Sequence record: OQ411014.1
Length of the DNA: 64,000 bases
Direction: 5' to 3' (one strand)
From: Escherichia phage EJP2
Shown here one piece after another: positions 1 through 64,000 of the stretch. How positions within the stretch are numbered: the first letter of the stretch is position 1; each line of letters starts with the position of its first letter. The translations under genes and the position numbers were made by a program. The notes beneath the pieces are model-generated. The model was not told where the DNA came from. It searched no databases and saw nothing but the letters and a program-made list of their open reading frames with translations.

Positions 1-10
1 TGATTCTTAC

Positions 11-517
11 ATGGCTAAAGCAATGGCTAAATCACAGCGTTATAACAACATGCTGAATGGTCGTAAAGCTCCTTACGGTCAGAACCACCCACACAGCCAC
101 TACGTTGGTATGGTTGCTGAACACGCTACTTTAGTACTGATGGAAGAAATCGAACAGCTTCTGAACATTGATATGAAAATCGATGCAGTGTTCCTGGACG
201 ACAAGCGTGACAAAGAATGTGATATCGTTGTGAATGGTCTGCGTATTGAAGTAAAATGCATCAAGTACGGTTCATGGGTAAAATTCGGCCCTTGCATTAC
301 TGCCGCTCAACGTAAGAACATTGAACGCAAAGCTGATGTAGTACTGTGGGCTGTATACAACGAACGTAAACAATCCTTTACGTTTGAAGGTTTCAACCGT
401 GTAGAAGACATTGCTAACATCCCAACTGAAATGACTGGTGTCCAAGGTCGTGAGAAGATCGAAAACCATCCAGTAATGAGTATCATCAAACCTTTACAGG
501 AGATGCAATTTTGCTAA
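11..517 (+). CDS. hypothetical protein; start may lie upstream of window
   Basis: 168-aa ORF; high-expression-type codon choice (cgt/ctg/ggt); weak D-x8-E-x-K nuclease-like motif (CDIVVNGLRIEVK), unverified. Confidence 0.55.
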   Translation: MAKAMAKSQRYNNMLNGRKAPYGQNHPHSHYVGMVAEHATLVLMEEIEQLLNIDMKIDAVFLDDKRDKECDIVVNGLRIEVKCIKYGSWVKFGPCITAAQRKNIERKADVVLWAVYNERKQSFTFEGFNRVEDIANIPTEMTGVQGREKIENHPVMSIIKPLQEMQFC

Positions 518-720
518 AATATTTCTTACACTTCGAAGATGATGATGAGTTTATTGTGGTACGTGAATTTACATTACCACATAAACCACAGAAAGGTGAT
601 TTCATTACAATTGGAACTGAATACCATTCAGTACAATATGTAGTTCAAGAAGTCGATACGTTCCTTGATATTGAAAGTGCAGCGTATAGTGTGAATGTTC
701 ATTTGGAAAAACGAAAATAA
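511..720 (+). CDS. hypothetical small protein
   Basis: 69-aa ORF; start overlaps end of upstream ORF. Confidence 0.45.
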   Translation: MLKYFLHFEDDDEFIVVREFTLPHKPQKGDFITIGTEYHSVQYVVQEVDTFLDIESAAYSVNVHLEKRK

Positions 721-1067
721 TGAAAATTGTATCAGTACTGGCTGGGTTGATTTTATGTAGTACTCAAGTATTGGCTAGTACAGTCGATACTGATGTGAAT
801 TATAAGAAAGAGTACAAGACTGGTATTGCATCTGACCCATCATATTGTATTGGTTATGCGGATGCAAAGATGTTCCAGACAGGGAATCAGCAGTACTACG
901 AATGGATGAAACAATGGTACGAGGATCAAACTAGTAATACTGATTTGGTCATGAAGCCATTCAATCATCGTTCGTACGTTAACGGTACTGAAATGAATAA
1001 TAACGATTTGACCGTTGAATGTGTAATGGAATTTGATTTCATTATCACTGACGAGGTACAACAGTGA
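720..1067 (+). CDS. putative secreted protein
   Basis: 115 aa; N-terminal signal-like segment MKIVSVLAGLILCSTQVLA; ATGA overlap with upstream stop. Confidence 0.6.
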   Translation: MKIVSVLAGLILCSTQVLASTVDTDVNYKKEYKTGIASDPSYCIGYADAKMFQTGNQQYYEWMKQWYEDQTSNTDLVMKPFNHRSYVNGTEMNNNDLTVECVMEFDFIITDEVQQ

Positions 1068-1073
1068 GGCTCT

Positions 1074-1538
1074 ATGAGTGTATTTGATTTGGTATCTAGT
1101 ATTTCGTGGATTGAAGTAATAATCTTTATTGTACTTAGTGCAGTACTGTTCATGTTCATGTTCAACGATGATTACACGTACTGTAAAAAGATTCATAAAG
1201 CATGTGCAGAACCAGTATGGAAATCATTTTGGTATATGCAGTTCATCCCGAATAAGTTCATACGACCGTTTGAAAGCTGGTGTGATGTTTCAACCAGAAC
1301 AGTCCCCACGATTGAAACGATTTTATCTCTCTATGAAGATAATCGAGATTCGTTGATTATCAAACTTATACCTACATTAGATGATGATACAATCGAATTC
1401 ATATGCAAGAGATTACCATCCGTATCAATTAGGGTTAGTAACAAAATGGTTGTGAACTACAGGACTGAGCATGTGATTCCACCACGAGTTCTTGTGGGTT
1501 TGTTGAATATGTACGAAATAGAACGAAAGAAAATCTAG
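1074..1538 (+). CDS. hypothetical membrane-anchored protein
   Basis: 154 aa; single N-terminal hydrophobic helix. Confidence 0.55.
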   Translation: MSVFDLVSSISWIEVIIFIVLSAVLFMFMFNDDYTYCKKIHKACAEPVWKSFWYMQFIPNKFIRPFESWCDVSTRTVPTIETILSLYEDNRDSLIIKLIPTLDDDTIEFICKRLPSVSIRVSNKMVVNYRTEHVIPPRVLVGLLNMYEIERKKI

Positions 1539-1595
1539 ACATATACTTTGAGTGTGTTATAATACAGTCATCAAATAACAAGAAGAGAGGTTTAT

Positions 1596-2045
1596 ATGAA
1601 CGTACTAGGAACGAAGTTCAGTACTGCAATGGGTGCACGTAATGGTTGGTTTACTATCAATGAAGTACTGGACGATACTTTCAAACATTACACGTTCAAT
1701 CAGTGCCTAAAACTCAAAGTAACTCCAGAAACTAAAGATGACATGAACTTCATCGAGTGGGTTATGTATTGGGAAGGTTCACCCGTTGCAGTGCATTTAC
1801 ACGTTCTAACTACAGTATTGAGTACTGGTTATGTGAAAGCAACTGTCATCTCTAAGCGTCATGTATTCACTGATGAAATTGGTGAATTCCCAGGTAAACA
1901 AGCAATCATTGATGGTTACATGATTGATGGGAAATTCATGGATAAGAAGGGTGCAGAGGCATATCATACTCGTAAGCTAATGAACGGGAACTTCCGTCCA
2001 GCAGCTAAGATCCCTGATGCAGTCATTCAACCTAAACGTAAGTAA
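1596..2045 (+). CDS. hypothetical protein
   Basis: 149 aa; RBS gagagg upstream of ATG. Confidence 0.6.
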   Translation: MNVLGTKFSTAMGARNGWFTINEVLDDTFKHYTFNQCLKLKVTPETKDDMNFIEWVMYWEGSPVAVHLHVLTTVLSTGYVKATVISKRHVFTDEIGEFPGKQAIIDGYMIDGKFMDKKGAEAYHTRKLMNGNFRPAAKIPDAVIQPKRK

Positions 2046-2094
2046 TGTAGTCCCTCCTTAACTGGGGGGATTTAAACACATAAGGACAAAATAA

Positions 2095-2520
2095 ATGTTC
2101 AAATATTGTTTCCGTACGTATGTAGTACTGTTCTTAGTACCAGCACTGTACTTGATTACTGCACAACTTAGTAAAATCTTCGAAAGTCTTAGCTTTTTGA
2201 ATTTTACTGCACCAGAACAGTACAAAATTCTATTGACAATAATGTACGTTTTTTCTTTCATATTGTCAGTACTGATCATTTTCAATTCAGGATGTGACTA
2301 CCGAGAGTTTCATATTTTCAGAAACTTCAAGAACGTAACGTACTCAAAGTTCTGGAGTTATATACTCGCAGTCCCTGTTGTATTGAATTTCCATATTGAG
2401 GGCTTCTCGTTCACAACTTTTATGCTCTTCATTGAACCAATTGCAATCTATATGTACATCCATCAACATAACCGATTCGTATTGAGTCATAATCTAGTCC
2501 ACGTAGAGGAACAACCATGA
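2095..2520 (+). CDS. hypothetical integral membrane protein
   Basis: 141 aa; several hydrophobic helices. Confidence 0.55.
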   Translation: MFKYCFRTYVVLFLVPALYLITAQLSKIFESLSFLNFTAPEQYKILLTIMYVFSFILSVLIIFNSGCDYREFHIFRNFKNVTYSKFWSYILAVPVVLNFHIEGFSFTTFMLFIEPIAIYMYIHQHNRFVLSHNLVHVEEQP

Positions 2521-3014
2521 ATACGTATATCAGTGGGTTTTACAAGTACTACCTATCGTTCATAACTATATTTGCTATTCTGTTATTGAATGAAACAGAA
2601 CAATTTGGATCAAAATTCCTATCAGAAGGACTAGGAATCTTCCTTCAGGTTATCTTTGCACTGATGGCTGCTATATCAATGCCAGTACTGATCTATGGTA
2701 TTCATCTTGTTGCGAGCGATGACCAGGATAGTAAGGACTCGTGTATCCGTGAGTACTGCCAAGCAGCAAAATACAGTACTATAAGTTCTATGATACCGTT
2801 TAGTCTAATTATTGTGTCCATCGCTATGTTCCAATGGAATCTGTGGTTCTTGGGTACGTTTGGATTTATTATGGGTTGTAGTATGTACGTGTATACTAAA
2901 GTACTATACAGAGGTGAGAAACTATTCACTGAAATGGAAGCCCGTAAAGGAACCAAAGCACCAGTTCAACGAGAAGAGCGAGATTATTTCGCACCAGACG
3001 ATGAGTTACCTTGA
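2517..3014 (+). CDS. hypothetical integral membrane protein
   Basis: 165 aa; about four hydrophobic segments; 4-nt overlap with upstream gene. Confidence 0.55.
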   Translation: MNTYISGFYKYYLSFITIFAILLLNETEQFGSKFLSEGLGIFLQVIFALMAAISMPVLIYGIHLVASDDQDSKDSCIREYCQAAKYSTISSMIPFSLIIVSIAMFQWNLWFLGTFGFIMGCSMYVYTKVLYRGEKLFTEMEARKGTKAPVQREERDYFAPDDELP

Positions 3015-3074
3015 CACGTACCTGAAGAGTAGCTATAATACTTTCATTGAAGCGAAACTAACAAAGGAAACATA

Positions 3075-3329
3075 ATGGATACCGTACAGATTGAATCTTT
3101 GACTTCACTTGTTCTTGATAATGTAAAAGCTGAAGAAGAAATTTCAGTACAAATCAAAGCAGAGTATCAGTGCATTACTGAAAAGCTCCAAGATGCGAAG
3201 TACACTGTAACGAAAGAAATTGAAGAGCATTATAAGAACATTGAACGTCTGTTCCGTGTCAAGCAAGAACACATTGTTCGTCAGAATAACGCTAAGACTG
3301 CAATCAATAAACTTCTGGGAATCGCATAA
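3075..3329 (+). CDS. hypothetical protein
   Basis: 84 aa; RBS aaggaaa. Confidence 0.55.
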   Translation: MDTVQIESLTSLVLDNVKAEEEISVQIKAEYQCITEKLQDAKYTVTKEIEEHYKNIERLFRVKQEHIVRQNNAKTAINKLLGIA

Positions 3330-3808
3330 TGAAAAACGTACAACAATACATTCAGAACTTCACCGCATATCCAGTATCAGTAATGTTCGGACATATCGAT
3401 ACACCTACTCCTAAGCAGAAGAAAGCGGAGAAACGTGTAGCAGAAATCTGTGAAGAACTGTATCGTTTTGATTGTACAGTACTATCAGATGTGCGAGCAG
3501 CATTCCGCGAGTTAGATGTTCTTATCTCCTTGAGTGATGATAAGTTCCGCATCAAGCAAGTGCGTCTAACTCGTATGACTGGTCGTTTGGCATATTTTGT
3601 TGACAAAGCGGTTGTAATGCTCGATAATATGCACAAGAAAGACCAGCAACTTCAGCAGTACTGGCAACCGCTGTCAATGAAAGCTAAAGTACTGAAGGAT
3701 GAAATCAAATCATTCCTTATCCAGTACGATACTTCAGTTGATAAGATTGTATTACTGTCTGAATTTGACAATGCATACAAAGAAGCCCAAGAGGAAGATA
3801 AGAAATGA
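3329..3808 (+). CDS. hypothetical protein
   Basis: 159 aa; TAATG-type coupling with upstream gene. Confidence 0.6.
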   Translation: MKNVQQYIQNFTAYPVSVMFGHIDTPTPKQKKAEKRVAEICEELYRFDCTVLSDVRAAFRELDVLISLSDDKFRIKQVRLTRMTGRLAYFVDKAVVMLDNMHKKDQQLQQYWQPLSMKAKVLKDEIKSFLIQYDTSVDKIVLLSEFDNAYKEAQEEDKK

Positions 3809-4305
3809 CAACTGTTTTCGTGAGTAAAGAATTAGGAATTGCTATTACTGACTCACGAGCCACGTTTCAAGAGTCCAGGAAGTTTCTTGGGCTTTTTAAC
3901 TTGACTCCATTACCATCGTATAAAGTTGTGAATCAAAAGGCTTTGTATGTTCATGACCGTTTATTCTTAGCATGTGGAAGTGTAGATACTATTGATAAAG
4001 TATTGCAATATTTCATCGACGGTACTAAGTTCAAGATAAACAAGAAAACTCCAAGCTGTGAGTGTCTTCTTCTTGGTAAAGAATACGGTGTACACTTGTA
4101 CGTGTGGAATGGTAAGATTCATAAGAAGACTATCTTCTTGGCGTATAATTTTGTACACTTCATGGGGTCTGGTAGTTCTGCCCTACTCAGAAAGTACTAC
4201 AAGACTTTAGAACGTAATACACCAGATGAAGTTATTGATATTTTCAAGACTGTACATTTGGATGATAGCTTCACTGACGATAACGTAAATTTATACAGAA
4301 TCTAG
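3805..4305 (+). CDS. hypothetical protein
   Basis: 166 aa; ATGA overlap with upstream gene. Confidence 0.6.
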   Translation: MTTVFVSKELGIAITDSRATFQESRKFLGLFNLTPLPSYKVVNQKALYVHDRLFLACGSVDTIDKVLQYFIDGTKFKINKKTPSCECLLLGKEYGVHLYVWNGKIHKKTIFLAYNFVHFMGSGSSALLRKYYKTLERNTPDEVIDIFKTVHLDDSFTDDNVNLYRI

Positions 4306-4334
4306 TTGACAGTCTAAAAGAGATATCATATAAT
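4306..4334 (+). promoter_or_regulatory. sigma70-type promoter
   Basis: TTGACA-N17-TATAAT (ttgacagtctaaaagagatatcatataat). Confidence 0.65.
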
Positions 4335-4364
4335 CATTGCATACCACAACGAGAGAGAAACAAA

Positions 4365-4511
4365 ATGAGTACATTCATCGTAGAATATGTTCTGACTGGT
4401 CAAAGCATCTGGCAGGTACAAATGGTAAAAGCATGTAATAAAGAGCAAGCCCAGAGCACGCTCAAGAAAATGATTTCTGGTGTAGTAACCACCAAAGCAT
4501 ACCCAGCATAA
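4365..4511 (+). CDS. hypothetical small protein (48 aa), below ORF-track cutoff
   Basis: ATG with RBS gagagag upstream, flanked by promoter 4306-4334 and terminator 4526-4554; preferred over the antisense 4326-4562 ORF. Confidence 0.4.
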   Translation: MSTFIVEYVLTGQSIWQVQMVKACNKEQAQSTLKKMISGVVTTKAYPA

Positions 4512-4525
4512 TTTAGAGCTATAAT

Positions 4526-4554
4526 GAATCCGCTCTGTGCGGATTCTTTTTTTT
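4526..4554 (+). terminator. rho-independent terminator
   Basis: hairpin gaatccgc-tctgt-gcggattc followed by T8. Confidence 0.7.
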
Positions 4555-4573
4555 AATATCAAAGGAGAAAGTA

Positions 4574-5566
4574 ATGACTGTAAAACAACTCAATCTAGAA
4601 TCTATTCAAGACGATATCATGGATGAATGTTTTGTAAATGAAAACAATACGTTCGAGCGTATTAGTGAACAGTCACATGACAGTACTGAAGAAGTAGAAG
4701 AAAGTACTGATGACGTAGGTTCTTTCAAGACTTACAACACATCTAGCGTTTTACCAGAAGGTGAGACGAATGAATCTATTATTCGTTTAATCCGTGACGG
4801 TATCAATGTGAAGCGTAACATTGACCTTATCGTACGTAACAACGTAGGCTTAGTATATAGCCAAGCACGTCAGTGTACTTGTAATATCCCATTCCAAGAT
4901 AAAGCACAGTACGCTTTTGAAGGTCTAATGCGTGCAATCCATCGTTATGATGTGAATCAGAATATTCTTTTCAGTACTTACGCTACTGTGTCTATTCGCC
5001 AAACACTCTATAACTTTGGTAATGATGAAGTTCGTCTAATCAGTATTCCACGTCACTTGTCAGTGGATAACATCAAGATTCAGAACTACATTGAGAAGCA
5101 TCGTTCTAAGTTCGGTCGTACCCCAAGTGAAGATGAAATCAGTACTGCTACTGGCATCAAGTTATCCGCAGTGAAACGTGTAGTGCAGTACATGAACAGT
5201 AAGCCAATGAGTTTCGATACTCCAATGGGTTCTGACAGTACTGAAAACGATATGAGCTTAGTGGATGTAATCCCAGGAACTTCCAATGATTACACACTAA
5301 GTGCAGATACAGTTCAGAAAGCACCACTAGATGTAATTGCATTGGTCATGTCTGAACTACCAGAAGAAGAGCAGTTGCTGATCAATAAGATTCACGGCTT
5401 GAATGGACATGAAGAAAGTACTTTTATTGCTCTAGAGACTGCTGGATTGGTAGATGCGAAGGGTAAGAAGCTAACTAACCGTTGCACTATTCATCGTCGT
5501 TACAATGCAATACTGGATAAGATTCGTAATATTCTAAAAGCACGTGACATTTCATTCGATGACTGA
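4574..5566 (+). CDS. sigma-70 family RNA polymerase sigma factor (phage-encoded)
   Basis: 330 aa; region-2-like FSTYATVSIRQTLYNF (compare FSTYATWWIRQ of sigma70) and a C-terminal HTH-like region-4 segment; acidic N-terminus. Confidence 0.65.
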   Translation: MTVKQLNLESIQDDIMDECFVNENNTFERISEQSHDSTEEVEESTDDVGSFKTYNTSSVLPEGETNESIIRLIRDGINVKRNIDLIVRNNVGLVYSQARQCTCNIPFQDKAQYAFEGLMRAIHRYDVNQNILFSTYATVSIRQTLYNFGNDEVRLISIPRHLSVDNIKIQNYIEKHRSKFGRTPSEDEISTATGIKLSAVKRVVQYMNSKPMSFDTPMGSDSTENDMSLVDVIPGTSNDYTLSADTVQKAPLDVIALVMSELPEEEQLLINKIHGLNGHEESTFIALETAGLVDAKGKKLTNRCTIHRRYNAILDKIRNILKARDISFDD

Positions 5567-5726
5567 TATGATTCGTTACAAGGCAAACAAAGTACAAGGA
5601 ACTGCTGTTGTAGTTTTCTTGTACTGGACTGAGAATCCGGTCTATGTTCTGGCAGAGAACAGTACTGTATCGCTGTCGGAGTTCATTGATATAGCAATTG
5701 AAGAATTCAAATCATTAGAGGAATAA
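5544..5726 (+). CDS. hypothetical small protein
   Basis: 60-aa ORF overlapping 3' end of sigma gene; start uncertain (internal ATG at 5568). Confidence 0.35.
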   Translation: MTFHSMTDMIRYKANKVQGTAVVVFLYWTENPVYVLAENSTVSLSEFIDIAIEEFKSLEE

Positions 5727-5730
5727 TACT

Positions 5731-6102
5731 ATGTTGCACAAAGTTGAAGGTTCAAAGCACAATTGGATTGACGAATACGATATCTATGTTGGGTATGATA
5801 CTTCCCCGTGTTGTTGTGAATATGCGGATTACTTCTTGAGTTATGAGATTGAGAGGAATGGAGTACCAGACGAAGAACTAATTGATAAAAGTACTTTCAA
5901 ATGGGAAGAATACGACTTCTATCCATTCGCATCTGCACTGATCGAAAACGTCCCAGGACTTGATGAAGGTGCTATTGCGATGTTCCCAATGATCCACAAA
6001 ACGACTTCCCGTATGGTGTACTTGCACTTGTTTAACGCTCACAATGGTTATTACAGCCACGGGTTCGAAAGCAATACATTCATTGGTAACGGTTCTTTAT
6101 AA
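5731..6102 (+). CDS. hypothetical protein
   Basis: 123 aa; RBS aggaa upstream. Confidence 0.6.
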   Translation: MLHKVEGSKHNWIDEYDIYVGYDTSPCCCEYADYFLSYEIERNGVPDEELIDKSTFKWEEYDFYPFASALIENVPGLDEGAIAMFPMIHKTTSRMVYLHLFNAHNGYYSHGFESNTFIGNGSL

Positions 6103-6111
6103 GGAATTTTT

Positions 6112-6285
6112 GTGAAAACTAAAAACTCAAAATCTTTAGGTACATATGTGAATGGTAATCGCTATGCGAAAATCAGTACATGTATTGATTGCAGTACTGG
6201 AAATACTTTATACTATTACTGTATTCCTGGTGAGCGGGTGTATATCAGTTCAGAAGAATTCAAGAATGAATGGGTAAAAAACTAA
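6112..6285 (+). CDS. hypothetical Cys-rich small protein (57 aa), GTG start
   Basis: GTG 9 nt after RBS aaggaa; CxxC...C pattern (STCIDCSTG...YYCIPG); not in ORF track. Confidence 0.35.
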   Translation: MKTKNSKSLGTYVNGNRYAKISTCIDCSTGNTLYYYCIPGERVYISSEEFKNEWVKN

Positions 6286-6290
6286 AACAA

Positions 6291-6320
6291 AATGCTTGAC
6301 TTCGGTCGAGCATTCTTTTA
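6291..6320 (+). terminator. rho-independent terminator
   Basis: hairpin aatgcttgac-ttcg-gtcgagcatt followed by T-rich run. Confidence 0.55.
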
Positions 6321-6364
6321 ATATAATTGCATCAACTACACTACTACACTTGAGGATAACAATC

Positions 6365-6805
6365 ATGGCTTGGATTCACAGCAATCATTCTGAACTGAAC
6401 AATTTCGATATCTTTGCATTCGTGAACATGCAAGAGAAGATCTTCATCAAAGGACGTCTCTGCACGCTCTCTGACGGCTCACGGGCCATCTGTAACATGA
6501 ACAACAAGGGTGAAGTACTGGATATCGTTGCTCTTCCTGCGTGGGCTACTGTGCAGCCTGAAGAGGCACTTATGCGTCTACTCTTTGAAGAGATTGGTAA
6601 ACTTCCAGGTACTGATGTGGAGAACAAACTCTTCAACATCAAACACTCCAAGTACAGTGCTGACCAATTATCTGGTTTAACTGATACAGTACTGAAAGAA
6701 GTTGTAAGTAATCAATGTAACGTAATTCTTAAGTACGTTCCTGAACTGGAACTGACTGAAGAAATGCTAGTGGAATTTGACATCAACGCTAAGGGTTCTC
6801 TATGA
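6365..6805 (+). CDS. hypothetical protein
   Basis: track ORF 6296-6805 begins at a TTG inside the terminator; first ATG with RBS gaggataa is at 6365 (146 aa). Confidence 0.55.
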   Translation: MAWIHSNHSELNNFDIFAFVNMQEKIFIKGRLCTLSDGSRAICNMNNKGEVLDIVALPAWATVQPEEALMRLLFEEIGKLPGTDVENKLFNIKHSKYSADQLSGLTDTVLKEVVSNQCNVILKYVPELELTEEMLVEFDINAKGSL

Positions 6806-7164
6806 GACTAATCCTGTTACTGATTTTGTTAGTAACTGCACAGACGATACCATCTGATTCATATATCGATATAAATCCAGCACGTGAGTTCATTATTTGT
6901 ACAGACAGAGTAGACAGTACTAAAAAGATTGAAGTCCTCTTCGATTCAAGTACTCCAGAATATGTAGTGACGAACAAAGTACAGTACAAATTCATTTCTC
7001 ACGAAGTTATTGGGGATGTAGATGTACTTCAATATAAGTTCGGTTCAAAGACTATGAATTTTGAATTTATTATGCAAGGTGATAAAGTATCTTCTATTCG
7101 ATTGGAAGTACTTGGTGCTATCCCTGGTATGGAATTCATGGATGGGGAGTGTAAACTGCTATGA
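6802..7164 (+). CDS. putative secreted protein
   Basis: 120 aa; N-terminal hydrophobic segment MRLILLLILLVTAQT. Confidence 0.55.
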   Translation: MRLILLLILLVTAQTIPSDSYIDINPAREFIICTDRVDSTKKIEVLFDSSTPEYVVTNKVQYKFISHEVIGDVDVLQYKFGSKTMNFEFIMQGDKVSSIRLEVLGAIPGMEFMDGECKLL

Positions 7165-7505
7165 TTTCAGTACTGAATAGTATTAGTATTGTTGTTATGA
7201 TTTTAGCCTGTACCTACGCTATCCTAGCTGGGGTGCTCATCTTCTACAAGAAGACTAAGTTCTTGGGGTGGTTACAGATAAGTAAAACTGGCTATTGTTT
7301 TGTGTACGGAATAAGTGCCTTTTGTATATACAGGGATTTATTTTTAGGAGTACTTCCTCCTGATTTCAATGGGTACAACTTTAGTGCAGTGTTCTTATTG
7401 TTTTATATTGTACTTATTGTGCTTGGTCTTTGTATACCGTATGTACTTATAGTTGGTGTTTCAAAGGTACTTGAGTACCGTAAACGTATTCCTGATGAGG
7501 ATTGA
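7161..7505 (+). CDS. hypothetical integral membrane protein
   Basis: 114 aa; three hydrophobic helices. Confidence 0.55.
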   Translation: MISVLNSISIVVMILACTYAILAGVLIFYKKTKFLGWLQISKTGYCFVYGISAFCIYRDLFLGVLPPDFNGYNFSAVFLLFYIVLIVLGLCIPYVLIVGVSKVLEYRKRIPDED

Positions 7506-7508
7506 TAA

Positions 7509-7838
7509 ATGAAGATGGAAGACTTAGTAGAACTATTACAGCCGTACGCTACAGTACTATTTTTGATTGCTTCAATGTATACTGTTGTAACTCTAGTACT
7601 TGGATTCTTCAAGTATCGAACACTAGCTAAACGCTTAGACGAGAACTTATGGCTCTCTGTTCCTAGTATCTTTAGTGTAGCTATTAGTATTGCAAACTAT
7701 TTTATTGAAGATCGTATGTTCGCTGCTATTATGTTATTATTTGTTTTGGTTGGGGTAACATTTGTAGGTACTATCTATGCAATGTGTAAAGGATTTGTGT
7801 ACGTTCGTTCCAAGATACCAGATCCAGAACAAGAATAA
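7509..7838 (+). CDS. hypothetical integral membrane protein
   Basis: 109 aa; three hydrophobic helices. Confidence 0.55.
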   Translation: MKMEDLVELLQPYATVLFLIASMYTVVTLVLGFFKYRTLAKRLDENLWLSVPSIFSVAISIANYFIEDRMFAAIMLLFVLVGVTFVGTIYAMCKGFVYVRSKIPDPEQE

Positions 7839-7846
7839 TTCTAATT

Positions 7847-7876
7847 AATGCTCACTTCGGTGAGCATTTTTTTTAT
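7847..7876 (+). terminator. rho-independent terminator
   Basis: hairpin aatgctcac-ttcg-gtgagcatt followed by T8. Confidence 0.7.
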
Positions 7877-7880
7877 TTTG

Positions 7881-7889
7881 TGATATAAT
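7881..7889 (+). promoter_or_regulatory. extended -10 promoter candidate
   Basis: TG-a-TATAAT immediately after the terminator; a second TATAAT lies 6 nt downstream. Confidence 0.4.
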
Positions 7890-8469
7890 TAAGCTATAAT
7901 CTCGATTAACCATTATGGTATAAAGAAACCTAATCCACTCGAAAATGTAGAGGGTAGATGAGTTGAGTAATCGCAACGAAGTGCAAATGAAACCCGTTAG
8001 GTGAAGGCATAGTTAGTACCTCCCACGGCGACGCGGCACTATAAATGAGCATGGTAAGATGATATTGCTCACTCGATAGACGTATAGGATGAACACCTAC
8101 CAAATATCTAAGGGAGTTCATCAAAAAGGCTGGCTATAGATCCGTCCAGAATTTGATGAACACAGTACTGAATTGACTGTATAGTTCAGTACTGAAGTGT
8201 AGTAAGACTACGACCGTTGCAGAACAGAGATAGGGAGAAACAGGGCAACCCGCTTCCGTATCGTAAGATAATTCTCTATACAGTACTCCGATGCTATCAG
8301 CGTCAGATTGTCGTCCCTCCCTTGTGGGGGGATGAAATTTCCTCAACAAATCTCGTCAGGATTGATTCAGTACTATTGATATTAAATGAATATTCAGTTA
8401 TGATACGAAGTATCTAACGAATACCAGACTTCTCATAAGAGAAGGATGTGATGACCCAAAGGAGATATA
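7890..8469 (+). other. ~580-bp untranslated region with GC-rich inverted repeats (candidate structured ncRNA)
   Basis: no convincing ORF on either strand; local stems (gttcatcaaa...tttgatgaac; cagtactgaa-N12-ttcagtactg; ccctccc-ttgt-gggggg). Confidence 0.3.
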
Positions 8470-8718
8470 ATGAAGATTTTCAAATTTATTGCTGCTTCAG
8501 TACTAGCACTTTCCCTAAGTGCGTGTGATCGCGTAACAGAAGAACGTTCGCATGAGTTCGCACTTCCTTCTGAGTTAGTTCAAGCAGGATGTAAGATTTA
8601 TCGTATGCGAGCTGAAAGTGGTGTAACTCTATATGCTTTGTATTGTCCTAATTCCACAACCACAACAAGCTACACCAGTGGTAAACAAACTCATCATGTC
8701 ACTACGTACAGTAACTAA
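8470..8718 (+). CDS. putative lipoprotein
   Basis: 82 aa; signal peptide with lipobox LSLSAC; RBS aaggag. Confidence 0.6.
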   Translation: MKIFKFIAASVLALSLSACDRVTEERSHEFALPSELVQAGCKIYRMRAESGVTLYALYCPNSTTTTSYTSGKQTHHVTTYSN

Positions 8719-8720
8719 CT

Positions 8721-9491
8721 ATGTTCAAAATATCATACTACTCACCTAAGTGTATAACTGAGCTTACACAGTCAGAGATTGATGGTATTGACTGGACTGA
8801 AATAGATCCACCAACAATGGATTCTATCCCAGAGGATTATCTACATCACGTCAAGAATCTTCCGATTCTCTTTGAAAAGAGAACACCTGGTACGGTCAGT
8901 GATGCGTGTCTTCGTAAGTTACTTCTCAAAAGCATGAAAGGACGTAGTACGTACTATCGTGATAGTATTTGTGAAAGTCTCTGTGACTGGGCTGGGCCAG
9001 AATTTAGTGCTAGAAATGTGACAATGTTTGCACGTTTCATGCGAACTGGACCAATGTGGAGAACTAAACTCTACCTTATGAAACATAACATCATTAGCCT
9101 AAATGTTTACAGAAGTACCAAATCATTGAGTTCTGCAAACATGGAAGAAGTGCTGAGTTCTGTACATGTCCCAGTGCAGGAAAAGTTTGAGTACTTACTG
9201 CATTCGAATTACATTTTCGACAAGTACAATATCATTGACGAATCGTGCTTATTCGTTCATAATAAGTATCTCATAGATTTGGGCCTACCACCAATAGTGG
9301 TTAACCCTAACTCCATGAACGAATATGAAGTACAAGAATGGAGTAATCTCGGATGTCTACAATGGGATGTTCTCCTTGATGCGTACCTTCGTGGAGAAAT
9401 CGCTCCAGAATATCTGTATGACATTCATATGATGTTCTTTGATGAAAATAGCATGAAAGATAGAACCTTCTATTTTCGTGATAATGAATAG
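8721..9491 (+). CDS. hypothetical protein
   Basis: 256-aa ORF. Confidence 0.6.
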   Translation: MFKISYYSPKCITELTQSEIDGIDWTEIDPPTMDSIPEDYLHHVKNLPILFEKRTPGTVSDACLRKLLLKSMKGRSTYYRDSICESLCDWAGPEFSARNVTMFARFMRTGPMWRTKLYLMKHNIISLNVYRSTKSLSSANMEEVLSSVHVPVQEKFEYLLHSNYIFDKYNIIDESCLFVHNKYLIDLGLPPIVVNPNSMNEYEVQEWSNLGCLQWDVLLDAYLRGEIAPEYLYDIHMMFFDENSMKDRTFYFRDNE

Positions 9492-9498
9492 AATAATA

Positions 9499-9526
9499 CA
9501 GTACAGAAACTTTTCTGTACTTTTTA
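9499..9526 (+). terminator. rho-independent terminator
   Basis: hairpin gtacag-N8-ctgtac followed by T5. Confidence 0.5.
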
Positions 9527-9537
9527 AGAAAAAAGAG

Positions 9538-9565
9538 TTGACACAGATTTCAGTACTGATATAAT
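9538..9565 (+). promoter_or_regulatory. sigma70-type promoter
   Basis: TTGACA-N16-TATAAT with AGTACTG in spacer. Confidence 0.65.
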
Positions 9566-9616
9566 TACTACATCAAGAACGAACTAACTAAAACACTCAA
9601 ACATAGGATTAAAAAT

Positions 9617-9775
9617 ATGCCATATCTTCTGATTATTATCATTTCTTTCGGTGCAGGTATCTACAGTGGTAAAGTGATGTTTGAAAAAGAAATCACTGCT
9701 GGTGCTTGTTTGGACAACAGTACTAAGTCCATCGGAGAGAAGTATGATGATATTATGAAAATCATCAAAGAATAA
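9617..9775 (+). CDS. hypothetical small membrane protein (52 aa)
   Basis: ATG downstream of promoter 9538-9565; hydrophobic N-terminus; not in ORF track; preferred over antisense ORF 9584-9790. Confidence 0.4.
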   Translation: MPYLLIIIISFGAGIYSGKVMFEKEITAGACLDNSTKSIGEKYDDIMKIIKE

Positions 9776-9802
9776 TTCTACACTATACAAAAGGAAACAA
9801 CT

Positions 9803-10126
9803 ATGAAAGCTCTACGTAACATTATCGCTTATGCAGTAATCTCTATGGGTATGACCTTTGCAGCACATGCAAACAGTTCTATCCTATGTGAATCGGAAAA
9901 TGGCAAACAGCACGTTATGAAACATAACAGTACTGTTATGACTGTTCACGGTGAAAACTTCAACTTTGAACAAACTGGCACTCTCAAGAGCGGTGCGGAT
10001 GTATTTGTTTACTGGAACCAAGAGCGTACTAAACTATTGGCGGTAACTTCTGCTGATAAGCAAACTATTGTTTATCAAATCATGGATAAGCGTCAACGTG
10101 TACTTGACATGGGTACTTGTAACTAA
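9803..10126 (+). CDS. putative secreted protein
   Basis: 107 aa; signal peptide MKALRNIIAYAVISMGMTFAAHA; RBS aaggaaa. Confidence 0.65.
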   Translation: MKALRNIIAYAVISMGMTFAAHANSSILCESENGKQHVMKHNSTVMTVHGENFNFEQTGTLKSGADVFVYWNQERTKLLAVTSADKQTIVYQIMDKRQRVLDMGTCN

Positions 10127-10186
10127 TATACTTTATGGGTGCATTAATATTGATGCACCTAAAACAACTAGCTCTGGAGTTTAGAT

Positions 10187-10492
10187 ATGATTGGTGTAAA
10201 TTGGAATATCATTGTATTATGTGTACCGTTGTTATTCATGACTATTGCAATGCTTGTCCGAATGTGGAAGCCCAGCATCACTGAAAAGGATATCGGATTC
10301 AATCCGCTGATTCAGCTACTCGACAATGTTTTATGTATGTGGGTAGTACTGGCATTCGTTTGGCTCTATGTATTCAATGAAGATTATCTAAACGCCAGAG
10401 CAGCACTGTATTCAATGATTGCACTTGGGTGGTTGTGGTTGACGTGCTTCACTATTCAAACTACAGTAAAGTTCTTTCAAAATAAGGGTTGA
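10187..10492 (+). CDS. hypothetical integral membrane protein
   Basis: 101 aa; three hydrophobic helices; stop codon inside terminator stem. Confidence 0.6.
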   Translation: MIGVNWNIIVLCVPLLFMTIAMLVRMWKPSITEKDIGFNPLIQLLDNVLCMWVVLAFVWLYVFNEDYLNARAALYSMIALGWLWLTCFTIQTTVKFFQNKG

Positions 10493-10511
10493 CTTCGGTC
10501 AACCTTTTTTG
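10485..10511 (+). terminator. rho-independent terminator (GGTTGAC-TTCG cassette family)
   Basis: agggttgac-ttcg-gtcaaccttttttg. Confidence 0.7.
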
Positions 10512-10557
10512 AGCCTAATTTTGGGAACTTGATCTAGATCAATGTACAGGAGTAGTA

Positions 10558-10884
10558 ATGAAAAAGATATTTTTCAGCACTTTAGTAGTACTGAGTTTGT
10601 TGTCTTTCAATGTTAGTGCTTTAGAGTGCATAGATGATGCCGATAATCATTACATCATTGAGCCAGGAGAAGAAGATTCAGTACTGATCAATAACACAGA
10701 GTTTTATAAACTCAATACGGAGGAATTCAAAGATACAGAGACAACCATTCATGATACTTGGTTACAGGATGAATCTGGAACCATTGCATTACTATCAGTA
10801 ATAACAACAAAGAAATCAAAAGAAGTTCAAACTAAACTGCACTTCGTCCAGGGAGATGAAATGTATAAGGGGATTTGTAAGTGA
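10558..10884 (+). CDS. putative secreted protein
   Basis: 108 aa; signal peptide MKKIFFSTLVVLSLLSFNVSA. Confidence 0.6.
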   Translation: MKKIFFSTLVVLSLLSFNVSALECIDDADNHYIIEPGEEDSVLINNTEFYKLNTEEFKDTETTIHDTWLQDESGTIALLSVITTKKSKEVQTKLHFVQGDEMYKGICK

Positions 10885-11186
10885 ATACAACACGCGTCAT
10901 AAACTATGTCATGGCAGACATGAAACAAGCGTACGAAGATGCATACGTACGTTACTTAGGGAAAGAGGAAGTTATTGCGACGCGAGTATACCTTGCATAT
11001 GAGATGAGTTGTTCTACACACCCTTCACTGAATAGCAAAGAAAACGCTAAGTTATTTCGTAAAGTAATTATTGACCACTACCGTAAAAACGGGTATCATA
11101 TCCCTAGTGTTATGAAACTCTTCATGAATGTGATTCCTTCTAAGTATTCAGTTCATGGGGACTACGAGCCATTAACCTTAGAGTGA
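10881..11186 (+). CDS. hypothetical protein
   Basis: 101 aa; 4-nt overlap with upstream gene. Confidence 0.6.
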   Translation: MNTTRVINYVMADMKQAYEDAYVRYLGKEEVIATRVYLAYEMSCSTHPSLNSKENAKLFRKVIIDHYRKNGYHIPSVMKLFMNVIPSKYSVHGDYEPLTLE

Positions 11187-11192
11187 TAAACC

Positions 11193-11525
11193 ATGCAACT
11201 AAGAGAAGTACCATTAGTCCTGCCAGTACTGGCAAATTGTGTAGTACTGTTGATATTTGTATACGCATTCTTTGAATGTTTGTGTCACTTATATGTAACA
11301 GGAAGATACAGAAACAAGTTCTTTGAGTACTCAAGAGTAGACGTAATTGCTTCAACATATTGTACGTTACTGTCGAGTACTTTGGTATGTGCTTTCTGTG
11401 TTTATATATTACCGGACACATATTTCGCATTGACTATGTGGGCTATGATATCTAATGGTGCTGCTTTGATGTACCTGATATACATCGTGGACTACTGGAA
11501 TCTAAAAAGAACTAAACGTATATGA
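11193..11525 (+). CDS. hypothetical integral membrane protein
   Basis: 110 aa; hydrophobic helices. Confidence 0.55.
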   Translation: MQLREVPLVLPVLANCVVLLIFVYAFFECLCHLYVTGRYRNKFFEYSRVDVIASTYCTLLSSTLVCAFCVYILPDTYFALTMWAMISNGAALMYLIYIVDYWNLKRTKRI

Positions 11526-11647
11526 TTTTATTCTTTATTTTATGTAGTACTGTAGTGTATACTCTCTTCGCTCCAAAGAAATCTACTATACAGATCTTGA
11601 GCGAAGAGATTAATAAATCCAAATCTAAATCCAATAAGGAGAAGTAA

Positions 11648-11899
11648 ATGTCACTACTTGCTTTTGTAGTACAAATGCTCATTGCAGTTTTAGTCGTACT
11701 TCCAGTACTGATCGCGTTATTCCGTGCTAAACAGGGTGTGTTCTTCGCAACAATGGGCTTGACATTTGTTATCCCAGTTGGACACCAAATCATCTTTGGT
11801 TCTTACGCAAACATGAGCAATACTGTACTAATTGTATATGGTGTATGTTATGTTACAGCACTAGCCCTCGCAATCTTCACTGAAGCAGATAAAGGATAA
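11648..11899 (+). CDS. hypothetical integral membrane protein
   Basis: 83 aa; two or three hydrophobic helices; RBS aaggagaag. Confidence 0.55.
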   Translation: MSLLAFVVQMLIAVLVVLPVLIALFRAKQGVFFATMGLTFVIPVGHQIIFGSYANMSNTVLIVYGVCYVTALALAIFTEADKG

Positions 11900-11903
11900 G
11901 AAC

Positions 11904-12407
11904 ATGCAACTAGAAAATTGGTTAGGATGGACTATCGTAGTAATATGTGTAGTACTGATGTATGCCCCACTAGTGCTGGTATTCGTCAAAACTAAAACAA
12001 TCTCAATGCTGCTTCTGTCAATGGCAATCATTGCTGGTGCAGTAGGTGCACTCTTCGGTCAAGCATCTCCTAAAATCAGTGCAGTATTGATGGTAATGAT
12101 TTGGGTAGTGATGTTGTTCGTTTCTCTCAAACTCATTTGGGCTGAGAAGGCTCCAATGTTTGAAGCTGATGAAAAGGGTAAGCGATGGTTCCTGTACTGC
12201 TTGAGTCATGATTTACGTGTACGCATTACTGACGGAAAGATTGAGTACTATCTAGGTGAAGTAGTAACGCTTGACGAAATTCTAAAAGTGTATAAACTAT
12301 CAGAACAGAATCATAATGCATTACTTGACCAGATTGAAGCTGAAGAGTTCGCAGAACATCGTGAACAAATCAAGAAGGACTTAGCTGATTTGCGTTGTGC
12401 AAACTAA
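11904..12407 (+). CDS. hypothetical membrane-anchored protein
   Basis: 167 aa; N-terminal hydrophobic helices, charged C-terminal half. Confidence 0.6.
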   Translation: MQLENWLGWTIVVICVVLMYAPLVLVFVKTKTISMLLLSMAIIAGAVGALFGQASPKISAVLMVMIWVVMLFVSLKLIWAEKAPMFEADEKGKRWFLYCLSHDLRVRITDGKIEYYLGEVVTLDEILKVYKLSEQNHNALLDQIEAEEFAEHREQIKKDLADLRCAN

Positions 12408-12413
12408 ACACTA

Positions 12414-12437
12414 GGGAACCGATGGGTTCCCTTTATT
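12414..12437 (+). terminator. rho-independent terminator
   Basis: gggaacc-gatg-ggttccc followed by tttatt. Confidence 0.65.
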
Positions 12438-12461
12438 AATCCAACACACATAGAGAACAAA

Positions 12462-12761
12462 ATGAATTACATCTTATCTGTCATCTTCTTCAGTACTCTA
12501 ATTGCGTATTCAGTCAATTCTTATAAAGAGAACATTGCACCAGATATGTATGAGTGTACAATAAATGTACAGTACGATACAGTACTGAAGACTAAGAAAG
12601 ATACGTTCACATCCACACGTCTGAACGAGATTGTAGACCACGGTGGTGCAATGCTGGGTGTTCATGTAGAAGATATGAAAGAAGATTCAGATTCATATAA
12701 AGGTGTAGTACTGAAATATGAAGACGTAGTTGGTGGTAGTGTAGTGTGTAACAGAATATAA
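12462..12761 (+). CDS. putative secreted protein
   Basis: 99 aa; signal-like N-terminus. Confidence 0.55.
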   Translation: MNYILSVIFFSTLIAYSVNSYKENIAPDMYECTINVQYDTVLKTKKDTFTSTRLNEIVDHGGAMLGVHVEDMKEDSDSYKGVVLKYEDVVGGSVVCNRI

Positions 12762-12776
12762 AAAGAGGTACGAGTG

Positions 12777-12950
12777 ATGAAAAAATGTACACTTTATGTA
12801 TTGGCTTTTAGTATCTTTGCTGTACTGACATATTTTTCATTTTCTATCAAAGAAAGTTCTTCCCTTTGGGTATTCGTTGTGTTAGAATTCTTTTCGTTGG
12901 CAGTGACAATGTTGTTCATCGAACTATATTGTCGTTACATTAAAACTTAA
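12777..12950 (+). CDS. hypothetical small membrane protein (57 aa)
   Basis: ATG after RBS aagagg; two hydrophobic helices; not in ORF track. Confidence 0.35.
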   Translation: MKKCTLYVLAFSIFAVLTYFSFSIKESSSLWVFVVLEFFSLAVTMLFIELYCRYIKT

Positions 12951-12964
12951 ATGAGATACTAACC

Positions 12965-13600
12965 ATGACTAAACAAGATATTTTCAAAACTGTAATCAAT
13001 GCTCTTCGGTCTGAAGAAGTTCGTTGTATGATGGAATACAACATCAATAAAGCCACTGACGCTATCGTTCCTGTTATTGAAGCTGCTGGCCTGGTGTTCG
13101 TTGGTATTGGTATGTATTCTGTCGTTGTGGAGCATCCTAAGTACCCTGGACGTGTGTTTAAGGTTAGTACTTCACGTTGGGATGGTTTCCGTGAGTACGC
13201 TAAGTACTGCAAAGATAACAGCAACAAACCATTTGTACCTGCTATCTATAGTGCTGAAGTTAAAGGTAACTTCGCATGGTATGAGATGGACAAATACTTC
13301 TCAATCATGAAGGCTGATGAATCTGATTTCGTAAGCAACAAAGCAGATGAAATGTATTCCTTTGCTAATGCTGGTCAGTACGGTTCATCTCTTCGTGAAG
13401 AGATGGATGTACAACAGGATCGTATGGATATCTACAACTTCGCTAAGGAGTTAGAAAGTGCATACGGTTCGCGTTTCACGCTGGACATTCACACTGGCAA
13501 TATCATGATGGATGTATTCGGTAACTTCTTTATCACTGACCCACTTGCTGGTGATTTACGCCGCGAGATTCCAGTACTGGAAGAAGATCCAGTATTCTAA
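12965..13600 (+). CDS. hypothetical protein with protein-kinase-like motifs
   Basis: 211 aa; Gly-loop-like GIGMYSV, Lys in VFKV ~15 aa later, catalytic-loop-like DIHTGNIMMD, DFG-like ITDP; unverified. Confidence 0.55.
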   Translation: MTKQDIFKTVINALRSEEVRCMMEYNINKATDAIVPVIEAAGLVFVGIGMYSVVVEHPKYPGRVFKVSTSRWDGFREYAKYCKDNSNKPFVPAIYSAEVKGNFAWYEMDKYFSIMKADESDFVSNKADEMYSFANAGQYGSSLREEMDVQQDRMDIYNFAKELESAYGSRFTLDIHTGNIMMDVFGNFFITDPLAGDLRREIPVLEEDPVF

Positions 13601-13609
13601 GGAGATATA

Positions 13610-13903
13610 ATGAAAGGTGCATTATTAGTAATTTTTGGAATGATTTTGATTTATTTTAGTGTTGACAAGTACACACAAAAGTCTGTACAATCAGTACCAG
13701 AAGCCCAAGAGACTTCACCAGTTCAGGAGCCACCAGCACCGGAACCTAAGTCCCAAGAGCAAGTACAAAACGAATACTACGCACATCACGTGTATCGTTT
13801 TAAAGATGACAAGTACAAAGTTATTTGCTGGCGTATCATGAATATGAACCATGCAGGTTTATCTTGTCTCCCTGAACATTTGGTAAACGAAAGGACCGAA
13901 TAA
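13610..13903 (+). CDS. hypothetical membrane-anchored, Pro/Gln-rich protein
   Basis: 97 aa; N-terminal TM helix then PEAQETSPVQEPPAPEP. Confidence 0.55.
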   Translation: MKGALLVIFGMILIYFSVDKYTQKSVQSVPEAQETSPVQEPPAPEPKSQEQVQNEYYAHHVYRFKDDKYKVICWRIMNMNHAGLSCLPEHLVNERTE

Positions 13904-14235
13904 TGAATATCATTTATCCTAACACAAGCACCAATTTTGATGACGTTGTAAGTGTTCTGAACAATAACAGTACTGTAACAATTCAGTTTCAGTTATCACC
14001 AAGTACTGGTCTTCTTGTGAAGAAAGAAGTATCCAAATACGTTGGCTATGAAAACCAAACTGTAATTGAAGTTTCGTTCTATGAAGATGATGCATCTGTG
14101 TTCGGTCGCATGTCATCTGGTACTGAAATTCATGCAGCAGATGAAGCACTATTAGTAGTGCGTGCACTAAAGGAACGCTTGGCTTCAACGTCACCAAGCG
14201 ATGTCAGTTCTATCTCTCTAGCTCGCGTGTGGTAA
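13903..14235 (+). CDS. hypothetical protein
   Basis: 110 aa; TAATG coupling. Confidence 0.55.
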   Translation: MNIIYPNTSTNFDDVVSVLNNNSTVTIQFQLSPSTGLLVKKEVSKYVGYENQTVIEVSFYEDDASVFGRMSSGTEIHAADEALLVVRALKERLASTSPSDVSSISLARVW

Positions 14236-14543
14236 ACGAAATGAAACAGGTTATTATTGCAACGTTTGTATTTTTACTATTCACTCCAGTAACTTATGCT
14301 GGTATCAATCTGGATTGTGTACTCACTAATTCATCTGGTGCAAAGATGCAGATCAATACCAGACAGACCTTTGGTGAATCTTATATTGAGTCAGATGCTT
14401 ATATCAACTTCAAAGCAGTGGACTTTGTTGAAGGCTCGTTCATCAACTCCAACATGGTACTGGATAAGATTACTCTCAAGGGAGTGTTCAGTACTCAAAA
14501 GGATAACGGTAAAACCCATCACGCAATGGTAGATTGTAACTAA
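14229..14543 (+). CDS. putative secreted protein
   Basis: 104 aa; signal peptide ...FTPVTYA. Confidence 0.55.
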   Translation: MVNEMKQVIIATFVFLLFTPVTYAGINLDCVLTNSSGAKMQINTRQTFGESYIESDAYINFKAVDFVEGSFINSNMVLDKITLKGVFSTQKDNGKTHHAMVDCN

Positions 14544-14638
14544 GAGGAAAGCTAAGTTATGACGTACTTATCTATTGCAGTTGTTGTATTTTTAGTTTTA
14601 GTCGTTTGTGCATTTGGGTATCTCATGACTAAAGGTGA

Positions 14639-14833
14639 TTGAATGTGAAATACATATTAGTCCTACTAGTATTATTCACTACATGCACAAATGCTAGTGC
14701 ATTGAAGGAGCAGAAATTCTTTGTATCCTTCTTTGCACCAGTACAAACGAAGCACATTAAATGGACGTATAATTCAAATCTACTAGAGTTGAATGAGCAC
14801 AGGATTGGATTCGTTATCAATTACGTGTGGTGA
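14639..14833 (+). CDS. putative secreted small protein
   Basis: 64 aa; signal-like N-terminus. Confidence 0.45.
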   Translation: MNVKYILVLLVLFTTCTNASALKEQKFFVSFFAPVQTKHIKWTYNSNLLELNEHRIGFVINYVW

Positions 14834-14856
14834 ATAACAATTCAGTACTGAAGAAT

Positions 14857-14882
14857 GGGTTGACTTAGGTCAGCCCTTTTGT
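14857..14882 (+). terminator. rho-independent terminator with embedded promoter elements (cassette family)
   Basis: gggttgac-ttag-gtcagccc + T-run; TTGACT then ttataaat 17-18 nt downstream. Confidence 0.65.
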
Positions 14883-14935
14883 TATAAATAACGGTATAGA
14901 AAAACACTATATGAAATCTATGGAGAGAAATCAAA

Positions 14936-16456
14936 ATGCCAAATGATATGAAACACAAGAATGGTGCATTAGTACAACACTCTGACAAATGGAGTGAAGC
15001 TAATCGTCGTAAGAATTCACACAACGCAGGCCAAGGATCTCGTGGCTCTCGCAATCAGGGGACTGGTGAAGCTGGTAAAGCTAATACAGTTGCTTCTGGT
15101 GGTATGGACACTTCCAATATGTCTCAACATGAGAAACTAAAGTACTTCAACAGTTTAGGACTCCTAAACCCTACACAGAAGAAGCAATTACAAGACATGG
15201 ACGCTGCTGCATCTGCACCAAAAGAACAGCCACAGCAAGCTCCTAAAGCTGCTCCTGCTGGTAATCCTGTCAAAGAGCTATCTGATAACTTAGGTCGTAT
15301 CTTTGCACAGAAGCCTAATCTAATTCAAGGTATTGTAAAAGAACTACAAGCAGTACCGAAGGAAGAGCTAAAGAGTAAAGCACAAGCTGTACTTGATGCT
15401 ATGAAAGGCAATCGCAGTACTGAACCAACCGAAGTATTCAGTACTATCATGCGTGCACTTCAAGCTAAACCACAAGCTGCTCCAGCACAGAAAGCACCTA
15501 AGATGGACAGTGCACAGGACATGTCAGATTTGTTTGGTAAAGTTGGTGCTGAAGGTAAGAACAACGCACAACAAGTCAAGAACGTCCAAGCTAAGATTAT
15601 TGATCGTTTAGGTGATAATCAAGACAAGACTAAGCGGGCATTTGACGCATTGAACAAAGCACTTGAATCTTATGTTCCTGGTGAGAAAGACAAGTTCCAG
15701 ACCATCATGAACGCAGTCTTTGGTGAAATGAAGAAGTACGAAGCAGAGCACGGTGAGAAGGTATCATCTGATGGCTATATGATTCGTAAAGACGAAGAAG
15801 GTGCAGTAGACCAGAAAGATGCTCCTAAAGAGCAAGAAGACCTACCTGATACAGTTGATATGGATGGTTACATTTCTCGTCCAGATGAATATGACTTCGG
15901 TTCAGACAAAGAAGGTTATGAGTATGCTATGGACATTTATCGTTTCCTAGCTAAGAACTATGATTATGCTAACAAGTACGTAGATCAGTTTGTCAGTGCT
16001 TGGGATAATTACAAAGATAAAGGTTATGACTTCCCTGCGGAAGCTGCATTCTTTGAGTTAGGTAAACTACTCCAGAAAGATGGTGTAGAGATTGGCTCGA
16101 AAGAAGATACTTCTAGTCTAGATGCAGAATTGGCAAAAGACCGTCAAATGACACCAGGTTCTAAAGCTGAATTGAATAAGCTCCTATCATGGATTGTTGA
16201 CATTGGTAAAAATGCTGGTAAAGATAACAAGAGTATCAACCGCAGTATTTCTTGGATCAATAATAAAATTGATAACAACGGGCGTAAGCTACAGAAAGCA
16301 TGGAGTGATTTAGTCAATGGTGCAGATGAGATCGATATTGATTCTCCTGAAGCATATGAGTATGCGATGACGACTCTAGACAATTCCTTCCAGGACTATG
16401 AAAATGGTAATCTAACTGCTAGTGAACAAGACATCATGCGTTCACACGGAAAATAA
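14936..16456 (+). CDS. hypothetical protein, low-complexity Lys/Ala/Gln-rich
   Basis: 506 aa, largest plus-strand ORF; repetitive PKxxxxAPA segments; acidic C-terminal part; RBS gagag. Confidence 0.65.
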   Translation: MPNDMKHKNGALVQHSDKWSEANRRKNSHNAGQGSRGSRNQGTGEAGKANTVASGGMDTSNMSQHEKLKYFNSLGLLNPTQKKQLQDMDAAASAPKEQPQQAPKAAPAGNPVKELSDNLGRIFAQKPNLIQGIVKELQAVPKEELKSKAQAVLDAMKGNRSTEPTEVFSTIMRALQAKPQAAPAQKAPKMDSAQDMSDLFGKVGAEGKNNAQQVKNVQAKIIDRLGDNQDKTKRAFDALNKALESYVPGEKDKFQTIMNAVFGEMKKYEAEHGEKVSSDGYMIRKDEEGAVDQKDAPKEQEDLPDTVDMDGYISRPDEYDFGSDKEGYEYAMDIYRFLAKNYDYANKYVDQFVSAWDNYKDKGYDFPAEAAFFELGKLLQKDGVEIGSKEDTSSLDAELAKDRQMTPGSKAELNKLLSWIVDIGKNAGKDNKSINRSISWINNKIDNNGRKLQKAWSDLVNGADEIDIDSPEAYEYAMTTLDNSFQDYENGNLTASEQDIMRSHGK

Positions 16457-16466
16457 GTAAAAATAA

Positions 16467-16491
16467 GGGTTGACATATGTCATCCCTTTTT
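16467..16491 (+). terminator. rho-independent terminator (cassette variant)
   Basis: gggttgaca-tatg-tcatccc followed by T5. Confidence 0.6.
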
Positions 16492-16535
16492 GTATCCTAT
16501 CAGTACTGAATTAATCCCAACTAAGGTGACAAAAC

Positions 16536-16856
16536 ATGGAACTCAAACAATACGACGCAGCAATCGAATTTATGGGTTATACTGAAGAGTACCCAAATGA
16601 CTTCATCTATAAGCACGATGTAGGGCGTGATCATTCAATTTATTTCATTCAGCATAAACAAACTGGTGTACGCATTGGTGTGAATGATACATATTCTGTA
16701 GCGAAGAACTTTTCTTCCTTCAATCATGTAAATTCAACTGTAGCAAAGAATGTTGTTGACACAGTACGCAAATTCATAGAGAATGAACGTCATCAGGAAT
16801 CAGTTTCCTCCGACAACGCAAGCCTTATGAAAGTGTTTGCTCACTATAAACTCTAA
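16536..16856 (+). CDS. hypothetical protein
   Basis: 106 aa; RBS aaggtga. Confidence 0.6.
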   Translation: MELKQYDAAIEFMGYTEEYPNDFIYKHDVGRDHSIYFIQHKQTGVRIGVNDTYSVAKNFSSFNHVNSTVAKNVVDTVRKFIENERHQESVSSDNASLMKVFAHYKL

Positions 16857-17170
16857 TGCTGAGACTAATCATGACTAATCCACAATCTGATTTTGATATT
16901 GAAGTGTATGTAGGTTCTAATGTGTACCCTGAAATCTTGTCAGATGTACAGGAACTGAAAGGTACAAGTTCAGTACTGCACTTTGAAGAACTTTGCGTGA
17001 AGTACGGTTCTATGGGTGATAAAGAGTTTATTGCATTCTACATGGAAGCGAGAAACTTGAAGTTTTTAGATGGTTCATATTTCAAAGTACAAGAAACAGT
17101 CGCAGCAGACTATTCAAAGAAATATGAAAGTTCAATCATTGACTTGTATAAAAAGTACGGAATCTTATAA
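16856..17170 (+). CDS. hypothetical protein
   Basis: 104 aa; TAATG coupling; alternative ATG at 16871. Confidence 0.5.
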   Translation: MLRLIMTNPQSDFDIEVYVGSNVYPEILSDVQELKGTSSVLHFEELCVKYGSMGDKEFIAFYMEARNLKFLDGSYFKVQETVAADYSKKYESSIIDLYKKYGIL

Positions 17171-17179
17171 GGAACTCCA

Positions 17180-17557
17180 ATGCGTGTATCATATAAAGTA
17201 ACTGAATTCAACAAAGATTTGTTAGTACGTTCTATGTTTGAAGATGCGAAATCATTCAAGTACTTCAAAATTGGATTAGATGCGTGTATTGAGATTCAGA
17301 AGTTGATAGATGCTGGATATATCATCATGGATAATGGTGAACCTATTCCACGGCATTATGAGTTCAAGATTGCATTTGACTCATTCGATTCAGTGCTTAG
17401 TATGCCGCGACTGGGACCAGATGGGGTTATGTGGTTAGGTTCAACTATGGGTAACATTGAAGATACTGTGTTTGTGTATAAGAAAGAACTCAACGAAGCA
17501 TTTGGTAAACTTTCTTACATCAAGCCAGAAGACCAATGTAAACTGAAATTTATTTGA
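17180..17557 (+). CDS. hypothetical protein
   Basis: 125 aa; RBS aaggaa. Confidence 0.6.
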   Translation: MRVSYKVTEFNKDLLVRSMFEDAKSFKYFKIGLDACIEIQKLIDAGYIIMDNGEPIPRHYEFKIAFDSFDSVLSMPRLGPDGVMWLGSTMGNIEDTVFVYKKELNEAFGKLSYIKPEDQCKLKFI

Positions 17558-17564
17558 GGTATGT

Positions 17565-17897
17565 ATGTTAGTATATAATTACTTCAGTTTTATAATCTTC
17601 ATGATGTTTTCGCTTTATATCATCATGGGTAACGTTGCGTGTTTCTTGAAGCATTATAAACTCGCAAACAGATGGTTTATGATGACAAATCCTTGCTTCC
17701 CGAATTTCTGTGCATTTATATCTGGGATTTTAGTACTGGTAGATTTGTTCTTGGGTATCTCATCGGAACAACCATGCTTCTCTGCGGTAGCGATGACATT
17801 TTTGCTCGTTGCAACAGTCCTGGGTATTGTGTTTATCATCTGTACAGTACTGATAGAGTTGATTAGTGATTGGCGACGAAAGTGGCCTGAACAATAA
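17565..17897 (+). CDS. hypothetical integral membrane protein
   Basis: 110 aa; hydrophobic helices. Confidence 0.55.
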   Translation: MLVYNYFSFIIFMMFSLYIIMGNVACFLKHYKLANRWFMMTNPCFPNFCAFISGILVLVDLFLGISSEQPCFSAVAMTFLLVATVLGIVFIICTVLIELISDWRRKWPEQ

Positions 17898-17907
17898 CAT
17901 CATAAAA

Positions 17908-17932
17908 GGGTTGACTTCGGTCAGCCCTTTCT
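17908..17932 (+). terminator. rho-independent terminator with embedded promoter elements (cassette family)
   Basis: gggttgac-ttcg-gtcagccc + tttct; TTGACT ... TATTAT downstream. Confidence 0.65.
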
Positions 17933-17966
17933 GTATTATACATACATCAACTGAGAGGATAATTAA

Positions 17967-18395
17967 ATGCGTGTATTTCGTTTTGAATTAAAATATTCTA
18001 TTCTTGAAGGTAAGTACAACTCTATCATTACTGGTATGGGACCATTCACATGGTACTACAAAGATTACAGTACTGAAGCTGGCTACCGTGCACTTGAAAT
18101 GAAAACGCTTGAAGAGTGTCAACCAGAGCCAGAGGATGATGGTATTCATGCTATTAAGAACGGATGGGCTTTTGGGTGTGACTCACTGGAATCGCTGTAT
18201 GAGTTCTTTAATGCTGATATCCAGGCTTTGAGTGCTGCTGGGTTTGCAGTGTCTGAATATGAAGTTCCTTATCAGCACGTAGACATTGGTCTACATCAAG
18301 TACAGTACTACAAAAAGAGTGCACAATTGCTAGCTATCCATGATGTGAATGAAATATTCAAATCAGTACTTGACAATTGTACTGTTCAGTACTAA
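17967..18395 (+). CDS. hypothetical protein
   Basis: 142 aa; RBS gagagga. Confidence 0.6.
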   Translation: MRVFRFELKYSILEGKYNSIITGMGPFTWYYKDYSTEAGYRALEMKTLEECQPEPEDDGIHAIKNGWAFGCDSLESLYEFFNADIQALSAAGFAVSEYEVPYQHVDIGLHQVQYYKKSAQLLAIHDVNEIFKSVLDNCTVQY

Positions 18396-18427
18396 ACTAT
18401 ATCTAACTTAACAGAGGAATCAAACAA

Positions 18428-19039
18428 ATGACTAAATGTGCTTACGGTCTGGACTATTCCATCAATGGTAAATTCACATCTCTCGGCACTTCTAACGATT
18501 GGCGTGCCATTTTTGAGACATTCATTAATGATGTTATTAGCACATCAGTTGAAAGTGTTGAATATGCAATCCTCACGTTCAACGATGAACCGATTGTAAA
18601 TTCAGTACTGGACGTTATTCTTTTTGGGATGGTAGAACACAAATATCGTGTAGTTCTTTTGAATAAAGAACGTGACACTATTATTTCATGTGCTTCTTAC
18701 AACGAAACATATAACATGCGTGAATGTAATTTATGCTCTGGTATTATTGAAGTAAAAGCAGTAAATCAAAACAACTTATGTTTTTCATTGGGTAAGGACT
18801 TTTCATTTAGTAGTGCTGATTTTGAAGTGTTCATGAATGATTGGAATACTATGCATCTCAAGACTAAAACTAAAATTTCTAGCTTACAACGCCCTACTGA
18901 AGTTGCAAAAAACGAGAATACTATTCAGTACCATGTCAGTACTGAATTAGAGAAAGCAATCAAAGTAATTGATTCTAATCCAGAAGAAGCAAAGCGTATT
19001 CTTAACGTAATGCAATATATGTTCACTAACAAAGGATAA
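18428..19039 (+). CDS. hypothetical protein
   Basis: 203 aa; RBS agagga. Confidence 0.6.
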   Translation: MTKCAYGLDYSINGKFTSLGTSNDWRAIFETFINDVISTSVESVEYAILTFNDEPIVNSVLDVILFGMVEHKYRVVLLNKERDTIISCASYNETYNMRECNLCSGIIEVKAVNQNNLCFSLGKDFSFSSADFEVFMNDWNTMHLKTKTKISSLQRPTEVAKNENTIQYHVSTELEKAIKVIDSNPEEAKRILNVMQYMFTNKG

Positions 19040-19044
19040 TTGAA

Positions 19045-19641
19045 ATGCTATTCAATAAAAGTAATTATTTTTCAGTACCGAAGGTTTCTGGCAAACCGCT
19101 CCAAATGACTTTTGATATGAATATCAGTACTATATTCTATAATTTGCTTCGCATTCAAAATAATGATAAAGAGTTCGTCTTGGGTAAAGCAGCAATTTAC
19201 AATTCAGATGATATTCCTTTGATTTGTGATTTTGATAAAATTCTTGAAGCAGCACGTTCAGCCACCAGTAGAGTATATAAATTCACTGTTTGTGATTTGT
19301 CACAGAAGGTACTTGATTATAGTTTCTATATGGATGAAGAAAGTTTGAAGGTAAGTATCACAAATATCATCAATGCAGACATTACCCTTGATAAGAAACC
19401 GCACCTTTCGATCACAGATAATGAGACTGGGGAAACTCGAAGTGGTACTGTGAATGAAATTTATGATCATTACTTCCATGCACAGATTGCACCTAAAAAT
19501 GATTCTACTATGTCTGTAGTACTGGACATGGAAGAAGTACTGAATGAAATGCGTCCTATTATTCAGAATGGTACTGACGTAGAAAAGTCCAACGCAAAAG
19601 CAATCCTGGCGTATGTTGCAGCTAAATTGGCTAAACAATAA
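19045..19641 (+). CDS. hypothetical protein; C-terminus paralogous to 24117-24779
   Basis: 198 aa; C-terminal EEVLNEMRPIIQNGTDVEKSNAKAILAYVAAKLAKQ resembles DEVVNDMREQIKSGTDKEKIEAKAVLSYIATKIALKQ. Confidence 0.6.
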   Translation: MLFNKSNYFSVPKVSGKPLQMTFDMNISTIFYNLLRIQNNDKEFVLGKAAIYNSDDIPLICDFDKILEAARSATSRVYKFTVCDLSQKVLDYSFYMDEESLKVSITNIINADITLDKKPHLSITDNETGETRSGTVNEIYDHYFHAQIAPKNDSTMSVVLDMEEVLNEMRPIIQNGTDVEKSNAKAILAYVAAKLAKQ

Positions 19642-19677
19642 AAGAAAAAAGGAGACTTTGTAGTCTCCTTTCTTTTT
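19641..19677. terminator. bidirectional rho-independent terminator between convergent genes
   Basis: A-run, hairpin aaaggagact-ttgt-agtctccttt, T-run. Confidence 0.7.
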
Positions 19678-20854
19678 ATGGTAAATCAAATTCCGTATAT
19701 GAATATTTGTATACACCATCTGGTCCACGACCTGAGTATCGTAATTTACCAGAAGTAGTTATATATGCTGAAGTAATATTACTAGTACTGAATATGTTAA
19801 ACACTGACTTCATATCATTCACTGTACCGTTACCGAATGGTATCAGGTTAAGTTCATTGCCGTTGACACCAGTACTCAATCTTCCTGAAGAATTTGCTCC
19901 ACAACCATATGCATTTGATGGGCTAAGAGCAACGTAACCAGTATTACTAGTATAATAACTTAGTAAACCAATAAAATTCTCTGTAGTGGCTATTTCAGTA
20001 AAGACTCTAATATTGACAGAACTATTCACTCCATTACCTAAGTTTCCAGCATTCTGGCTTCCCGCAGCATATAGATGTGTTTTACCAGTACCGTCACTGT
20101 ACAATATTGTGAATGCTGATTCAGTTAGACCAATATCAAAAACACTAAGACCTGGGTCTGGTAGTGGTACTTGTGTTAGCACATTTATTCTTGTATCTGG
20201 ATGACCAATACCGAGTTGACCAAATGAGTTTGAACCTGAAACCCAAACACTTAAATCATTTTTTAATATCAGTACTGATGAATTAACAAATTCAACTTTT
20301 TGAACATCTGATGTAAGTTTTGAGAAAGTAGTTAGTGCAAGATAATTACCAGTTGCTAGTTGGCCTTGGTTATTAAAACCGCTTCTATAAAGATCACCAT
20401 TGTTCATTAATATATATAATGCATATACACCAGCATGAACAGATGTTATTTGATTAAGATTCCCTGTACCTATACCAGCTTCAATAAATGGGGTACAATC
20501 AGTATATGATGTCACAACTTCAGTAGATGATGTATTGCCAGTTTGAAAGCTACGGCGACCAGTATATAATAATTTTCCATCCATAGTTTTAATGATAACA
20601 AAACTTGTGTTTGTACACCAAACATCTTGAACATCATCTCTGATTAAAGTCCACTCTAGCTTTTGTTCTGTTGGCTTTCCATCCCCATAGATATAATTAT
20701 CAACTGTTCCTCCACCGATACCATACAATCTGTTATCATCATATAATACCATAAATGCCGGACGAGACGATGCATAAGGTACTAATATTTTTGTAATTTC
20801 AGGTAATGAAGGTGCTTTATTACCATAATTAAGCATTCGTACAAAAGGTAACAT
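19676..20854 (-). CDS. RCC1-like beta-propeller protein, N-terminal MLPFVRMLNYGN (distal member of paralog family)
   Basis: 392 aa; motifs WVSGSNSFGQLGIGH and YRSGFNNQGQLATGN; conserved leader/N-terminus shared with array at 33.4-50.4 kb. Confidence 0.8.
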   Translation of the reverse strand: MLPFVRMLNYGNKAPSLPEITKILVPYASSRPAFMVLYDDNRLYGIGGGTVDNYIYGDGKPTEQKLEWTLIRDDVQDVWCTNTSFVIIKTMDGKLLYTGRRSFQTGNTSSTEVVTSYTDCTPFIEAGIGTGNLNQITSVHAGVYALYILMNNGDLYRSGFNNQGQLATGNYLALTTFSKLTSDVQKVEFVNSSVLILKNDLSVWVSGSNSFGQLGIGHPDTRINVLTQVPLPDPGLSVFDIGLTESAFTILYSDGTGKTHLYAAGSQNAGNLGNGVNSSVNIRVFTEIATTENFIGLLSYYTSNTGYVALSPSNAYGCGANSSGRLSTGVNGNELNLIPFGNGTVNDMKSVFNIFSTSNITSAYITTSGKLRYSGRGPDGVYKYSYTEFDLP

Positions 20855-20900
20855 AATTAAATCTCCGTCTAATAATTATAATGTATTTACCAAAAAGGAC

Positions 20901-20929
20901 TTGACAGTACTGAACAGTACTAGTAGAAT
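20901..20929 (+). promoter_or_regulatory. sigma70-type promoter
   Basis: TTGACA-N17-TAGAAT with two AGTACT copies in spacer. Confidence 0.55.
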
Positions 20930-20963
20930 TGTATCCAAGATAACTCACTAAGGAATATCCAAA

Positions 20964-21254
20964 ATGACAACTGTTACTTATTATCAAACACGCCGCCTTT
21001 TTGACATGACTGAAGGGCGTGGCCCAATGATCAATGATTTGGCATTCACTGAGTACCGCCATGCTGAAGCATACATCAACTCCCAACCTGGTGTTATGGG
21101 TCGTCGCTGTAACTGGACACAAGAGCGTCATGCGTCTGACTGGGACATTCAAACAGTACACGCCAGGACTGAAGCCTATGATCCACAAGAAGAAGCACGT
21201 CAGCGTGCATTAGCTAAACTAACCAAAGAAGAACGTAAACTACTAGGACTCTAA
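20964..21254 (+). CDS. hypothetical protein
   Basis: 96 aa; RBS aaggaa. Confidence 0.55.
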   Translation: MTTVTYYQTRRLFDMTEGRGPMINDLAFTEYRHAEAYINSQPGVMGRRCNWTQERHASDWDIQTVHARTEAYDPQEEARQRALAKLTKEERKLLGL

Positions 21255-21255
21255 T

Positions 21256-21468
21256 ATGACAGTACAACTAAAAACTTATAAAGAAGATGATAAAACATAT
21301 GTAGCTACTGGTTTTATCAAAGACAATGGCTTCCATCGTGCACACGATCAACGTCAATACACAGCAGAACGTGCTGGCGGTGAAGTACTCAACACTGACA
21401 GCTATGATGATGCATTAGCTTTCATTGCTGCCGGACTAGGTAAACCAGAGCGGTTATATACGTTATGA
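21256..21468 (+). CDS. hypothetical protein
   Basis: 70 aa; TAATATG spacing. Confidence 0.5.
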   Translation: MTVQLKTYKEDDKTYVATGFIKDNGFHRAHDQRQYTAERAGGEVLNTDSYDDALAFIAAGLGKPERLYTL

Positions 21469-21731
21469 AATACATTCTAGTACTTCTAAGTATCTTCTTT
21501 CTTACGGCATGTGAACCGGAAGAAGAACGTGAAGAACGTATTGATGCGAAGTATCTGGTGGCGAATGATTGTAAGTACACTGGCGAATCCTTTATAAACG
21601 AAGAAACCATTATGGTGGGTCCAGCCCGTTTCTCTAGGCCAGAGGTCGTTGAGAAGCGTTATTACGTGTATAAATGCAGTCAAGAGCGGAAGGTTCTCGC
21701 TACAGTTCGATTTGAAATTGAAAAAGAATAG
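21465..21731 (+). CDS. putative lipoprotein
   Basis: 88 aa; signal peptide with lipobox FFLTAC. Confidence 0.55.
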   Translation: MKYILVLLSIFFLTACEPEEEREERIDAKYLVANDCKYTGESFINEETIMVGPARFSRPEVVEKRYYVYKCSQERKVLATVRFEIEKE

Positions 21732-21759
21732 TTGACACACAATGGGAGTACTGTATAAT
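21732..21759 (+). promoter_or_regulatory. sigma70-type promoter
   Basis: TTGACA-N16-TATAAT. Confidence 0.65.
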
Positions 21760-21791
21760 ACTCCCATCTTAACGACAAAAGAGGAATTGAA

Positions 21792-21941
21792 ATGGAACGT
21801 GTATACTTGAACGTAATCACTGGTGCTAAACGTAAGTTCATCGGCAAAGAAGGATATTTCTGGATGAACAATAAGCAGTGGGTTCCTAATGGTACATCAG
21901 AAGAACTCATCAAAGCATTACCATATTACAAAGTACTCTAA
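21792..21941 (+). CDS. hypothetical small protein (49 aa)
   Basis: ATG 7 nt after RBS gaggaa, downstream of promoter; not in ORF track. Confidence 0.4.
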   Translation: MERVYLNVITGAKRKFIGKEGYFWMNNKQWVPNGTSEELIKALPYYKVL

Positions 21942-21958
21942 CTATAGGAATCAATCCC

Positions 21959-22606
21959 ATGCTCAAAGATATATCAATTGATGTAGATGCACTGAATGAA
22001 GAGTACAAAGATAAAGGGATTGATTTTTTTGAAACCGTAAGGGAAAACCCAATTAATGGTTCAAAACTACAAGTTACAATGGGAGTTGTTAATCCATTAC
22101 ATCCAGCAATACAGGCAAAGAAACTACCTATTAGTACTAAACCAATACGCCTTATGCTCGCGGCACATTGTAGTACTGGTATCTATATGGGATTCCCATT
22201 ACATGAAACTATTCGCAAGTACAGCAAAAGCGAAGTTGTTTCTCGTATGGTTGAGTTTGATTTGAGTACTGGAATGTGGTATGATTCTCATGAAGTGGCA
22301 CAGTCCTTCAATGAGAAGGAATTACCTTCTGGAAAGGCTCCTGCCGATATTACTCGCTTGAGTAGTTCTTATGGTTTAGCTGATAACATCAAGCAAATCA
22401 TCAAGCACTACAGAAAAGTAATTAACAGGAGTGACTTCAATGTAGTGCTGCATATTACGTACAACAATGAAAAGCAACTGGCTGGATTGCGTTGGCATAA
22501 ATGCGGGAAGTACTTGGGTAAGCATAAACAGAAGCACGAATACTTAGAAGAAGATAATATAAAGAGTATTCTACAATTCCACCTTTATGTACTGAAGGAG
22601 GACTAA
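21959..22606 (+). CDS. hypothetical protein
   Basis: 215-aa ORF. Confidence 0.6.
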   Translation: MLKDISIDVDALNEEYKDKGIDFFETVRENPINGSKLQVTMGVVNPLHPAIQAKKLPISTKPIRLMLAAHCSTGIYMGFPLHETIRKYSKSEVVSRMVEFDLSTGMWYDSHEVAQSFNEKELPSGKAPADITRLSSSYGLADNIKQIIKHYRKVINRSDFNVVLHITYNNEKQLAGLRWHKCGKYLGKHKQKHEYLEEDNIKSILQFHLYVLKED

Positions 22607-22765
22607 ATGAATCATGATAAGATTCAAGAAATTGAAGAGAAGCGTAATCACTTAAACGCACTCACGTATGAAATGACACAGACTGCTGATGTGGTGATGG
22701 GAGTATTATCAACATCCGCAGTTCTTTCAGTACTGATAGCGATTTATATATTTTTCTTGTCATGA
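22607..22765 (+). CDS. hypothetical small protein with C-terminal TM helix (52 aa)
   Basis: ATG directly after upstream stop with RBS aaggagg; not in ORF track. Confidence 0.4.
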   Translation: MNHDKIQEIEEKRNHLNALTYEMTQTADVVMGVLSTSAVLSVLIAIYIFFLS

Positions 22766-22831
22766 AGTGTTTGACAATCTTAGTATCATCTAGTATGATG
22801 TTTGTACTATAATGATATAAGGAAATACAAA

Positions 22832-23077
22832 ATGAAATTTATTAGTGCAATTATTCTTTCGATGACTTTATTGGTTGGATGTTCAACTGATTTCATGAAA
22901 GAAGCATACGTTGGTGAAGTGAATGGACGTACAATCGTCTTCTTCAAAGATATCCAACGTAACGGTATGCAGTACTACACTCCGCAGTTTGCATCTGTAT
23001 GCCGTGATATGTTCGGGGTAAGTTCACCATGTAGGATAAAAGAAACTGCAATCAAAAACATTCGTCCATACAAATAA
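22832..23077 (+). CDS. putative lipoprotein
   Basis: track ORF starts at TTG 22802; ATG at 22832 follows RBS aaggaaa; signal peptide with lipobox LLVGC. Confidence 0.55.
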   Translation: MKFISAIILSMTLLVGCSTDFMKEAYVGEVNGRTIVFFKDIQRNGMQYYTPQFASVCRDMFGVSSPCRIKETAIKNIRPYK

Positions 23078-23088
23078 GGAAACACAAT

Positions 23089-23412
23089 ATGTTTATTCTT
23101 TCTTTCCCACTGTTCGTTCTGCTTATCTGTTATATTGCAGTAGTAGCAGTAGGTTCTAAGTACAAAGATCTCCCTGAATATCTGAACATTGGTGACGGTC
23201 AAACAAATTCGCTACGCTTTGTTCTGGGTGCAACGTTTGTATCATTAGGGTTCCAAATTCTTGGTCTGTTCTTTGCGTTTGCAATTAGTCTAGGACTGTT
23301 GTTTTCAACTATTGCTTCAGTCCTTGCGTGGTGGTGGTTGTTTGAAACATTCCAGTCTGGTAAGATCAAGATCTGGTACAAAGATGCTAAAGCATATTTC
23401 GATCAGGACTAA
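23089..23412 (+). CDS. hypothetical integral membrane protein
   Basis: 107 aa; three hydrophobic helices. Confidence 0.6.
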   Translation: MFILSFPLFVLLICYIAVVAVGSKYKDLPEYLNIGDGQTNSLRFVLGATFVSLGFQILGLFFAFAISLGLLFSTIASVLAWWWLFETFQSGKIKIWYKDAKAYFDQD

Positions 23413-23467
23413 TTGATTCATTGTTTCATCGGGGTTAACATGTGTTAGCCCTTTTTTGTAGGTAATA

Positions 23468-23851
23468 ATGCGAGCGATGATTAGTATAGATAAGAAAGGT
23501 GCAACTCGGATTGTATTCTTGACGAAGAGATACGCAATCAAGATACCATCTTTCTATTCGTGGAAAATGTTCTTACATGGATTGATTGCTAATCTAAATG
23601 AAAGAGCATTCAAAGAGTACTCATGTTCTCCTGGTTCTGGATTATGCCCTACTGTATATGCGTCAGGAACGGGTCTAATAAGCATTCAGAAGAGATGTTT
23701 ACCAGTACAGCACAGAGGTATGTTCTGGGTGGAATTGGCTCACCTAGCGTGCAGTACTGTACTACATGAGGACTTCTTTTATTCGGATGCGAAGCCTGAG
23801 AACTTCGGGTATATAGATGGGAAGTTAGTAAAATTGGATTACGGAGATTGA
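23468..23851 (+). CDS. hypothetical protein
   Basis: 127-aa ORF. Confidence 0.5.
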   Translation: MRAMISIDKKGATRIVFLTKRYAIKIPSFYSWKMFLHGLIANLNERAFKEYSCSPGSGLCPTVYASGTGLISIQKRCLPVQHRGMFWVELAHLACSTVLHEDFFYSDAKPENFGYIDGKLVKLDYGD

Positions 23852-23852
23852 T

Positions 23853-24041
23853 ATGCTAATTTACAATAACAATGGTATTAGAGTACTTCAGCATGAATAC
23901 TTACAAGTGTTTCATGTACAGAAGTTCATGGAGGGTGATAATCCTCGGAGCTATGGTCGTACGATGGATTACTTCACTGTAAAGGAATGCTATAGTATTC
24001 AAGAAGTTCGTGAAGTTGTATCTGAATTACTTGAAGAATAA
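23853..24041 (+). CDS. hypothetical protein
   Basis: 62-aa ORF. Confidence 0.5.
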   Translation: MLIYNNNGIRVLQHEYLQVFHVQKFMEGDNPRSYGRTMDYFTVKECYSIQEVREVVSELLEE

Positions 24042-24050
24042 TATTAGAAA

Positions 24051-24076
24051 GGGGTTGACTTCGGTCGGCCCTTTTT
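24051..24076 (+). terminator. terminator-promoter cassette
   Basis: ggggttgac-ttcg-gtcggccc + T5; TTGACT then TTATAAT ~18 nt downstream. Confidence 0.65.
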
Positions 24077-24116
24077 GTTATAATCATTACATCGACAACC
24101 AATAGGAAATCTAAAA

Positions 24117-24779
24117 ATGCCAATTCCATTGTTTCATGAAAGTAATACATTCACTATCTACAAAAATAATGGCGAACTGAAGACTATTCACTTCACTGGT
24201 CACAAAGTAGGTTTGTATTACAAGTTGTATTCAATCCTACGTAAGAGTCACAACTTCAATATGCCTTCAGTAACTGTACGTGATATTACAGGGCGGGTAT
24301 TATCCAATGGAAACTTCTTGGATATCTATTTTGAGTTGATTGATGTATTGAAAGCAGAACACAAGTACTCAATCATGACGACCAATAGTGTTGGTGAAGA
24401 TCTATATCACTTCCGTGATGAACCTGAAGGTGTACTGCAACAACTGAAGCATCTGAGAGATACATATACTAAAAATGGTGATCCGCGTCGTTTTGAATAT
24501 CACACAGTAGTACGAAGAGATGACTCATCGTTTATTCGTAACAAGTTGGATTATTTGATTATAGAATACCAGAAAATTGCTGATGCAGAGAACTCAGAGA
24601 AAGCTGGCGAAACCGACTGCATTGGTGAAACTGGCGAAATGGGGTTAGGTGTGTACCTGGAGTTCGATGAAGTAGTGAACGATATGCGTGAGCAAATCAA
24701 ATCAGGTACTGACAAAGAGAAGATTGAAGCTAAAGCAGTACTGTCATATATCGCTACTAAAATAGCACTGAAACAGTAA
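24117..24779 (+). CDS. hypothetical protein; C-terminus paralogous to 19045-19641
   Basis: 220 aa; RBS aggaaa. Confidence 0.6.
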   Translation: MPIPLFHESNTFTIYKNNGELKTIHFTGHKVGLYYKLYSILRKSHNFNMPSVTVRDITGRVLSNGNFLDIYFELIDVLKAEHKYSIMTTNSVGEDLYHFRDEPEGVLQQLKHLRDTYTKNGDPRRFEYHTVVRRDDSSFIRNKLDYLIIEYQKIADAENSEKAGETDCIGETGEMGLGVYLEFDEVVNDMREQIKSGTDKEKIEAKAVLSYIATKIALKQ

Positions 24780-24785
24780 AATAAA

Positions 24786-24811
24786 AGGGTTGACTTCGGT
24801 CGGCCCTTTTT
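24786..24811 (+). terminator. terminator-promoter cassette
   Basis: gggttgac-ttcg-gtcggccc + T5 then TATAAT. Confidence 0.65.
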
Positions 24812-24849
24812 GCTATAATCATTTCAACTTCTGATGAAAGGAAAATTAT

Positions 24850-25098
24850 ATGTTCGCACTACGCCACAAAGAAACAAAGAACTTCATGTGTATTGATACA
24901 CAGTGGGATTGCTTTGGTAGTACTGAAGTATTGGAAGAACACGCTGAGAACGTCTTTGTTGTTAGTGAACGTTCATTGTTGGAAGCACTAATTGAGGACT
25001 TCAATGCTGGTACTAATGCATTCTCTCTGAACTTTCCGGTTGTTGCAGATCCAGAAGCATTTGTTATGTACGAAATTGTAGAACTTACTGTGAAATAG
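24850..25098 (+). CDS. hypothetical protein
   Basis: 82 aa; RBS aaggaaa. Confidence 0.55.
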   Translation: MFALRHKETKNFMCIDTQWDCFGSTEVLEEHAENVFVVSERSLLEALIEDFNAGTNAFSLNFPVVADPEAFVMYEIVELTVK

Positions 25099-25115
25099 TA
25101 TCATTGGAGATAACC

Positions 25116-25412
25116 ATGAAAGCACTGACCGCCGTAGAAATCAAAGAGCAATACAAAGATTTATTCGAGTTTAAACACAACGGTGAAGAATTCAAACGTA
25201 GTAGTACTGTACGTGACTTCTTGAACAAACTCTTCTGTACTAAGTTCAAAGCTGCGTACATTACTATGCCTGAGCGTACTTCAAGTGCAGAAGATATCAA
25301 GAAGTTCGGTTTAGGTTGGGATGCACAATCAATCATCCTGGTGAATGCAGATGAAGAGCTAGTGTACTTGACTAACTCCGAGTGGGCTTCTTTCATGTAT
25401 CTTCGTAAATAA
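25116..25412 (+). CDS. hypothetical protein
   Basis: track ORF starts at TTG 25104; ATG at 25116 follows RBS ggagataa (98 aa). Confidence 0.55.
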   Translation: MKALTAVEIKEQYKDLFEFKHNGEEFKRSSTVRDFLNKLFCTKFKAAYITMPERTSSAEDIKKFGLGWDAQSIILVNADEELVYLTNSEWASFMYLRK

Positions 25413-25421
25413 GGAACTATA

Positions 25422-25604
25422 ATGAAACTGAAACGTTATGACCGCAATCGTATTATGGATGCTTTGTATCGTGAAGAAATTTCACTCAATAAGGTGAAAG
25501 TGTACTTTATGTTAGAAGGACGGCTTCCAGCACGTAAAGCTAAACAGTTAGCTATTGAACTGTTGAACGAAGGTATTGAGTACTGGCATTATGACGGATA
25601 TTGA
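25422..25604 (+). CDS. hypothetical small protein
   Basis: 60 aa; RBS aaggaa. Confidence 0.5.
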   Translation: MKLKRYDRNRIMDALYREEISLNKVKVYFMLEGRLPARKAKQLAIELLNEGIEYWHYDGY

Positions 25605-25616
25605 TTTGTGAAATAA

Positions 25617-25645
25617 AAGGTTGACTTCGGTCAGCCTTTTTCGTA
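25617..25645 (+). terminator. terminator-promoter cassette (near-identical copies at 27457 and 27751)
   Basis: aaaggttgac-ttcg-gtcagccttttt then cgTATTATgtactcatcgaaacgaaggag. Confidence 0.7.
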
Positions 25646-25680
25646 TTATGTACTCATCGAAACGAAGGAGATATAAAAAA

Positions 25681-25917
25681 ATGAAACTATCTTTTATACG
25701 ATTGGGTCAATTCTTCGGTACTAATGTTATAACTTTACAACAAATTGCAGATAATACATCTCTAACGATTCAAGAAGTACTTGACTTGGATGACATAAAT
25801 TACGATACTACATGTATCGAGTACAAAGAAGGTCTTATCGAAAAGGATAAGATTCAGGCTAAAATTAATGGTGCTGGAAAAGTTCAGTACTGGAAGGGAG
25901 TGTTAAGTAATGTGTAA
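25681..25917 (+). CDS. hypothetical protein
   Basis: track ORF starts at TTG in terminator (25621); ATG at 25681 follows RBS aaggag (78 aa). Confidence 0.5.
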   Translation: MKLSFIRLGQFFGTNVITLQQIADNTSLTIQEVLDLDDINYDTTCIEYKEGLIEKDKIQAKINGAGKVQYWKGVLSNV

Positions 25918-27007
25918 CTTTGATGTTTTAGATTGTTTTTCTGTAGATGAAATTATTTATGAACCCAAATCACATAATTCAGTATCCCCAGGGCAATATG
26001 AAAAGAAAATAACAGAGTTATTTTCATTAAATGATCATAATGTTGTTTTTATCGGATTCAATATGAAAACCGCCAATGAATGGCAAGCGGGTGATACTAA
26101 AGTACATTTTAAACTCGTCAACAAATATTACGAGGATATTTTTTCTGATGTGACAATAGAAAAGATTATCAAAAAATTTAAGAAAAAAACCTACAAACCT
26201 AAACATAAAAAATTAACAATGGAAATTATTGAATATCAGGCCAAGGCTGTATCTTACTTAAAAGGCCATCGGATTATATCATTTGGTCCATTTGATGGTG
26301 CACTCACTAAAATTGAGATGGAATGTCTAATGGATTCACATACGTGGTCTACCAGTTACAATTCATATGTGACAAATGACAAAGGTTGTGTTAAATGTGG
26401 AATTGTAGTGACCTCTGAGTTTCACCGGACAAATCACGATGATGTGAACTTGTTCTTAAAAGAAAATGGAGATATTAACAATTATGATTTATATGAAGAA
26501 TTCATATATTCTAATAATTTAACAATAATAAAAAGAATTTGCAAAATATGTAATCATGGTAAATGTGGAGAATGGAAAACGTCTTATGAATGCATTAAGA
26601 ATCGTGATCATCAGTGTCCAGTATGTAAGACAACTGAAGCTCGGTGCATCAAACGTGATCTAGATCCGATTTTTAGTGGGTTCGGTGTGGTAGAATGTGA
26701 AAAAAAATATGATGATTGTAGGATGATTAATCATTTACGCTACGACCGCTTCATCCCGAAACTCAACATGTTATTTGAATATGATGGAGAGCAACATTTC
26801 AATAAGAGGAACATTCGTTGGCATGGTGAAAGTGGTGAAAAACGTGATCAAATAAAAACAGAGTTCGCAATCAACAACGGTTACAACTTCATTAGGATTG
26901 CATACTATGAAGACCACGTTGCAGTACTGGAATCTTTCCTTAAACTCATAGAAGAGAACCCAGGAAAGCAAATCGTACAGATCTATGGTGATGTGAAAAT
27001 TATCTAA
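25910..27007 (+). CDS. Cys-rich zinc-finger protein with C-terminal DUF559/Vsr-like endonuclease-fold motif
   Basis: 365 aa; CxxC clusters (CKICNHGKCGEW, CPVCKTTEARC); C-terminal FEYDGEQHF...RDQIKTEF...GYNFIRIAYYE resembles the EVDGxQH motif of DUF559 proteins. Confidence 0.6.
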   Translation: MCNFDVLDCFSVDEIIYEPKSHNSVSPGQYEKKITELFSLNDHNVVFIGFNMKTANEWQAGDTKVHFKLVNKYYEDIFSDVTIEKIIKKFKKKTYKPKHKKLTMEIIEYQAKAVSYLKGHRIISFGPFDGALTKIEMECLMDSHTWSTSYNSYVTNDKGCVKCGIVVTSEFHRTNHDDVNLFLKENGDINNYDLYEEFIYSNNLTIIKRICKICNHGKCGEWKTSYECIKNRDHQCPVCKTTEARCIKRDLDPIFSGFGVVECEKKYDDCRMINHLRYDRFIPKLNMLFEYDGEQHFNKRNIRWHGESGEKRDQIKTEFAINNGYNFIRIAYYEDHVAVLESFLKLIEENPGKQIVQIYGDVKII

Positions 27008-27013
27008 AATAAA

Positions 27014-27038
27014 AGGTTGACTTCGGTCAGCCTTTTTG
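27014..27038 (+). terminator. terminator-promoter cassette
   Basis: aggttgac-ttcg-gtcagcct + T5 then TATTAT. Confidence 0.65.
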
Positions 27039-27181
27039 CTATTATATCAGTACTATCAATGTGAAAGAGTTCGATAAACATCTGAAGAAGAATGGCTTCG
27101 ATACGAACAACTTTGCTATCAGTAGTATTACTGAAATCATGATTCAATACAACATTATTGTAGATACATTACGAGGGTAAA

Positions 27182-27448
27182 ATGAAACCAATCACAACAA
27201 CACAGAGTACTAACCTAACGGTTTTACATGATGGTTTAAAAGGTACAGTACGTGATCTTCTGAACTTCATTGATAGTATTCAAGGTGATACCGGATACTG
27301 CATTTATACTACTATCATTCCTGGTGGTACAGAACTGTACTTCACCAATATGGAAGTATCGGAATCGGGTGAAACTGATGATTCATTCCAAGAAGCCATC
27401 CAACAATTTCAGGAATCCTTAGAGGATTTAGGTTTTACGGTACAATGA
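27182..27448 (+). CDS. hypothetical acidic protein
   Basis: 88-aa ORF. Confidence 0.55.
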   Translation: MKPITTTQSTNLTVLHDGLKGTVRDLLNFIDSIQGDTGYCIYTTIIPGGTELYFTNMEVSESGETDDSFQEAIQQFQESLEDLGFTVQ

Positions 27449-27456
27449 CGAAAAAA

Positions 27457-27481
27457 AGGTTGACTTCGGTCAGCCTTTTTC
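27457..27481 (+). terminator. terminator-promoter cassette
   Basis: ggttgac-ttcg-gtcagcc + T5 then cgtattatgtactcatcgaaacgaaggag. Confidence 0.65.
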
Positions 27482-27750
27482 GTATTATGTACTCATCGAA
27501 ACGAAGGAGATTATTATGTATATTTTAATAGTGGAGTACTGCTTCTATACTCTATGGATTTACTTAGGTTGTCGATATGGCTTACCTTTATTTGGTAAGT
27601 ACTTCTTAGATTCTGGTTCAGACAAATATGGCGAGAGAAATGACTAAAGGAATGCAGAAGTTAAACTGTTCGTGAAAACTCAAGACTGGCCTGAAGTTGT
27701 ACAGCAAGTAATATGTTCATTCACTAAGACTGAACTAATATAAGAAAAAA

Positions 27751-27775
27751 TGGTTGACTTCGGTCAGCCTTTTTC
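27751..27775 (+). terminator. terminator-promoter cassette
   Basis: ggttgac-ttcg-gtcagcc + T5 then cgtattatgtactcatcgaaacgaaacg. Confidence 0.65.
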
Positions 27776-27819
27776 GTATTATGTACTCATCGAAACGAAA
27801 CGTACTAAGGATTAAGAAA

Positions 27820-28590
27820 ATGAACCGCACAGAAAAAGCAATGCAAATCGAAAAGAACTTCAACTCCATGATGGCTGCTCTTGAATGTCTTCTGGATACC
27901 CAAGCTAACTCAATCAACTCTCTGATTGTTTCTGGTAAAGGTGGTGTTGGTAAAACTTATAACGTAGACAAACGTCTGCAACAAGCAGATAACAACTACG
28001 AAATCGACTACAAAAAGATTTCTGGTAAAGTAACTACTATGGGTCTGTACGAAGCACTGTATCACTCTCGCCACGCTGCTTCAGTACTGTTACTCGATGA
28101 CGTTGATATCTTCGGTGACGAAACTAATATCGACCTCCTTAAAGCAGTACTGGATACTTCCGATAAGCGTGTTGTTTCTTATGCAACTTCCGGTAAGCAC
28201 TTGGACGCGATGGGTATTCCTAAGCAGTTCGAGTTCCGTGGTAAAGTGATCTTCCTGACGAACAAAAACCTGTCACAGATTGCTAAAGGTAAAAGCAGTT
28301 TAGCACCACACATCGATGCTCTGATTACTCGTAGTATCTTCGTGGACCTGCAACTGTTCAGCAACGAAGAAGTAATGATTCACATCGAAAACGTTATGTC
28401 CAAAACTAACATTCTGGAAAACCAGTTCGTTAGTCCAGAAGGTGCAGGTCACATTCTGAACTTCATGCTCAAGAATGAAGATCGTCTGCGTAGTCCTTCT
28501 CTGCGTATGCCAGTACTGATCGCTGGCTTGTATAATAAGTTCCCGTTTGATTGGGAATCAATGGCTGAAAACATGTTCCTGGAGAAATAA
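27820..28590 (+). CDS. P-loop NTPase (Walker A GKGGVGKT, Walker B LLLDDVD)
   Basis: track ORF starts at TTG in terminator (27754); ATG at 27820 (256 aa); markedly high-expression codon usage. Confidence 0.7.
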   Translation: MNRTEKAMQIEKNFNSMMAALECLLDTQANSINSLIVSGKGGVGKTYNVDKRLQQADNNYEIDYKKISGKVTTMGLYEALYHSRHAASVLLLDDVDIFGDETNIDLLKAVLDTSDKRVVSYATSGKHLDAMGIPKQFEFRGKVIFLTNKNLSQIAKGKSSLAPHIDALITRSIFVDLQLFSNEEVMIHIENVMSKTNILENQFVSPEGAGHILNFMLKNEDRLRSPSLRMPVLIAGLYNKFPFDWESMAENMFLEK

Positions 28591-28591
28591 T

Positions 28592-28969
28592 ATGCAAATG
28601 TTCTTGACACCTTTTGGTTCAATCTGTTTAGTACTGGAAACTTTCCTATCTGTTGCAGTACTATGTATGCTGATTGGGAAGTTCTTTAATGCTCGCCCAT
28701 TCAATAAGTACTATGATGCAATTTATGATCAAAGTGAAAGTGAAGGCGTAGCTATCTTTCAATTGCTGGTGGCTATCGTAATCGCTACTATCCTTGCATG
28801 GATTGGTATCATCGGGGAATTCGAACTCCTAACAGAATTTTCAGTTGTAGCAGCTTCTGTGTGTACTGCCTTTACAATTCTGTACTTTACAATCTGTGCA
28901 GTGGATGCTATTATTCCTTATATCAAAAACGTGCACCACAAAATCGTAAAGAAAACCAACGGGGAATAA
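28592..28969 (+). CDS. small integral membrane protein, member of tandem paralog family
   Basis: track ORF from 28547; ATG at 28592 follows RBS ggagaaa; resembles 30140-30496 (PF.KFYD, HKKIV.KK). Confidence 0.55.
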   Translation: MQMFLTPFGSICLVLETFLSVAVLCMLIGKFFNARPFNKYYDAIYDQSESEGVAIFQLLVAIVIATILAWIGIIGEFELLTEFSVVAASVCTAFTILYFTICAVDAIIPYIKNVHHKIVKKTNGE

Positions 28970-28970
28970 A

Positions 28971-29099
28971 ATGAAACCTGAGCAGTGGATTATTGATGAC
29001 ATGCGTTCTATGCGAGCAATTAAAGAACGCACATACGTACAAGAACAATATCTCGAACTCTTGATGTGGTACGTAAAAGTACTGAACTCTAAGGAATAA
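28971..29099 (+). CDS. hypothetical small protein (42 aa)
   Basis: ATG 1 nt after upstream stop; not in ORF track. Confidence 0.3.
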   Translation: MKPEQWIIDDMRSMRAIKERTYVQEQYLELLMWYVKVLNSKE

Positions 29100-29101
29100 T
29101 T

Positions 29102-29449
29102 ATGTCTGCATATACTATGATTACATGTTCTAATCTTGTTAGTATTGCGTACTTTATGTACGTCGCACTTATGGTTGTATGTTGGTACTTTCGCTTGTCA
29201 AAGGTTTATTGTGCAATTGTCCCAAGTTCTGAATTTGGGATGTTCTTTATAAAATTCATGTTCATTGTTACATCAGTAACGAACTTCCTACAACTTATGG
29301 ACTCCTTCTTCCCAGGTACTGGTGAGCCAGTAGCGTTTGCATTCTATATGAACGTTGCAATTGCCGGAGCTTTATTAGGTTGGTTCTTACTGTGTAAAGT
29401 AGTGAATTACCTTTTGTACATCCGAGCAGAACATATTCCACGGAGATAA
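29102..29449 (+). CDS. small integral membrane protein (tandem family)
   Basis: 115 aa; 3-4 hydrophobic helices; basic C-terminus. Confidence 0.6.
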   Translation: MSAYTMITCSNLVSIAYFMYVALMVVCWYFRLSKVYCAIVPSSEFGMFFIKFMFIVTSVTNFLQLMDSFFPGTGEPVAFAFYMNVAIAGALLGWFLLCKVVNYLLYIRAEHIPRR

Positions 29450-29452
29450 TAA

Positions 29453-29800
29453 ATGAATTCGTTCTTTTCTTCATTAGCAGCATTAGCAACAGAAAACACA
29501 CTATACACCATCTTCATTTGTACTCTATCATTATGTTATGGTGCAATGTGGTTCACTAATCATCGCTGGTTCCATGTTATTGATAAGAAGTTCGGTATAG
29601 TAGTATTTGCAATACATTTAGCAACACTAGTAGCAGTACTGACGTGGGTGATTGATACTCTAGCTCCAGGAAAGCCCGTTGGGATGGTTATCAACTTCAT
29701 GTATTGGGTTGTGATGGGTGTATTTGTTGGTGGTGTATTCATCTTTGAATATATGTCAAAGATTCGTAAAAAATATTTTATTGATAAAGGAAACTACTAA
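29453..29800 (+). CDS. small integral membrane protein (tandem family)
   Basis: 115 aa; 3-4 hydrophobic helices; basic C-terminus. Confidence 0.6.
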   Translation: MNSFFSSLAALATENTLYTIFICTLSLCYGAMWFTNHRWFHVIDKKFGIVVFAIHLATLVAVLTWVIDTLAPGKPVGMVINFMYWVVMGVFVGGVFIFEYMSKIRKKYFIDKGNY

Positions 29801-30138
29801 TGTTTTATTTCTGTTCAGCAGTAATGCTATTGTGGATCTTCACATGGGTTAGTTGGATCTTCTGTCTAGATATCGCCAAATGGTTCGACAAACAACTCAA
29901 ATACACTACATATGACTTTGATGGTAAGATCTTTATCATAATCGTTTCGGTTTTTGCTGTCATCGCTGAAGTTCTTGCGTGTCTTGGTATCTTTGTGATG
30001 CACGGTAAGGACTCAACGGTACTATTGGTAATTGCTACACTAATTACTAGTACTACCTTGATATCTTATGTAGTTTCGTTTATAATCTTTTGTGTCGTCC
30101 CCTGGAGGGATAAACTAGCACGTAAGAAAGGATATTAG
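29800..30138 (+). CDS. small integral membrane protein (tandem family)
   Basis: 112 aa; hydrophobic helices; basic C-terminus RDKLARKKGY. Confidence 0.6.
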   Translation: MFYFCSAVMLLWIFTWVSWIFCLDIAKWFDKQLKYTTYDFDGKIFIIIVSVFAVIAEVLACLGIFVMHGKDSTVLLVIATLITSTTLISYVVSFIIFCVVPWRDKLARKKGY

Positions 30139-30139
30139 T

Positions 30140-30496
30140 ATGGAATCATTATCACCGTTCGGGTTAGGTATTTGGTACATGAACGTAGTCATTTCAGTAC
30201 TGATAGTGTTGTTGTTCGTACTGAAGTTCTTCCATGTATCACCGTTTTATAAGTTCTATGACTCAATGATAGAAACTGCTGTTATTGTTCCTATTCTGTC
30301 TGTGGTATATGTAATATGCACATTGATTCTAGTGCCATCAAATATCAATACGTTCTGGACTATTTTTGGGATGATGATCCCAACGTTGTATGATATTTGT
30401 TTAGTAGTTTTCTTATTCATTTTAGGACTACTCGGTGCATATCAAGGCTTAGAGAATCTTCACAAGAAAATCGTTGATAAAAAGGTAAATCGATAA
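30140..30496 (+). CDS. small integral membrane protein (tandem family)
   Basis: 118 aa; hydrophobic helices; C-terminus NLHKKIVDKKVNR. Confidence 0.6.
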   Translation: MESLSPFGLGIWYMNVVISVLIVLLFVLKFFHVSPFYKFYDSMIETAVIVPILSVVYVICTLILVPSNINTFWTIFGMMIPTLYDICLVVFLFILGLLGAYQGLENLHKKIVDKKVNR

Positions 30497-30834
30497 TGAA
30501 TATTTCACCTGACTTCATCGTACTAGTGAACTGCATGAGTATCTTTGTATGTGCATGTTCACTGTTCCTTGCTGTTATCTGGTTCTTTGACACTCCATTA
30601 TGGAACCATTTTACCAGTACTGATGGATGTACCTTCATTGTTATTCCAGTGCAATTGTTCCTTACTGTTCTAGTACTTACAGGTCAGTACGCAACAACTG
30701 GTGGTAATATGAAGCCATACGAAATATTATTCCTAGGTATTCTTCTCGGAATGGCAGTAAACATCGGTTCAGTACTAGTAGCTTTAGTAATGTACTGGAG
30801 AACAAAGATGCTAGAACGTCGTGATAGACGATAA
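30496..30834 (+). CDS. small integral membrane protein (tandem family)
   Basis: 112 aa; hydrophobic helices; C-terminus MLERRDRR. Confidence 0.6.
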   Translation: MNISPDFIVLVNCMSIFVCACSLFLAVIWFFDTPLWNHFTSTDGCTFIVIPVQLFLTVLVLTGQYATTGGNMKPYEILFLGILLGMAVNIGSVLVALVMYWRTKMLERRDRR

Positions 30835-30850
30835 AAAATAGTTTCAAATA

Positions 30851-30876
30851 ACCCAGTCCTAATGGCTGGGTTTTGC
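30851..30876 (+). terminator. rho-independent terminator
   Basis: acccag-N9-ctgggt followed by tttt. Confidence 0.55.
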
Positions 30877-30989
30877 TCTTGAATGTATTAAATACATTTT
30901 TAGACAATATCTTTCTTGTCTAATGCTTAAAAAAACAAGAGGAAATAAATGATAAATTTTGACTTCTATTTGATTGTTGAGGACTGTAT

Positions 30990-31292
30990 ATGCTAATTTA
31001 TATATTGACCTCGATTGTTGTGTATTATCACGTATGTATACTATTAGGTACTTCGCTGTTGTTGCTAGACTATGCTTTGGATGTAAACTATCTCGAAGGT
31101 TATAGATGGATTGCGGACGAGCCTCTCTTTATAATGTTGTGGTTCGTTGAGATCCCAATGATTATAGGATATGCATTGTCTTTCTACATGAACAGTACTT
31201 TAATATTAAGCATCTTATGGGTTAGTACTTTCATAGTACTAATAACTATCTTATTAACGTTAATTGGATATTATATACATAAAAATGTATAA
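30990..31292 (+). CDS. small integral membrane protein
   Basis: 100 aa; three hydrophobic helices. Confidence 0.5.
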   Translation: MLIYILTSIVVYYHVCILLGTSLLLLDYALDVNYLEGYRWIADEPLFIMLWFVEIPMIIGYALSFYMNSTLILSILWVSTFIVLITILLTLIGYYIHKNV

Positions 31293-31296
31293 CATA

Positions 31297-31324
31297 AAGC
31301 CCCTCAATCGAGGGGCTTTTTTTA
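31297..31324 (+). terminator. rho-independent terminator
   Basis: aaagcccctc-aat-cgaggggcttt followed by T-run. Confidence 0.7.
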
Positions 31325-31380
31325 TTGACACAATCCCTTAGACTATGCTATGATGTATCAAATTCATTGGAGACGCAACG

Positions 31381-32058
31381 ATGCATAAGAAGACACAAAA
31401 GAAGAAATCCCGTACATTCAAACATTACTTACACAGTTTTAAGTTCTGGCGGTACAGGTCTAAGTTATATGAGAAGATGTATGATGTTGGGCGTGAACCT
31501 TGGCAGTACTATTCGACTTACTCATTGGCAGTTCGAGAAAACGATTATGGCATTTCTAAGAAAGTACATAAGCTATTAGAAGCCTGTAATGTACGTTTGG
31601 ACTATGCAGAAGTACTACATGACTTTGTGTACATGTACATGGCAAAACCAAATGACCAAATGCACTACACAAGTGGTGAATTTATACACAGCAATACACA
31701 GTACGAATTCAATATCATGGGGGATAAATCCTTTATGATCCGTGAGTACAATCGTGCTGATCCACAGGTGTATATTTCGTACAAGAAAGGTTCAGTAAAG
31801 GTAGAACTAAAGTACGCATACAGTGCTAGACCTAAAAATAATGATGAGCTACAAGAAGCTCTCACTAAGCACGTACAATCTGAACTAACCGAAGCGGAGT
31901 TATTTCAGTACACAATTATGTACGAACAGTTCGAGAGACTCATTTTCATGTTGAATCTGCTTAAACCTTTATGTATATTCAAAGATACTAAAGTAAATGC
32001 CTATTCGTTGTACACACTATTCAGTACTCACGAGACTTACAAAGGACAATTACAATGA
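31381..32058 (+). CDS. basic protein, LQKHY/LTEAELFQY family (copy 1)
   Basis: 225 aa; shares LTKHVQSELTEAELFQYTIMY-type segment with 32055-32675 and 32672-33346. Confidence 0.6.
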   Translation: MHKKTQKKKSRTFKHYLHSFKFWRYRSKLYEKMYDVGREPWQYYSTYSLAVRENDYGISKKVHKLLEACNVRLDYAEVLHDFVYMYMAKPNDQMHYTSGEFIHSNTQYEFNIMGDKSFMIREYNRADPQVYISYKKGSVKVELKYAYSARPKNNDELQEALTKHVQSELTEAELFQYTIMYEQFERLIFMLNLLKPLCIFKDTKVNAYSLYTLFSTHETYKGQLQ

Positions 32059-32675
32059 AGCTAACAGCCTTACAGAAGCACTATCAACAAACGTTCAATT
32101 TCTACCGAACTCGATATCATCGCACACACGGAGCAACAATCTATCGCCCTCGTAGATTGGGACGTGTACGTAAAGGAGGTAAGTTCTTCAAAAAGATCTG
32201 TAACGAACTGAACATCAAATGTCATGGACTGTACGGTTCTAATTCTAATGGCAAAGTAAACGTAAATGAAAACCTTCGCAGTGGTACACGTATTGATACG
32301 GTTGCTGGGAATATCTACACATCCGAAAGCCGGATGTATTTCCCTAAAGGTAAGTCCGAAGATTCTCGCTATGTATTGTGTTATGATTCTTGTGAGTCAC
32401 CGCTTAGTATCGAAGATATCATGGTACTTGATTATAAGTTCGAATACCAGGATGATTCGGTCACTAGTGAAGAACTAACCGACATCGTTCAGAAGCACCT
32501 AAAAGGTACTCTAACGGAGGCAGAACTATTTGTAGCCCTACTATACCATGAAGAGGTAATGCAGCTTCTGGCTGGTGCTGAGATGCTTTATAAGCTATTT
32601 GGATACGTACACAAAGAGCAAGTATCACTCATTGACATTTATGTTTCAGTACTGAAGAGTGAGCAATCTAAATGA
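32055..32675 (+). CDS. basic protein, LQKHY/LTEAELF family (copy 2)
   Basis: 206 aa; N-terminus MKLTALQKHYQQ matches MKLSKLQKHY of 50502-51194. Confidence 0.6.
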   Translation: MKLTALQKHYQQTFNFYRTRYHRTHGATIYRPRRLGRVRKGGKFFKKICNELNIKCHGLYGSNSNGKVNVNENLRSGTRIDTVAGNIYTSESRMYFPKGKSEDSRYVLCYDSCESPLSIEDIMVLDYKFEYQDDSVTSEELTDIVQKHLKGTLTEAELFVALLYHEEVMQLLAGAEMLYKLFGYVHKEQVSLIDIYVSVLKSEQSK

Positions 32676-33346
32676 AGATGAACCGTTTTGGGAATCACTA
32701 CAACAAGTACTTCAAACATATGCACTACGTACAAGCAGAATCTACTACTTCTGCGTATGTATATAACCGTAATGCAACCAGACGGACTCATATGCGTAGG
32801 TCGTTTTCTGCTGTACTGAAGAAGTTCATGCGAGCTAAAGGATTTATGTTCAAAAAAGATACACGGTCTGGATGGTCTTGGGAGAACCATAACACATCAC
32901 CATCATCTGTGTATAATATAGGTCTAACATATTTCAGTTTTATGATTGATGATATTCCTTGTTTGGTTTCGTATTATACATATCCATATACCTACAATGT
33001 CACTGTATATGTGAATTATATATCAGTCGATGATGATGAAAAATTACTGAAACAAAACGTTATTCAAGTTGGTATATCAAATGAAGTATACGCCGCCCAG
33101 GATAAAGAGTTGGAGGATATTCTTAGGAAAAAGTTACCAAAGTACCATGAAGTACTGACGGATGAAAAGATGTTTCAGTACAGTACAATGATACCGAATG
33201 CAGATGTATATTGGAAAGCTAACAATATATATCATAATATTACACAAATGATAATGAGTAGTTATCATGAGAACATACATCACCCATACAATAAAAAGAA
33301 TAAAACAATCATTCATTTATTGAATTGTATCTTGAAGGAATTATAA
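32672..33346 (+). CDS. basic protein, LTDEKMFQY family (copy 3)
   Basis: 224 aa; LPKYHEVLTDEKMFQYSTMIPNADVY resembles LHTTYKNYTEEEIFQQSLVLPNAELY of 50502-51194. Confidence 0.6.
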   Translation: MKMNRFGNHYNKYFKHMHYVQAESTTSAYVYNRNATRRTHMRRSFSAVLKKFMRAKGFMFKKDTRSGWSWENHNTSPSSVYNIGLTYFSFMIDDIPCLVSYYTYPYTYNVTVYVNYISVDDDEKLLKQNVIQVGISNEVYAAQDKELEDILRKKLPKYHEVLTDEKMFQYSTMIPNADVYWKANNIYHNITQMIMSSYHENIHHPYNKKNKTIIHLLNCILKEL

Positions 33347-33382
33347 AAGAAAAATGCCAGTACATATTTTAGTACTGGCATT
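33347..33382. terminator. bidirectional terminator at strand switch
   Basis: A-run, gccagtac-N8-gtactggc, T-run. Confidence 0.65.
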
Positions 33383-33385
33383 TTG

Positions 33386-34516
33386 TTAAAATGGTAAATC
33401 TATTTGTTTGGTAATCGTCATACCTAAAGGTATTGAACACATTGACATATTTTTCCCATTTAGATTGGAAGGCGGCTGTCCGTTCATCCATATATTGGTA
33501 TCGTCATAGAATGTACTCCACCACGTAGAACCACCTTCTATGTGAATATTTTGATTAAAATCAGCGAATTGGCATTCTTGAAAAACTTCAAAAAACGGAA
33601 TAGATGATAAACTACTACTAGTAAATGGTGTATATCCTGTTGCCATTAACTTATTCGTATCTGAATTTACTAAAAAGATAACATTACCTGCATTGTATGG
33701 TACATATTTGGGATATAAATTACTCATATCACCAATAGGGAAGTTAATATTAAATATTTTACTATGCGTACCCGTTCCTGAAAGTGTAGTACCAGTTACG
33801 TATATTTTATTATCAGTTGTACCCATAATAAACCCAATACCAAACCCAGAACAAAATGTAATGTCGTATGAAACATTATCAAATAGTTGAACAAACGTAG
33901 TTACATCACCTGCTGGACTTTGTATTTGTAAACTATTGTTTGCACCTGCTCCCCAAACAGTTCCGTTACTTTTCACTTTGAATAAAGTATCTCCTATATA
34001 GTGACCATATATGCTATCAACTTCAGTATCAAGTTCTGTCCATTGTGACACAAAGTTTTTATGCCCTAAACCTAAACACCCATTACGATTAAGCCCTCTA
34101 CCGTACAATGTACCATCATTCATCAATACAAATACTGTATATCCACATAACATTTTTTTAATTTGTGTAACGTCGATACCATTAAAATACCCACTCCAAT
34201 CTGCATAACCTTGTTGCATTGTCGAAGAATTTGTAAATGCTTGTGTTGGCCCTGAACCATATATTTTACCACCTTTAATAATGACTGAAAACGATCCCAA
34301 CCACACATCTTGAACATCCTGAGCAATTGTTTTCAATTCACCATATGCAGTTAAGGGAGTACTTTGCCCTGAACTATATGTTGAATCTTCTCCGTGTGCA
34401 TATAATGTTCCATCTTGTGTTAGAATCATTTCTAAGTAAACAGCACTTACACTTTTCTTTATTTTATTAACTTCTATTTTATTTCCGTACTTCAACATCC
34501 TTGCAAAAGGTAACAT
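33386..34516 (-). CDS. RCC1-like beta-propeller paralog, N-terminal MLPFARMLKYGN
   Basis: 376 aa; YGRGLNRNGCLGLGHK-type repeats; 9 bp downstream of preceding paralog (likely co-transcribed). Confidence 0.8.
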   Translation of the reverse strand: MLPFARMLKYGNKIEVNKIKKSVSAVYLEMILTQDGTLYAHGEDSTYSSGQSTPLTAYGELKTIAQDVQDVWLGSFSVIIKGGKIYGSGPTQAFTNSSTMQQGYADWSGYFNGIDVTQIKKMLCGYTVFVLMNDGTLYGRGLNRNGCLGLGHKNFVSQWTELDTEVDSIYGHYIGDTLFKVKSNGTVWGAGANNSLQIQSPAGDVTTFVQLFDNVSYDITFCSGFGIGFIMGTTDNKIYVTGTTLSGTGTHSKIFNINFPIGDMSNLYPKYVPYNAGNVIFLVNSDTNKLMATGYTPFTSSSLSSIPFFEVFQECQFADFNQNIHIEGGSTWWSTFYDDTNIWMNGQPPSNLNGKNMSMCSIPLGMTITKQIDLPF

Positions 34517-34525
34517 GATAATCTC

Positions 34526-35704
34526 CTATCGATCAAATTTAAAATCTGTTATGTGTGTCCAAACATGTGGTAATGGTGTACTCAATGGTGTAAATCCAGC
34601 AGGGTCTGACAAAGTACTACCACATGCGTACATAAATTGATTACCAGTACAATCCATTATAGCATAAGAACGTGTAGCTGTACCACATTTGAATCCAACT
34701 GCACTGCTTGGTGTTGGTAATACTTCAAATGTTAGTGCATTTGATGAACCACCACCATCCTTTGTACCTGCGATGTATAGTACTCCATTATTATCAATGA
34801 TTAAGTTGGTCCAATATGCTTGTTCTCTCCCAGCAAGGAAATATGATAAATCACCTGGTACAAATGGTAATGTTCCTTTATACATGGTAGTATTAACATT
34901 CACTGGTGCTCCAGATACACCCCAAGCACTCATGAAGTTTCTTCCACTTGCGTAGAATGTAGTTCCTTTACCGTAAAGTATTAACGTCGCTTGACTTGTA
35001 CGCATTGCATTGTATTCAAACTCAGGATCATCAGTTGCGTTCTTAAAAATCTGTGTCCATGATGTGATATTTCCAGCAGTTGTTACGCCCATTTGATAAT
35101 AATAATTATCACCAGTAGCATAGAATTCTTTTGGTCCAGTTTGCACAACTGCATTACTATTAGTGAGCCAAAAATTCAAAGTTCCAGTTCTTACTATAGT
35201 TGGTGTAAAATTACCGACTGTGTTTCCTTTACCGAAATAACCATTCGCGTTATCCCCATGACCCCACACATCACCATTTGTTGTACGTATGAATAATGTA
35301 CCAGTATTGAAAGCAACTTTTTCTATAGTACTGATATCAATACCAGCCGAAGTGTACTTCGATGTGAAATCTTGAAAAGTACCCCAATAATTAGATGAAC
35401 CATTAAACATTGCTTGTCTACCAGTGTACTTCACTTTATTATCATTAGTTATAAGTAACGTCCCCCACACTGACGCGAACATCAACTTAACATTTTCCAT
35501 AACGAAATATGGTTTACCATATGCCGCAGCGGTAGAGTTCCTCCCTAAAAGTTGACCATTATTACTACAACCCCATACTTCGCCATTATCCAATAGCATT
35601 AACATTGTAGGCTTACCCGATGACACATCCAAGAAGAAATCCACGGGTGTTGCACCTTTCGGTATCACATTTCCATATTCTAACATCCTTACAAAAGGTA
35701 ACAT
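34526..35704 (-). CDS. beta-propeller-like paralog, N-terminal MLPFVRMLEYGN
   Basis: track ORF extends to TTG at 35710; ATG at 35704 follows GGAGA; Gly/Thr/Asn-rich repeat body. Confidence 0.8.
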   Translation of the reverse strand: MLPFVRMLEYGNVIPKGATPVDFFLDVSSGKPTMLMLLDNGEVWGCSNNGQLLGRNSTAAAYGKPYFVMENVKLMFASVWGTLLITNDNKVKYTGRQAMFNGSSNYWGTFQDFTSKYTSAGIDISTIEKVAFNTGTLFIRTTNGDVWGHGDNANGYFGKGNTVGNFTPTIVRTGTLNFWLTNSNAVVQTGPKEFYATGDNYYYQMGVTTAGNITSWTQIFKNATDDPEFEYNAMRTSQATLILYGKGTTFYASGRNFMSAWGVSGAPVNVNTTMYKGTLPFVPGDLSYFLAGREQAYWTNLIIDNNGVLYIAGTKDGGGSSNALTFEVLPTPSSAVGFKCGTATRSYAIMDCTGNQFMYACGSTLSDPAGFTPLSTPLPHVWTHITDFKFDR

Positions 35705-35740
35705 AATCAAATCTCCGTAATTAAATCATACAGTATTTAC

Positions 35741-35771
35741 AAAAAAAATGCCAGTACATATTTCAGTACTA
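35741..35771 (-). terminator. rho-independent terminator within paralog array (example)
   Basis: minus strand: agtactgaaatatgtactggc followed by T8. Confidence 0.6.
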
Positions 35772-35775
35772 TATA

Positions 35776-36942
35776 TTATTGGGGAAAGCGTGGATCGTCA
35801 AGAATAAATTCAGTACTGCTAGTTCCACCATCTGTGATATATGTTCCAGTACTATAGATGTAGTTTCCATCAGTTAGATACGTTCTGAAATTCGTACCAA
35901 TAACCTTAACATTAGGCATATCAGTTACTTCAGATGGTAAAATACATTTTGTATAGAATAGTTTATTTCCACTTGAACCTACACCTAAACAAACATAGTT
36001 GCTGGTATTATAACCACTACCATATACACCATCGGTTGTAACAACAAATGATTTATAATATTCGTATCCCAAATTGACACTTAAACGTTCACCTGCGGGT
36101 TGTTGTCCAGCCGAAATAGTACTATAAGCCTTATAAGTACCAGCCGAATCCTGACCATTACCAAGTGCACCAAATCGAGCAGCACCACCATTATATACGT
36201 TTTTAACTAATGAAGAATTTTGGTTTATACCAATAGCAACAAATTCGTTATTACTATACGCTATATTTGGACTTCCAACAGAAGTTGAATTTAACGTATA
36301 AATGGTTACTCTAGCACTAACATCATTATTATTATACCCAACAATTGTTCCAGTGTAATATAATTTACCGTCTTCTGTATTAAATCCATGCATGGTGCTA
36401 TTTGCGAATATTTTATGTGGGATAATACCATCTGGTATGGTGGCTTTAACAAAAGAACCAGTAATATTCGCTGTAGTATTATTTCCTAATTCACCATAGC
36501 TGCCGTACCCAGTTGACCATATAGTATCATTGGATAATAAAACACTTAGAGAGAATTTTGATGTTACGATATCTTTAATATCTGCCTCTAACAACGCAAA
36601 CAATGAAGAACAATCTGTCCATTGATTAACTGAACCACCAGGAACGCCAATATATGAGTTATTACCACTGAACCAGAACTCCCCATTGAACTTTTGAACT
36701 AATATAGTTTCCGCAGTAACCCATACCTTTTGTACGGAATCCAACGTCGGTGTCCATACAGTAACTTTAGTACCACTGGCATTACCCATACCAAACGCAC
36801 CCGATTGGTCACGCCCACGAACAAATAACTCACCAGATGTCATTAGAACAACCGTGAAATACATAGAGCATTTAATATCTTTTATTGGTGCTGGTGTTGG
36901 GGCTTTATTCCCATAATTTATCATCCTCACAAAAGGTAACAT
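35776..36942 (-). CDS. RCC1-like beta-propeller paralog, N-terminal MLPFVRMINYGN
   Basis: 388 aa; YGSGYNTSNYVCLGVG-type repeats. Confidence 0.8.
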   Translation of the reverse strand: MLPFVRMINYGNKAPTPAPIKDIKCSMYFTVVLMTSGELFVRGRDQSGAFGMGNASGTKVTVWTPTLDSVQKVWVTAETILVQKFNGEFWFSGNNSYIGVPGGSVNQWTDCSSLFALLEADIKDIVTSKFSLSVLLSNDTIWSTGYGSYGELGNNTTANITGSFVKATIPDGIIPHKIFANSTMHGFNTEDGKLYYTGTIVGYNNNDVSARVTIYTLNSTSVGSPNIAYSNNEFVAIGINQNSSLVKNVYNGGAARFGALGNGQDSAGTYKAYSTISAGQQPAGERLSVNLGYEYYKSFVVTTDGVYGSGYNTSNYVCLGVGSSGNKLFYTKCILPSEVTDMPNVKVIGTNFRTYLTDGNYIYSTGTYITDGGTSSTEFILDDPRFPQ

Positions 36943-37019
36943 AATTAATTCTCCAAAATTAAAATAATTATAAGGTATTTAATAAAAAAATACCAGCACC
37001 TTTCAGTACTGGTATTATA

Positions 37020-38402
37020 TTACATACTAGTTAATTGTATTTCTGTTAATGTCGCATAAGTTACGCCTTTGTAAATCCCACGCCAATAAATTTTCCCATC
37101 AGTTCCCATAACTACTAATCCATAGGACAAATGAGCACCAGCATCGTTATAGAGTGTTCCACCAACGTACATAGCATCATATACATCAATGCCAATATCT
37201 TCTGGTGTGAAATTCGCCACCGCCCCAGTAGACCATGTTGGACTTGCAAAATAATCACTATATACACCATGTGCTACTGTTATAACACTTGATCCTCGTT
37301 CATACAACACAGTACCACAAAAACTCATGTGGATACGCGTCGTCTGCGTCGTCGGTATATCAACCAATCCAGCACCTGGGTAAGACCCTGTAGTAATCTT
37401 CTTGTAATCACCACCAGTTGTGTTCAAGCTATTGACAGATGTACTACTCATACCAACGTTGTAGTTCTGGTAGTAATAGAAATTACCACTTATATATACT
37501 GAATACCCACCACCAGTACCATTACGTAATAATTTACCACCGGAAGTGAATAATATACCCTCATTACATGAATCAAAATGATATGTATCAGTTGTTGGAG
37601 CAACAATCTCAGTCCATGCTGTTAGGTTCTGATACGCCCCAGGTGTGTTCGTTAAGCATCTATTACTGTTTGTTCCTTTACCAACCAACGAGCCATCTTC
37701 TAATTGTGCATAAATTGCTTGATAACCATCAGTGTAATAAGTTGAGTTGTGAGCGAAACCAAGAATACCACTTATCTTTTTGACTTTTTGTGTTAATTTG
37801 GTATCTTTAACAAAACCAACAGTCCATTGACCATATGATACAATCTCGTTTATCATACCTAACCCATATGGGCCATTGTACCATATCTCACCCGCATCGT
37901 TAAGTACTACAACTAATCCTTCGTACTTACTTGTAAATGTCCCACTATTCCATGTTACTGGTCCGTTATTATATGCACTTACAACAATCGCATCAACTAT
38001 AGTCCCAACTTTGGTCAAAAATGCACTTACATCAACCCATTGGTAATCAGTCGTGAAAGGTGCACTAGTAGTACTCGCGTTAGTGAACAAACCAGTACTG
38101 TACTGTCCACAGAAGAAATATTTTCCGTTATTATCCAGTACTAAACATCCAATGTTTAATAACCAGAAATCCTTTACATTAGTACGGATAGCTTCTAAAC
38201 CAGAATCAACTGGAGTTTGTACACCAAAGGCAACCTTCTTCGTGTTACCCATTCCATAAAGAGTACCATCATTTCCTAAAATAGCACCCGCCCAGTTCCC
38301 ACCGCCATTTGAGTTTCGTCCTCTACCTACAGTTTGCATCTTTGTACCTTTAGGCACTTCAACTGTATTTCCATAATTTAACATCCTCACAAAAGGTAAC
38401 AT
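37020..38402 (-). CDS. beta-propeller-like paralog, N-terminal MLPFVRMLNYGN
   Basis: track ORF extends to TTG at 38417; ATG at 38402 (460 aa); Gly/Thr/Tyr-rich repeats. Confidence 0.8.
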   Translation of the reverse strand: MLPFVRMLNYGNTVEVPKGTKMQTVGRGRNSNGGGNWAGAILGNDGTLYGMGNTKKVAFGVQTPVDSGLEAIRTNVKDFWLLNIGCLVLDNNGKYFFCGQYSTGLFTNASTTSAPFTTDYQWVDVSAFLTKVGTIVDAIVVSAYNNGPVTWNSGTFTSKYEGLVVVLNDAGEIWYNGPYGLGMINEIVSYGQWTVGFVKDTKLTQKVKKISGILGFAHNSTYYTDGYQAIYAQLEDGSLVGKGTNSNRCLTNTPGAYQNLTAWTEIVAPTTDTYHFDSCNEGILFTSGGKLLRNGTGGGYSVYISGNFYYYQNYNVGMSSTSVNSLNTTGGDYKKITTGSYPGAGLVDIPTTQTTRIHMSFCGTVLYERGSSVITVAHGVYSDYFASPTWSTGAVANFTPEDIGIDVYDAMYVGGTLYNDAGAHLSYGLVVMGTDGKIYWRGIYKGVTYATLTEIQLTSM

Positions 38403-38443
38403 AACTAAATTCTCCAAAATTAAAATAATTATAATGTATTTAC
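38403..38443 (-). promoter_or_regulatory. conserved upstream leader/promoter module of paralog array (example)
   Basis: minus strand gtaaatacattataattattttaattttggagaatttagtt-ATG; near-identical upstream of at least 10 paralogs. Confidence 0.5.
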
Positions 38444-38474
38444 AAAAAAATACCAGTACGTATTTCAGTACTGG
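38444..38474 (-). terminator. rho-independent terminator within array
   Basis: minus strand: ccagtac-tgaaatac-gtactgg followed by T7. Confidence 0.65.
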
Positions 38475-38482
38475 CTTTTTAA

Positions 38483-39652
38483 TTAAGAAGGTAATAGAAA
38501 ATTAGCAAATCCACCCATCCCCAATGTGGGTACTAATCCAGCTACAGTTGGTGCTCTATTTGATGGTGAGCTAACAGCAATTCGACCATCTTTATATACC
38601 AATGAATTAGAACTGCCTGTGCATAAGTATCCACCTGAATATGGTACTGTACTTTGTTTACATTTGGTGAAAATTCCAATGGAAGACGATGCATTTATTA
38701 AATTTACACCATCATATCCACAACTATATATCCACCCATCTTCCCCTATGTATAAAGAAGAACTTGCATTTGCCGAACTAACGAACTTTCTGAATATTCG
38801 CTGATCCATAGGAGCAACTGACAATGTACCGGAATAGAATTTATTATTAATACCACTAGTAACACCGTCACCAAATACACCATAAGAACCTGAACCAGTT
38901 GCATAGTATCGTTTATCTCCCAAGAAAATCATACAGTTGTTATTGCATATTTTATATTGATATATTAAAGTAGTATCAATTCCTGGGAAAGATTCAGTAA
39001 ATGATAGAACATTAGCAATTGTACTTGCGTTGCATTGATGACTTGCATTTTGTCCTGATGATAAAATTGTTCCATCTTGTAGTAATATTCGAGATGTACC
39101 AGTACCACTAAAAACTCTTAATGCTGGTTTTGTATTATATATTTGTTTAAATGAAAAGAAACCAACAGACATTATTCCCTGACCACTCCATCCAGTATTG
39201 TCAGTTCCAATAGCCCATACTGAATCGTCTTCAGCGATAACCATAACACCATAGCGGTCAATGCTAATATCTTTAATTTTGGACATATCAATTGCATTGA
39301 ACCTTGAACTAATATCCTTCCATGTTGTTGTGCTTGCAGTAGGACTTACAGTTATATCATTCCCTGCTATATAAACACTCCCACTTATTGTAACATAAAT
39401 CGTTTGGGAATACCCAGTACTGCATAATAATACATTTTCTGAACTTGGAACCTTAATCCATTCGTTGTAAACTCCAGTTTGGGGCGTAATACCTAACTGA
39501 TAAAAATCATTTGACCCAGTAAGATATAGTTTTCCATCCTTAACAAAACTGAAATTAGAACTGTAATCACTGGATGTAAGTCTTGGTTCAATTGGTACTG
39601 GTGGTACTGGTGCATTATTCCCATATTCTAACATCCTCACAAAAGGTAACAT
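38483..39652 (-). CDS. RCC1-like beta-propeller paralog, N-terminal MLPFVRMLEYGN
   Basis: track ORF to 39667 (TTG); ATG at 39652; resembles 43486-44658. Confidence 0.8.
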   Translation of the reverse strand: MLPFVRMLEYGNNAPVPPVPIEPRLTSSDYSSNFSFVKDGKLYLTGSNDFYQLGITPQTGVYNEWIKVPSSENVLLCSTGYSQTIYVTISGSVYIAGNDITVSPTASTTTWKDISSRFNAIDMSKIKDISIDRYGVMVIAEDDSVWAIGTDNTGWSGQGIMSVGFFSFKQIYNTKPALRVFSGTGTSRILLQDGTILSSGQNASHQCNASTIANVLSFTESFPGIDTTLIYQYKICNNNCMIFLGDKRYYATGSGSYGVFGDGVTSGINNKFYSGTLSVAPMDQRIFRKFVSSANASSSLYIGEDGWIYSCGYDGVNLINASSSIGIFTKCKQSTVPYSGGYLCTGSSNSLVYKDGRIAVSSPSNRAPTVAGLVPTLGMGGFANFLLPS

Positions 39653-39739
39653 AACTAAATTCTCCAAAATTAAAATAATTATAATGTATTTACAAAAAAA
39701 TACCAGTACGTATTTCAGTACTGGTATTGTGGTATTGTA

Positions 39740-40846
39740 TCATTTCGGCATTGTAATTGCAGACCATGAATTTGAAGTAATTGGACCTGGTACGAACACT
39801 GTTGAACCACATGCATAAATTTGTCTATCCCCATCATACACAACACTAAAGCTAGTACAAGTAAACAATGACGAATTTAATGGATTGTAAGTATCTAATG
39901 TTAGTGTATTCTCCCACTGACTTGAACCTAGACCACCTGACCTACCAAATGCACCAGTACTGTATATCTTACCTTCAGTTGTTGCATATATATTAACATA
40001 TGAAGTTGAACTGGATTTAGATATTTTATGTATCTTATTATCAATTGCACTAGGGTTAAATGTAAATGGATATATTTGTACGTTAGTTCTTGAACCATTA
40101 CCAAGTTGACCATCATACTGCCAGCCAGCAACGTATGTACTACTACCTGAATATGCTATAGTACTAGTACTGTTACCGCCCAGTATTTTAACACTAGTTA
40201 AACGACTTACTAAAGTAATGTACTGCCCTTGACTCACACCCAGTGAACCATAACTACTAGTCCCACATCCAATAAGGTCACCGTTGGATGTTAAGATTAA
40301 TGTGTTGTTTTGCGTACCATATATATCAGCAACTTCATTTGTACCAGTATTCAGTACTAACACAAAAGCACTCTGTGAACTTGGATATCCACCACCGAGT
40401 GAATAGTTACCGTTCATGCCTCTTCCATAAACCTTTGTACCACTAGCATCTACGTAGTGCATCGTATCTGAACCAATTGATATCATTTTAATATTAGATA
40501 TGTGTGGGAATGAAGAAGTAACATCTAAACCACCCAAGGGGATTGCAGTATTACCCGTACCTAACTGAGAAGTAACTCCGTGTATTCTGAACTCTTCTCC
40601 TTTGAGATACAGAAGACTGTACCCACCAGCCCATGCATCAGAAACACCCTCTGCAACTAATATCCAAGTATTTTTTGCTGCTGTACCAAAGACATTCAAC
40701 TGCAAATATGAATTATCTCCACATCCATATAATGTCCCATCACTATATAGTACGTACAAATTATTGGTTCCACAAAATACTTTCTTGATCGTTATACCTT
40801 CTGGGGCTATATTTCCATAGGTCATTATTCTTGCAAAAGGTAACAT
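39740..40846 (-). CDS. RCC1-like beta-propeller paralog, N-terminal MLPFARIMTYGN
   Basis: 368 aa; LYGCGDNSYLQLNVFG and related repeats. Confidence 0.8.
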   Translation of the reverse strand: MLPFARIMTYGNIAPEGITIKKVFCGTNNLYVLYSDGTLYGCGDNSYLQLNVFGTAAKNTWILVAEGVSDAWAGGYSLLYLKGEEFRIHGVTSQLGTGNTAIPLGGLDVTSSFPHISNIKMISIGSDTMHYVDASGTKVYGRGMNGNYSLGGGYPSSQSAFVLVLNTGTNEVADIYGTQNNTLILTSNGDLIGCGTSSYGSLGVSQGQYITLVSRLTSVKILGGNSTSTIAYSGSSTYVAGWQYDGQLGNGSRTNVQIYPFTFNPSAIDNKIHKISKSSSTSYVNIYATTEGKIYSTGAFGRSGGLGSSQWENTLTLDTYNPLNSSLFTCTSFSVVYDGDRQIYACGSTVFVPGPITSNSWSAITMPK

Positions 40847-40937
40847 AATTAAATCTCCATATAATAATTATAATGTATTTACAAAAAAAGCCAGTACGTA
40901 TTTCAGTACTGGTATTGTGGTATTGTGGTATTGTGAT

Positions 40938-42128
40938 TTAAGGCTTCGGCACTGGCGGTGTTACCAGTTGATATGTGTTCTGAATTGTATTGTTCGAGAA
41001 TGAACGTCCAGTGTAGTATACGTCACCAGCTTTCGTCAAATAAGCAACGCCGAAATCAGCACCAACATATGTTTCCATGCTGCTAATATTAGGTGGATTC
41101 ACTGGCGGCGTAAATCTAGCCTTGTTACTATTAGTACCATTACCAAACCGACCATAAGTACCATTACCTGTAGTATATAATGTACCATTAGTACTAATAA
41201 CGCAACCAATGTCTGAACCATCACCATTGGTGTTAAGTGTTACTGGAGAAGTTATTACAGTACTGCTATCAGTAAGGAATAGTAAGTTATTATTAATACT
41301 TACAGCATTACTTAAACTACCTGTTCCTAAGTTTCCATTAATACTGTTACCACTTACAATTAAGTACCAAGCGTCAGTTGTTGTATTGTTTATCAATATG
41401 AATGAACCATCTGTGTTCATTGCAACATCATGTGGAATTAGGTTAGTAGCTAAATTGTACTTAGTCCATGAATATATGTTATTCGTTGTTGCCGTAATAC
41501 CCAAGATCCCAGAACTATTCTGACCAGTTCTCCAGAGTGAATTATCATTCTTGATAATCCACGTGGTATTAATGCGATGTGTTAATTTTTTTACATCAGT
41601 ATTCAATTTAGTAAAAGTACTAACCATAGTGTTACTACCAAGTCCTAATGTCCCTCCTAGGTTTCTACCCATACCATATAGATCACCATTTTCTAAGTGC
41701 ACTAAAATATGACTCCACGAAACCTGAATATCAATTATACTGTCTATTTGTGTAGGTGTAAAAACACTCGTAAACAAAGTCGTTATATCAGTCCACGTGG
41801 TACTAAACCCAGTACCAGCAACAATATCATTTGCTCCGGTGTAATAAAATTTATTATCAATAGTCTGAATCAATGCGAACTCAACAAGTGAACATGCAAA
41901 TCTTTTAACATCATGATGTACTAAAACCCAATTCGGATAATTTGTACCACCTGAATCACCTTGTCCGAAGCAGTAGTTCCTTGAAGTTCCACCACCAATC
42001 CCATATAGTGTGTTGTCCTTGTACAATATAAACAAACAACCACTATTACCCGATGGCATATAAATTGTTTCTATTGGTGAAGTAGGTAACTTATTCCCGT
42101 ACTCCAAAATTCTTGCAAAAGGTAACAT
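40938..42128 (-). CDS. beta-propeller-like paralog, N-terminal MLPFARILEYGN
   Basis: track ORF to 42188; conserved ATG at 42128 (396 aa). Confidence 0.75.
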   Translation of the reverse strand: MLPFARILEYGNKLPTSPIETIYMPSGNSGCLFILYKDNTLYGIGGGTSRNYCFGQGDSGGTNYPNWVLVHHDVKRFACSLVEFALIQTIDNKFYYTGANDIVAGTGFSTTWTDITTLFTSVFTPTQIDSIIDIQVSWSHILVHLENGDLYGMGRNLGGTLGLGSNTMVSTFTKLNTDVKKLTHRINTTWIIKNDNSLWRTGQNSSGILGITATTNNIYSWTKYNLATNLIPHDVAMNTDGSFILINNTTTDAWYLIVSGNSINGNLGTGSLSNAVSINNNLLFLTDSSTVITSPVTLNTNGDGSDIGCVISTNGTLYTTGNGTYGRFGNGTNSNKARFTPPVNPPNISSMETYVGADFGVAYLTKAGDVYYTGRSFSNNTIQNTYQLVTPPVPKP

Positions 42129-42215
42129 AACTAAATTCTCCAAAATTAAAATAATTATATTGTATTTACAAAAAAAATACCAGCACATATTTCAGTACTG
42201 GTATTGTTTCTTATT

Positions 42216-43406
42216 TTATTGCCATAACTGTGTTGGCATTAGGGTTAGTGTAGTAACAACAGACGCACCATTAGGTAAGTTACCACCAGAACCATTAAAA
42301 CCACCACACGCATATAATTTATAATCTTTAGTAACAATTAATGTCCTGGACCAGTCTTTAGATGCCATAAGAACATTGTCATATCCACCAGGTATAGCAG
42401 TTAATTTAAACAACGCCCACGAATTAACTAGAGTTGTATTTCCTGTTCCTTGTTGACCATATGAATTGACACCACCACTCCTAACATATGATGGGTATTG
42501 AGCCATAGGTGTACCAATTGATGCGTTACCCATAGAACTAGGACATAAGAAAGCATCACTAATATTCACTGTAACTTGTGAATTTTTAACTGGAGTGAGT
42601 TGGTTTGTAGATGAAGTAGTACCATTCCCAGCTTGTCCAGTATTGTTGTAACCACTCCAATACACACTACCAGCAGTGAACCACCAAGTAACATCATAGG
42701 TAGCACTTATATAATCGACGTTCGTTCGTATTAATTTATTAGTATAAACGAATGAGCTAGTCCCACCCCCACTTTCACCAAAGTTATCCTTACCACAAAA
42801 CCATGCTTCTTTATTTGTTTTGAGATAGTGTGTACCCTGTAATGAACATGCGAGTTGAGAAACTTCACCCATATTAGTCATAACTGTTAGTACTGGAATA
42901 GCATTTTTATTCCCTGAACCACATTCAGCATTTGTATTGTTACCACAAGCAATGACTCTTCCATCGTGTAGTAATATTCTAGTACTTTCACCTATATGTA
43001 CACTCTTGATTAAATTAGCGTGCACATTAATTTTGTCAAAGGAAGCAGTAACATCAGTCCATGTTAAGAAATATCCATTAACAGGAGTTGCGGCTCCATA
43101 ATCAGGAAATGCACCTATCGACCCAGTGTAGTATATTCTATTATCCAGATCAATCATCAATGATCCATGAACACCTACCCAAAACGCCGCACAGTGCATT
43201 GCGAGTACAGTAAAAGTAGAAACTGTTGATCTATTCCCTAGACCTAATTGGCCCAAGTTATTACTACCATATCCGTATAATGTATTCGTGGGCTTATGTA
43301 GATACATAGCATTGGTGTATTGTTGCTGTAAAACATCAGTAAACTCTACTGGATCAGGAGGGGCAATCGTATTCCCATAAGTCATTATTCTTGCAAAAGG
43401 TAACAT
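42216..43406 (-). CDS. RCC1-like beta-propeller paralog, N-terminal MLPFARIMTYGN
   Basis: track ORF to 43421; ATG at 43406; clear repeats LYGYGSNNLGQLGLGN, WYSGYNNTGQAGNG, VNSYGQQGTGN. Confidence 0.85.
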   Translation of the reverse strand: MLPFARIMTYGNTIAPPDPVEFTDVLQQQYTNAMYLHKPTNTLYGYGSNNLGQLGLGNRSTVSTFTVLAMHCAAFWVGVHGSLMIDLDNRIYYTGSIGAFPDYGAATPVNGYFLTWTDVTASFDKINVHANLIKSVHIGESTRILLHDGRVIACGNNTNAECGSGNKNAIPVLTVMTNMGEVSQLACSLQGTHYLKTNKEAWFCGKDNFGESGGGTSSFVYTNKLIRTNVDYISATYDVTWWFTAGSVYWSGYNNTGQAGNGTTSSTNQLTPVKNSQVTVNISDAFLCPSSMGNASIGTPMAQYPSYVRSGGVNSYGQQGTGNTTLVNSWALFKLTAIPGGYDNVLMASKDWSRTLIVTKDYKLYACGGFNGSGGNLPNGASVVTTLTLMPTQLWQ

Positions 43407-43447
43407 AACTAAATTCTCCAAAATTAAAATAATTATAATGTATTTAC

Positions 43448-43481
43448 AAAAAAATACCAGTACGTATTTCAGTACTGGTAT
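43448..43481 (-). terminator. rho-independent terminator within array
   Basis: minus strand: taccagtac-N8-gtactggta followed by T7. Confidence 0.65.
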
Positions 43482-43485
43482 AATG

Positions 43486-44658
43486 TTATGGTAAAATAAT
43501 AGCTTGTAACGAACTCATACCCAATTCTGGAACACTCGCCTGTGGTGCTGGTGCATTCACTTTTGGTGATGAAACCGCATAAGTCATTCCTGTACCCAAA
43601 TCTGGATCAAAAACTACAGAACAATAATCCCCATTGTATATAAGTCCATTAGTATATCCTTGTGCACTTTGAATGCATTTCGTGAACGTACCAATGTCAG
43701 TAGTGGCATTTATTAAGTTCCTCCCACGGTAGCCACAGGTGTATATGAAATTATCAACACCTATGTACATACTCGCATTCCCAGAAGAACTACATAGATA
43801 AGACATATAAGCACGCATGTTTTTAGGAGCAACTGACAATGTACCAGCATAGAATTTATTATTCGAACCCGAAATATCACCATCACCCAAAGCACCAAAA
43901 CTCCCCCAACCAGTACCATAATATCTCTTATCACTCAAGAATATAATACAGTTGTTATTACACATCTTGATTTGATATATCAATGAAGGATCAACCCCAG
44001 GGAATGATTCAGTGTATGTTAGAACAGCCAGATCAGTACTAGCATTACATTGATGATATGTATTAGTACCAGCGGACAATATTGTACCATTAGCTAATAG
44101 AATCCTCGAAGTGCCAGTACCAGCAGTACAAGCAACAGCATTACCTGTATATATTTGTCTGAAAGTAAAGAAACCAACAGTTTTACTCCCCTGTCCACTC
44201 CAACCAGTATTATCAACACCACATGCCCATACTGAACCATCTTGCATGATCATCATTACACCATAGCGTTCTATCGAAATATAGACAATCTTCGTAGTAT
44301 CAACTGCACTAAATCTAGAAGTTATATCAGTCCAAACCTTTACACTCACCGCCGTCGCACCGAAAGTAGGATCTTCCCCTGCTATCATTATCCTACCATT
44401 GTTAGTCAGATACATTGTCTGACCATAACCAGTACTACAAAACTTAACACTATCAGTCTCTGGAACTTTTAACCACTCGTTGTAACGTGTTACGTTAGTG
44501 TTATTACCTAACTGATAATAGTTATTCATCCCAGATACATATAACACACCATCCTTTATTAAACTATAAGTCGCACTATAGTCACTACAGGTATAACGTG
44601 TACCCACAGGCCGCTCAACGACGTTCCCATATTCTAACATCCTTACAAAAGGTAACAT
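43486..44658 (-). CDS. RCC1-like beta-propeller paralog, N-terminal MLPFVRMLEYGN
   Basis: track ORF to 44664; ATG at 44658; LYVSGMNNYYQLGNNT repeat. Confidence 0.8.
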   Translation of the reverse strand: MLPFVRMLEYGNVVERPVGTRYTCSDYSATYSLIKDGVLYVSGMNNYYQLGNNTNVTRYNEWLKVPETDSVKFCSTGYGQTMYLTNNGRIMIAGEDPTFGATAVSVKVWTDITSRFSAVDTTKIVYISIERYGVMMIMQDGSVWACGVDNTGWSGQGSKTVGFFTFRQIYTGNAVACTAGTGTSRILLANGTILSAGTNTYHQCNASTDLAVLTYTESFPGVDPSLIYQIKMCNNNCIIFLSDKRYYGTGWGSFGALGDGDISGSNNKFYAGTLSVAPKNMRAYMSYLCSSSGNASMYIGVDNFIYTCGYRGRNLINATTDIGTFTKCIQSAQGYTNGLIYNGDYCSVVFDPDLGTGMTYAVSSPKVNAPAPQASVPELGMSSLQAIILP

Positions 44659-44732
44659 AATCAAATCTCCGTAATTAAATCATACAGTATTTACAAAAAA
44701 ATACCAGTACATATTCCAGTACTGGCCTATTA

Positions 44733-45854
44733 TTAAAAGGGCAACGGTAACTCAGTAAAAGTACTTACGTTCGGTAAACCATACATTAAATTAGCATCAC
44801 CACAGTAATACCACTTCGTAGAATCATGTACCACCGATAAACGCTGTGCACATAACACTTCCTGTATGTCATTAAACACCATCGGGACTAACTCATATGT
44901 ATCCGCATATGAAGATTCACCACCACTCGCATGAAAAGTATTCATCCCAGCATAAAATAACTGATTAGTGTTCTTACCCACAGCAAATGTCATCAATATC
45001 CCATCATTCTCCCATAAAGAAGAAAACTTATCAACACTACCAGAAAGCTCTGTGTAAGTACTCGTAATGGCACTCGCAGCCGCCGCATTACCCATCTGTT
45101 TATTCAAGTTCTGTCCAGCAATAAAATATCTCGTGCGTGCACTAGAATCAGTATATAATAACCCAGTGTTCGTAGTCATCATTCCAATGTCCTTAATCGT
45201 CATACCAGTCTGTGAATAACTTAGATACGAAGTTAAACTACCATTATTACCCAACGAACCGTTATCACTCATGCCACAACGATGTAATATACCACTTGTA
45301 TCAACGTAGATAGTACTAACTAAACTCGTATACAACTCTTGTACATTATTCGCAATAAACACAGCAGTCGCCTTATTAGTAACCCCACCAAATGATAGGT
45401 TATTATCAAATCCCTTAGCGTATAATTGATTATTAGTAGTAACTAACCCAATCGCGTAATAAGATATTTTCATATCCCTTACAGTACTCAAATCTACTAC
45501 CCCAAATTGATGCGTAACATCTGTCCATGTGAAAATCTGTGCACTACCAACACCACCCGTTTCAAACCATTTGTCACCACAGTACAATATGCGATTATCC
45601 TTAGTAAAGATAACTGTTACCAATCCACTACCACACGCAAACTTTACATCACTTCTAACCTTCGTCCAATCAAGTACATAGGTAGTGGTGTTATTACCTA
45701 TACCTAACTTACCATAACGGTTATAACCACGCACCCACAAATCACCACTCTCAGTAATTAATAGTAATGCGTCTCCTGTACTTATTATTCGAAATCCCGA
45801 ACTAGGATCGGGTGCTATATTCCCATAAGTCATCATTCTTGCAAAAGGCAACAT
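44733..45854 (-). CDS. beta-propeller-like paralog, N-terminal MLPFARMMTYGN
   Basis: 373 aa; WVRGYNRYGKLGIGNN repeat. Confidence 0.8.
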   Translation of the reverse strand: MLPFARMMTYGNIAPDPSSGFRIISTGDALLLITESGDLWVRGYNRYGKLGIGNNTTTYVLDWTKVRSDVKFACGSGLVTVIFTKDNRILYCGDKWFETGGVGSAQIFTWTDVTHQFGVVDLSTVRDMKISYYAIGLVTTNNQLYAKGFDNNLSFGGVTNKATAVFIANNVQELYTSLVSTIYVDTSGILHRCGMSDNGSLGNNGSLTSYLSYSQTGMTIKDIGMMTTNTGLLYTDSSARTRYFIAGQNLNKQMGNAAAASAITSTYTELSGSVDKFSSLWENDGILMTFAVGKNTNQLFYAGMNTFHASGGESSYADTYELVPMVFNDIQEVLCAQRLSVVHDSTKWYYCGDANLMYGLPNVSTFTELPLPF

Positions 45855-45935
45855 AATAAAATCTCCGTAATTAAATCATACAGTATTTACAAAATACCAG
45901 CACATATTTCAGTACTGGTATAGTGGTATATTAAA

Positions 45936-47084
45936 TCACTGCACAAATGACATATCAACTTCTGTGTAACTAGGCACGCTCTGTGTAGAAAGACCACCCA
46001 TTGCTACCATCGCAATTCCACAATAATATAACTTCCCTTTGTCATCGAGTAACAATGTCCCAGATGGTGTTGTTACTAAATTACACGAAGTATTAAAAGA
46101 AGTATATGAAGGAGTATAGTAGTACTGATTAATGGTATTACCTACACCTAATTTTCCATACCCATTGCCGCCAGATGCGTAAAGTACTTCATCTGCTTTG
46201 ACAATATGTGATGCCATGTTACTAACACACGTATATACAGCACTAACTCCTGTACTCAATAATGTAGGAGTCTTGTATTGGAGATCAGTACTGGAAGATG
46301 TTCCACCTGTACCAAATTCATTACCGTATTGTGCACCGTATTGTTTACCACATCCGTACAAATTACCATCACTCTTAATAAAAAACGTACTCTGGTAACT
46401 TACATTAAAATCAATAACATCTGATGCAATCTGCTTTACTCCAGTGATAGAAACCTGATCCCCTGTACCTAACTGATAGTAATAGTTAAATCCACATCCC
46501 CATAAGGTATTGTCTGTACGCAAATAAATGTTACCAACAGCCTTTTTAACAGACGTTATAGTACTGACCTTCTTGAATGTATTAAATGAACTAATGTTTG
46601 TACCATCTCCAAAGGATGTTATATTAGATATGTTATTAGCACCACAACAATATAATGTACCGTCATTTGTTACCAAATTCACCTTCATATTATTAAAACT
46701 ACTCATGTACGCAATATCCGAAACAGTAATACCACTGGATGTTATCCACGTAGTACAATCCGTCCATAACGTCTTTCTATCAGTTACACCAGTGAATGCA
46801 TTTGTGTTTCCAGTCATAAACACTTTCCCTGTGCCCTCTTCTTCATACAACTGACAATCACTGCTGTTATCTTCCAATAGAACTCTTTTAACGTTCTCTG
46901 CACATAGAATAAATTTACTCGCAGCTACTCCAGTTCCCGTACCATAAATGCTTCCAGATGATGCATACAACTTTTTAGTGAAAGTATCATGTAAGTATAC
47001 AGACATACTAGAATATATTTTAAAACGATCATCGTTAGTAGGAGCAACATTACTGTACTCCAATATCCTCGCAAAAGGTAACAT
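45936..47084 (-). CDS. beta-propeller-like paralog, N-terminal MLPFARILEYSN
   Basis: track ORF to 47099; ATG at 47084; Gly/Thr/Asn-rich repeats. Confidence 0.75.
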   Translation of the reverse strand: MLPFARILEYSNVAPTNDDRFKIYSSMSVYLHDTFTKKLYASSGSIYGTGTGVAASKFILCAENVKRVLLEDNSSDCQLYEEEGTGKVFMTGNTNAFTGVTDRKTLWTDCTTWITSSGITVSDIAYMSSFNNMKVNLVTNDGTLYCCGANNISNITSFGDGTNISSFNTFKKVSTITSVKKAVGNIYLRTDNTLWGCGFNYYYQLGTGDQVSITGVKQIASDVIDFNVSYQSTFFIKSDGNLYGCGKQYGAQYGNEFGTGGTSSSTDLQYKTPTLLSTGVSAVYTCVSNMASHIVKADEVLYASGGNGYGKLGVGNTINQYYYTPSYTSFNTSCNLVTTPSGTLLLDDKGKLYYCGIAMVAMGGLSTQSVPSYTEVDMSFVQ

Positions 47085-47123
47085 AACTAAATTCTCCATA
47101 CAATAATTATAATGTATTTAACC

Positions 47124-47153
47124 AAAAAAAGCCAGCACCTTTCAGTACTGGTA
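47124..47153 (-). terminator. rho-independent terminator within array
   Basis: minus strand: accagtactgaaaggtgctggc followed by T7. Confidence 0.6.
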
Positions 47154-47162
47154 TCTATAATC

Positions 47163-48059
47163 CTATGTAAAAACATACTGCGTGTTAACACGTGTACCAT
47201 TGTCAAAACCAAGCACATAAAATATCTCAGGACTATTATTAGAACCAAATAACGCTCCAGTACTACTACTCAAAGTACTATTAACCGCTAACGCAATCCA
47301 TTCGTTTTGTTCTTGGTCGTATCTCAATAAATTTAATGCACCAAATGATACTGCATATATTTGTTTATCATATGTATTGTAAATTATTTTACTAGGGTTA
47401 GAACCACCAACACCAGCAATGTTAGACCACACAGCACTCTGTATATGATATTTTTGTGCAGTACTCACACCTTGGCCTGTAATATATATGTAAGTACCAT
47501 CTGTACACATATCACCACCACCATTGTTATTTGTACCATCACTCGTACCTAATGATGCCCAGGTATTAGTACTAGGAGTATAACTGTATAACGAATTATT
47601 AGTAGGAGATCCCCACAAATATATCTTATCACCAGCAGTAATCATCTTACTATACGCCAGTTGATTAGGCTTCCCAATACTGTTAGTGTTCAGAATCCAG
47701 GTATTTGTACTTATATTATATACATAAAAATTATTAGCACCATTACCAGTACCACCAAACAAATATATTTTCCCCTCATAAAAACATAACGCACTACCAA
47801 ATGTAGATACAGGTGCATTGGCTAATTGTAACCACGTTCTAGTACTTAAATTAAAACTCCATAACTGATTATCCCCCATCACCGCATTCTGTATACCACC
47901 AAATATATAAGCAGTATTACTTTTCGCATCATACGTATAACCAAAGTTATTTTTAGCAGGAGGTACAGGTGATGTCGTAAATGCAGAACGTATTCCCCTA
48001 TTGGTAGCAAACACCTCTGCAACATTCCCGTACTCCAACATCCTTACAAAAGGTAACAT
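47163..48059 (-). CDS. Kelch-like beta-propeller paralog, N-terminal MLPFVRMLEYGN (short member)
   Basis: 298 aa; Kelch-type spacing: AYIFGG...WSFNLSTRTW...KIYLFGG...YVYNISTNTW. Confidence 0.75.
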   Translation of the reverse strand: MLPFVRMLEYGNVAEVFATNRGIRSAFTTSPVPPAKNNFGYTYDAKSNTAYIFGGIQNAVMGDNQLWSFNLSTRTWLQLANAPVSTFGSALCFYEGKIYLFGGTGNGANNFYVYNISTNTWILNTNSIGKPNQLAYSKMITAGDKIYLWGSPTNNSLYSYTPSTNTWASLGTSDGTNNNGGGDMCTDGTYIYITGQGVSTAQKYHIQSAVWSNIAGVGGSNPSKIIYNTYDKQIYAVSFGALNLLRYDQEQNEWIALAVNSTLSSSTGALFGSNNSPEIFYVLGFDNGTRVNTQYVFT

Positions 48060-48136
48060 AACTAATTCTCCAAAATTAAAATAATTATAATGTATTTACA
48101 AAAATACCAGCACCTTTCAGTACTGGTATAGTAGTA

Positions 48137-49246
48137 TTATATCGGTAAATCTATCTTAGTGAAAATACCAACATCTTCACTCGCTCCAGGTATTGCATAA
48201 TATGTCCCAGTACTGTACACTTCACCATCTTTTGTTAATATAGATGTTAAACCATCACTATAAAGAACATCCCTGATATCACTAACTCCAACTGGTAACT
48301 GCAAATTCGTTGCACTATAAACCGCTCCAGTCTGAGAATTGTTTAATCCTAAACCACGGTTTGAACCTACACCCTTCTGATATGTACTAGTAATTATAAT
48401 TTGTGTAGCAGTATTTAATGCAGGTGAATTCGTCATAAACAACGGAGAACTATTAGGCAAAGAACTTGCAGGAACTGCACGAAATGTAGTTGCATCTGAA
48501 CTAAGAAAGTTTGGCGTTTGACCACATACGAAATATGATGTACCATTATAGTAATTAAATGCATTACCACCTATAGCTGCATCTATTACTCCAGTACTAC
48601 GTAATCCCCACGTGTTAATTTGTGTTCGGTTCCCCGTACCATGCTGACCCCTGTCATTCCACCCAGAACTATATAACTTATTATCTAATGTAATATACAT
48701 ACTGTCATTTGCATTCGTCATTACTTTACGCACATTAGTAGCACATTGAGTTAATGTGTAAATTGATGATGAACCAATACCTAAAGCACCACGATATCCA
48801 TTAGCCCCTGCACCATAGAGTACTGAACTAGTGCTAAGTACAAATATTAAACCATACGAACATACTATATCAGCAATTTCATTTACCGATAGTACACTAG
48901 TAAACCACGCAGTCCTATCAACTAATACAGTACTGTAAGAAGTCCCAGTAGAAGACGAAAACCAATAAGTCTCACCAGTAGTCCATATAGTATTGTCACT
49001 CTTAATAACAACAACTGTACGATCACCAGCAAAAAAATTAGTAACTCCTGTACTCACTAATGTCCATGAAGATACAGTGTTCGTATTGTTATTACCCGAT
49101 TCCCCACCCTGATTCCTACCTATGTAATATAATTCATTCGTGTCAGTCAACACATACTGCCCCTGCGTCGATGCCCCAACCTTAATTATATTTTTAGGAC
49201 CGGGTGCAACATTCCCGTACTCCAACATCCTTACAAAAGGTAACAT
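48137..49246 (-). CDS. RCC1-like beta-propeller paralog, N-terminal MLPFVRMLEYGN
   Basis: 369 aa; LYSSGWNDRGQHGTGN, LYGAGANGYRGALGIG; 10 bp downstream of 49257-50387. Confidence 0.8.
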   Translation of the reverse strand: MLPFVRMLEYGNVAPGPKNIIKVGASTQGQYVLTDTNELYYIGRNQGGESGNNNTNTVSSWTLVSTGVTNFFAGDRTVVVIKSDNTIWTTGETYWFSSSTGTSYSTVLVDRTAWFTSVLSVNEIADIVCSYGLIFVLSTSSVLYGAGANGYRGALGIGSSSIYTLTQCATNVRKVMTNANDSMYITLDNKLYSSGWNDRGQHGTGNRTQINTWGLRSTGVIDAAIGGNAFNYYNGTSYFVCGQTPNFLSSDATTFRAVPASSLPNSSPLFMTNSPALNTATQIIITSTYQKGVGSNRGLGLNNSQTGAVYSATNLQLPVGVSDIRDVLYSDGLTSILTKDGEVYSTGTYYAIPGASEDVGIFTKIDLPI

Positions 49247-49256
49247 ATTTCTCTCC

Positions 49257-50387
49257 TTAATTTAATAATGCCCCTGGCAAATCCACTTTGACGAATTGTG
49301 CATATGCTGTGGAATTTTGATCAAAGTTTGGTCCCAATCCATAAAATGAGCTAATGCCGTCTTCATTTGTGTATATGATATAAACGTTCTTTACATCATT
49401 TCCGCATATAAATCGAATGTCTTTCGTTTGTGTTCCCGCTGGAACATTACGAAGGCTCACAACGCCATTACTTGCATTGTTATCAGCCGACGCAATTGGT
49501 AATTGATTTTGACCATATTGACCACGCATATTTTTTGCATCTAAACCAAACACAGTATTTGATACCGCACCAACTTTCAAAAATGAACCAAAACTATCAT
49601 TGAATGACTTTGGAAATGTACCACTATAAACACTTCTCCCATCTGATAATACCGCTGAACTGAATTTCCCGCTATTCGATATGGCAAATTCATTGTAAGG
49701 AAGTGTACCCATTTTGGTATATACAGAATATGAATTAGTGGAAGTATTATCAATAATCTTATTACCATTATATCCAATACCATACTGGTATCCGTCTGCA
49801 TCTTGAACTATACACAAAGGACCACTTGGGGTTTGTGTCAACGAAACAACACGTTCAACTTGTATATCACCAAATGTATTTCTTCGCCATGTTCTATCTA
49901 TTATAGTACTAGTATTACCCAAAGATAATGCCACACTATATAATAGATTGTTTTCAGTAAAAATGGCAACATAATATGCGTGGTTAATAACTTGCTTCAT
50001 CCCAGCATCAATAACTTCCTGTGGAATATGATCAGTAACATCCAACCAATCAAGGTTAGATGATGCAATATCTGGAGTACTGAATTTGTCAAATCTAGTT
50101 GAGCCACAAACTAGCACTCTATCATCATTTGTCAAAGCCACTGTGCTAGTCTGCATATTAGAACTGAATGATTTAACATTACTAATGTTAGACTTGTACC
50201 AACCCTTATCAGCAGCACCCACCGTGAATCCGGTTCCCATTGATCCACTTGTACTTGTACCATAAGCCCACATCTCACCACTATATGTTAGTGCCATACA
50301 GTGGCTTCCATTTGCTTGGAAATCCTTTATACCAGTGGGAGCAGCCACTGTATTCCCATAATTAAACATTCTAACAAAAGGTAACAT
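49257..50387 (-). CDS. beta-propeller-like paralog, N-terminal MLPFVRMFNYGN (first gene of array)
   Basis: track ORF to 50396; conserved ATG at 50387; upstream conserved gtaaatactatataat motif. Confidence 0.75.
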   Translation of the reverse strand: MLPFVRMFNYGNTVAAPTGIKDFQANGSHCMALTYSGEMWAYGTSTSGSMGTGFTVGAADKGWYKSNISNVKSFSSNMQTSTVALTNDDRVLVCGSTRFDKFSTPDIASSNLDWLDVTDHIPQEVIDAGMKQVINHAYYVAIFTENNLLYSVALSLGNTSTIIDRTWRRNTFGDIQVERVVSLTQTPSGPLCIVQDADGYQYGIGYNGNKIIDNTSTNSYSVYTKMGTLPYNEFAISNSGKFSSAVLSDGRSVYSGTFPKSFNDSFGSFLKVGAVSNTVFGLDAKNMRGQYGQNQLPIASADNNASNGVVSLRNVPAGTQTKDIRFICGNDVKNVYIIYTNEDGISSFYGLGPNFDQNSTAYAQFVKVDLPGALLN

Positions 50388-50501
50388 AATAATCATCCCT
50401 ATACAATAAAATTATATAGTATTTACCAAAACAACTATTGACAACACAATAGCAGTACTGTATAGTATAGCAATAAAATTCCCACATAAAGGCCCAACAA
50501 C

Positions 50502-51194
50502 ATGAAACTCTCTAAACTACAAAAGCACTACAATTCAGTACTGAAAGCTACTAAAGCAGCTAATACACTACTATTCAATGAACCCCCAAAAAATATATTC
50601 AAACATATACCCAAAATGTATATAACAAAATCCCCAAATAAAATCCTTAAAAAGATTTCACAAAAATATAACATAACAATTGCTCACGTAGGTAAGTCCA
50701 AATCAAACCATAAACTATCATTCAGTACTAAAGCTAATGAAAGAACTACATTCATAGAATTTTCACTGTACAATATCCCGTGCGTTCTTTGGATCTCACC
50801 AGCAGTATACTTCGATGCTACATCTAAAGTGCATATAAACAATTCGTACAAAAACTTATTCTCATTCAATAATATCGACGACACACAACAACCAAGAGTC
50901 TCACTAGCAAATTCCGGCGATTCATACTTATCAGATAAAATACAAAACTCTAAACTAATCGTAACTACACCTAATAAAGAACTACAAAAAGTACTAGCTA
51001 AAAATCTGCACACAACCTATAAGAACTATACAGAAGAAGAAATCTTCCAACAATCTCTAGTACTACCTAATGCAGAACTCTATATAGCAGCACAAAACAT
51101 AAACATAAAAATAGCAGAACTAATCTCTAATAACAACTGTACTATAAAAGATATTATATACACTATAGCTAATGAAACTATTCATAACATATAA
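50502..51194 (+). CDS. basic protein, LQKHY family (copy 4, right flank of array)
   Basis: 230 aa; MKLSKLQKHY N-terminus and EEEIFQQSLVLPNAELY segment match the 31381-33346 family. Confidence 0.6.
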   Translation: MKLSKLQKHYNSVLKATKAANTLLFNEPPKNIFKHIPKMYITKSPNKILKKISQKYNITIAHVGKSKSNHKLSFSTKANERTTFIEFSLYNIPCVLWISPAVYFDATSKVHINNSYKNLFSFNNIDDTQQPRVSLANSGDSYLSDKIQNSKLIVTTPNKELQKVLAKNLHTTYKNYTEEEIFQQSLVLPNAELYIAAQNINIKIAELISNNNCTIKDIIYTIANETIHNI

Positions 51195-51292
51195 AAGTAT
51201 ATAGGAAGAGAATACTATATAGATATCTATACTATTACTATAGGGAGAGAAAACTATATAGGCTATACTTCAGTACTATACTATATAGGAAC
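51195..51292. repeat. cluster of CTATATAGG/CTATAGGGAGA iteron-like motifs
   Basis: about five copies of actatatagg/ctataggg within ~100 bp; one copy is ttactatagggagaga. Confidence 0.5.
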
Positions 51293-51300
51293 AGAAAACA

Positions 51301-51328
51301 CAGTAAGAACAGTAAGAACAGTAAGCAC
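51301..51328. repeat. tandem 9-bp repeat (cagtaagaa x3)
   Basis: cagtaagaacagtaagaacagtaagcac. Confidence 0.6.
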
Positions 51329-51756
51329 TATTACAGTACTATAAGCACTAAGGGTGTTTGCTCCGTAGAGAGAACGTTCTCCTATATAGGGGGATGGCCT
51401 TTAGATAATCCCCCTGGACAAAACGTTATCGAACGGATTCAACACCCCGTCCAGGGGGCATTTATTAATATACAGTCCTAGATGAATTAATATAAAAAGT
51501 ACGATATAACATTACATACACGATGGCAGTACTAGAGTTCATGGGACGATTGTGTATAAGACTTCAGTACTATAGACAATACTTCAGTACTGACCCCCTT
51601 GCACTATATCTTCTTAGTACGTAAGAGTACAAGAAGTATTTTTCAGAGCCTGTACTTTTTTGTCAAAGCCTTTCCCTTCCCCAGCGTAAAAGTACTTTTC
51701 AGTACTGTCAAAATTACCTTCCACCCTCCAGCAAAAAGTTGGTTAGTACTCCATCC

Positions 51757-51848
51757 TAAATCCCGATCCTAAAAATTTTGGAGTACCAACGAAATTAAAT
51801 CCCGATCCTAAAAATTTTGGAGTACCAACGAAATTAAATCCCGATCAT
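51757..51848. repeat. tandem direct repeat, 39-bp unit x2.3
   Basis: taaatcccgatcctaaaaattttggagtaccaacgaaat repeated exactly, then a partial third copy. Confidence 0.75.
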
Positions 51849-52380
51849 CAAAAGTTCAAATTTACCTTGACGTGTTCATGATTTCTCTCTATAGTACTGG
51901 CTAATGTTCAGTACTGAATGATGTTTTTCACTATAGGGTAAATTAATCTCCTATATAGTAGAAATTAGGGCTTGACTAAATCTTTCAGTACTGTATAATG
52001 ATTTGCATAGGGAGAGAAATCACCGCAAAAGATTTTGAACCTTATGCCTCCTGTCGTGAGACAGTACCGAAGAGATTGACCCTCCTATGCTGGTGGTCAT
52101 CTTGGACAACTAGTTTTCTCTATTCATCCTAAACAGTACTGTTACATCCCTCTGAGCAATCAGGTGACAGTACTGATATTAATCCACCAGCGTCGTTCTA
52201 ACGATGCTAATGATAAACAACGTATATAGTACTACATGATAGTCTTTGTATCTTCTGGGTGAGTTATGAGGGTTATGATGGCAGTACTGTATACACTCCT
52301 ATTAAGAAGTTACAGATACACTAAGGGCGTACTATGGGTAAATTTTGGGCGTACTTGTGCTAGGAAGGATTTAGCCGTAG

Positions 52381-52580
52381 AGACACCTAGACCTCCAGAC
52401 TCCTGGATGGATAGATGGATTTCCATCTAGACGGCTAAACGGCTAGATTGCTGGATGGATAGATGGCTAGCCATTTAGACGGCTAAACGGCTAAACGTCC
52501 GAACGTCTAGAAGTCTGGCGGTATGGATGGCTAAACGTCTGGACTGATAAACGTCTAACCATCTGGACGGCTAAAAATCA
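52381..52580. repeat. cluster of short direct repeats and palindromes
   Basis: ctggatggatagatgg x2; tagacggctaaacgg x2; ggctaaacg x4; aaacgtc x3; palindromes agatgga-tt-tccatct and atggct-agccat. Confidence 0.7.
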
Positions 52581-52753
52581 TTAGTGTCATTTTCAAGCAT
52601 TGGCTAGCCTACCGCGTCGGGGTAAATTCCCCAGCAGTATCGAACGTTAGATTTTTCTGAATCTGGAATCATTATCTTATAAACTGGGGGCAATGTCAAC
52701 GGCCTGGACGGATATTTTTAAAATTTTTTTCAGTACTGAATTTTGGGCGTAAC

Positions 52754-53030
52754 TATGCACCCGGTGGGCTTGAGTCTTTCTCGACTTGATGGAACTATTA
52801 TACAGTACTGAATTTTTAAAGCAATACCATAAACGCAAAAAGTTTTAATTAATTTGCTTGCTATCCTGGGCCGGACTATGGTACTATATTTCAGTACTGA
52901 GAAAGTGCGTTTACCTGCTAGGGTGCGGGAGTGTATCCTTTTTTTATATCTTGAATTTTGGGCGTAATTCCGCACCCTCTGGGGTTTCCGCTTTCTCGCG
53001 TCTATGTAGTAATTATACGCTTTTTCAGGA
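52754..53030. repeat. two diverged copies of the tatgcacccggtggg / agggtgcgg inverted-repeat element
   Basis: gaattttgggcgtaa...gcaccc...tttctcg...attata present twice; agggtgcgg ... ccgcaccct inverted repeat. Confidence 0.45.
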
Positions 53031-53298
53031 TCAAGTCAATACCTAAAAACAAAATAATTGAAAATAATTTAACGCGTTTAAACGACCCGTAAAGCCCTGG
53101 AATGGTTGGAATGGTGCAAATGTATAGCTTAGGGGTAATAATGCGTTAGAATGCGTCTGAGGCCGTTTTACGGGGTATAGGGATGATTTAGTGGATTGAT
53201 TCAGTACTGAATGATAGTTCCCCTGGATGGTTGCAGTACTGAATAATAGTTCCCCTATATAGAAAGAAAACTATTTTAAAAGTATTTGTAGAAAGTAC

Positions 53299-53360
53299 TT
53301 GCACCGTACTGATAAAAGCGTATAATGTTTTACATCGAGAGCGGGAACACTTCCCGCTAC
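53299..53360 (+). promoter_or_regulatory. early-type promoter + 5' leader hairpin module
   Basis: TTGCAC-N16-TATAAT then gagagcggga-aca-cttcccgc. Confidence 0.7.
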
Positions 53361-53381
53361 ACTTTAAAAGAGATTAAAACG

Positions 53382-53744
53382 ATGGCAACTCAAATCACCA
53401 AAATTATTGCTAACCTGGTTAACTTCCGCGACGAGATGAAAGATCTTCCGGCGGCGACGGTTAAAACTCACATTGACGCATACCGCGAACTGATTAAAAT
53501 GCTGCCGCTTAAGCGTGAACAATACGCCGCCACCGTGATGCTTGATGCGATGATCCATAAGATGATCGCCAGTGATTTGACGATGGTTTATCAGTACATG
53601 GGCGAAAAATTCTCGGTGTATAGTAAACCAGTCCCAGGCATGGCAACAACTGAGGAATTGCACTGCCTTAACTTAAAGCAAGATGCATGGGATAATATGC
53701 CGCGTTTCATGGTATGGGTAGAAAGTGGTAAAATTTACGAATAA
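53382..53744 (+). CDS. hypothetical small protein
   Basis: track ORF starts at ATG inside the -10 box (53325); ATG at 53382 follows the leader hairpin (120 aa). Confidence 0.6.
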   Translation: MATQITKIIANLVNFRDEMKDLPAATVKTHIDAYRELIKMLPLKREQYAATVMLDAMIHKMIASDLTMVYQYMGEKFSVYSKPVPGMATTEELHCLNLKQDAWDNMPRFMVWVESGKIYE

Positions 53745-53757
53745 GTTAAAAATTAGT

Positions 53758-53819
53758 TTGACAGTACTGAATAAAAGCGTATAATGTTTTATATCGAGAG
53801 CGGGAAGAGTTCCCGCCTC
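53758..53819 (+). promoter_or_regulatory. early-type promoter + leader hairpin
   Basis: TTGACA-N16-TATAAT then gagagcgggaa-gag-ttcccgcctc. Confidence 0.7.
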
Positions 53820-53839
53820 CATTAAAGAGGAATTAAAAA

Positions 53840-54064
53840 ATGACTACTAAAACTTTCAACGGCCATAAAAACTACAACCATTGGAATGTTAGCCTTTGGA
53901 TCAATAACGATGAATCACTGTACCAATTGGCCCTGGAATGTATTAAAAGCACCAACACGCGAGATAAAGCGGTTGAGCGGATGTTACGCCTTTTAGGTAC
54001 TCACACGCCTGATGGGGCACGTTATAGCAAATCAAGCGTTCGTGCGGCAATGGTTGGAATGTAA
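53840..54064 (+). CDS. hypothetical small protein (paralog of 56336-56575)
   Basis: 74 aa; shares HWNVSLWINNDESLY and C-terminal AAMVGM. Confidence 0.6.
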   Translation: MTTKTFNGHKNYNHWNVSLWINNDESLYQLALECIKSTNTRDKAVERMLRLLGTHTPDGARYSKSSVRAAMVGM

Positions 54065-54076
54065 TAGAATATATTT

Positions 54077-54107
54077 AAAGTACTATCATTCTATGCGATA
54101 GTACTTT
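54077..54107 (+). terminator. hairpin, possible terminator
   Basis: aaagtactatc-N9-gatagtacttt (11-bp stem); weak T-run. Confidence 0.4.
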
Positions 54108-54157
54108 ATAATAGTGTTCTAACATACAGTACTCACTTAACTAATAGGATGTATACC

Positions 54158-54535
54158 ATGATCATTAAATTCTACGCTACCCGTGAAATCGCTCGCATCG
54201 TTGCCCGTACCGAAGGAGAAACCTTTAAAGATATGGGAACGAGTGCTGAGAAGGGTAAACGCTGGGCGGTACAGTTCAAAGAATTATCAGATATTATTAA
54301 TTCACCTGAGCCAGTACTGACAGCGGCAGAACAAGCGAAAGCCAATGAGCTGGCGGATCTTCTGAATGGTGTCAATGTGAACGTTAAAGTTAATGCGGCG
54401 GCCTGGTCACATGCTGATGCACTGGCAGCTTTAAAAAGTCCTGATAGTGTATCTCGTCGAGTGGTAGAAATAAAGCACGACCGCAAGGGCAACCGCGTTA
54501 CAGTATACAGTAAGCGTAAAATTGCAGTACTGTAA
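54158..54535 (+). CDS. hypothetical protein
   Basis: ATG at 54158 with RBS tagga 8 nt upstream (alternative ATG at 54149); 125 aa. Confidence 0.55.
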   Translation: MIIKFYATREIARIVARTEGETFKDMGTSAEKGKRWAVQFKELSDIINSPEPVLTAAEQAKANELADLLNGVNVNVKVNAAAWSHADALAALKSPDSVSRRVVEIKHDRKGNRVTVYSKRKIAVL

Positions 54536-54551
54536 TAATTCAAAAAAGTAC

Positions 54552-54614
54552 TTGCACAGTACTGAATAAAGCGTATAATGTTTTATATCGAGAGCGGGAA
54601 GAGTTCCCGCCTCC
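54552..54614 (+). promoter_or_regulatory. early-type promoter + leader hairpin
   Basis: TTGCAC-N16-TATAAT then gagagcgggaa-gag-ttcccgcctc. Confidence 0.7.
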
Positions 54615-54633
54615 ACTTAAGAGGAATTAAAAA

Positions 54634-54864
54634 ATGACTACTATGTATATGATCGAAGTTAAAACCGTAAAAGATACGACCACGAATAAAACTACTTACT
54701 TACAGCGGATCTGCGGTGTCTGGCAACGTATCAGCAAATCAAAGTACTTTAAATTAACATCATATGCAAATCGTTCGGATTCATTCAGTACTGAAATAAA
54801 AGGTAATAAAGTACACCAATACGGCACTTATTATTATTACAGCCTGGACGCGATTGCAGTATAA
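54634..54864 (+). CDS. hypothetical small protein
   Basis: 76 aa; RBS aagaggaa. Confidence 0.6.
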   Translation: MTTMYMIEVKTVKDTTTNKTTYLQRICGVWQRISKSKYFKLTSYANRSDSFSTEIKGNKVHQYGTYYYYSLDAIAV

Positions 54865-54897
54865 TCATATTTTTTGAAAAATTTACAATTGCCGGTA

Positions 54898-54926
54898 TTG
54901 ACTTATTTTGTCAGTACTGGCATAAT
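54898..54926 (+). promoter_or_regulatory. type-II promoter (TTGACT-N17-CATAAT)
   Basis: ttgacttattttgtcagtactggcataat; converges on minus-strand promoter 55049-55077. Confidence 0.55.
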
Positions 54927-55048
54927 GTATTCATTGGCAGATAAGCCGTAGCCCATAGGGTGCGGAGATGTATCTATAGAAAAAGTAGTTTAGTATAGTT
55001 ACAGTTATGCACCCGGTGGGTTAGTGACTTTCTCGTCTTTATGTAGCT

Positions 55049-55077
55049 ATTATGCCAGTACTGGATAGTGCTGTCAA
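55049..55077 (-). promoter_or_regulatory. minus-strand type-II promoter inside repeated element
   Basis: reverse complement reads TTGACA-gcactatccagtactgg-CATAAT. Confidence 0.55.
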
Positions 55078-55121
55078 TACTTTTTTCTATTCAGTACTGA
55101 AAAAGTATTTGTAGAAAGTAC

Positions 55122-55149
55122 TTGCATAGTACTGAATAAAGCGTATAAT
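55122..55149 (+). promoter_or_regulatory. early-type promoter driving structured-RNA element
   Basis: TTGCAT-N16-TATAAT. Confidence 0.65.
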
Positions 55150-55156
55150 GTTTTAT

Positions 55157-55226
55157 ATCAGGACGGGGAAGAGATTCACTGTTAAGTAGTCTAGGTGTAA
55201 GACGTATGAAAAACACCCCTGATAAA
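55157..55226 (+). ncRNA. candidate small structured RNA / leader element (copy 1 of 3)
   Basis: atcaggacgggga ... cccctgat closing helix; conserved core gttaagtagtc.agg.gtaagac.ta.gaaaa; no ORF. Confidence 0.35.
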
Positions 55227-55241
55227 AGAATTAAAAAGTAC

Positions 55242-55305
55242 TAGACAGTAAGAAATAAAAAGCGTATAATGTTTTACATCGAGTAGGGGGAATGGTTCTC
55301 CTACC
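55242..55305 (+). promoter_or_regulatory. promoter + leader hairpin
   Basis: TAGACA-N17-TATAAT then gtaggggga-atgg-ttctcctac. Confidence 0.6.
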
Positions 55306-55324
55306 TAAATTAAGGAATTACAAA

Positions 55325-55924
55325 ATGAATACTATCGTTAAATCTTTCGCAGACCTGGACGCAGAACAGAAGATCGCAGCGGTTGAAATGTATACAGACC
55401 GTGAAAAAGATAGCTCGGAAGATTTCTTTTCCGAAGGTGTAGTGGAATATTACCGTGAAACGGTACTACCTGAATACGGCATAGATGAAGCTGAATTGCA
55501 ATACAGTGGTTTTTGGTCGCAAGGTGACGGTGCATCAATCAGTACTGACAGCGTGGACGCGGAGAAGTTTTTACGCAAGATTAAAGCGTTAACGAAATAT
55601 CGTTCTATCCGTCACTTGTTGAATGAAGATGATTTGGCAATGAGTGTAGAACGTTCACACTCTCGCTACGCACACGAAAACACGGTAAGCGGATACATTG
55701 AAACGGCGTACACTGATTTAACTGTAAAACAAGCGGCACTTGCTGATGACCTGGAAAACGTACTGACCGAAACTATCCGCGAATTGTCTTGTGAACTGTA
55801 CCGTGAACTTGAGAAGGCTTATGATGATTATTACAGTACTGAAAGCATGGTTAATCAAATCGAGGGTAATGGTTACCAGTTTGAAGTAAACGAAGATGGC
55901 GACGTGGTAGGGATTGAATACTAA
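55325..55924 (+). CDS. hypothetical acidic protein
   Basis: track ORF from 55292; ATG at 55325 follows RBS aaggaa (199 aa). Confidence 0.6.
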   Translation: MNTIVKSFADLDAEQKIAAVEMYTDREKDSSEDFFSEGVVEYYRETVLPEYGIDEAELQYSGFWSQGDGASISTDSVDAEKFLRKIKALTKYRSIRHLLNEDDLAMSVERSHSRYAHENTVSGYIETAYTDLTVKQAALADDLENVLTETIRELSCELYRELEKAYDDYYSTESMVNQIEGNGYQFEVNEDGDVVGIEY

Positions 55925-55932
55925 AAAAGTAC

Positions 55933-55994
55933 TTGCATAGTACTGAATAAGGCGTATAATGTTTTATATCGAGAGCGGGAACACTTCCCGCCTC
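55933..55994 (+). promoter_or_regulatory. early-type promoter + leader hairpin
   Basis: TTGCAT-N16-TATAAT then gagagcgggaa-cac-ttcccgcctc. Confidence 0.7.
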
Positions 55995-56017
55995 ACATTA
56001 AGAGGAATTAAAAAAAA

Positions 56018-56251
56018 ATGAGTACTATCTTAACCGTTTCTCAATCTGTTGCCCTGGCTGACTTGTTGAACGCTTTAAGCCGTTGTACTGAGGTTGGCTT
56101 GTTTGATGTGGTTGACGTTGCCCCTGATGTTATCAATCATTTTTGTGATGCAATGGCTGAATGCCAGGAAGATGATCGCCGTATGATGGCGGTAAACTTT
56201 GCGGAAGTCCAGCCGGGAGAGTTAAAAGGTTTACCGGAAGTTAAAAATTAG
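56018..56251 (+). CDS. hypothetical small acidic protein
   Basis: 77-aa ORF. Confidence 0.6.
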   Translation: MSTILTVSQSVALADLLNALSRCTEVGLFDVVDVAPDVINHFCDAMAECQEDDRRMMAVNFAEVQPGELKGLPEVKN

Positions 56252-56252
56252 T

Positions 56253-56314
56253 TTGACAGTACTATCAAATAGTGTATAATGTTTTATATCGAGAGCGGGA
56301 ATGGTTCCCGCCTC
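56253..56314 (+). promoter_or_regulatory. early-type promoter + leader hairpin
   Basis: TTGACA-N16-TATAAT then gagagcgggaa-tgg-ttcccgcctc; overlaps 3' end of upstream gene. Confidence 0.7.
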
Positions 56315-56335
56315 CAATTAAGAGAGATTAATATC

Positions 56336-56575
56336 ATGGCAACTACTAAAACTTACAACGGTTACAAAAACAAAACTCATTGGAACGTTTCTTTGTGGAT
56401 CAATAACGATGAATCATTGTACCGCCTGGCGAAAGAGTTTATCGACGATAACGCTAATCGTGAAGATGCAGCCCGTCAGATGATGCTCTTTCTGGAACAA
56501 ACTGGACAAGATAAAACACCGGACGGCTTTAAGTATAGTACTACTGCGATCCGTGCGGCAATGGTTGGAATGTAA
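56336..56575 (+). CDS. hypothetical small protein (paralog of 53840-54064)
   Basis: track ORF from 56279; ATG at 56336 (79 aa). Confidence 0.6.
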   Translation: MATTKTYNGYKNKTHWNVSLWINNDESLYRLAKEFIDDNANREDAARQMMLFLEQTGQDKTPDGFKYSTTAIRAAMVGM

Positions 56576-56584
56576 AAAAAAGAG

Positions 56585-56645
56585 TAGACAGTACTGAATA
56601 AAAGCGTATAATGTTTTATATCGAGAGCGGGAATGGTTCCCGCTA
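56585..56645 (+). promoter_or_regulatory. early-type promoter + leader hairpin
   Basis: TAGACA-N16-TATAAT then gagagcgggaa-tgg-ttcccgc. Confidence 0.65.
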
Positions 56646-56664
56646 CTAACCTGGAGTAATTGCA

Positions 56665-56850
56665 ATGCTGAATATTTTAATCGTTGATGAACATGGTAAA
56701 GAACTGGAATCATTTGAGTCTATGATCAATCCAATTGGTTCAAAGACTATCACTACTAATCTGGCTGTTTATGAATGTAATGAGTTTTCTGTTGACTTTA
56801 AACGCAATGAGATTGTAGTACACGTTCAAAATGATTTTATGAAATTTTAA
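56665..56850 (+). CDS. hypothetical small protein
   Basis: 61-aa ORF. Confidence 0.55.
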   Translation: MLNILIVDEHGKELESFESMINPIGSKTITTNLAVYECNEFSVDFKRNEIVVHVQNDFMKF

Positions 56851-56858
56851 AATAGTAC

Positions 56859-56920
56859 TTGCATAGTACTGAATAAGGCGTATAATGTTTTATATCGAGA
56901 GCGGGAATGGTTCCCGCCTC
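56859..56920 (+). promoter_or_regulatory. early-type promoter + leader hairpin
   Basis: TTGCAT-N16-TATAAT then gagagcgggaa-tgg-ttcccgcctc. Confidence 0.7.
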
Positions 56921-56939
56921 ACTATTAAGGAATACTACA

Positions 56940-57161
56940 ATGGCTAATATCACTACTCTTTCCCAACTTGAAGCACTGGTTAAATCTATGCGTGACCATG
57001 CCAATAGTATTGGTGTACAAGATCCGGCGGTATGTTTTTGTGACGAATTGAATGATGATACTTTAATCATTGCAGAAGTCCAGGACGTTTCCAACTATTC
57101 ATCGCGTTACACTGGCGACGTAGCAAATAAAGGTGACTTCTGTTTATACCTTACAAAATAA
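56940..57161 (+). CDS. hypothetical small protein
   Basis: track ORF from 56907; ATG at 56940 follows RBS aaggaa (73 aa). Confidence 0.6.
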   Translation: MANITTLSQLEALVKSMRDHANSIGVQDPAVCFCDELNDDTLIIAEVQDVSNYSSRYTGDVANKGDFCLYLTK

Positions 57162-57165
57162 TAAC

Positions 57166-57195
57166 AACGGGGATAATAACTCCCCGTTACTTTTT
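57166..57195 (+). terminator. rho-independent terminator
   Basis: aacgggga-taataac-tccccgtt followed by acttttt. Confidence 0.65.
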
Positions 57196-57266
57196 CAGTA
57201 CTGAATCATTTAATAGACGGATCTATGCACCCGGTGGGTTAGTGACTTTCTCGTCTTTATGTAGCT

Positions 57267-57295
57267 ATTATGCCAGTACTGGATTGTATTGTCAA
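57267..57295 (-). promoter_or_regulatory. minus-strand type-II promoter inside repeated element
   Basis: reverse complement reads TTGACA-atacaatccagtactgg-CATAAT. Confidence 0.55.
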
Positions 57296-57338
57296 GCATT
57301 TAAAGTACATTTATTTTAAAAAGAATATGAAGAAAGTA

Positions 57339-57396
57339 CTATACACGGCTGAATAAAAGCGTATAATGTTTTGCATAGGGGGAAACAACTTCCCCC
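57339..57396 (+). promoter_or_regulatory. promoter (weak -35) + leader hairpin
   Basis: TATAAT at 57362-57367; hairpin agggggaa-acaac-ttccccc. Confidence 0.5.
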
Positions 57397-57418
57397 ACTA
57401 ATTAAGAGAGAAATAAAA

Positions 57419-57625
57419 ATGGCTAAATGTACTATTTGTAATAAAGCAATTGTGCTAGTTCCTTCCGCTAGTGAACGTGCTAAACGTTATGGTGGCAAAG
57501 CGTCAGACTATACAAAAATGTTCACTACTCATACTGAATGTGCTATTAAAAAACGTTCAGAAGAAAGCACTGAATTAATGCGTCGAATTGTCGCGGAATC
57601 AAAAGCTAAAAAAGTACTTGCATAA
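57419..57625 (+). CDS. hypothetical small Cys/His protein
   Basis: track ORF from 57371; ATG at 57419 (68 aa); MAKCTICNK...HTEC. Confidence 0.55.
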   Translation: MAKCTICNKAIVLVPSASERAKRYGGKASDYTKMFTTHTECAIKKRSEESTELMRRIVAESKAKKVLA

Positions 57626-57673
57626 CTTATTCAGTACTGTACAATGTTTTTCAAAGGGGGAACAACTTCCCCC
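57617..57673 (+). promoter_or_regulatory. early-type promoter + leader hairpin
   Basis: TTGCAT-N16-TACAAT then agggggaa-caac-ttccccc; -35 lies in last codons of upstream gene. Confidence 0.65.
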
Positions 57674-57693
57674 GCTAATTAAGGAATAAGAAA

Positions 57694-57930
57694 ATGGCTG
57701 AACAAATTAAATCAACGTCTTCGAATGTGACGGGTACTGTAGCTCACTTTATCGGTGATGAATCGCGTGGTGTTCCCTATTGTGCGGTGCATGTAAACAC
57801 TGAGGGTAACTACTGGTTTACAGTTTACGGATCATATTCATTTGGACGACCTGGACACCAAAAAATCCTGGATAAAGTACAACCAACGGGTAAAAATATC
57901 ACTGCTGAAATGTTTTATAAAAAATCATAA
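57694..57930 (+). CDS. hypothetical small protein
   Basis: 78 aa; RBS aaggaataag. Confidence 0.6.
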   Translation: MAEQIKSTSSNVTGTVAHFIGDESRGVPYCAVHVNTEGNYWFTVYGSYSFGRPGHQKILDKVQPTGKNITAEMFYKKS

Positions 57931-57936
57931 AAGTAC

Positions 57937-57997
57937 TTGCATAACTTATTCAGTACTGTACAATGTTTTATATCGAGAGCGGGGAATACTTCCTCGC
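57937..57997 (+). promoter_or_regulatory. early-type promoter + leader hairpin variant
   Basis: TTGCAT-N16-TACAAT then gagagcggggaatacttcctcgcc. Confidence 0.6.
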
Positions 57998-58018
57998 CTT
58001 AACTAAAAGGATATACTA

Positions 58019-58318
58019 ATGAAAATTGCACTAATCGCCCTGGCCTTGTCTGTTTCCTCTTTCGCCGCTACTGCATCGCGTGATGTACCAACTGAAAAAT
58101 TTATTCAGTGCCAGGTTATCATGACAGACGAAAACACGGGCGGCATGTTTACCAAACCGCTTGAATTAAATCCGGCGATGTTTAAGGCGGGGATGTTCCA
58201 CGAAGAAGACGAAAAAGGCAGTACTACAATCTATTACGACGAACAACGTAAACGCGGCACTGTTACGGTAATGGATGAATCATCAGTTACCTTTACGGGG
58301 ATCATTACCTGTAAGTAA
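58019..58318 (+). CDS. putative secreted protein
   Basis: 99 aa; signal peptide MKIALIALALSVSSFAATA. Confidence 0.6.
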   Translation: MKIALIALALSVSSFAATASRDVPTEKFIQCQVIMTDENTGGMFTKPLELNPAMFKAGMFHEEDEKGSTTIYYDEQRKRGTVTVMDESSVTFTGIITCK

Positions 58319-58367
58319 TAAGGGGAATTATCATCATAACTTTCACTGGCGGTTAACAGTACTGAAT

Positions 58368-58389
58368 CATAGGGGGAATAGTTCCCCCT
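58368..58389 (+). promoter_or_regulatory. leader hairpin without obvious consensus promoter
   Basis: agggggaa-tag-ttccccct upstream of 58421. Confidence 0.35.
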
Positions 58390-58420
58390 TACTATATTAA
58401 ACATCAAAGGAGTAAAGGCA

Positions 58421-58690
58421 ATGGCTATCATCACGGCAAAGACTATCTATACTATTCAACATGGTAATCAGTCCTACCAGGTGGAAGGCGTGGAAGGTTT
58501 AAAACAGTACTGCGACGATATTATGGGCGGCCTGGTTGACCGTATGACGGCGGGGAATGTAGGCCATCATTTAACTGATAAGATGAATCAGCACGCTTTC
58601 TTGATGAAATCATTCGACGAGCTTGATCTAATCGTCGATACCGTTCGCAGTGTAAAACAGTATATTGATGATATAACCAAAGATGATTGA
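58421..58690 (+). CDS. hypothetical small protein (MAII- family)
   Basis: 89 aa; N-terminus MAIITAKTIYTIQ resembles 59639-59818. Confidence 0.55.
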   Translation: MAIITAKTIYTIQHGNQSYQVEGVEGLKQYCDDIMGGLVDRMTAGNVGHHLTDKMNQHAFLMKSFDELDLIVDTVRSVKQYIDDITKDD

Positions 58691-58709
58691 TAGTACTGTA
58701 AACGTGTAT

Positions 58710-58745
58710 AAGCCTGTAGAATCAATTCTACGGGCTTTTTTGTTT
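58710..58745 (+). terminator. rho-independent terminator
   Basis: gcctgtagaat-caa-ttctacgggc followed by T6. Confidence 0.7.
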
Positions 58746-58846
58746 TATATGATGTGTTAGCCTGGCTGGTGGCGTTAAGGCCGTTAGAATGCGATTGAGA
58801 GCGTCGAAAGTATTTTAAAAGTATTTTTAGAAAGTACTTGCACAGT

Positions 58847-58865
58847 ACTGATAAAAGCGTATAAT
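58847..58865 (+). promoter_or_regulatory. early-type promoter driving structured-RNA element
   Basis: TTGCAC-N16-TATAAT. Confidence 0.65.
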
Positions 58866-58872
58866 GTTTTAC

Positions 58873-58948
58873 ATCAGGACGGGGAAGCAAACTAGCTCAA
58901 CCGTTAAGTAGTCCAGGAGTAAGACATACGAAAACCTCCCCTGATAAA
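58873..58948 (+). ncRNA. candidate small structured RNA / leader element (copy 2 of 3)
   Basis: atcaggacgggga ... tcccctgat closing helix; conserved core. Confidence 0.35.
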
Positions 58949-58963
58949 GTACTAAAAAGTAGT

Positions 58964-58991
58964 TTGACAATAGAAAGTAAACGAGTATAAT
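58964..58991 (+). promoter_or_regulatory. sigma70-type promoter
   Basis: TTGACA-N16-TATAAT (tttgacaatagaaagtaaacgagtataat). Confidence 0.65.
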
Positions 58992-59024
58992 ACTCACATC
59001 AACTTAACGAAAGGAATAAAAAAA

Positions 59025-59252
59025 ATGGCTATCATCATCACTCGCGTATCTGGTACAGTTGGCAATGCGGTAGTAGTAGCGGTTATCACTAACAAGAAAG
59101 GTGCGGAACTGCATTTTGCAATGAATAACTGGTCAGTGAATGAGTTCGGGCAGTTCGCTAGTGTAGAATACATTGAAACCTATCAAGTACCGACTATTAG
59201 CTTAACTGATTTAGGTGTCGAGCGTATCCTTTGCCTGGATGAATTAAACTGA
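59025..59252 (+). CDS. hypothetical small protein (MAII- family)
   Basis: 75 aa; RBS aaaggaa. Confidence 0.55.
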   Translation: MAIIITRVSGTVGNAVVVAVITNKKGAELHFAMNNWSVNEFGQFASVEYIETYQVPTISLTDLGVERILCLDELN

Positions 59253-59262
59253 TAAAAAGTAC

Positions 59263-59319
59263 TTGCACAGTACTGAAAAAAGCGTATAATGTTTTATATA
59301 GGGGGAAACAACTTCCCCC
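59263..59319 (+). promoter_or_regulatory. early-type promoter + leader hairpin
   Basis: TTGCAC-N16-TATAAT then agggggaa-acaac-ttccccc. Confidence 0.7.
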
Positions 59320-59339
59320 GCTAATTAAGGAATAAGAAA

Positions 59340-59552
59340 ATGGCTAATATCTGCACTGTACTGAAAAATGCAAAACAAGTTTTATTTTCTGACCATGAAA
59401 ATTTTAATAAAGATATTACAGGCGTTAAGAATATCAAAGATGTAAAAAGTGCAATAGGTATCTATTGCAATATGAAACGTGTTGGAACGTTCGGTGACAA
59501 GGTACTATATCAGGCAGGGGATTACAATTTTACACTGACTATCATTAACTAA
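59340..59552 (+). CDS. hypothetical small protein
   Basis: 70-aa ORF. Confidence 0.55.
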   Translation: MANICTVLKNAKQVLFSDHENFNKDITGVKNIKDVKSAIGIYCNMKRVGTFGDKVLYQAGDYNFTLTIIN

Positions 59553-59571
59553 AAATATTATCACAGTACTA

Positions 59572-59600
59572 TTGACATAATTTGATAGTACTGACATAAT
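59572..59600 (+). promoter_or_regulatory. type-II promoter (TTGACA-N17-CATAAT)
   Basis: ttgacataatttgatagtactgacataat; no leader hairpin. Confidence 0.6.
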
Positions 59601-59638
59601 AACTTTTATCAAGTACATACTATTAAGGAATTTAAAAA

Positions 59639-59818
59639 ATGGCTATCATCGCAAAAACTGAGATTCAAGGCTTAGATTCTATCCTCCTGGCTTATGAGTC
59701 CGAGAAAGGTTTATATGTTGTTTCCTATGGTGATTATATTCGTGACTTTGAAGAAATTGATCAAGCCTTTGAATGCTACATTCGCCAGGTGAATAAAGCA
59801 TACGACGATTACCGGTAA
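59639..59818 (+). CDS. hypothetical small protein (59 aa, MAII- family)
   Basis: ATG after RBS aaggaa; not in ORF track. Confidence 0.45.
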   Translation: MAIIAKTEIQGLDSILLAYESEKGLYVVSYGDYIRDFEEIDQAFECYIRQVNKAYDDYR

Positions 59819-59836
59819 AATATTATCACAGTACTA

Positions 59837-59865
59837 TTGACATAGTTTGATAGTACTGACATAAT
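59837..59865 (+). promoter_or_regulatory. type-II promoter (TTGACA-N17-CATAAT)
   Basis: ttgacatagtttgatagtactgacataat. Confidence 0.6.
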
Positions 59866-59901
59866 AACTTTTATCGAGTGCAACTATTAAGGAATACTAA
59901 A

Positions 59902-60153
59902 ATGCAATCTATCAGTACTTTAATCGATGCAGGTTATGATGTTCGTCGTTCCATGATCGCGGTTAGTTCTTCCCAGGTCGTTCAAAGTGGTTATGTATGT
60001 TTTGTTGTTCGTGGTACATTACAGGAGCGAGCAATAAACCACGATGTAAAGAATAATTGCTCTTACATTGTATTCCGAAAAGTCAAATATAAACTTGATG
60101 TTCCCGTAAAGCCTATTAGCGGGGCGTACAACGTAGAATCATTAAAAGCGTAA
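59902..60153 (+). CDS. hypothetical small protein
   Basis: track ORF from GTG 59878; ATG at 59902 follows RBS aaggaa (83 aa). Confidence 0.55.
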   Translation: MQSISTLIDAGYDVRRSMIAVSSSQVVQSGYVCFVVRGTLQERAINHDVKNNCSYIVFRKVKYKLDVPVKPISGAYNVESLKA

Positions 60154-60221
60154 CAGCATAGCAGTACTGACCATTAACGCCGTAGCGGTCGATTTAGGCC
60201 GCTTATATTGAGGATTTAACT

Positions 60222-60611
60222 ATGAATACTAATCAAGTACTGAACGAAATCGAAAGCATCATTAAGCCGATGAAACGTGTTGATGCAATGCTAACACCGG
60301 AAGAAAGTCGCTTGTATGAGCGATACAGCGTCGAACAAGCCCAGGCGATGGCACGTATTCGCCCCGTTGCCAGTACTGACAAGGAAGATCCAACGTTAGC
60401 CATCCAAAAGAAGATCGACATCTTAGCGGCGAATATGTATATGATTGATGCGTCGCCAGGTAAAGTATTTGCGTATGATGATACAACTGAAAGCGATTTC
60501 TACTATAGCCTGGACGTGGGGGATCTTCCTATCGAGTCAGTGATTGAACATGTTGTAACTGTTGCTTATGATCATTTAGTTAAAAACAATGTTGACAGTA
60601 CTATCAAATAG
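60222..60611 (+). CDS. hypothetical protein
   Basis: 129 aa; RBS gaggat. Confidence 0.6.
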   Translation: MNTNQVLNEIESIIKPMKRVDAMLTPEESRLYERYSVEQAQAMARIRPVASTDKEDPTLAIQKKIDILAANMYMIDASPGKVFAYDDTTESDFYYSLDVGDLPIESVIEHVVTVAYDHLVKNNVDSTIK

Positions 60612-60654
60612 CGTATAATGTTTTACATCGAGAGCGGGAATACTTCCCGCCTCA
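60592..60654 (+). promoter_or_regulatory. early-type promoter + leader hairpin
   Basis: TTGACA-N16-TATAAT then gagagcgggaa-tac-ttcccgcctc; promoter embedded in 3' end of upstream CDS. Confidence 0.7.
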
Positions 60655-60674
60655 CTAATTAAGGAATTAAAATT

Positions 60675-60908
60675 ATGATGCACATCCTTACTCTTACTCT
60701 GAATCACAAAACTTATGAAACTATCCTCGTCATCTCTGAGTCGCAGGAAAAGGTACGTGATCACGCGGCGAAAGTAATGCAGGCATTCAGTGAACGTTAT
60801 CCTACATGGGATCGTGATTATAGTATGTTACACATTGCCGATGGCAACGCGATAATGGTCCAGGACGTGCCAAATCACGGGGCTGAATCAGTACTAGTTT
60901 TATTTTAA
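60675..60908 (+). CDS. hypothetical small protein
   Basis: 77 aa; RBS aaggaa. Confidence 0.6.
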   Translation: MMHILTLTLNHKTYETILVISESQEKVRDHAAKVMQAFSERYPTWDRDYSMLHIADGNAIMVQDVPNHGAESVLVLF

Positions 60909-60916
60909 AATAGTAC

Positions 60917-60978
60917 TTGCATAGTACTGAAAAAAGCGTATAATGTTTTATATCGAGAGCGGGAATAGTTCCCGCCTT
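60917..60978 (+). promoter_or_regulatory. early-type promoter + leader hairpin
   Basis: TTGCAT-N16-TATAAT then gagagcgggaa-tag-ttcccgcc. Confidence 0.7.
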
Positions 60979-60996
60979 AACTAAAAGGGTAACATC

Positions 60997-61209
60997 ATGC
61001 AAGGTCAACTAATCGTTCGTAAATGGTCTGATACTAACGCTAAACCGTGGGATGTACAATACATCGCCCCAAATGGTGAATCCAGATATCAACCAGGTGT
61101 AACGCATAGTACTGAGCAATTCGCCGCCGCTCATCGCGAACGTCTGTTACAATCAATTCAGCAAGGTTCCGGTGAAAAATTCATTCAGGATCATTGGCTG
61201 AAAGATTAA
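60997..61209 (+). CDS. hypothetical small protein
   Basis: 70-aa ORF. Confidence 0.6.
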   Translation: MQGQLIVRKWSDTNAKPWDVQYIAPNGESRYQPGVTHSTEQFAAAHRERLLQSIQQGSGEKFIQDHWLKD

Positions 61210-61227
61210 CAAAAAAAGATTAAAAAA

Positions 61228-61258
61228 GGGATTGACTCCGGTCAGTCCTTTTTGCTAT
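61228..61258 (+). terminator. rho-independent terminator (cassette family)
   Basis: gggattgac-tccg-gtcagtcc followed by T5. Confidence 0.65.
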
Positions 61259-61351
61259 TATATACGCATCGAAACAATCTAGCCCACCGGGTGCATAAAT
61301 GTATCTTTTTTTTGCTGGTGGCTAGTACTGAAAACTATTTTTAAAAAGTAC

Positions 61352-61379
61352 TTGCATTGTACTTAGAATAAAGTATAAT
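61352..61379 (+). promoter_or_regulatory. early-type promoter driving structured-RNA element
   Basis: TTGCAT-N16-TATAAT. Confidence 0.6.
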
Positions 61380-61387
61380 GTTTTACA

Positions 61388-61461
61388 TCAGGACGGGGAA
61401 CGAAACAAGTAACCCCGTTAAGTAGTCCAGGAGTAAGACATACGAAAACCTCCCCTGATAA
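61388..61461 (+). ncRNA. candidate small structured RNA / leader element (copy 3 of 3)
   Basis: atcaggacgggga ... tcccctgat closing helix; inner stem acgggg/ccccgt. Confidence 0.35.
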
Positions 61462-61467
61462 AATAGT

Positions 61468-61495
61468 TTGACAATAGAAATTAAACGAGTATAAT
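61468..61495 (+). promoter_or_regulatory. sigma70-type promoter
   Basis: TTGACA-N16-TATAAT (tttgacaatagaaattaaacgagtataat). Confidence 0.65.
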
Positions 61496-61527
61496 ACTTA
61501 CATCAACTACTGTTAAGGAAACATAAA

Positions 61528-61803
61528 ATGCGGATTCTACTGACAGCTAACGAAATCGAACAAGTACTGACTACTAACCTGGAAGACTGGAAACGTGAAG
61601 CAGATATCCAGGCGGTTCAATTGCTTAACGATAAGTTAACGCCGGATGACTTAAGCAAAATTGTAGATCCTCAATTCTACGAAGATATCCACGACACCGC
61701 GTTAAGCGTCGAGGATGTACTTGATAAGCATTTTATTGATATTGATTTGCAGGTTTACGGTCGTAAAAACTTTATCACTATCCACGACATTTACAATAAT
61801 TAA
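61528..61803 (+). CDS. hypothetical small acidic protein
   Basis: 91-aa ORF. Confidence 0.6.
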   Translation: MRILLTANEIEQVLTTNLEDWKREADIQAVQLLNDKLTPDDLSKIVDPQFYEDIHDTALSVEDVLDKHFIDIDLQVYGRKNFITIHDIYNN

Positions 61804-61805
61804 GT

Positions 61806-61866
61806 ATTGACAAAGTATCTTAGTACTGTATAATAGTTTACATCAAGGGGGGAATGGTTCCCCTCA
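61806..61866 (+). promoter_or_regulatory. promoter + leader hairpin
   Basis: TTGACA-N16-TATAAT then aggggggaa-tgg-ttcccct. Confidence 0.65.
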
Positions 61867-61883
61867 AGTCCAGGAGATACACC

Positions 61884-62147
61884 ATGAACGCTATTGAAAT
61901 CACTATTAATGCACACGTATACGACAACGTAGTACTGCAAACTACTATGACCGCCAATGATAGCAGTACTTTGCGAAATACTGTTATCAGTGCCGTTTGT
62001 GCTGCTGTTGGTGATGTAGCACTGGAGAACGCACAACATATTAACCAGGCCTTTACTATGTGCAAGCGTGATAACTCAAAACATATTATCGTCGAAGGTG
62101 TAGGCGGTGTTGAATTTAACGTATACATGAAAAAGGTAACAGCATGA
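61884..62147 (+). CDS. hypothetical small protein
   Basis: track ORF from 61854; ATG at 61884 follows RBS aggaga (87 aa). Confidence 0.55.
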   Translation: MNAIEITINAHVYDNVVLQTTMTANDSSTLRNTVISAVCAAVGDVALENAQHINQAFTMCKRDNSKHIIVEGVGGVEFNVYMKKVTA

Positions 62148-62335
62148 CCGTCGATGAAGTCCGCAAAGTACTGGCAGCGTTACGCTATCATAATCATAGC
62201 AAGGTCATAAATGATCCTGATTATGTTGATTCAAGCCTGGAGGAAGACACCTTGAACGCGATTAGCTATATGCAAACGTTACTGAAGCGTATGACTGAGA
62301 AGAATAGATCTGATTTCATCGGTGATAAAATTTAA
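62144..62335 (+). CDS. hypothetical small protein
   Basis: 63 aa; ATGA overlap with upstream gene. Confidence 0.55.
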   Translation: MTVDEVRKVLAALRYHNHSKVINDPDYVDSSLEEDTLNAISYMQTLLKRMTEKNRSDFIGDKI

Positions 62336-62342
62336 AAAGTAC

Positions 62343-62405
62343 TTGCACAGTACTGATAAAAGCGTATAATGTTTTATATCGAGAGCGGGAATACTTCCCG
62401 CCTCA
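62343..62405 (+). promoter_or_regulatory. early-type promoter + leader hairpin
   Basis: TTGCAC-N16-TATAAT then gagagcgggaa-tac-ttcccgcctc. Confidence 0.7.
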
Positions 62406-62423
62406 CTATTAAGGGATAACAAA

Positions 62424-62642
62424 ATGAATTTAAATAAAGTCGAAACGAAAACTATGGTTGAAGCTATTAAACACGGTTTCACATTTAGAAATGATTCACA
62501 TTTTATTAATTTTCAACAAGGCCATAGAACTATTAAAAAACTAACAGACAAAGGTTTATTAGTAGAAGTGAATGAAGGGAACGGCGTGGAATATCGCCCT
62601 ACCCATGACGGTATTACATTTATGAAATACAGTGTAAAATAA
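62424..62642 (+). CDS. hypothetical small protein
   Basis: 72-aa ORF. Confidence 0.6.
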   Translation: MNLNKVETKTMVEAIKHGFTFRNDSHFINFQQGHRTIKKLTDKGLLVEVNEGNGVEYRPTHDGITFMKYSVK

Positions 62643-62654
62643 TTCAAAAAGTAC

Positions 62655-62717
62655 TTGCACAGTACTGAGATTCAGGTATAATGTTTTACATAGAGCGGGG
62701 GAATGGTTCTCCCGCCT
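62655..62717 (+). promoter_or_regulatory. early-type promoter + leader hairpin
   Basis: TTGCAC-N16-TATAAT then agagcggggga-atgg-ttctcccgcc. Confidence 0.65.
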
Positions 62718-62735
62718 ACATTAAGGAATAGAATC

Positions 62736-62960
62736 ATGACTACATACGCAGCACTCGAATCAGTAGTATCAGACCTGGCATTTGAATCTAAGCCGTTTGA
62801 TGCGATCTATAGTACTGATTACCGTGATGCCGTCCTGAATAGTACGCAGGAAGAAAAAGATAAACTTATCGCAACATACCATGAAGCATGGAAGTACTAC
62901 CGCCAATGGGAAAAAGAAGAAAGTGAGTCTACCATCGACGGCCTGAATAATTTAATTTAA
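62736..62960 (+). CDS. hypothetical small protein
   Basis: track ORF from 62703; ATG at 62736 follows RBS aaggaa (74 aa). Confidence 0.55.
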   Translation: MTTYAALESVVSDLAFESKPFDAIYSTDYRDAVLNSTQEEKDKLIATYHEAWKYYRQWEKEESESTIDGLNNLI

Positions 62961-62980
62961 AAAGTTTTATTTCAGTACTA

Positions 62981-63009
62981 TTGACATAGCTTGATAGTAC
63001 TGACATAAT
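62981..63009 (+). promoter_or_regulatory. type-II promoter (TTGACA-N17-CATAAT)
   Basis: ttgacatagcttgatagtactgacataat. Confidence 0.6.
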
Positions 63010-63046
63010 AACTTTTATCAAGTACATACTATTAAGGAAACAAATC

Positions 63047-63460
63047 ATGACTTCTCAAGCTCAAAACGTCCTGGCCCAAAATATTCAAGCTGACAAAAAT
63101 CATGCCGCTATGGTTGTTGGTTATATTCAAGCTATGCAATTCAGTACTGTACACAATGAGAACGGCGATTACCTGGAAGATTATGAGCTATCTGATGAAG
63201 CACGTCAAGCGGCGGTGATTGCATGTTCTCGTTTCCTTGAGAAACACGGTAATGATCTGGAAGTAGTTCGCGGCATGTTTATTGACTATAGTTATGAGAA
63301 AGCAGGTAATGATCTGTTTCTTACCCGCGAAGGTCACGGAACTGGTTTTTGGGATCGTGATTTAGGTCACTACAGCGATGTATTCACGAAGTACTGCGAA
63401 AGTATTAATGTTTGTGATCCGTACCTGGGCGATGATAACTTGATCTATATGGGTGAGTAA
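63047..63460 (+). CDS. hypothetical protein
   Basis: 137 aa; RBS aaggaaa. Confidence 0.6.
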   Translation: MTSQAQNVLAQNIQADKNHAAMVVGYIQAMQFSTVHNENGDYLEDYELSDEARQAAVIACSRFLEKHGNDLEVVRGMFIDYSYEKAGNDLFLTREGHGTGFWDRDLGHYSDVFTKYCESINVCDPYLGDDNLIYMGE

Positions 63461-63721
63461 ATGGCTGTAGGATTTGCAAAGGACGGAGCGGAGCAATTAG
63501 AGATTCTGGCGGTCGTGGAGGCCGCTGTACAGCACGCAAGAAATCAGCTAGGGGATAGTACTACTGAATCACTTAAACACTGTCAGGACTGTTTTAAGCC
63601 TATTCCTGAACGTCGTAGAGAACTGGTTAAAGGTTGCAAATATTGTATTGACTGTCAAACGGAATATGATACTATATTTAAACGAGATCCGCGTAATTGC
63701 TGGCATAGGTCGATGAGATAG
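63461..63721 (+). CDS. TraR/DksA-family C4 zinc-finger protein
   Basis: 86 aa; HCQDCFKPIPERRRELVKGCKYCIDCQ matches the CxxC-x-PIPxxRR-x-CxxC pattern of TraR-like proteins; TAAATG coupling. Confidence 0.6.
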   Translation: MAVGFAKDGAEQLEILAVVEAAVQHARNQLGDSTTESLKHCQDCFKPIPERRRELVKGCKYCIDCQTEYDTIFKRDPRNCWHRSMR

Positions 63722-63743
63722 GGGATCACTCCCCTGTTTTATT
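63721..63743 (+). terminator. rho-independent terminator
   Basis: ggggatcactcccc followed by tgttttatt. Confidence 0.55.
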
Positions 63744-63808
63744 ATTTCAGTACTGTAACCTATAGATACATTTATGCACCCGGTGGGTTAGTTGTTGTCA
63801 TGGGATAT

Positions 63809-63837
63809 ATTATGCCAGTACTGGATAAGGTTGTCAA
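63809..63837 (-). promoter_or_regulatory. minus-strand type-II promoter inside repeated element
   Basis: reverse complement reads TTGACA-accttatccagtactgg-CATAAT. Confidence 0.55.
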
Positions 63838-63871
63838 CAATTATTTTGATGTAATTATTTTAAAAAAGTAC

Positions 63872-63933
63872 TTGCACAGTACTGAAAAAGGCGTATAATG
63901 TTTTACATCGAGAGGGGGAATACTTCTCCCTGG
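63872..63933 (+). promoter_or_regulatory. early-type promoter + leader hairpin
   Basis: TTGCAC-N16-TATAAT then gagaggggga-atac-ttctccct. Confidence 0.65.
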
Positions 63934-63951
63934 TACATTAAGGAATAAAAA

Positions 63952-64000
63952 ATGAAAGCATCAAAAAAACGTAATACCAAGAAATCATCTTCAACGTTCG
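63952..64000 (+). CDS. hypothetical basic protein, 3'-truncated by window edge
   Basis: ATG after RBS aaggaa; MKASKKRNTKKSSSTF... Confidence 0.4.
   Translation, partial: MKASKKRNTKKSSSTF

Follow-up and report, generated by a model that had tools for sequence, protein, structure and literature searches.

A gene-free junction and leader that probably open the long terminal repeat of Escherichia phage EJP2, with an octamer array fitting the MetJ operator model

What does a ~2.2-kb stretch dense in repeats and seemingly free of genes do in the genome of a jumbo phage? The stretch in question occupies positions 51195–53381 of a 64,000-nt piece of Escherichia phage EJP2 (OQ411014.1; the whole piece is hereafter "the window"), and an original prediction made from the letters alone saw in it a candidate replication origin, pac/cos site or physical genome terminus. 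Comparison with relatives makes it probable that these positions are the non-coding junction and leader that open a ~21-kb direct terminal repeat (DTR) in an Asteriusvirus-like jumbo phage.

Coding status and genomic setting

The region encodes no protein, in line with the original prediction: its longest open reading frame (ORF) measures 81 aa, and none of the five longest matches PHROGs. Substitutions relative to nine relatives are spread evenly over the codon positions (130/130/129, p = 0.997), i.e., without 3-base periodicity, and the same test on three flanking genes returned p-values of 2e-7, 2e-3 and 2e-3. A hidden gene was rejected on the lengths of the ORFs, on searches of PHROGs and Pfam and on this substitution pattern, and searches of 51195–53381 for tRNAs and against Rfam (even at E ≤ 1) returned nothing. 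That a protein gene has decayed here, or is encoded in an unusual way, is likewise scarcely credible: as many as 10 small ORFs appear at this place in some automated annotations of relatives, but these are not conserved among relatives, there is neither codon periodicity nor a family match, indels come in 8-bp steps, and careful, curated annotations of relatives leave ~2 kb empty at the corresponding stretch.

The source phage is Asteriusvirus-like (PBECO4/121Q-type), with 45 Asteriusvirus records matching the region; its relatives infect E. coli and Salmonella, and an IMG/VR scan for closer relatives returned 121Q only. Gene order is as in Asteriusvirus, running from an array of RCC1 paralogs through the junction and the gene-free leader to small early genes that each have their own promoter. 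The first of these in the DTR lies with its early promoter at 53299–53744 on the plus strand (TTGCAC-N16-TATAAT, a 5'-UTR hairpin, a probable start at 53382, 120 aa, phrog_7352). The region had been placed at a point of transcriptional divergence; the strand switch is real but lies at 50397–50501, and the region itself sits between two plus-strand genes.

The reported density of repeats and palindromes was borne out, each listed item being present at its predicted position or within a few bases of it. AGTACT sites are as numerous as had been noticed (21 vs. 0.7 expected in the region) but do not serve as a regional hallmark, since the motif is enriched window-wide (294 observed vs. 21 expected in 64 kb). 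The longer CAGTACTG occurs 104 times in the window vs. 0.75 expected, a >100-fold enrichment. We rejected AGTACT as a mark of an origin or terminus, as it is enriched everywhere, in relatives too, and in several reading frames (28/28/6).

The terminal repeat and its predicted left end

Positions 51726–53381 are homologous (~77–94% identity) to the initial, non-coding ~1.7 kb of the 20–21.5 kb DTR of relatives; they align to positions 176/186 to ~1750 in records whose first base is the mapped end. The terminus-resolved set comprises fEgEco12 and the records of J (vB_Ec-M-J), CRJP21, BF17, E9.1 and ELP-22. For fEgEco12, PhageTerm and restriction digests gave fixed ends, and the restriction fragments bore out direct repeats of ~21 kb; the record of phage J annotates its DTR as 1–21525, and ~20-kb repeats were obtained for BF17, Sharanji and G17 by PhageTerm or read coverage. 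Because the terminus-resolved relatives begin 175–185 bp upstream of the homolog of 51726 (175 nt for six records, 185 nt for J), these alignments support reading 51195–53381 as the junction of the unique segment with a ~21-kb DTR. Among the functions first suggested, a physical genome terminus is therefore backed by homology to relatives with resolved ends, its position in EJP2 being extrapolated, and a cos or pac site in the classical sense falls away, the relatives having fixed ends and long direct repeats rather than cohesive ends or headful permutation. The region is expected to contain a terminase cut site that is defined by sequence, as in T7 or T5.

The landmark in these alignments is Block C (51726–51795), which contains an inverted repeat (GTTAGTACTCCA-N25-TGGAGTACCAAC) and is located 175–185 bp inside the mapped end of relatives. 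Its first 35 nt (51726–51760) are 100% identical across 31 phage records, and among 12 aligned relatives identity is ~92% over the next 25 nt and ~72% over the remainder; we regard the block as a candidate terminase recognition element. Asteriusvirus-like assemblies of ~350 kb are usually deposited collapsed or arbitrarily permuted, and Block C offers a landmark ~175–185 bp from their true end.

In EJP2 the terminase would cut at ~51547, 11–12 nt past a CAGTACT motif and ~180 bp before Block C, to give the left virion end, and the first DTR base is predicted at about 51546–51547. The predicted, extrapolated left physical end (51527–51547) consists of CAGTACTA plus 11–12 nt and mirrors the CAGTACTG-N11-12-cut-AGTAGGCAGAGG junction conserved in nine relatives. 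The complete CAGTACTG-N11-12/AGTAGGCAGAGGAAGTCTGCC junction is not reproduced at this site, where the CAGTACT motif and the spacing alone are paralleled, and AGTAGGCAGAGG is absent from 50–54 kb of the window. The cut is placed by positional analogy only, because the ~175 bp before Block C and everything to the left are non-homologous to the terminus-resolved relatives. Of the presumed repeat, the window covers the first 12.4 kb; the right boundary would fall near 72.5 kb.

To the left of the predicted cut lies the non-coding tail of the unique segment (51195–51546), which would directly precede the terminal repeat in a concatemer or a collapsed assembly and has no homolog in E. coli Asteriusviruses. 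Over the larger interval 51195–51725, no homology to terminus-resolved relatives was found, and a query with these first 531 nt of the region had its sole match in Erwinia phage Hallingskeid (51351–51641, 67.7%), whose record lacks duplicated ends and is uninformative on termini. Block A (51410–51450) differs from Hallingskeid at one of its 41 nt and lies within an inverted repeat (CCCCCTGGAC...GTCCAGGGGG) specific to the window, and Block B (51583–51641), conserved with Hallingskeid and the metagenome contig L012, combines TTCAGTACTGACCCCCTTGCACTATATCTTCTT with a hairpin whose stem in L012 is kept through changed bases (both read by eye). Two further metagenome observations are suggestive without being evidence of a physical end: one contig, 97.8% identical, begins at window position 51480, and another stops 188 nt upstream of Block C.

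The tail opens with a lineage-specific plus-strand cluster (51195–51292) of five CTATATAGG/CTATAGGG motifs in one orientation, each followed by a purine-rich GGRAGAGAA. The copies originally listed were recovered at 51198, 51215, 51238, 51254 and 51281, with more at 51382, 51931, 51951 and 53255 and a partial one at 52005; seven of the nine CTATATAG copies in 64 kb fall within 51080–53255. The copy at 51238 reads ttactatagggagaga, and one motif of the cluster contains the 12-mer ACTATAGGGAGA, which we take to be identical to the T7 promoter core. This 12-mer identity is real, but we rejected ttactatagggagaga as a T7-like promoter because the phage group uses the host polymerase and a phage sigma factor, and because the motif forms a local, lineage-specific cluster and not a genome-wide promoter.

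The other predicted tandem repeats are also present on the plus strand. The cagtaagaa-type repeat is a 9-bp unit (GAACAGTAA) in 4.1 copies at 51289–51325, and the 39-bp repeat spans 51757–51853 in 2.5 copies, two of them exact; relatives have one copy, and the second exact copy is a recent duplication confined to EJP2. Deeper in the leader, a long imperfect inverted repeat (52225–52293) joins two CAGTACT motifs and is conserved, with 26 predicted pairs (z = −5.9 vs. column shuffles), and a 32-bp unit (TGGATGGTTGCAGTACTGAATAATAGTTCCCC) stands in two plus-strand copies at 53192–53256, with a conserved CCTATATAGAAAGAAAAC after it and a copy number that varies in relatives.

Broadly, EJP2 resembles the left DTR end of Asteriusviruses (fEgEco12, vB_Ec-M-J, CRJP21, BF17, G17 and Sharanji) in that a ~1.7-kb leader without genes precedes small early genes, with Block C, the promoter P1, a leftward promoter and the octamer array (both promoters and the array are described below) in common, but the ~175 bp beside the end and the entire upstream flank are unrelated. 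In E. coli Asteriusviruses, GTAATCA heptamer triplets that EJP2 lacks flank the cut, and ~20 small genes stand where EJP2 has one 230-aa gene; EJP2 has 25 octamers vs. 12–15 in its Asteriusvirus relatives, and one extra 39-bp copy.

Promoters and possible transcripts in the leader

The first rightward promoter, P1 (51972–51999, plus strand), is of the sigma-70 type (TTGACT-N16-TATAAT, with CAGTACTG abutting the −10 hexamer), and every aligned relative retains the TTGAC(A/T)/TATAAT consensus in both hexamers. P1 is one of the phage's stereotyped early promoters, >20 of which follow on the plus strand, and has no ORF downstream. Facing it, a minus-strand promoter at 52671–52699 (TTGACA-N17-GATAAT) has both hexamers invariant in all relatives, and its transcript would reach the octamer array after ~85 nt. 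Two more leftward units follow. The first (52729–52824, minus strand) has its promoter at 52797–52824 (TTGCTT-N16-TATAAT), followed by a transcribed TATGCACCCGGTGGG element (52754–52768), and is a candidate small antisense transcript unit; the second (52920–53039, minus strand) combines a promoter at 53012–53039 (TTGACT-N16-TATAAT) with a diverged element (52968–52982) and a GC-rich stem (GGGTGCGG/CCGCACCC). The copies of TATGCACCCGGTGGG that had been pointed out, one exact at 52754 and one diverged at 52968, are those of the two units, and the window as a whole holds five exact copies vs. 0.55 expected. A generic sigma-70 scan of the region returned 14 sites vs. 13.8 expected, which is not above chance; these promoters are predicted from conservation and family resemblance.

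Taken as predicted, the leader would offer early-class host-RNA-polymerase promoters, one rightward and three leftward, before the early-gene block of the repeat. In the related phage PA5oct, DTR genes are transcribed early by the host polymerase, and RNA-seq found two abundant non-coding RNAs within the terminal repeat (PMC7318152). The region could by analogy be mainly a non-coding RNA locus, in which regulatory or antisense RNAs start at P1 and at the three leftward promoters and the repeats work at the RNA level. Conserved promoters without a downstream ORF, conserved hairpins, the PA5oct transcripts and the constant position of the TATGCACCCGGTGGG element ~25–45 nt downstream of a leftward promoter all argue for this, against which stand the empty Rfam search and the 0–1 compensatory pairs in two long stems. 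We rejected conserved RNA structure on these pair counts, the high consensus energies merely mirroring high identity, and consider a mainly RNA-based role unlikely, though it would be compatible with, rather than opposed to, our main explanation of the region as the junction and leader of the terminal repeat.

The left end of T7 reportedly consists of the terminal repeat, short-repeat arrays, the host-polymerase promoters A1–A3 and then gene 0.3. EJP2 resembles this arrangement in that a fixed DNA end would be followed by a leader without genes, in which arrays of short repeats precede strong predicted sigma-70 promoters within the first kilobase, and in combining direct repeats with an expected sequence-specific terminase cut. 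The T7 repeat is 160 bp long vs. 21 kb here, however, and its short repeats differ in sequence and are irregularly spaced; transcription-driven DNA entry, demonstrated in T7, is conjectural in EJP2.

An octamer array fitting the MetJ operator model

The repeat cluster noticed at 52381–52580 is present, but its description as iteron-like gives way to a different one: it consists of 25 tandem octamers (consensus AGACGKCT; autocorrelation z ~10 at lags 8, 16, 24, 40 and 48) that fit the operator model of the host S-adenosylmethionine (SAM)-dependent methionine repressor MetJ. We weighed an iteron-type replication origin, in which an initiator would bind the direct repeats, flanking transcription would activate the origin and an adjacent AT-rich stretch would unwind. 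A conserved repeat array between convergent promoters, short AT-rich runs at 52712–52731 and 53040–53075 and a cumulative GC-skew minimum at ~51.85–52.15 kb are consistent with it, as is the general likeness to lambda ori and iteron plasmids (direct repeats in non-coding DNA, promoters nearby). The units are 8 bp long, however, vs. 17–22 bp with helical phasing; array GC is 42–45%, above the window mean of 37%, with no AT-rich unwinding element; the flanking genes have no initiator domain; and there is no DnaA-box cluster. A DnaA-box origin was rejected in its own right, near-matches in the window being fewer than chance and a single perfect box lying at 51551–51559. Skew also tracks gene orientation and composition, and T4-type replisomes are known to start via R-loops or recombination, not iterons. 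The local skew minimum is the one positive sign for the proposed origin of replication, and we consider an iteron origin very unlikely.

For MetJ, we used the metbox matrix and criteria of Augustus & Spicer (2011), by which an operator has at least two contiguous 8-bp boxes, each scoring at least one quarter of the consensus score, and a total at least equal to that score. In the array, 21 of the 25 octamers pass the published threshold, in chains of 5, 11, 2 and 3 boxes (22–82 bits). These are the only qualifying chains in 64 kb, the largest (11 boxes) reaching 81.6 bits vs. a maximum of 19.3 bits in shuffles, and as a positive control the scan recovered exactly the metJ/B and metF operators of E. 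coli. Variation among the units leans to bases that MetJ tolerates, with 21 passing vs. 9.0 ± 1.9 in simulations (0/5000) and a mean box score of 5.87 bits vs. 0.32 ± 0.78 for random variants with equal mismatch counts (0/5000). Position 6 departs from this, with G and T in about equal numbers: G stands in about half of the units vs. ~10% of genuine metboxes.

The E. coli operators (metJ/metB, metF) and the phage array share tandem contiguous 8-bp boxes, a T-A junction from one box to the next, the same base preferences at seven of the eight positions and similar per-box scores (7.4–7.9 bits vs. 6.2–7.8 in the phage array/E. coli operator comparison). They differ at position 6, G in about half of the phage boxes, and in architecture, host operators having 2–5 boxes that overlap a promoter and phage arrays 12–28 boxes without recognizable promoter overlap; in EJP2 the sigma-70 scan found no recognizable promoter overlapping the array. 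Relatives carry 12–15 uninterrupted boxes (85–109 bits) and are set apart by indels of 8, 16, 32 and ~40 bp. A host repeat element was rejected as the source, as none of 5,426 E. coli genomes matched the array, and no phage-encoded MetJ homolog was found in 50,697 records. Our literature search returned no report of a viral array of host MetJ operators.

Because the array fits the operator model, we infer from the matrix that host MetJ would load on it cooperatively. The loaded array could then be a sink titrating MetJ, a SAM-sensing roadblock for transcripts converging from P1 and the 52671–52699 promoter, or an end-proximal nucleoprotein complex; titration fits poorly with phages in which the host genome is quickly shut down or degraded. 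Type I restriction, BREX defence and phage methyltransferases all use SAM as their cofactor. If the array binds MetJ, a virus would carry a large cis-acting array of host-repressor operators instead of a protein effector, and phage entry or early transcription would be tied to the methionine/SAM state of the host.

Comparable arrays occur in T7-like, T5-like and other jumbo phages, in non-coding DNA and, where ends are defined, at or near the sequence ends. They lie at 805–916 in J, 795–914 in fEgEco12, 685–804 in CBB and 38–109 in the T7-like PGT2 (i.e., 38–109 bp from its end), and are also found in T5-family phages of Vibrio and Aeromonas. In 85 of the 86 array-bearing records the host belongs to an order listed as having MetJ; the remaining phage, XbC2, was isolated on Xanthomonas, whose order is not so listed. 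No array was found in 45 kb of the Pseudomonas relative PA5oct, and Hallingskeid, whose host has MetJ, and T5 are also without the octamer array. We propose, tentatively and at somewhat less than even confidence, that DTR phages of at least three unrelated families (jumbo Rak2-like myoviruses, T7-like Ermolevavirus, and T5-family phages of Vibrio and Aeromonas) carry 9–28 tandem MetJ operator boxes near their ends to recruit or soak up the host repressor. Such super-arrays could derepress methionine/SAM supply, gate leader transcription by SAM level or protect the entering DNA end, and, recurring as they do in T7-like, T5-like and jumbo phages, they would be a general feature of phages with a fixed entering DNA end.

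The T5-family occurrences bear on another reading, that the leader is a cis-acting, T5-like injection-stop signal at the inner edge of the terminal repeat, at which DNA transfer would pause once the early-gene block is in; this presupposes entry by the right end. In the T5 record, ~1 kb without genes, at 9140–10149 of the 10,219-bp left repeat, is annotated as an "injection stop signal". T5 offers a likeness in a long terminal repeat that bears the earliest genes, with a ~1-kb gene-free segment rich in repeats and palindromes at one edge, and its pre-early genes are mostly transcribed toward the entering end. The arrangement would be mirrored in EJP2, whose 1.8-kb leader, rich in repeats and palindromes, would lie on the inner side of the right-hand repeat copy, the early genes being read in the direction of the right end. 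Two-step transfer is unreported for the Asteriusvirus group, however, the T5 stop region itself has no octamer array, and the end-proximal array of PGT2 does not suit a distal stop site. This we hold to be quite unlikely.

Alternatively, the array could be bound by a protein of the phage itself (a small terminase subunit, for example, or an end-binding protein) as part of the packaging signal, the metbox likeness being coincidental or due to a similar ribbon-helix-helix head. The arrays do lie inside terminal repeats and close to mapped ends in several phages, in all lineages half of the boxes have the same base that is not the MetJ optimum, G at position 6, and the authors of BF17 found no recognizable small terminase. 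The same box variants nonetheless turn up in podo-, sipho- and myoviruses whose packaging proteins are unrelated, the hosts of all but one of the 86 records belong to orders that possess MetJ, and PA5oct has no array in 45 kb. Hallingskeid and L012, moreover, swap the array for another repeat family, which is unexpected for an essential packaging signal. Binding by a phage protein is possible but, in our judgment, on the unlikely side.

Returning to binding by a host repressor, Hallingskeid and L012 keep the leader and hold in the slot of the array a different repeat family with Fur-box-like units, which suggests that this slot is a modular site for host-repressor decoys.

A gene-free leader opening a long direct terminal repeat

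Broadly speaking, the region 51195-53381 resembles Asteriusvirus genomes: megablast returned 45 phage records, all from PBECO4/121Q-type jumbo phages of this genus (hosts Escherichia and Salmonella), plus one Erwinia phage. The match is limited to query positions 532-2187 (window 51726-53381), and in six records (CRJP21, ELP-22, BF17, fEgEco12, E9.1 and vB_Ec-M-J, hereafter J, with a 10-bp insertion) it starts 176-186 nt from the first base and recurs at both ends. The J record is annotated with "Direct Terminal Repeats" at 1-21525, and the 20,993-bp repeats of fEgEco12 were determined by PhageTerm and confirmed with restriction fragments, in a paper that counts only five such phages with known termini (PMC13070987); repeat lengths elsewhere (BF17, ~20.5 kb; Sharanji, 20,668 bp; G17, ~20 kb) are consistent with fEgEco12. 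Both repeat boundaries are common to J and fEgEco12 (left end AGTAGGCAGAGGAAGTCTGCC, right end ...GGGCGGGTAACCT), and the junction in nine relatives reads CAGTACTG-N11-12 on its left and AGTAGGCAGAGG on its right. It lies 175 nt (185 in J) before Block C (51726-51795), an element whose first 35 nt (51726-51760) are 100% identical across 31 records, vs. ~80% for the flanks, and which holds an inverted repeat (arms 51736-51753 and 51779-51796). In careful annotations of relatives, the ~1.7-2 kb after the junction are empty of genes. Homology thus shows that the region joins the unique segment to a long direct terminal repeat and forms the leader of that repeat, with genes in neither part. Among the options of the original prediction, a physical terminus is supported by homology to these relatives with mapped ends, and neither a cos nor a pac site of the classical type fits.

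In EJP2 itself, we extrapolate the first repeat base to ~51546-51547 by positional analogy (CAGTACTA at 51527 plus 11-12 nt, ~180 bp before Block C); the right boundary would then be near 72.5 kb, beyond the window. A metagenome contig (ENA ERZ12343533 NODE_4160, 13,756 bp) is 97.8% identical to window 51480-63741, and lacks a 20-bp tandem duplication at 51553-51594. It begins ~65 bp before the predicted end, at 51480, and another contig stops 188 nt upstream of Block C; such contig ends lend weak support, assembly breaks not being physical ends.

The ~175 bp left of Block C, and on to 51195, showed no relation to E. coli phages, and are collinear with Hallingskeid, an Erwinia phage (67.7% across 51351-51641), and partially with a metagenome contig (L012). 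Synteny with Hallingskeid spans the last unique gene, encoding 230 aa, together with the next 530 bp (50502-51725 vs. 5298-6380 of the Hallingskeid sequence), the two proteins sharing 25% identity and a conserved MKLSxLQKHY start, whereas E. coli Asteriusviruses carry ~20 small genes in place of this single gene. The repeat right of the junction is 77-94% identical to E. coli phages, so that, in sequence, the junction is a mosaic of a Hallingskeid-like left side and an E. coli-phage-like right side.

Upstream lies a minus-strand array of ~15 RCC1-repeat paralog genes (33386-50396), nearly all intergenic gaps of which share a terminator hairpin on CCAGTACTG...GTACTGG with a T-run, followed by TAAATACATTATAAT. 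The strand switches at 50397-50501, and the region therefore sits between two plus-strand genes (the 230-aa gene at 50502-51194, directly before it, and the first of many small genes from 53382 rightward), near the transcriptional divergence point rather than exactly at it as originally proposed.

From the T7/T5 paradigm, together with conservation, we propose that the terminase recognizes the junction, with Block C the best candidate element, and that its cut would make the left DNA end. In E. coli relatives, GTAATCA triplets (-149 to -107 and +72 to +92) are further candidates. These same-orientation heptamers flank the mapped cut in E. coli and Salmonella Asteriusviruses: J has them at -149, -129, -107, +72, +82 and +92 (right junction, 4850-5100 of the sequence compared), the sole six copies in 8 kb, and G17, 121Q, SP27, SD6 and two metagenome contigs carry them as well, some with fewer copies. 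None of these heptamers occur in the window's lineage.

Coding potential, repeats and the question of an origin

Every feature that had been listed for this region is present, including the absence of a convincing gene. The longest ORF is 81 aa, none of five candidate ORFs has a PHROG match (the flanking 120-aa gene matches phrog_7352 at 3e-59), and codon periodicity is lacking: with nine relatives aligned, the sites that vary over 51860-53320 split 130/130/129 across the three codon phases (p = 0.997), and the three genes next downstream show third-position excesses (p = 2e-7, 2e-3 and 2e-3). Searches of the region for tRNAs and for Rfam families, the latter relaxed to E ≤ 1, came back empty.

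Tandem Repeats Finder and motif counts recovered the named repeats in their places: 9 bp x 4.1 (51289-51325), 39 bp x 2.5 (51757-51853, the second exact copy being EJP2-only relative to its relatives), 16 bp x 4.4 (52427-52497) and 32 bp x 2 (53192-53256). Copies of CTATATAGG/CTATAGGG cluster at the region's start (51198, 51215, 51238, 51254, 51281) and recur at 51382, 51931, 51951 and 53255; of the nine CTATATAG copies in the whole 64 kb, seven lie within 51080-53255. CCTATATAGAAAGAAAAC, at 53254-53272, is conserved in all relatives (duplicated in some), the first early promoter following after ~40-60 nt, and the CTATATAG motif is therefore in genus-wide use at that spot. Inside the CTATATAGG cluster, the 12-mer ACTATAGGGAGA (51237-51248) is identical to positions -6 to +6, the core, of the class III promoter of T7; this is probably coincidence, since phages of this group are not reported to have a single-subunit RNA polymerase.

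The many AGTACT sites are real (21 vs. 0.7 expected in the region) and are uninformative about an origin or a terminus in particular, since the excess is genome-wide. CAGTACTG (extended TTCAGTACTGAA) occurs 104 times in the window vs. 0.75 expected (>100-fold over-representation), 63 copies falling in 1-50400; ORFs contain 62 of the 104 (28/28/6 by frame), and 42 fall in the intergenic 14% of the window, a density ~5-fold above that of genes. Enrichment is equal in E. coli Asteriusviruses and Hallingskeid, including 30 kb of Hallingskeid coding DNA (comparison sequences L001, L002, L006-L008, L010, L011 and L019). The palindrome is a component of promoter spacers and terminator stems, and we found no description of it in the literature searched.

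A replication origin, also suggested originally, is unsupported: a GC-skew minimum and the presence of repeats are all that speak for it. The one perfect DnaA-box match (TTATACACA, 51551-51559, minus strand) falls within the predicted end by a few bases, and near-matches are fewer than chance window-wide.

An array of MetJ-type boxes and its recurrence

The "iteron" cluster at 52381-52580 consists of genuine repeats, now read as 25 tandem MetJ-type boxes with a strict 8-bp period (z ~10). The unit consensus, A/g-G/a-A-C/t-G-G/T-C-T, equals the E. coli metbox AGACGTCT (the operator unit of the host SAM-dependent repressor MetJ) with one ambiguous position. By the half-metbox weight matrix and criteria that Augustus & Spicer published in 2011 (PMC3228920), 21 of the 25 units passed, forming the only four qualifying chains in 64 kb (5, 11, 2 and 3 boxes; 22.2, 81.6, 16.6 and 24.2 bits); thirty shuffles gave ≤19.3 bits, and in 8.5 kb of E. 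coli K-12 only the metJ/metB and metF operators were recovered (4 boxes each; 31.2 and 24.9 bits). Among random octamers, just 0.019% score at least as well as the consensus (~0.15% allowing for eight registers). Random changes at each unit's mismatch count gave 9.0±1.9 passing units and 0.32 bits on average; 0 of 5000 simulations reached the real array's 21 units and mean of 5.87 bits, and at seven of eight positions the minor base is the second-commonest of genuine metboxes. In E. coli and Salmonella relatives, which differ from one another by indels of 8, 16, 32 and ~40 bp, an uninterrupted run of 12-15 boxes (85-109 bits) lies at 795-919 nt, counted from the mapped end.

The array had no match among 5,426 E. 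coli genomes, and no phage-encoded MetJ homolog was found in 50,697 phage entries (three hits were bacterial sequences). About half of all phage boxes carry G at position 6, vs. ~10% of host boxes, and a different ligand of similar specificity might therefore bind. Most plausibly, the array would load MetJ-SAM cooperatively between converging candidate promoters (51972-51999 and 52671-52699), and its role might be that of a sink, of a SAM-gated roadblock or of a complex near the DNA end.

Searching with the array (blastn) retrieved 86 records, divided by host into Escherichia (36), Vibrio (20), Erwinia (8), Serratia (6), Aeromonas (5), Salmonella (4), Cronobacter, Pectobacterium and Providencia (2 each) and Xanthomonas (1). 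Matrix scoring confirmed chains in T7-like PGT2 (9 boxes, 38-109 nt from the end, present twice), in the jumbo phages vB_PcaM_CBB (2+4+7, 685-804 of a 22,456-bp repeat), XbC2 (2+4+8, 648-775) and pEa_SNUABM_12 (2+5+4+3, 673-808), and in the T5-family phages Vibrio Pontus (15, 484-603), Vibrio VPG01 (9, 2949-3020, in a 1.4-kb non-coding gap) and Aeromonas AhSzq-1 (28 uninterrupted, 221 bits, 108799-109022). All except XbC2, a Xanthomonas phage sharing its genus with Pectobacterium phage CBB, infect orders listed as having MetJ. T5 itself has no box array, its annotated injection-stop region included, and neither do 45 kb of the Pseudomonas relative PA5oct. The array goes unmentioned in the CBB paper, and the literature searched yielded nothing on metboxes in phages; as far as we found, neither this super-array of MetJ-type boxes, nor the way it evolves by whole units, nor its presence in three families of phages has been described, which adds interest to an otherwise known kind of leader.

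Hallingskeid (6940-7030) and L012 (3636-3742) keep the array's flanks around a different repeat family of 4-5 palindromic units (~21-23 bp), with three to five sites at 13-14 of 19 positions of the Fur-box consensus. These cluster far above slot shuffles, against a background of ~0.6 per kb, such sites being common in AT-rich DNA. The array position thus looks, from sequence, like a modular slot, the Fur-box-like units being only a lead.

Promoters and candidate transcripts

More than 20 plus-strand copies of a stereotyped early promoter cassette lie in 53299-64000. Each consists of AAAGTAC-TTGCAY-AGTACTGAATAAAAGCG-TATAAT-GTTTTAYATCGAGAG, then a 5'-UTR hairpin rich in GC (GCGGGAAnnnTTCCCGC; stem variants include GGGGGAAACAACTTCCCCC), and finally TTAAGAG before the start codon. 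The leader itself holds candidate promoter P1 of this family (51972-51999, plus strand, hexamers at consensus in all relatives) and leftward candidates at 52671-52699 (hexamers invariant), 52797-52824 and 53012-53039; these calls rest on conservation and family resemblance, because a generic sigma-70 scan of the region is at chance level (14 sites vs. 13.8 expected). After entry, transcription by host polymerase would begin at the leader promoters and the early promoters. The related phage PA5oct expresses its repeat genes early and through host polymerase, and its repeat also yields two abundant non-coding RNAs (PMC7318152).

Five exact copies of TATGCACCCGGTGGG (52754, 55006, 57224, 61283 on the minus strand, and 63773), all within the terminal repeat, each lie ~25-45 nt past a candidate promoter (TTGACA-N17-CATAAT or TATAAT; spacer containing CAGTACTG), downstream of it and with the promoter firing opposite to the printed element's sense, which for plus-strand copies is leftward, against the surrounding plus-strand genes. 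Some units are bounded by a bidirectional terminator, and we consider them candidate small antisense RNAs. A long inverted repeat joining two CAGTACT motifs (52225-52293) is also conserved (z = -5.9).

Follow-up and report, generated by a model that had tools for sequence, protein, structure and literature searches.

Promoter-coupled leader hairpins in a jumbo coliphage cassette array: selection on RNA structure and a possible role in stabilizing early mRNAs

Why would a phage place the same promoter and the same small hairpin ahead of one short gene after another? We addressed this question in a window of 64,000 nt (the whole stretch of DNA analyzed) from Escherichia phage EJP2 (OQ411014.1), an Asteriusvirus-like jumbo coliphage, in which one sigma-70-type promoter core occurs in 21 copies, on the + strand only, between 53.3 and 63.9 kb. 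This promoter–hairpin array is truncated at the window's end, and the region is best explained as the first half of a self-contained early-gene cassette array near the genome start. The array region falls within a direct terminal repeat of ~21 kb in relatives, and in fEgEco12, whose genome ends were experimentally determined and whose direct repeat is 20,993 bp, it maps from position 176 onward. RNA-seq of PA5oct, a distant clade relative, showed strong early transcription of its repeat genes by the host RNA polymerase (PMC7318152). By analogy with these phages, the early transcription program proposed in the original prediction appears well placed. Most of the array genes encode unknown small proteins.

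Promoters, hairpins, and transcription units in the window

The promoter core TAYAATGTTTTNYAT has 19 matches, each on the + strand and within 53321–63908, compared with 0.01 expected from shuffles, and slightly relaxed cores give the 21 copies, each with consensus hexamers at a fixed 16-bp spacing (~0 expected). As predicted from the sequence earlier, the promoter is of near-consensus sigma-70 type, with an A-rich tract upstream, a −35 of TTGCA(N) or TTGACA, a 16-bp spacer, a −10 of TATAAT, and an A/T-rich discriminator, GTTTTAY. The predicted transcription start is the A in (C/T)ATC, ~8 nt past the −10. The idea that promoters sit inside the 3' end of the upstream coding sequence holds for the −35 at only two, 57618 and 60592, whereas at most others the upstream stop codon lies 2–14 nt before the −35. 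The region also has about five hairpin-less sigma-70-like promoters (58964, 61468, 59572, 59837, 62981).

Eighteen of the 21 promoters are followed, 8–13 nt past the −10, by a stem-loop with a predicted stability of −10.4 to −16.4 kcal/mol, then by a Shine–Dalgarno sequence (SD) ~6 nt past the hairpin end, outside it and exposed, and then by an ATG; the ~20 modules originally proposed had not been distinguished from the three promoters followed by a different element. The hairpin core GGGRANNNTYCCC has 12 matches in the window where 0.02 would be expected. Its G.C-rich stem of 7–11 bp has a purine 5' arm and a pyrimidine 3' arm, encloses a loop of 3–5 nt, and begins 1–6 nt from the predicted start, for a predicted 5' tail with a median of 3 nt in a UTR of 41–50 nt. 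The proposed pattern of a constant stem with a variable loop was borne out by seven loop types (CAC, GAG, TGG, TAC, TAG, ATGG, and (A)CAAC), and nine window copies have identical stems with different loops. No U tract follows the hairpin, in agreement with the view that it is not a terminator. The suggestion of an antitermination-type element is not supported, as the loops vary and lack boxA/boxB-like conservation.

All of these cassettes lie on the + strand. The first (53299–53384; −35 TTGCAC at 53299, −10 at 53321–53326, hairpin 53340–53358, ATG 53382) precedes a 120-aa ORF assigned to phrog_7352. Two with a GAG loop follow, at 53758–53842 (−35 TTGACA, −10 at 53780, hairpin 53796–53819, ATG 53840) and 54552–54636 (−10 at 54574, hairpin 54590–54613, ATG 54634), and then one at 55242–55327 that has a −35 of TAGACA, a −10 at 55265, and two G.U pairs in its hairpin (55283–55304) before the ATG of a 199-aa ORF at 55325. 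The copy at 55933–56020 (−10 at 55955, hairpin 55971–55994, ATG 56018) has a CAC loop and that at 56253–56338 (−35 TTGACA, −10 at 56275, hairpin 56291–56314, ATG 56336) a TGG loop; the latter drives a DUF7249 protein homologous to phi92 gp232, and the gp232 gene carries this leader hairpin too. Cassettes at 56585–56667 (−10 at 56607, hairpin 56624–56647, ATG 56665) and 56859–56942 (−10 at 56881, hairpin 56897–56920, ATG 56940) come next. The GGGGGAA/TTCCCCC stem variant is found at 57340–57421 (−10 at 57362, hairpin 57378–57396, ATG 57419) and, upstream of a phi92 gp234 homolog, at 59263–59342 (−10 at 59285, hairpin 59301–59319, ATG 59340). A TACAAT −10 marks the cassettes at 57618–57696 (−10 at 57640, hairpin 57656–57673, ATG 57694), whose −35 lies in the coding sequence ending at 57625, and 57937–58021 (−10 at 57959, hairpin 57975–58000 with a G.U pair, ATG 58019). 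A single hairpin of the same type (AGGGGGAATAGTTCCCCCT, 58371–58389, +) has no recognizable promoter and lies 31 nt before the ATG at 58421.

Farther along are cassettes at 60592–60677 (−10 at 60614, hairpin 60630–60653, ATG 60675), whose −35 TTGACA and spacer lie within the upstream coding sequence (end 60611), at 60917–60999 (−10 at 60939, hairpin 60955–60978, ATG 60997), and at 61807–61886 (discriminator AGTTTAC, −10 at 61829, hairpin 61847–61865 with a G.U pair, ATG 61884), the last driving two overlapping genes that end at 62335. Those at 62343–62426 (−10 at 62365, hairpin 62381–62404, ATG 62424), 62655–62738 (−10 at 62677, hairpin 62691–62718 with a G.U pair, ATG 62736), and 63872–63954 (−10 at 63894, hairpin 63913–63931 with a G.U pair, ATG 63952) complete the set, the final ORF passing the window end.

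At the other three promoters (−10 at 55144, 58860, and 61374), a conserved structured element of ~72 nt follows with no adjacent gene. These + strand units span 55122–55223 (a ~70-nt element at 55157–55223, not a hairpin), 58838–58945 (~72 nt, 58873–58945), and 61352–61459 (~72 nt, 61387–61459). Hairpin-less + strand promoters follow the second and third elements, at 58964–58991, driving the ATG at 59025, and at 61468–61495, driving the ATG at 61528. The sequence CAGTACTG occurs 104 times where ~1 occurrence would be expected, which is more surprising than the hairpin array.

The picture of each promoter driving one tiny monocistronic gene did not hold up. Only ~4 + strand intrinsic terminators serve ~30 genes in 10.7 kb, one closing the first block at 57166–57188 and the others at 58710–58737, 61224–61253, and ~63721–63745, and two promoters serve two-gene units. 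As terminators are rare, nested read-through transcripts are expected, and internal hairpin copies within them could shield ends made by processing as well.

Selection on the hairpin and its distribution

Other phages have the same promoter-plus-hairpin architecture with different stem sequences: the Asteriusvirus phages G17, ECO103, and TH47, the Klebsiella phage fENko-Kae01, and phi92, C3, and DIJ07P2 (Stephanstirmvirinae), which are unrelated phi92-like myoviruses. It recurs upstream of homologous genes, among them homologs of phi92 gp232–235 with similar leaders. The phi92-type stems (GGCGGCA/UGCCGCU, AGGCGGUGG/CCACCGCCU) are clearly different but occupy the same position, and genera that share paired stems have only ~29% genome identity (PMC13070987). 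Hairpins accompany promoters of one subtype (TTGCA, 16-bp spacer, GTTTT discriminator), whereas a second subtype within the same repeat lacks them.

Across seven loci, a stable hairpin follows 30–58% of strong + strand promoters, compared with ~5% of background windows. At the jumbo-phage loci, 81 of 89 GGGRA..TYCCC hairpins have a −10 no more than 30 nt upstream, and the distance from −10 to stem clusters at 10–13 nt. Among 94 unique instances we found 31 distinct apical stems; the two arms of one stem pair at 6.71 of 7 positions, versus 4.97 of 7 when arms are swapped between hairpins. When 91 copies are aligned with the covariance model, pairing in the inner helix reaches 96.7%, with double changes at five of seven pairs, counts that are not independent events as the copies are related by duplication, and the outer helix is weak (61.8% paired). 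The covariation score, taken from an alignment (A2) itself fitted to the structure, is 0.306 versus 0.168 for shuffles, with 0 of 500 reaching 0.306 and slid partners at or below 0.115.

The direction of the imperfect pairs is informative about the strand. G.U pairs outnumber U.G pairs (50 vs 8), the + strand folds better than its own reverse complement (Wilcoxon p = 2e-5), and in a folding-independent test single non-Watson–Crick positions were G.T/T.G in 18 cases versus A.C/C.A in three, the A.C cases being confined to the stem base. Because compensatory changes, an excess of G.U over A.C, and tight coupling to the −10 coincide, this comparison of sequences shows selection for the stem-loop as a + strand structure at the predicted 5' end of transcripts, as the original prediction had supposed.

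Possible functions of the hairpin

The best explanation, to which we give about even chances, is that the hairpin is a 5'-terminal mRNA stabilizer for early messages, akin to the leaders of T7 gene 10 and ompA. As the repeat enters the cell, host sigma-70 RNA polymerase would fire the cassette promoters at once, producing messages in which a 5'-terminal stem-loop abutting the ribosome footprint would leave almost no single-stranded 5' RNA. Such a stem-loop would block RppH and 5'-end-dependent RNase E entry, and blocked 5' entry would give immediate-early messages greater yield and lifetime. A 5' tail of roughly 4 nt allows protection; if transcription were to start at the upstream A, or if the weak outer helix were not formed, the tail would be longer, at 5–8 nt, which would count against stabilization. 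The link to a single promoter subtype also counts against it, as this would not be expected from a general need for stability. The stems, moreover, keep to G-rich/AA sequences in the 5' arm and UU/C-rich ones in the 3' arm, when a pure stabilizer needs no particular sequence; they may share an ancestor and have drifted by transitions alone, via G.U intermediates, or they may be recognized by a factor.

Such a factor, whether encoded by the phage (an RNA-binding protein or nuclease) or supplied by the host, might read the hairpin as a tag and act jointly on the mRNAs made from this promoter class, shutting them off or degrading them at the early-to-middle switch, or sparing them, as marked viral messages, from phage-induced host mRNA decay. 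We regard this as possible but unlikely. Stem composition is confined to GGGRA(A)...UUYCCC across 94 copies (5' arm 87% purine), the nine window copies keep identical stems under different loops, the hairpin is tied to a single promoter subtype, and the array's unknown small proteins could include the factor; yet loops vary freely, phi92-type copies bear clearly different stems at the same position, purine and pyrimidine arms are the expected product of transition-only compensatory evolution from one ancestor, and no RNA-binding domain was detected among ten products scanned. That the element instead acts during transcription seems quite improbable to us. A hairpin forming in the nascent RNA (~+5 to +28) or in the non-template DNA strand, either of which the pairing bias fits equally well, would aid promoter escape or prevent backtracking, pausing, or Rho loading at very strong promoters, and the fixed distance from the −10, the purine-rich initially transcribed region, and the link to a subtype with a suboptimal −35 and 16-bp spacer agree with this. 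Neighboring consensus promoters in the same repeat work without a hairpin, however, tight SD spacing points to an mRNA-level role, and no sigma-70 promoter is known to us that requires a promoter-proximal hairpin.

As a double-stranded DNA operator (e.g. GCGGGAA-N3-TTCCCGC, +8 to +24) through which a dimeric phage repressor would silence early promoters, the inverted repeat has the typical size and place, with 17 bp, a 3-bp centre, and a position just past the start. We hold this very unlikely: half-sites co-change in a compensatory manner between copies read by the same proteins, a change in loop length from 3 to 5 alters half-site spacing, and imperfections are G.T rather than A.C (18 vs 3) where a duplex site predicts equal numbers. 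It is just as hard to credit that the hairpin is a functionless passenger copied with the promoter during cassette duplication or exchange. Near-identical copies within a genome do suggest recent duplication or gene conversion, and unrelated phages share whole cassettes, but stems stay constant while loops diverge, and pairing is kept across many different stems even in genera ~29% identical (PMC13070987).

Comparison with known systems

We found no published description of the hairpin in the literature, including papers on Rak2-like phages, rV5, phAPEC6, Sharanji, fEgEco12, and Kae01. Protection of mRNA by a 5' hairpin is a known trick; its repeated, mass-produced form is undescribed. In the Rak2-like jumbo phages CBB and GAP32, early promoters of RpoD-like type with UP-like elements have been predicted, and early genes for host takeover are their proposed targets (PMC5259590). 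Like those of the array, they match the sigma-70 consensus and cluster ahead of short hypothetical ORFs, also in the terminal repeat, although a hairpin downstream of the promoter goes unmentioned in that work (PMC5259590). Phage T5 likewise has a long direct terminal repeat that enters first and from which host polymerase expresses host-takeover genes (NC_005859 annotation), but Asteriusviruses are not known to transfer their DNA stepwise, and we found no promoter-adjacent hairpins in the T5 repeat. As self-contained expression units that are apparently mobile between unrelated phages, the cassettes resemble morons, from which they differ in that most have no terminator of their own and lie in early regions of lytic phages rather than in prophage late operons.

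The ompA 5' UTR has a stable hairpin a few nucleotides from the 5' end, whose exact sequence is immaterial and which does not occlude the SD. The array shares the stable hairpin near the (predicted) 5' end and the free SD, but ompA, one host gene, has a long leader with two hairpins, whereas the array's leader is compact (41–50 nt), stereotyped, and used by many genes. The T7 gene 10 stem-loop, GGGAGACC ACAA CGGTTTCCC, compares with the array's GGGGGAA ACAAC TTCCCCC at 57378. Both are phage stem-loops with a purine-rich 5' arm, a pyrimidine 3' arm, and an A/U-rich spacer and strong SD downstream; the T7 one lies at the extreme 5' end of highly expressed messages, as the array's presumably does. 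There is no sequence homology between them. The T7 stem-loop increases both mRNA stability and expression (Mertens 1996, cited and re-tested in PMC6146998), and the array's may do likewise. T7 transcripts of this kind are late and made by T7 RNA polymerase from few promoters, whereas the array's promoters are of host sigma-70 type and presumably immediate-early, and its element recurs 20–30 or more times per genome.

Promoter copies and their genomic setting

Between 53.3 and 63.9 kb of the window, the promoter core TAYAATGTTTTNYAT occurs 19 times against 0.01 expected, always on the + strand and confined to 53,321-63,908, and inclusion of two slightly different cores raises the number of promoter copies to 21. 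A sigma-70 promoter has a -35 like TTGACA and, at 16-18 bp from it, a -10 of TATAAT, and these copies fit that pattern: 19 have TATAAT as the -10 hexamer and two have TACAAT, and 20 spacers measure 16 bp and one 17 bp. The -35 hexamer is TTGCA(C/T) in 13 copies, TTGACA in five and weaker in three (TAGACA twice, TATACA once); TTGCA(C/T) matches the TTGACA consensus at three or four of six positions, with the same departure in 13 of 13. We considered whether the stereotyped ACTTGCA(A) -35 region might be a box for a MotA-like activator, but its spacing disagrees with that of the T4 MotA box. Initiation is predicted 7-8 nt past the -10, the sole hint of it being a conserved (C/T)ATC at the expected start site.

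A stem-loop of -10.4 to -16.4 kcal/mol, with a Shine-Dalgarno sequence (SD) and ATG downstream, follows 18 of the 21 promoter copies, bearing out the original prediction of repeated near-identical promoter and hairpin modules; GGGRANNNTYCCC is present 12 times (0.02 expected). The same prediction made each unit monocistronic, a reading that has to be given up: with only four + strand terminators (57166, 58710, 61224, ~63721) to some 30 genes, read-through should yield nested transcripts that share their 3' ends. Its placement of several promoters within the upstream coding sequence holds for two cassettes, starting at 57618 and 60592, whose -35 truly lies inside, and for those two only. At least five further consensus promoters in the region lack a hairpin, one hairpin (58371-58389) lacks a promoter, and hairpin-less promoters of the form TTGACT-17-TATTAT...CATCGAAACGAAGGAG occur in the first 30 kb of the window. 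The latter belong to a second family, with TTGAC(A/T), a 17-18 bp spacer, TAT(A/T)AT and then CATCGAAACGAAGGAG or similar, found on the + strand at 3034, 4329, 17934, 21754, 24079, 25644, 27483, 27777 and elsewhere; their leaders are very short, unstructured and hairpin-less, and they have a (C)ATC(G/A)A start motif in common with the hairpin class.

The 53.3-63.9 kb region resembles the Asteriusvirus jumbo coliphages PBECO4, 121Q, G17, phAPEC6, fEgEco12 and JP4, in patches of ~83% nucleotide identity, with no single record covering more than 48% of it. The ends of fEgEco12 were set by PhageTerm and restriction mapping, and its direct terminal repeats are 20,993 bp long (PMC13070987). Its position 176 aligns with 51,726 of the window, and the homologous region lies inside the annotated repeats of vB_Ec-M-J (21.5 kb) and Klebsiella phage fENko-Kae01 (19.7 kb), which together place the start of the array ~1.75 kb inside the relatives' long terminal repeat. 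In another relative, ECO103 4-12-1, matches to our covariance model extend over 18.3 kb, so the array must run past the end of the window. Around the equivalent of the fEgEco12 physical left end (~51,550 of the window), the stretch 51289-53301 is repeat-rich and mostly non-coding, with a 39-nt tandem repeat (51757-51853), an array at 52393-52575 in which units resembling GGCTAAAC/GGATAGAT recur with 8/16-bp periodicity, and, at 53192-53256, a 32-nt repeat. This stretch may have a role in packaging, termini formation or DNA entry.

Downstream of three promoters (55144, 58860, 61374), a structured element of ~72 nt takes the place of the hairpin, directly 3' on the + strand at 55157-55223, 58873-58945 and 61387-61459, and a second, hairpin-less promoter comes next. 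The element has a closing stem AUCAGG/CCUGAU, single-stranded UAAGUAG and GUAAG(N)C(NN)ACGAAA that are invariant or nearly so, and an inner helix with three compensatory pairs over 10 copies, one of them from Klebsiella phage Kae01. It contains no ORF, Rfam match or tRNA call and is a candidate abundant early non-coding RNA; the terminal repeat of the related phage PA5oct encodes two abundant ncRNAs. Further consensus promoters (TTGACT/TTGACA, 17-18 bp spacer, CATAAT/TATTAT, some with TG) sit at block boundaries just past terminators, at 54898-54975 and 61232-61300 on the + strand and at 55077-54990, 57295-57215, 63837-63760 and 53039-52960 on the - strand, one pair being convergent (54898 against 55077). 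A conserved motif, (A/G)CCCA(Y)(N)GGGTGC, lies ~25 nt past each of them, and six such units are found in the Kae01 repeat; they may produce short sense/antisense RNAs or mark a DNA-level site. Like the convergent pairs of promoters, the 72-nt element is undescribed.

The most striking side observation is the palindrome AGTACT, present 294 times in the window against ~21 expected; CAGTACTG is present 104 times against 1.1 expected from shuffles. The sites are spread window-wide at roughly one per 600 bp and, within long ORFs, occupy every reading frame, and a 17-19-fold excess is seen in three other Asteriusvirus loci (L002, L006, L007), as compared with none in 48.6 kb of phi92, where 16 would be expected. 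Within cassettes, the -35 is overlapped by one copy (AGTAC-TTGCA) and another is placed in the spacer or right against the -10, yet phi92-type cassettes have none, so AGTACT is not a necessary part of the module. No such enrichment is described in the literature searched, and the palindrome may be recognised by a factor that binds or modifies DNA.

Pairing in the leader hairpin

To sample the hairpin more widely, we located strong sigma-70-like promoters in the window and in six related loci and predicted the fold of the 36 nt beginning 5 nt past each -10. Hairpins of -9 kcal/mol or better follow 30-58% of the gene-strand promoters in early regions, a level reached by ~5% of background windows and 0-11% of opposite-strand promoters. 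The scan yielded 94 unique promoter-plus-hairpin instances, in which the first paired base mostly lies 10-13 nt past the -10 and loops are 3-5 nt long (3 nt in 40 of the 94). Their apical 7-bp stems take 31 distinct forms, among them GCGGGAA/TTCCCGC, GGGAGAA/TTCTCCC, TGGGGAA/TTCCCCA, GGCGGCA/TGCCGCT and GGGGGAG/CTCCCCC, and a hairpin's own arms pair at 6.71 of seven positions, compared with 4.97 when arms are swapped between hairpins.

Covariation points the same way. The 18 window copies served to build a covariance model, which recovered 91 matches; in these the inner 7-bp helix is 96.7% paired, with both-side changes at five of seven pairs, and the window's variant has a weak outer 3-bp helix, paired at 61.8%. 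The covariation score of 0.306 exceeds those of shuffles (0.168 +/- 0.008, with 0 of 500 reaching 0.306) and of slid partners (at most 0.115), in an alignment that is itself fitted to the structure and whose duplication-related copies make the covarying cells something other than independent events. The variety of stems, the fidelity of each hairpin's own arms and covariation above both controls all uphold the selection on structure that had been proposed from the sequence.

This pairing has a strand sense. There are 50 G.U pairs against 8 U.G pairs, purines make up 87% of the 5' arm, and the better fold belongs to the + strand in 45 cases and to its reverse complement in 19 (p = 2e-5). Because RNAfold favours G.U pairs, we repeated the strand test with an inverted-repeat finder that scores Watson-Crick matches only. 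Where a distinct hairpin has a single non-Watson-Crick position, it is G.T/T.G in 18 hairpins and A.C/C.A in three (p = 0.0015), all three A.C cases lying at the stem base, and background inverted repeats are balanced. Such a G.T excess is predicted by pairing in the transcript or the non-template strand, but not by a palindrome bound by protein as duplex DNA, nor by a hairpin in the template strand. The purine/pyrimidine asymmetry of the arms would be expected if one ancestral hairpin had diversified by transitions via tolerated G.U intermediates.

The hairpin is also closely coupled to its promoter. A -10 lies within 30 nt upstream of 81 of the 89 + strand hairpins of array type in the jumbo-phage loci, which makes the hairpin a promoter-linked leader element rather than a general intercistronic one. 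If transcription starts at the predicted +1, the A of the conserved (C/T)ATC 8 nt past the -10, leaders are 41-50 nt long with an unpaired 5' tail of 1-6 nt (median 3); a stabiliser of the ompA / T7 gene 10 type would leave about 4 nt or fewer unpaired there. The SD lies ~6 nt past the hairpin end and outside the stem, with a mean unpaired probability of 0.63, so that with this start almost no single-stranded RNA is left between the 5' end and the ribosome footprint. A stereotyped consensus promoter thus precedes an RNA-sense stem-loop under selection, which keeps a fixed geometry to both the -10 and the SD.

Cassettes in other phages

The same cassette architecture is found in G17, ECO103 4-12-1 and TH47, and in at least 10 copies within the terminal repeat of fENko-Kae01, a Klebsiella phage of a different genus cluster with ~29% genome identity (PMC13070987). 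In Kae01 the hairpin is tied to one promoter subtype (TTGCA, 16-bp spacer, TATAAT, GTTTT), and a second abundant subtype in its repeat (TTGACA/TTTACA, 17-bp spacer, TATAAT, ACTTA-CATCAA) has none. The hairpin is not a general property of long terminal repeats: no such hairpins were found in the T5 terminal repeat, the classical pre-early region.

Beyond the jumbo phages, the phi92-like 148-kb myoviruses (Stephanstirmvirinae) carry consensus promoters with hairpins at the same distance and partly different stems, and the -10-plus-hairpin segment is kept at 82-94% identity in more than 100 phi92/rV5-like records. These leaders precede small early genes homologous to window genes, among them DUF7249/gp232, gp233, gp234 and gp235. 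The small early genes at 56336-56575, 53840-54064, 59025-59252, 59340-59552 and 54149-54535 form a block in common with phi92 gp232-gp235 (loci L001/L003), one that includes the promoter-plus-hairpin leaders; the DUF7249 gene has two paralogues in the window. This common block suggests horizontal exchange of whole expression cassettes, and its occurrence in unrelated phages means that regulatory leaders travel together with accessory genes.

Proposed function and novelty of the leader hairpin

Several familiar classes of element do not fit. No U tract follows any of the 18 hairpins and a terminator scan listed none of them, in agreement with the original prediction that they are not intrinsic terminators; the G17 record nevertheless lists ARNOLD-predicted terminators at several places in its homologous region, and in vB_EcoM_ASO2A the matching segment is annotated as a terminator. 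The antitermination-type element that it also allowed for (nut boxA/boxB or put) finds no such agreement, since the loops (CAC, GAG, TGG, TAC, TAG, CAAC) vary freely, there is one hairpin and not two, and Rfam gives no match. Rfam held no family for the hairpin or the 72-nt element, over the whole window at gathering thresholds or over 53-64 kb at permissive E-values, and a tRNA/tmRNA scan returned none. An N4-type virion RNA polymerase promoter hairpin would be extruded on the template strand ahead of the start and have a 3-nt loop; such a loop is seen in 40 of the 94 hairpins, but this reading is rejected by the position downstream of a consensus sigma-70 promoter and by the wrong strand bias, as imperfections that are G.T on the non-template strand become C.A mismatches on the template strand. 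Stems of 7-11 bp are too short for an RNase III site, which needs ~20 bp (about two helical turns), and an SD outside the stem argues against a translational repressor hairpin.

Three features fit a stabiliser-type leader (ompA / T7 gene 10): a stem-loop of high predicted stability (-10 to -16 kcal/mol), selection on pairing rather than sequence, and a ribosome binding site free of the hairpin. Host sigma-70 polymerase would transcribe the cassettes right after entry and, by analogy with known leaders, the stem-loop at the 5' terminus would shield the message from RppH and 5'-end-dependent RNase E and so lengthen its half-life. A protective 5' stem-loop is found on ompA. The T7 gene 10 leader stem-loop is likewise protective (Mertens 1996, a result cited and re-tested in PMC6146998). 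Support from a relative comes from PA5oct, which relies on host polymerase, has TTGAC/TATAATA promoters and strongly transcribes its terminal-repeat genes early (PMC7318152). One early gene (63461-63721, +; product at 63461-63718) encodes an 86-aa DksA/TraR-type C4 zinc-finger protein (phrog_54), which scores 34.7 bits for PF01258, where the cutoff is 24.9. Members of this family are modulators of RNA polymerase, and the product is a likely modulator of the host enzyme. Promoters with A/T-rich discriminators such as GTTTTAY are of the kind not inhibited by DksA/TraR-type proteins, and a link between this product and the GTTTTAY discriminators of the array promoters is speculative.

Other roles for the hairpin can be weighed against stabilisation. 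A DNA operator is disfavoured by the compensatory changes and the G.T bias, and the pairing statistics speak against a mere passenger sequence; a co-transcriptional role is a rival to protection of the finished message. We also keep alive the idea that the hairpin is a tag for a trans-acting factor, which gains from the restricted composition of the stems and from the link to one promoter subtype. It is conceivable, if rather unlikely, that the hairpin is a self-marking 5' tag by which a phage or host factor tells immediate-early viral messages from those of the host, early messages being either spared a phage-accelerated, RNase E-dependent decay of host mRNA or destroyed together at the early-to-middle switch. 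Given the exchange of cassettes between unrelated coliphage lineages (Asteriusvirus, phi92-like), it would amount to a portable "early expression" standard.

Stabilisation or marking of early messages by the hairpin, if real, would explain how, in a little-understood group of 350-kb phages, dozens of tiny host-takeover genes are highly expressed only minutes after the DNA enters, and promoter, 5' hairpin and ribosome binding site would make a compact natural E. coli expression part of ~85 bp. In the genomes of jumbo phages and of rV5/phi92-like phages, the hairpin also offers a simple signature by which to spot immediate-early genes and terminal-repeat regions. Consensus early promoters had already been predicted in this clade, for CBB (PMC5259590) and rV5 (PMC3606486). 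The leader hairpin is not described in the searchable literature on Asteriusvirus, phAPEC6, CBB, rV5, phi92, Sharanji, fEgEco12 and fENko-Kae01 or in a jumbo-phage review, some of which predict promoters. Stabilising stem-loops at the 5' end are a well-known kind of element; the novelty here lies in a hairpin family that is mass-duplicated, coupled to promoters and common to unrelated coliphages.

Follow-up and report, generated by a model that had tools for sequence, protein, structure and literature searches.

The OOP RNA of phage λ and the sar RNA of P22, ~70–100 nt long, start at a constitutive promoter facing the upstream gene and end at a terminator; each is single-copy and acts by complementarity to the mRNA that it overlaps. 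In coliphage 186, the face-to-face promoters pR and pL serve opposing gene sets in the lysis/lysogeny switch and are subject to transcriptional interference. The promoter-early stem-loop (PeSL) cassettes of T4-type phages were reportedly the subject of work by Arbiol and colleagues in 2010. In these cassettes a near-consensus σ70 early promoter and a stem-loop form a repeated intergenic module (Comeau et al., 2014; PMC4122927). Two abundant non-coding RNAs, ncRNA001 and ncRNA002, arise from the terminal repeat of PA5oct, a related jumbo phage (PMC7318152).

We analysed a window of 64,000 nucleotides from Escherichia phage EJP2 (OQ411014.1), in which a sequence-only reading had flagged a pair of facing promoters at 54898–55077. 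Its source is an Asteriusvirus-like jumbo phage: between 54 and 58 kb the window is ~82% identical to E. coli phages of the PBECO4 and 121Q types, and the flagged 221 bp are 97% identical to phage WPEC3 and 88–89% identical to ~30 other genomes. The homologous site of vB_Ec-M-J (3460–3672) lies within an annotated 21.5-kb direct terminal repeat (DTR), and the homologous sites of CBB, Muenster and fENko-Kae01 likewise lie inside annotated DTRs. When the first bases of DTR-annotated records were aligned to the window, the left border of the DTR fell at ~51.54–51.66 kb. Judged from these alignments, the window from ~51.55 kb on is the start of the DTR and the early region, and the layout runs from the unique right end through a ~1.8-kb non-coding leader to small plus-strand early genes. 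The unique right end also holds 14 RCC1-like paralogues on the minus strand (33.4–50.4 kb). Rak2-like jumbo phages (PBECO4, 121Q, RaK2, GAP32, CBB and relatives) are therapy candidates, and their early programme consists almost entirely of 'hypothetical' genes.

Alignment in the promoter-forward orientation gives eight full copies of one unit in the window, of which five are minus-strand and three plus-strand (Table 1). Each unit is a near-consensus σ70 promoter, usually with an extended −10 element, followed by a conserved putative transcribed part of ~55 nt. Two convergent pairs are present, D/A at the flagged locus and H/G at 52858–53039. Every unit occupies an intergenic gap after a plus-strand gene, the five minus-strand copies are oriented against the neighbouring genes, and no ORF of at least 30 amino acids was found across the flagged pair.

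Table 1. Copies of the unit and associated features, in window coordinates
Feature	Position	Strand	Description
Copy F	52824 to 52741	−	whole copy, promoter-forward alignment
Copy F promoter	52797–52824	−	TTGCTT-N16-TATAAT; predicted start ~52790
Copy F unit	52741–52795	−	AGUC-GAGAAA-GACU; GGGUG...CGCCC; 43.4 bits; directed to genome left end
Copy H	52858 to 52942	+	whole copy, promoter-forward alignment
Copy H promoter	52858–52887	+	TTGCTA-N18-TACTAT; weakest of the eight; predicted start 52893
Copy H unit	52888–52945	+	32.1 bits, E 5.9e-6
Copy G	53039 to 52956	−	whole copy, promoter-forward alignment
Copy G unit	52956–53010	−	CGC-GAGAAA-GCG; second 123-bp convergent pair, with copy H
Copy G promoter	53012–53039	−	TTGACT-N16-TATAAT (11/12); predicted start 53005
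Copy D	54898 to 54979	+	whole copy, promoter-forward alignment
Copy D promoter	54898–54926	+	TTGACT-N17-CATAAT, TG before −10; predicted start ~54933
Copy D unit	54925–54979	+	hairpin GGC-AGAUAA-GCC, CCCAUAGGGUGC, 3′ strand GUAUCU; 45.8 bits, E 8.6e-10
Pair D/A centre	54980–54992		13 bp, AT-rich; pair spans 123 bp between the two unit starts
Copy A	55077 to 54993	−	whole copy, promoter-forward alignment
Copy A unit	54993–55047	−	hairpin GAC-GAGAAA-GUC, then CCCACCGGGUGC; 49.6 bits, E 7.4e-11
Copy A promoter	55049–55077	−	exact TTGACA-N17-CATAAT, TG before −10, CCAGTACTGG in spacer; predicted start 55042
Copy B	57295 to 57211	−	whole copy, promoter-forward alignment
Copy B terminator	57163–57191	−	minus face of two-way intrinsic terminator; 11 pairs and U-rich tail
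Two-way terminator, plus face	57166–57188	+	ends gene 56907–57161
Copy B unit	57211–57265	−	top model score in window: 56.3 bits, E 1e-12
Copy B promoter	57267–57295	−	exact TTGACA-N17-CATAAT; predicted start 57260
Copy E	61232 to 61310	+	whole copy, promoter-forward alignment
Copy E promoter	61232–61261	+	TTGACT-N18-TATTAT; predicted start 61268
Copy E unit	61256–61313	+	short form without 5′ hairpin; 8 T (61306–61313) directly after; 44.7 bits
Copy C	63837 to 63760	−	whole copy, promoter-forward alignment
Copy C unit	63760–63814	−	short form; heads for hairpin after gene 63461–63721; 47.2 bits
Copy C promoter	63809–63837	−	exact TTGACA-N17-CATAAT; predicted start 63801–63802

All sites listed in the sequence-only reading are present. 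The minus-strand promoters of copies A, B and C match TTGACA-N17-CATAAT exactly, as it had claimed, and so do the plus-strand promoters at 59572, 59837 and 62981. Its repeated core, GCACCCGGTGGGTTAG, has five matches with up to three mismatches in the window (0.16 expected), all of them copies that it had named. The inverted repeat that it noticed between the facing promoters (GGGTGCGG at 54959–54966, GCACCC at 55009–55014) arises because the D and A cores face each other tail to tail. The plus-strand promoter at 54898 does exist, but it belongs to the inverted copy D and is not an ordinary gene promoter. What had been taken for an inverted 'fragment' at 61281–61300 is in fact the full plus-strand copy E (promoter 61232–61261, unit 61256–61310). 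Aligning the copies also gave an eighth, the plus-strand copy H, paired with G. The repeat finder reported direct families D11, D12 and D16 and inverted pairs I3, I7–I10 and I13; pairs I9 and I13 match 54912–54979, in inverted orientation, to the element at 63760–63823. Copies A and B share 96% identity over 72 nt.

Copy B resembles OOP and sar in layout, with its promoter and terminator both on the minus strand, but the units are multi-copy and their conserved part is antisense to no gene. As with pR and pL of 186, two strong promoters converge over ~60–120 bp and polymerases must collide, whereas the members of the pairs described here have no gene of their own and are homologous copies. The units share with PeSLs their form as repeated intergenic modules with an adjacent stem-loop, their location in a plastic region of small early genes, and copies that recombine. 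Copy E shows the PeSL pattern, its −35 element sitting within the terminator hairpin of the upstream gene (61224–61253); the other copies do so only loosely. In contrast to PeSLs, the promoter is followed here by a conserved, covarying ~55-nt part rather than by a ribosome-binding site and a gene, five of the eight copies run against the genes, and there are two convergent pairs of fixed spacing. As we read a composite terminator/promoter cassette, a PeSL serves as the promoter and 5′ end of the following co-oriented gene, which those five copies do not; neither the orientation of PeSLs nor antisense is mentioned in PMC4122927. The plus-strand repeat family D1 of the window (15 copies) fits PeSLs well. 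PA5oct likewise has a long direct terminal repeat as early region and depends on host RNA polymerase, but ncRNA001 and ncRNA002, at 236 and 451 nt, are longer than the units and single-copy (PMC7318152); a covariance model of the unit (see below) found no counterpart in the terminal repeat of PA5oct (best E = 2).

From these comparisons, the unit appears to be undescribed and to belong to no named family, differing from PeSLs, from OOP and sar, and from the 186 promoters. The element is not described in papers on CBB (PMC5259590), Sharanji, PeSLs (PMC4122927) or PA5oct (PMC7318152), and a text search of the literature for CAGTACTG returned only unrelated papers, apparently with primer sequences.

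The covariance model was built from only the ~55 nt downstream of the −10 element, using 71 distinct sequences from eleven phages and the window; it was limited to the transcribed part because iterated nhmmer searches drifted onto ordinary promoters. Applied to the 64 kb with filters off, the model found exactly eight sites (E from 1e-12 to 6e-6), followed by a next match at E = 0.088. All eight lie at 52.7–63.8 kb, in the terminal-repeat part of the window, and the first 51.5 kb, before the DTR border, gave no match. Across ten sources, with phages from at least five groups, the model gave 76 matches; each DTR stretch examined contained seven to nine. In CBB (378 kb), all 12 exact core 16-mers lie in the two copies of the terminal repeat and none in the 333-kb unique part, and in Kae01 no model match lies past the right border of the repeat. 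On these searches the family is confined to the DTR of Rak2-like jumbo phages.

Searches against known RNAs and other genomes returned no counterpart. The Rfam 15 covariance models, run over the whole window at gathering thresholds, gave no match, and three weak matches at E ≤ 5 in 51–64 kb were far below gathering scores, with none on the conserved core. One of the weak matches, to patAB at 61209–61264 (25 of 92 bits), overlies the copy E promoter. ARAGORN found no tRNA and no tmRNA in the window. When one unit was searched by BLAST in 5,426 E. coli genomes, only 25-nt matches at E = 9 came back. A scan of IMG/VR with the core 16-mer gave 37 stretches, among which the only true matches are the isolate genomes CBB, BF, RaK2 and GAP32; the 28 metagenome stretches are chance occurrences, because the covariance model finds no match in them.

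The promoter-like sites are an integral, conserved part of the repeat, as the sequence-only reading had proposed. Sequences matching TTGACA-N17-CATAAT with at most one mismatch occur 13 times in the window against 1.08 expected, a number reached in none of 100 shuffles. Scored against the σ70 hexamers TTGACA and TATAAT placed 16–18 bp apart, copies A, B, C and G match at 11 of 12 positions, D and E at 10, F at nine and H at eight. For the wider family we took the 76 copies found through the RNA part alone and then inspected the DNA upstream: 61 (80%) have no more than two mismatches in the 12 positions, compared with 3.7% of random 60-nt windows drawn from the same promoter-rich DNA. A 17-bp spacer separates the hexamers in 56 of the 76 copies, and in 74 the end of the −10 element falls between −6 and +2 relative to the start of the unit. 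Copies A, B, C, D and E carry an extended −10 element (TG one base upstream of the −10), and a conserved C-A-T stands ~7 nt after the −10, at the position expected for a start. By eye, an A-rich stretch is seen upstream of the promoters. On these counts the promoter and the RNA part are inherited together, with the promoter kept intact, and this is our main argument that transcription matters.

In the putative RNA, a hairpin starts 3–6 nt from the predicted 5′ end. Its stem of 3–5 bp is free in sequence but complementary (GAC/GUC, GUC/GAC, CGC/GCG, GGC/GCC, GGAG/CUCC, UCCA/UGGA and ACAAA/UUUGU are examples), and it closes a purine-rich loop (GAGAAA, n = 21; GCGAAA, n = 9; AGAUAA, n = 6; AGAACAA, n = 5). 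A hairpin of at least 3 bp is found at the same place in 63 of the 71 distinct sequences, with 25 different inner stems. These hairpins were selected by best pairing, and the informative figure is the one from permutation: with the 3′ arms permuted among sequences, a mean of 6.6 and a maximum of 16 paired, against the 63 of 71 observed. In a plain MAFFT alignment, unfitted to the structure, none of 500 shuffles reached the observed covariation score, with register shifts hiding half of the pairs. The model-based alignment leaves the 5′ hairpin out of register, and its column counts (~52% paired) understate the pairing. Some 8–14 copies, C and E among them, are short forms without the 5′ hairpin. 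As a conserved RNA structure, the 5′ hairpin is well supported by this comparison of sequences.

The hairpin is followed by a nearly invariant CCCACAGGGUGC, that is, (A/G)CCC-A(C/U)(A/C)-GGGUGC, in which CCC/GGG is 92.6% paired; RNAalifold predicted only this 3-bp helix. Alternatively, GGGUGC could pair with (G/A)(U/C)(A/G)(U/C)C(U/C) located 6–8 nt downstream. This 3′ helix is 90.6% paired, whereas sliding the partner leaves 23–64% paired; G·U or U·A predominates in four of its pairs, and substitutions on its 3′ side are almost exclusively transitions that preserve pairing. The 5′ strand hardly varies, which makes the shuffle control weak (28 and 26 of 500). A helix so rich in G·U pairs would, if real, form only on the promoter-forward strand, in agreement with the direction of the promoter. 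We regard the 3′ helix as a moderately supported candidate for a conserved RNA structure. Folded singly, the sequences show no unusual stability (z between −2.1 and +0.3).

Identity to the flagged pair is 80–97% in 35 genomes of E. coli and Salmonella phages, and the pair is recognisable in Cronobacter GAP32, Pectobacterium CBB, Serratia BF, Erwinia pEa_SNUABM_12 and Yersinia fHe-Yen9-04, and also in Klebsiella RaK2, K64-1, Muenster, fENko-Kae01 and Salmonella Munch. When the window was compared with the first 6 kb of other genera, the few DNA matches were mostly units, promoter or terminator sequences and one leader repeat, and only two short matches lay inside ORFs. The transcribed ~55 nt are the best-conserved early-region DNA between genera and, shared promoter and terminator sequences aside, the element is the main DNA-level similarity between their early regions.

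Order and geometry are conserved as well. GAP32, CBB, Serratia BF and Yersinia fHe-Yen9-04 have in common the arrangement (+ −)(+ −) + + −, and two convergent pairs near the left end are usual in each DTR stretch. Both pairs of the window, and 11 of the 17 pairs listed in all, measure exactly 55 + 13 + 55 = 123 bp; the longer pairs (134, 141 and 146 bp) carry an insert at the centre, and in some relatives the pair centre contains a repressor-type site resembling a Fur box. The convergent arrangement noted by the sequence-only reading is thus kept across phage genera with a fixed geometry. Copies also exchange sequence: the short form, found at 63.8 kb in the window, is paired with D in vB_Ec-M-J and 121Q.

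Among the 76 copies, 34 stand in pairs, 12 are singles with an intrinsic terminator within 130 nt (in the window, copy B), and two have their own helix and U run. For the other 28, most of them plus-strand singles, no terminator was recognised and transcription would continue into the next gene; the unit there would be a 5′ leader and not a free small RNA. Copy B, convergent with gene 56907–57161, has a promoter and a terminator of its own, and transcription into the two-way terminator would give an RNA of ~105 nt. The predicted overlap with that gene is the terminator hairpin only, the conserved 55 nt being intergenic. In copy H, the 3′ helix (stem 52920–52939) and 7 T (52939–52945) score as terminator-like. 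The idea of antisense transcription in the early region is compatible with the five promoters that point against genes; it does not extend to the plus-strand singles, which are co-oriented with genes. For the two pairs, read-through RNA folds back into an extended, imperfect hairpin (−40.7 and −31.8 kcal/mol, with z = −4.3 and −5.1), and the two read-through RNAs of a pair would be complementary to each other. To this extent the earlier suggestion of complementary RNAs may hold.

The reading we favour, and to which we give an even chance, is that each unit is a self-contained small-RNA gene of the early region, transcribed by host polymerase and, in the pairs, stopped by the partner unit. The sequences show the repeat family, its link to the promoter, its conservation and covariation and the geometry of the pairs; the transcription of the units, the 3′ ends of their RNAs and the action of these in trans are what we infer. 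Host σ70 RNA polymerase would initiate at the near-consensus promoter and start at the conserved C-A-T. The RNA would have a ~50-nt core, with a 5′-proximal hairpin and then CCCACAGGGUGC, folding either as CCC/GGG or as the G·U-rich 3′ helix. Termination of copies E and H would occur at their own U run and that of copy B at the two-way terminator of the neighbouring gene, while in the pairs D/A and H/G the partner unit would end transcription as polymerases meet head-on in the fixed 123-bp module. Many strong promoters would make the RNA as soon as the terminal repeat is inside the cell, and it would most likely act in trans, in host takeover. Its invariant 12-mer and conserved loop suggest that it binds a protein or base-pairs with a partner. 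If the RNAs are made, they would form a new family of phage small RNAs, unusual for its convergent gene pair of fixed spacing, and this pair would offer a compact natural setting in which to study transcription ended by polymerase collision.

A bolder form of the small-RNA reading, distinctly unlikely in our estimate, would make the units a new multi-copy class of host-takeover RNAs, which host polymerase would transcribe within the first minutes on the DNA that enters first. The 123-bp pairs would then be terminator-less twin genes with 3′ ends set by head-on collision (or by the Fur-box-like repressor site in some relatives), and their complementary tails could pair.

The 28 terminator-less copies are mostly co-oriented with genes and would head mRNAs, and terminators are frequent between the early genes of the window. 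The units might accordingly be read as cis-acting leaders, working through put- or nut-like antitermination or through a 5′ hairpin that stabilises the transcript, with the minus-strand copies driving regulated antisense transcription over the early genes. The hairpin, only 3–6 nt from the predicted 5′ end and right after a strong promoter, appears similar to λ nut boxB and HK022 put, and its purine-rich loop seems to resemble that of boxB; the loop of the unit is however 6–7 nt and not 5, there is no boxA-like partner, and the minus-strand copies have no downstream operon. We consider a leader function unlikely, since five of the eight window copies, and conserved minus-strand members everywhere, have no gene downstream in their direction, 12 single copies (B included) lead directly to a terminator suited to the direction in which they are read, and the members of a pair point at each other.

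The sequence-only reading had also proposed insulators between early units. In such an interference module, head-on promoters or colliding polymerases would block read-through and the RNA itself would have no function. The location of all units in intergenic gaps after plus-strand genes is consistent with this role, as are the gene directly upstream of the flagged pair (54634–54864), which has no intrinsic terminator of its own, the long hairpin formed by read-through RNA across a pair and the Fur-box-like site at the pair centre in some relatives. A pure insulator nevertheless leaves unexplained why the transcribed ~55 nt should be the best-conserved part, with compensatory changes in the 5′ hairpin, an invariant 12-mer and a strand-specific G·U helix. 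Nor does it explain the plus-strand singles, and ordinary terminators are at hand and used elsewhere in the same region. We judge it quite improbable as the main function.

The T4 origins oriF and oriG each consist of a host-polymerase promoter and a downstream unwinding element. The units could by analogy be transcript-primed R-loop origins, in which the G-rich RNA GGGUGCGGAG stays hybridised by the AT-rich centre and primes the leading strand, a pair being a two-directional origin. The AT-rich pair centres of fixed length and the confinement of copies to the terminal repeat would suit such a layout, and CBB-type phages have a T4-like replisome (PMC5259590). This reading is very unlikely: T4-type origins need no conserved RNA fold, 7–9 or more origins in 20 kb seem excessive, and the single copies have no obvious unwinding element.

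That the units are PeSL-like recombination cassettes, promoter/terminator modules kept for gene shuffling in the early region and otherwise just promoters, is highly improbable: the sequence exchange between copies (A/B identity; the swapped partner of D in vB_Ec-M-J and 121Q) and the overlap of copy E with a terminator hairpin, as in composite PeSLs (PMC4122927), fit it, but order, orientation and the 123-bp spacing are kept between genera of only ~70% identity, and the part outside the promoter is conserved and covarying.

Two further candidates for the conserved part were rejected. A five-codon reading on the opposite strand, ATG CAC CCG GTG GGT TAG, loses its ATG in other genera. A palindromic DNA-binding site, CACCNGGTG, fails as the main reading, its middle varying like a loop and the stem sequence of the 5′ hairpin changing freely. 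In some genome records the element is annotated as small hypothetical proteins, namely gene 270 of 121Q, CBB_7 and CBB_8 of CBB, and CDS064 and CDS065 of WPEC3.

Several public genome records of Rak2-like relatives draw small 'hypothetical protein' genes across the convergent pair, in which two promoter plus ~55-nt transcribed units lie tail to tail. These calls (in the 121Q, CBB and WPEC3 records) are probably spurious, because the window has no ORF of at least 30 aa at the convergent pair and the segment is conserved as RNA/promoter sequence.

In the Klebsiella, Salmonella and Serratia phages we observed sites that resemble a Fur box, differing from GATAATGATAATCATTATC at 2-4 positions, at the exact centre of the longer convergent pairs (134, 141 or 146 bp) and in the terminal-repeat leader. 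Comparison with GATAATGATAATCATTATC gave no Fur-box-like site in the terminal-repeat part of the window. These sites suggest that convergent transcription in these relatives is iron-regulated or blocked by a repressor.

The terminal repeat of the window opens with a ~1.8 kb non-coding leader (51541-53300) that contains two repeat arrays and a further leftward promoter. The CBB leader has a match to the 8-bp-periodic array.

A plus-strand family of early cassettes, each consisting of AAAGTACTTGCACAGTACTGAATAAAGCGTATAAT, a 5'-UTR hairpin (GAGCGGGAA-nnn-TTCCCGCCTC) and a ribosome-binding site, is placed upstream of most of the small early genes and closely resembles the T4-type PeSL cassettes (PMC4122927). 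One terminator hairpin encloses the -35 hexamer belonging to the promoter that follows it, and this compact overlap is present too in the GAP32, CBB, BF and Muenster copies. A candidate second non-coding unit consists of an early promoter followed by ~85 nt (AUCAGGACGGGG...CCCCUGAU) that contain a long-range stem with an apparent compensatory change (GGAG/CUCC vs GGUG/CACC). The unit has no ORF and no Rfam match, and the next element downstream is another promoter. Two of its three clear copies directly adjoin copies A (54993-55077, minus strand) and E (61232-61310, plus strand) of the promoter plus ~55-nt unit.

Features of the window and of related loci (D1-D4, direct repeat families of the window)
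Feature	Genome	Position	Strand	Remark
CAGTACTG	window	733, 9551, 37004, 55056, 57196		examples; spread over whole window
14 tandem paralogues	window	33386-50396	-	annotation in relatives: RCC1-like, or else 'regulator of chromosome condensation'
39-bp triple tandem repeat	window	51757-51873		leader
8-bp-periodic array	window	52393-52575		leader; units such as GGCTAAAC, GGATAGAT
Leftward promoter	window	52699-52671		leader; consensus-like
Early cassettes	window	53289-63954	+	15 copies, e.g. 54542-54634; D1, D2, D4
Second candidate unit	window	55112-55240, 58828-58960, 61343-61470		three clear copies; D3
Terminator hairpin GGGATTGAC-TCCG-GTCAGTCCC + T run	window	61224-61261		overlaps next promoter
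Fur-box-like sites, match to GATAATGATAATCATTATC	Muenster (L005)	787-837, 1079-1097, 1306-1324, 2422-2446
Fur-box-like site, match to GATAATGATAATCATTATC	Serratia BF (L006)	1034-1052
Fur-box-like site, match to GATAATGATAATCATTATC	Munch (L009)	7434-7452
Fur-box-like site, match to GATAATGATAATCATTATC	Kae01 (L010)	578-596
CDS064, CDS065	WPEC3 (L002)	11974-12272		'hypothetical protein' across convergent pair
CBB_7, CBB_8	CBB (L004)	3793-4117		'hypothetical protein' across convergent pair
Gene 270	121Q (L008)	10044-10229		'hypothetical protein' across convergent pair

The most frequent 8-mer of the window, CAGTACTG, is a palindrome with AGTACT inside and occurs 104 times (~1 expected); AGTACT itself occurs 294 times, compared with 21 expected. 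Long ORFs hold 49 of the 104 copies, in two reading frames, and the others lie between genes and in the spacers of promoters. Each Rak2-like locus examined (L001-L011) shows a 12-20-fold excess of AGTACT. The abundance of AGTACT and CAGTACTG is a genome-wide signal at the DNA level.

The window also carries 14 paralogous genes in tandem (~300-465 aa each), and upstream of each lies a near-identical intergenic block with CAGTACTGG.
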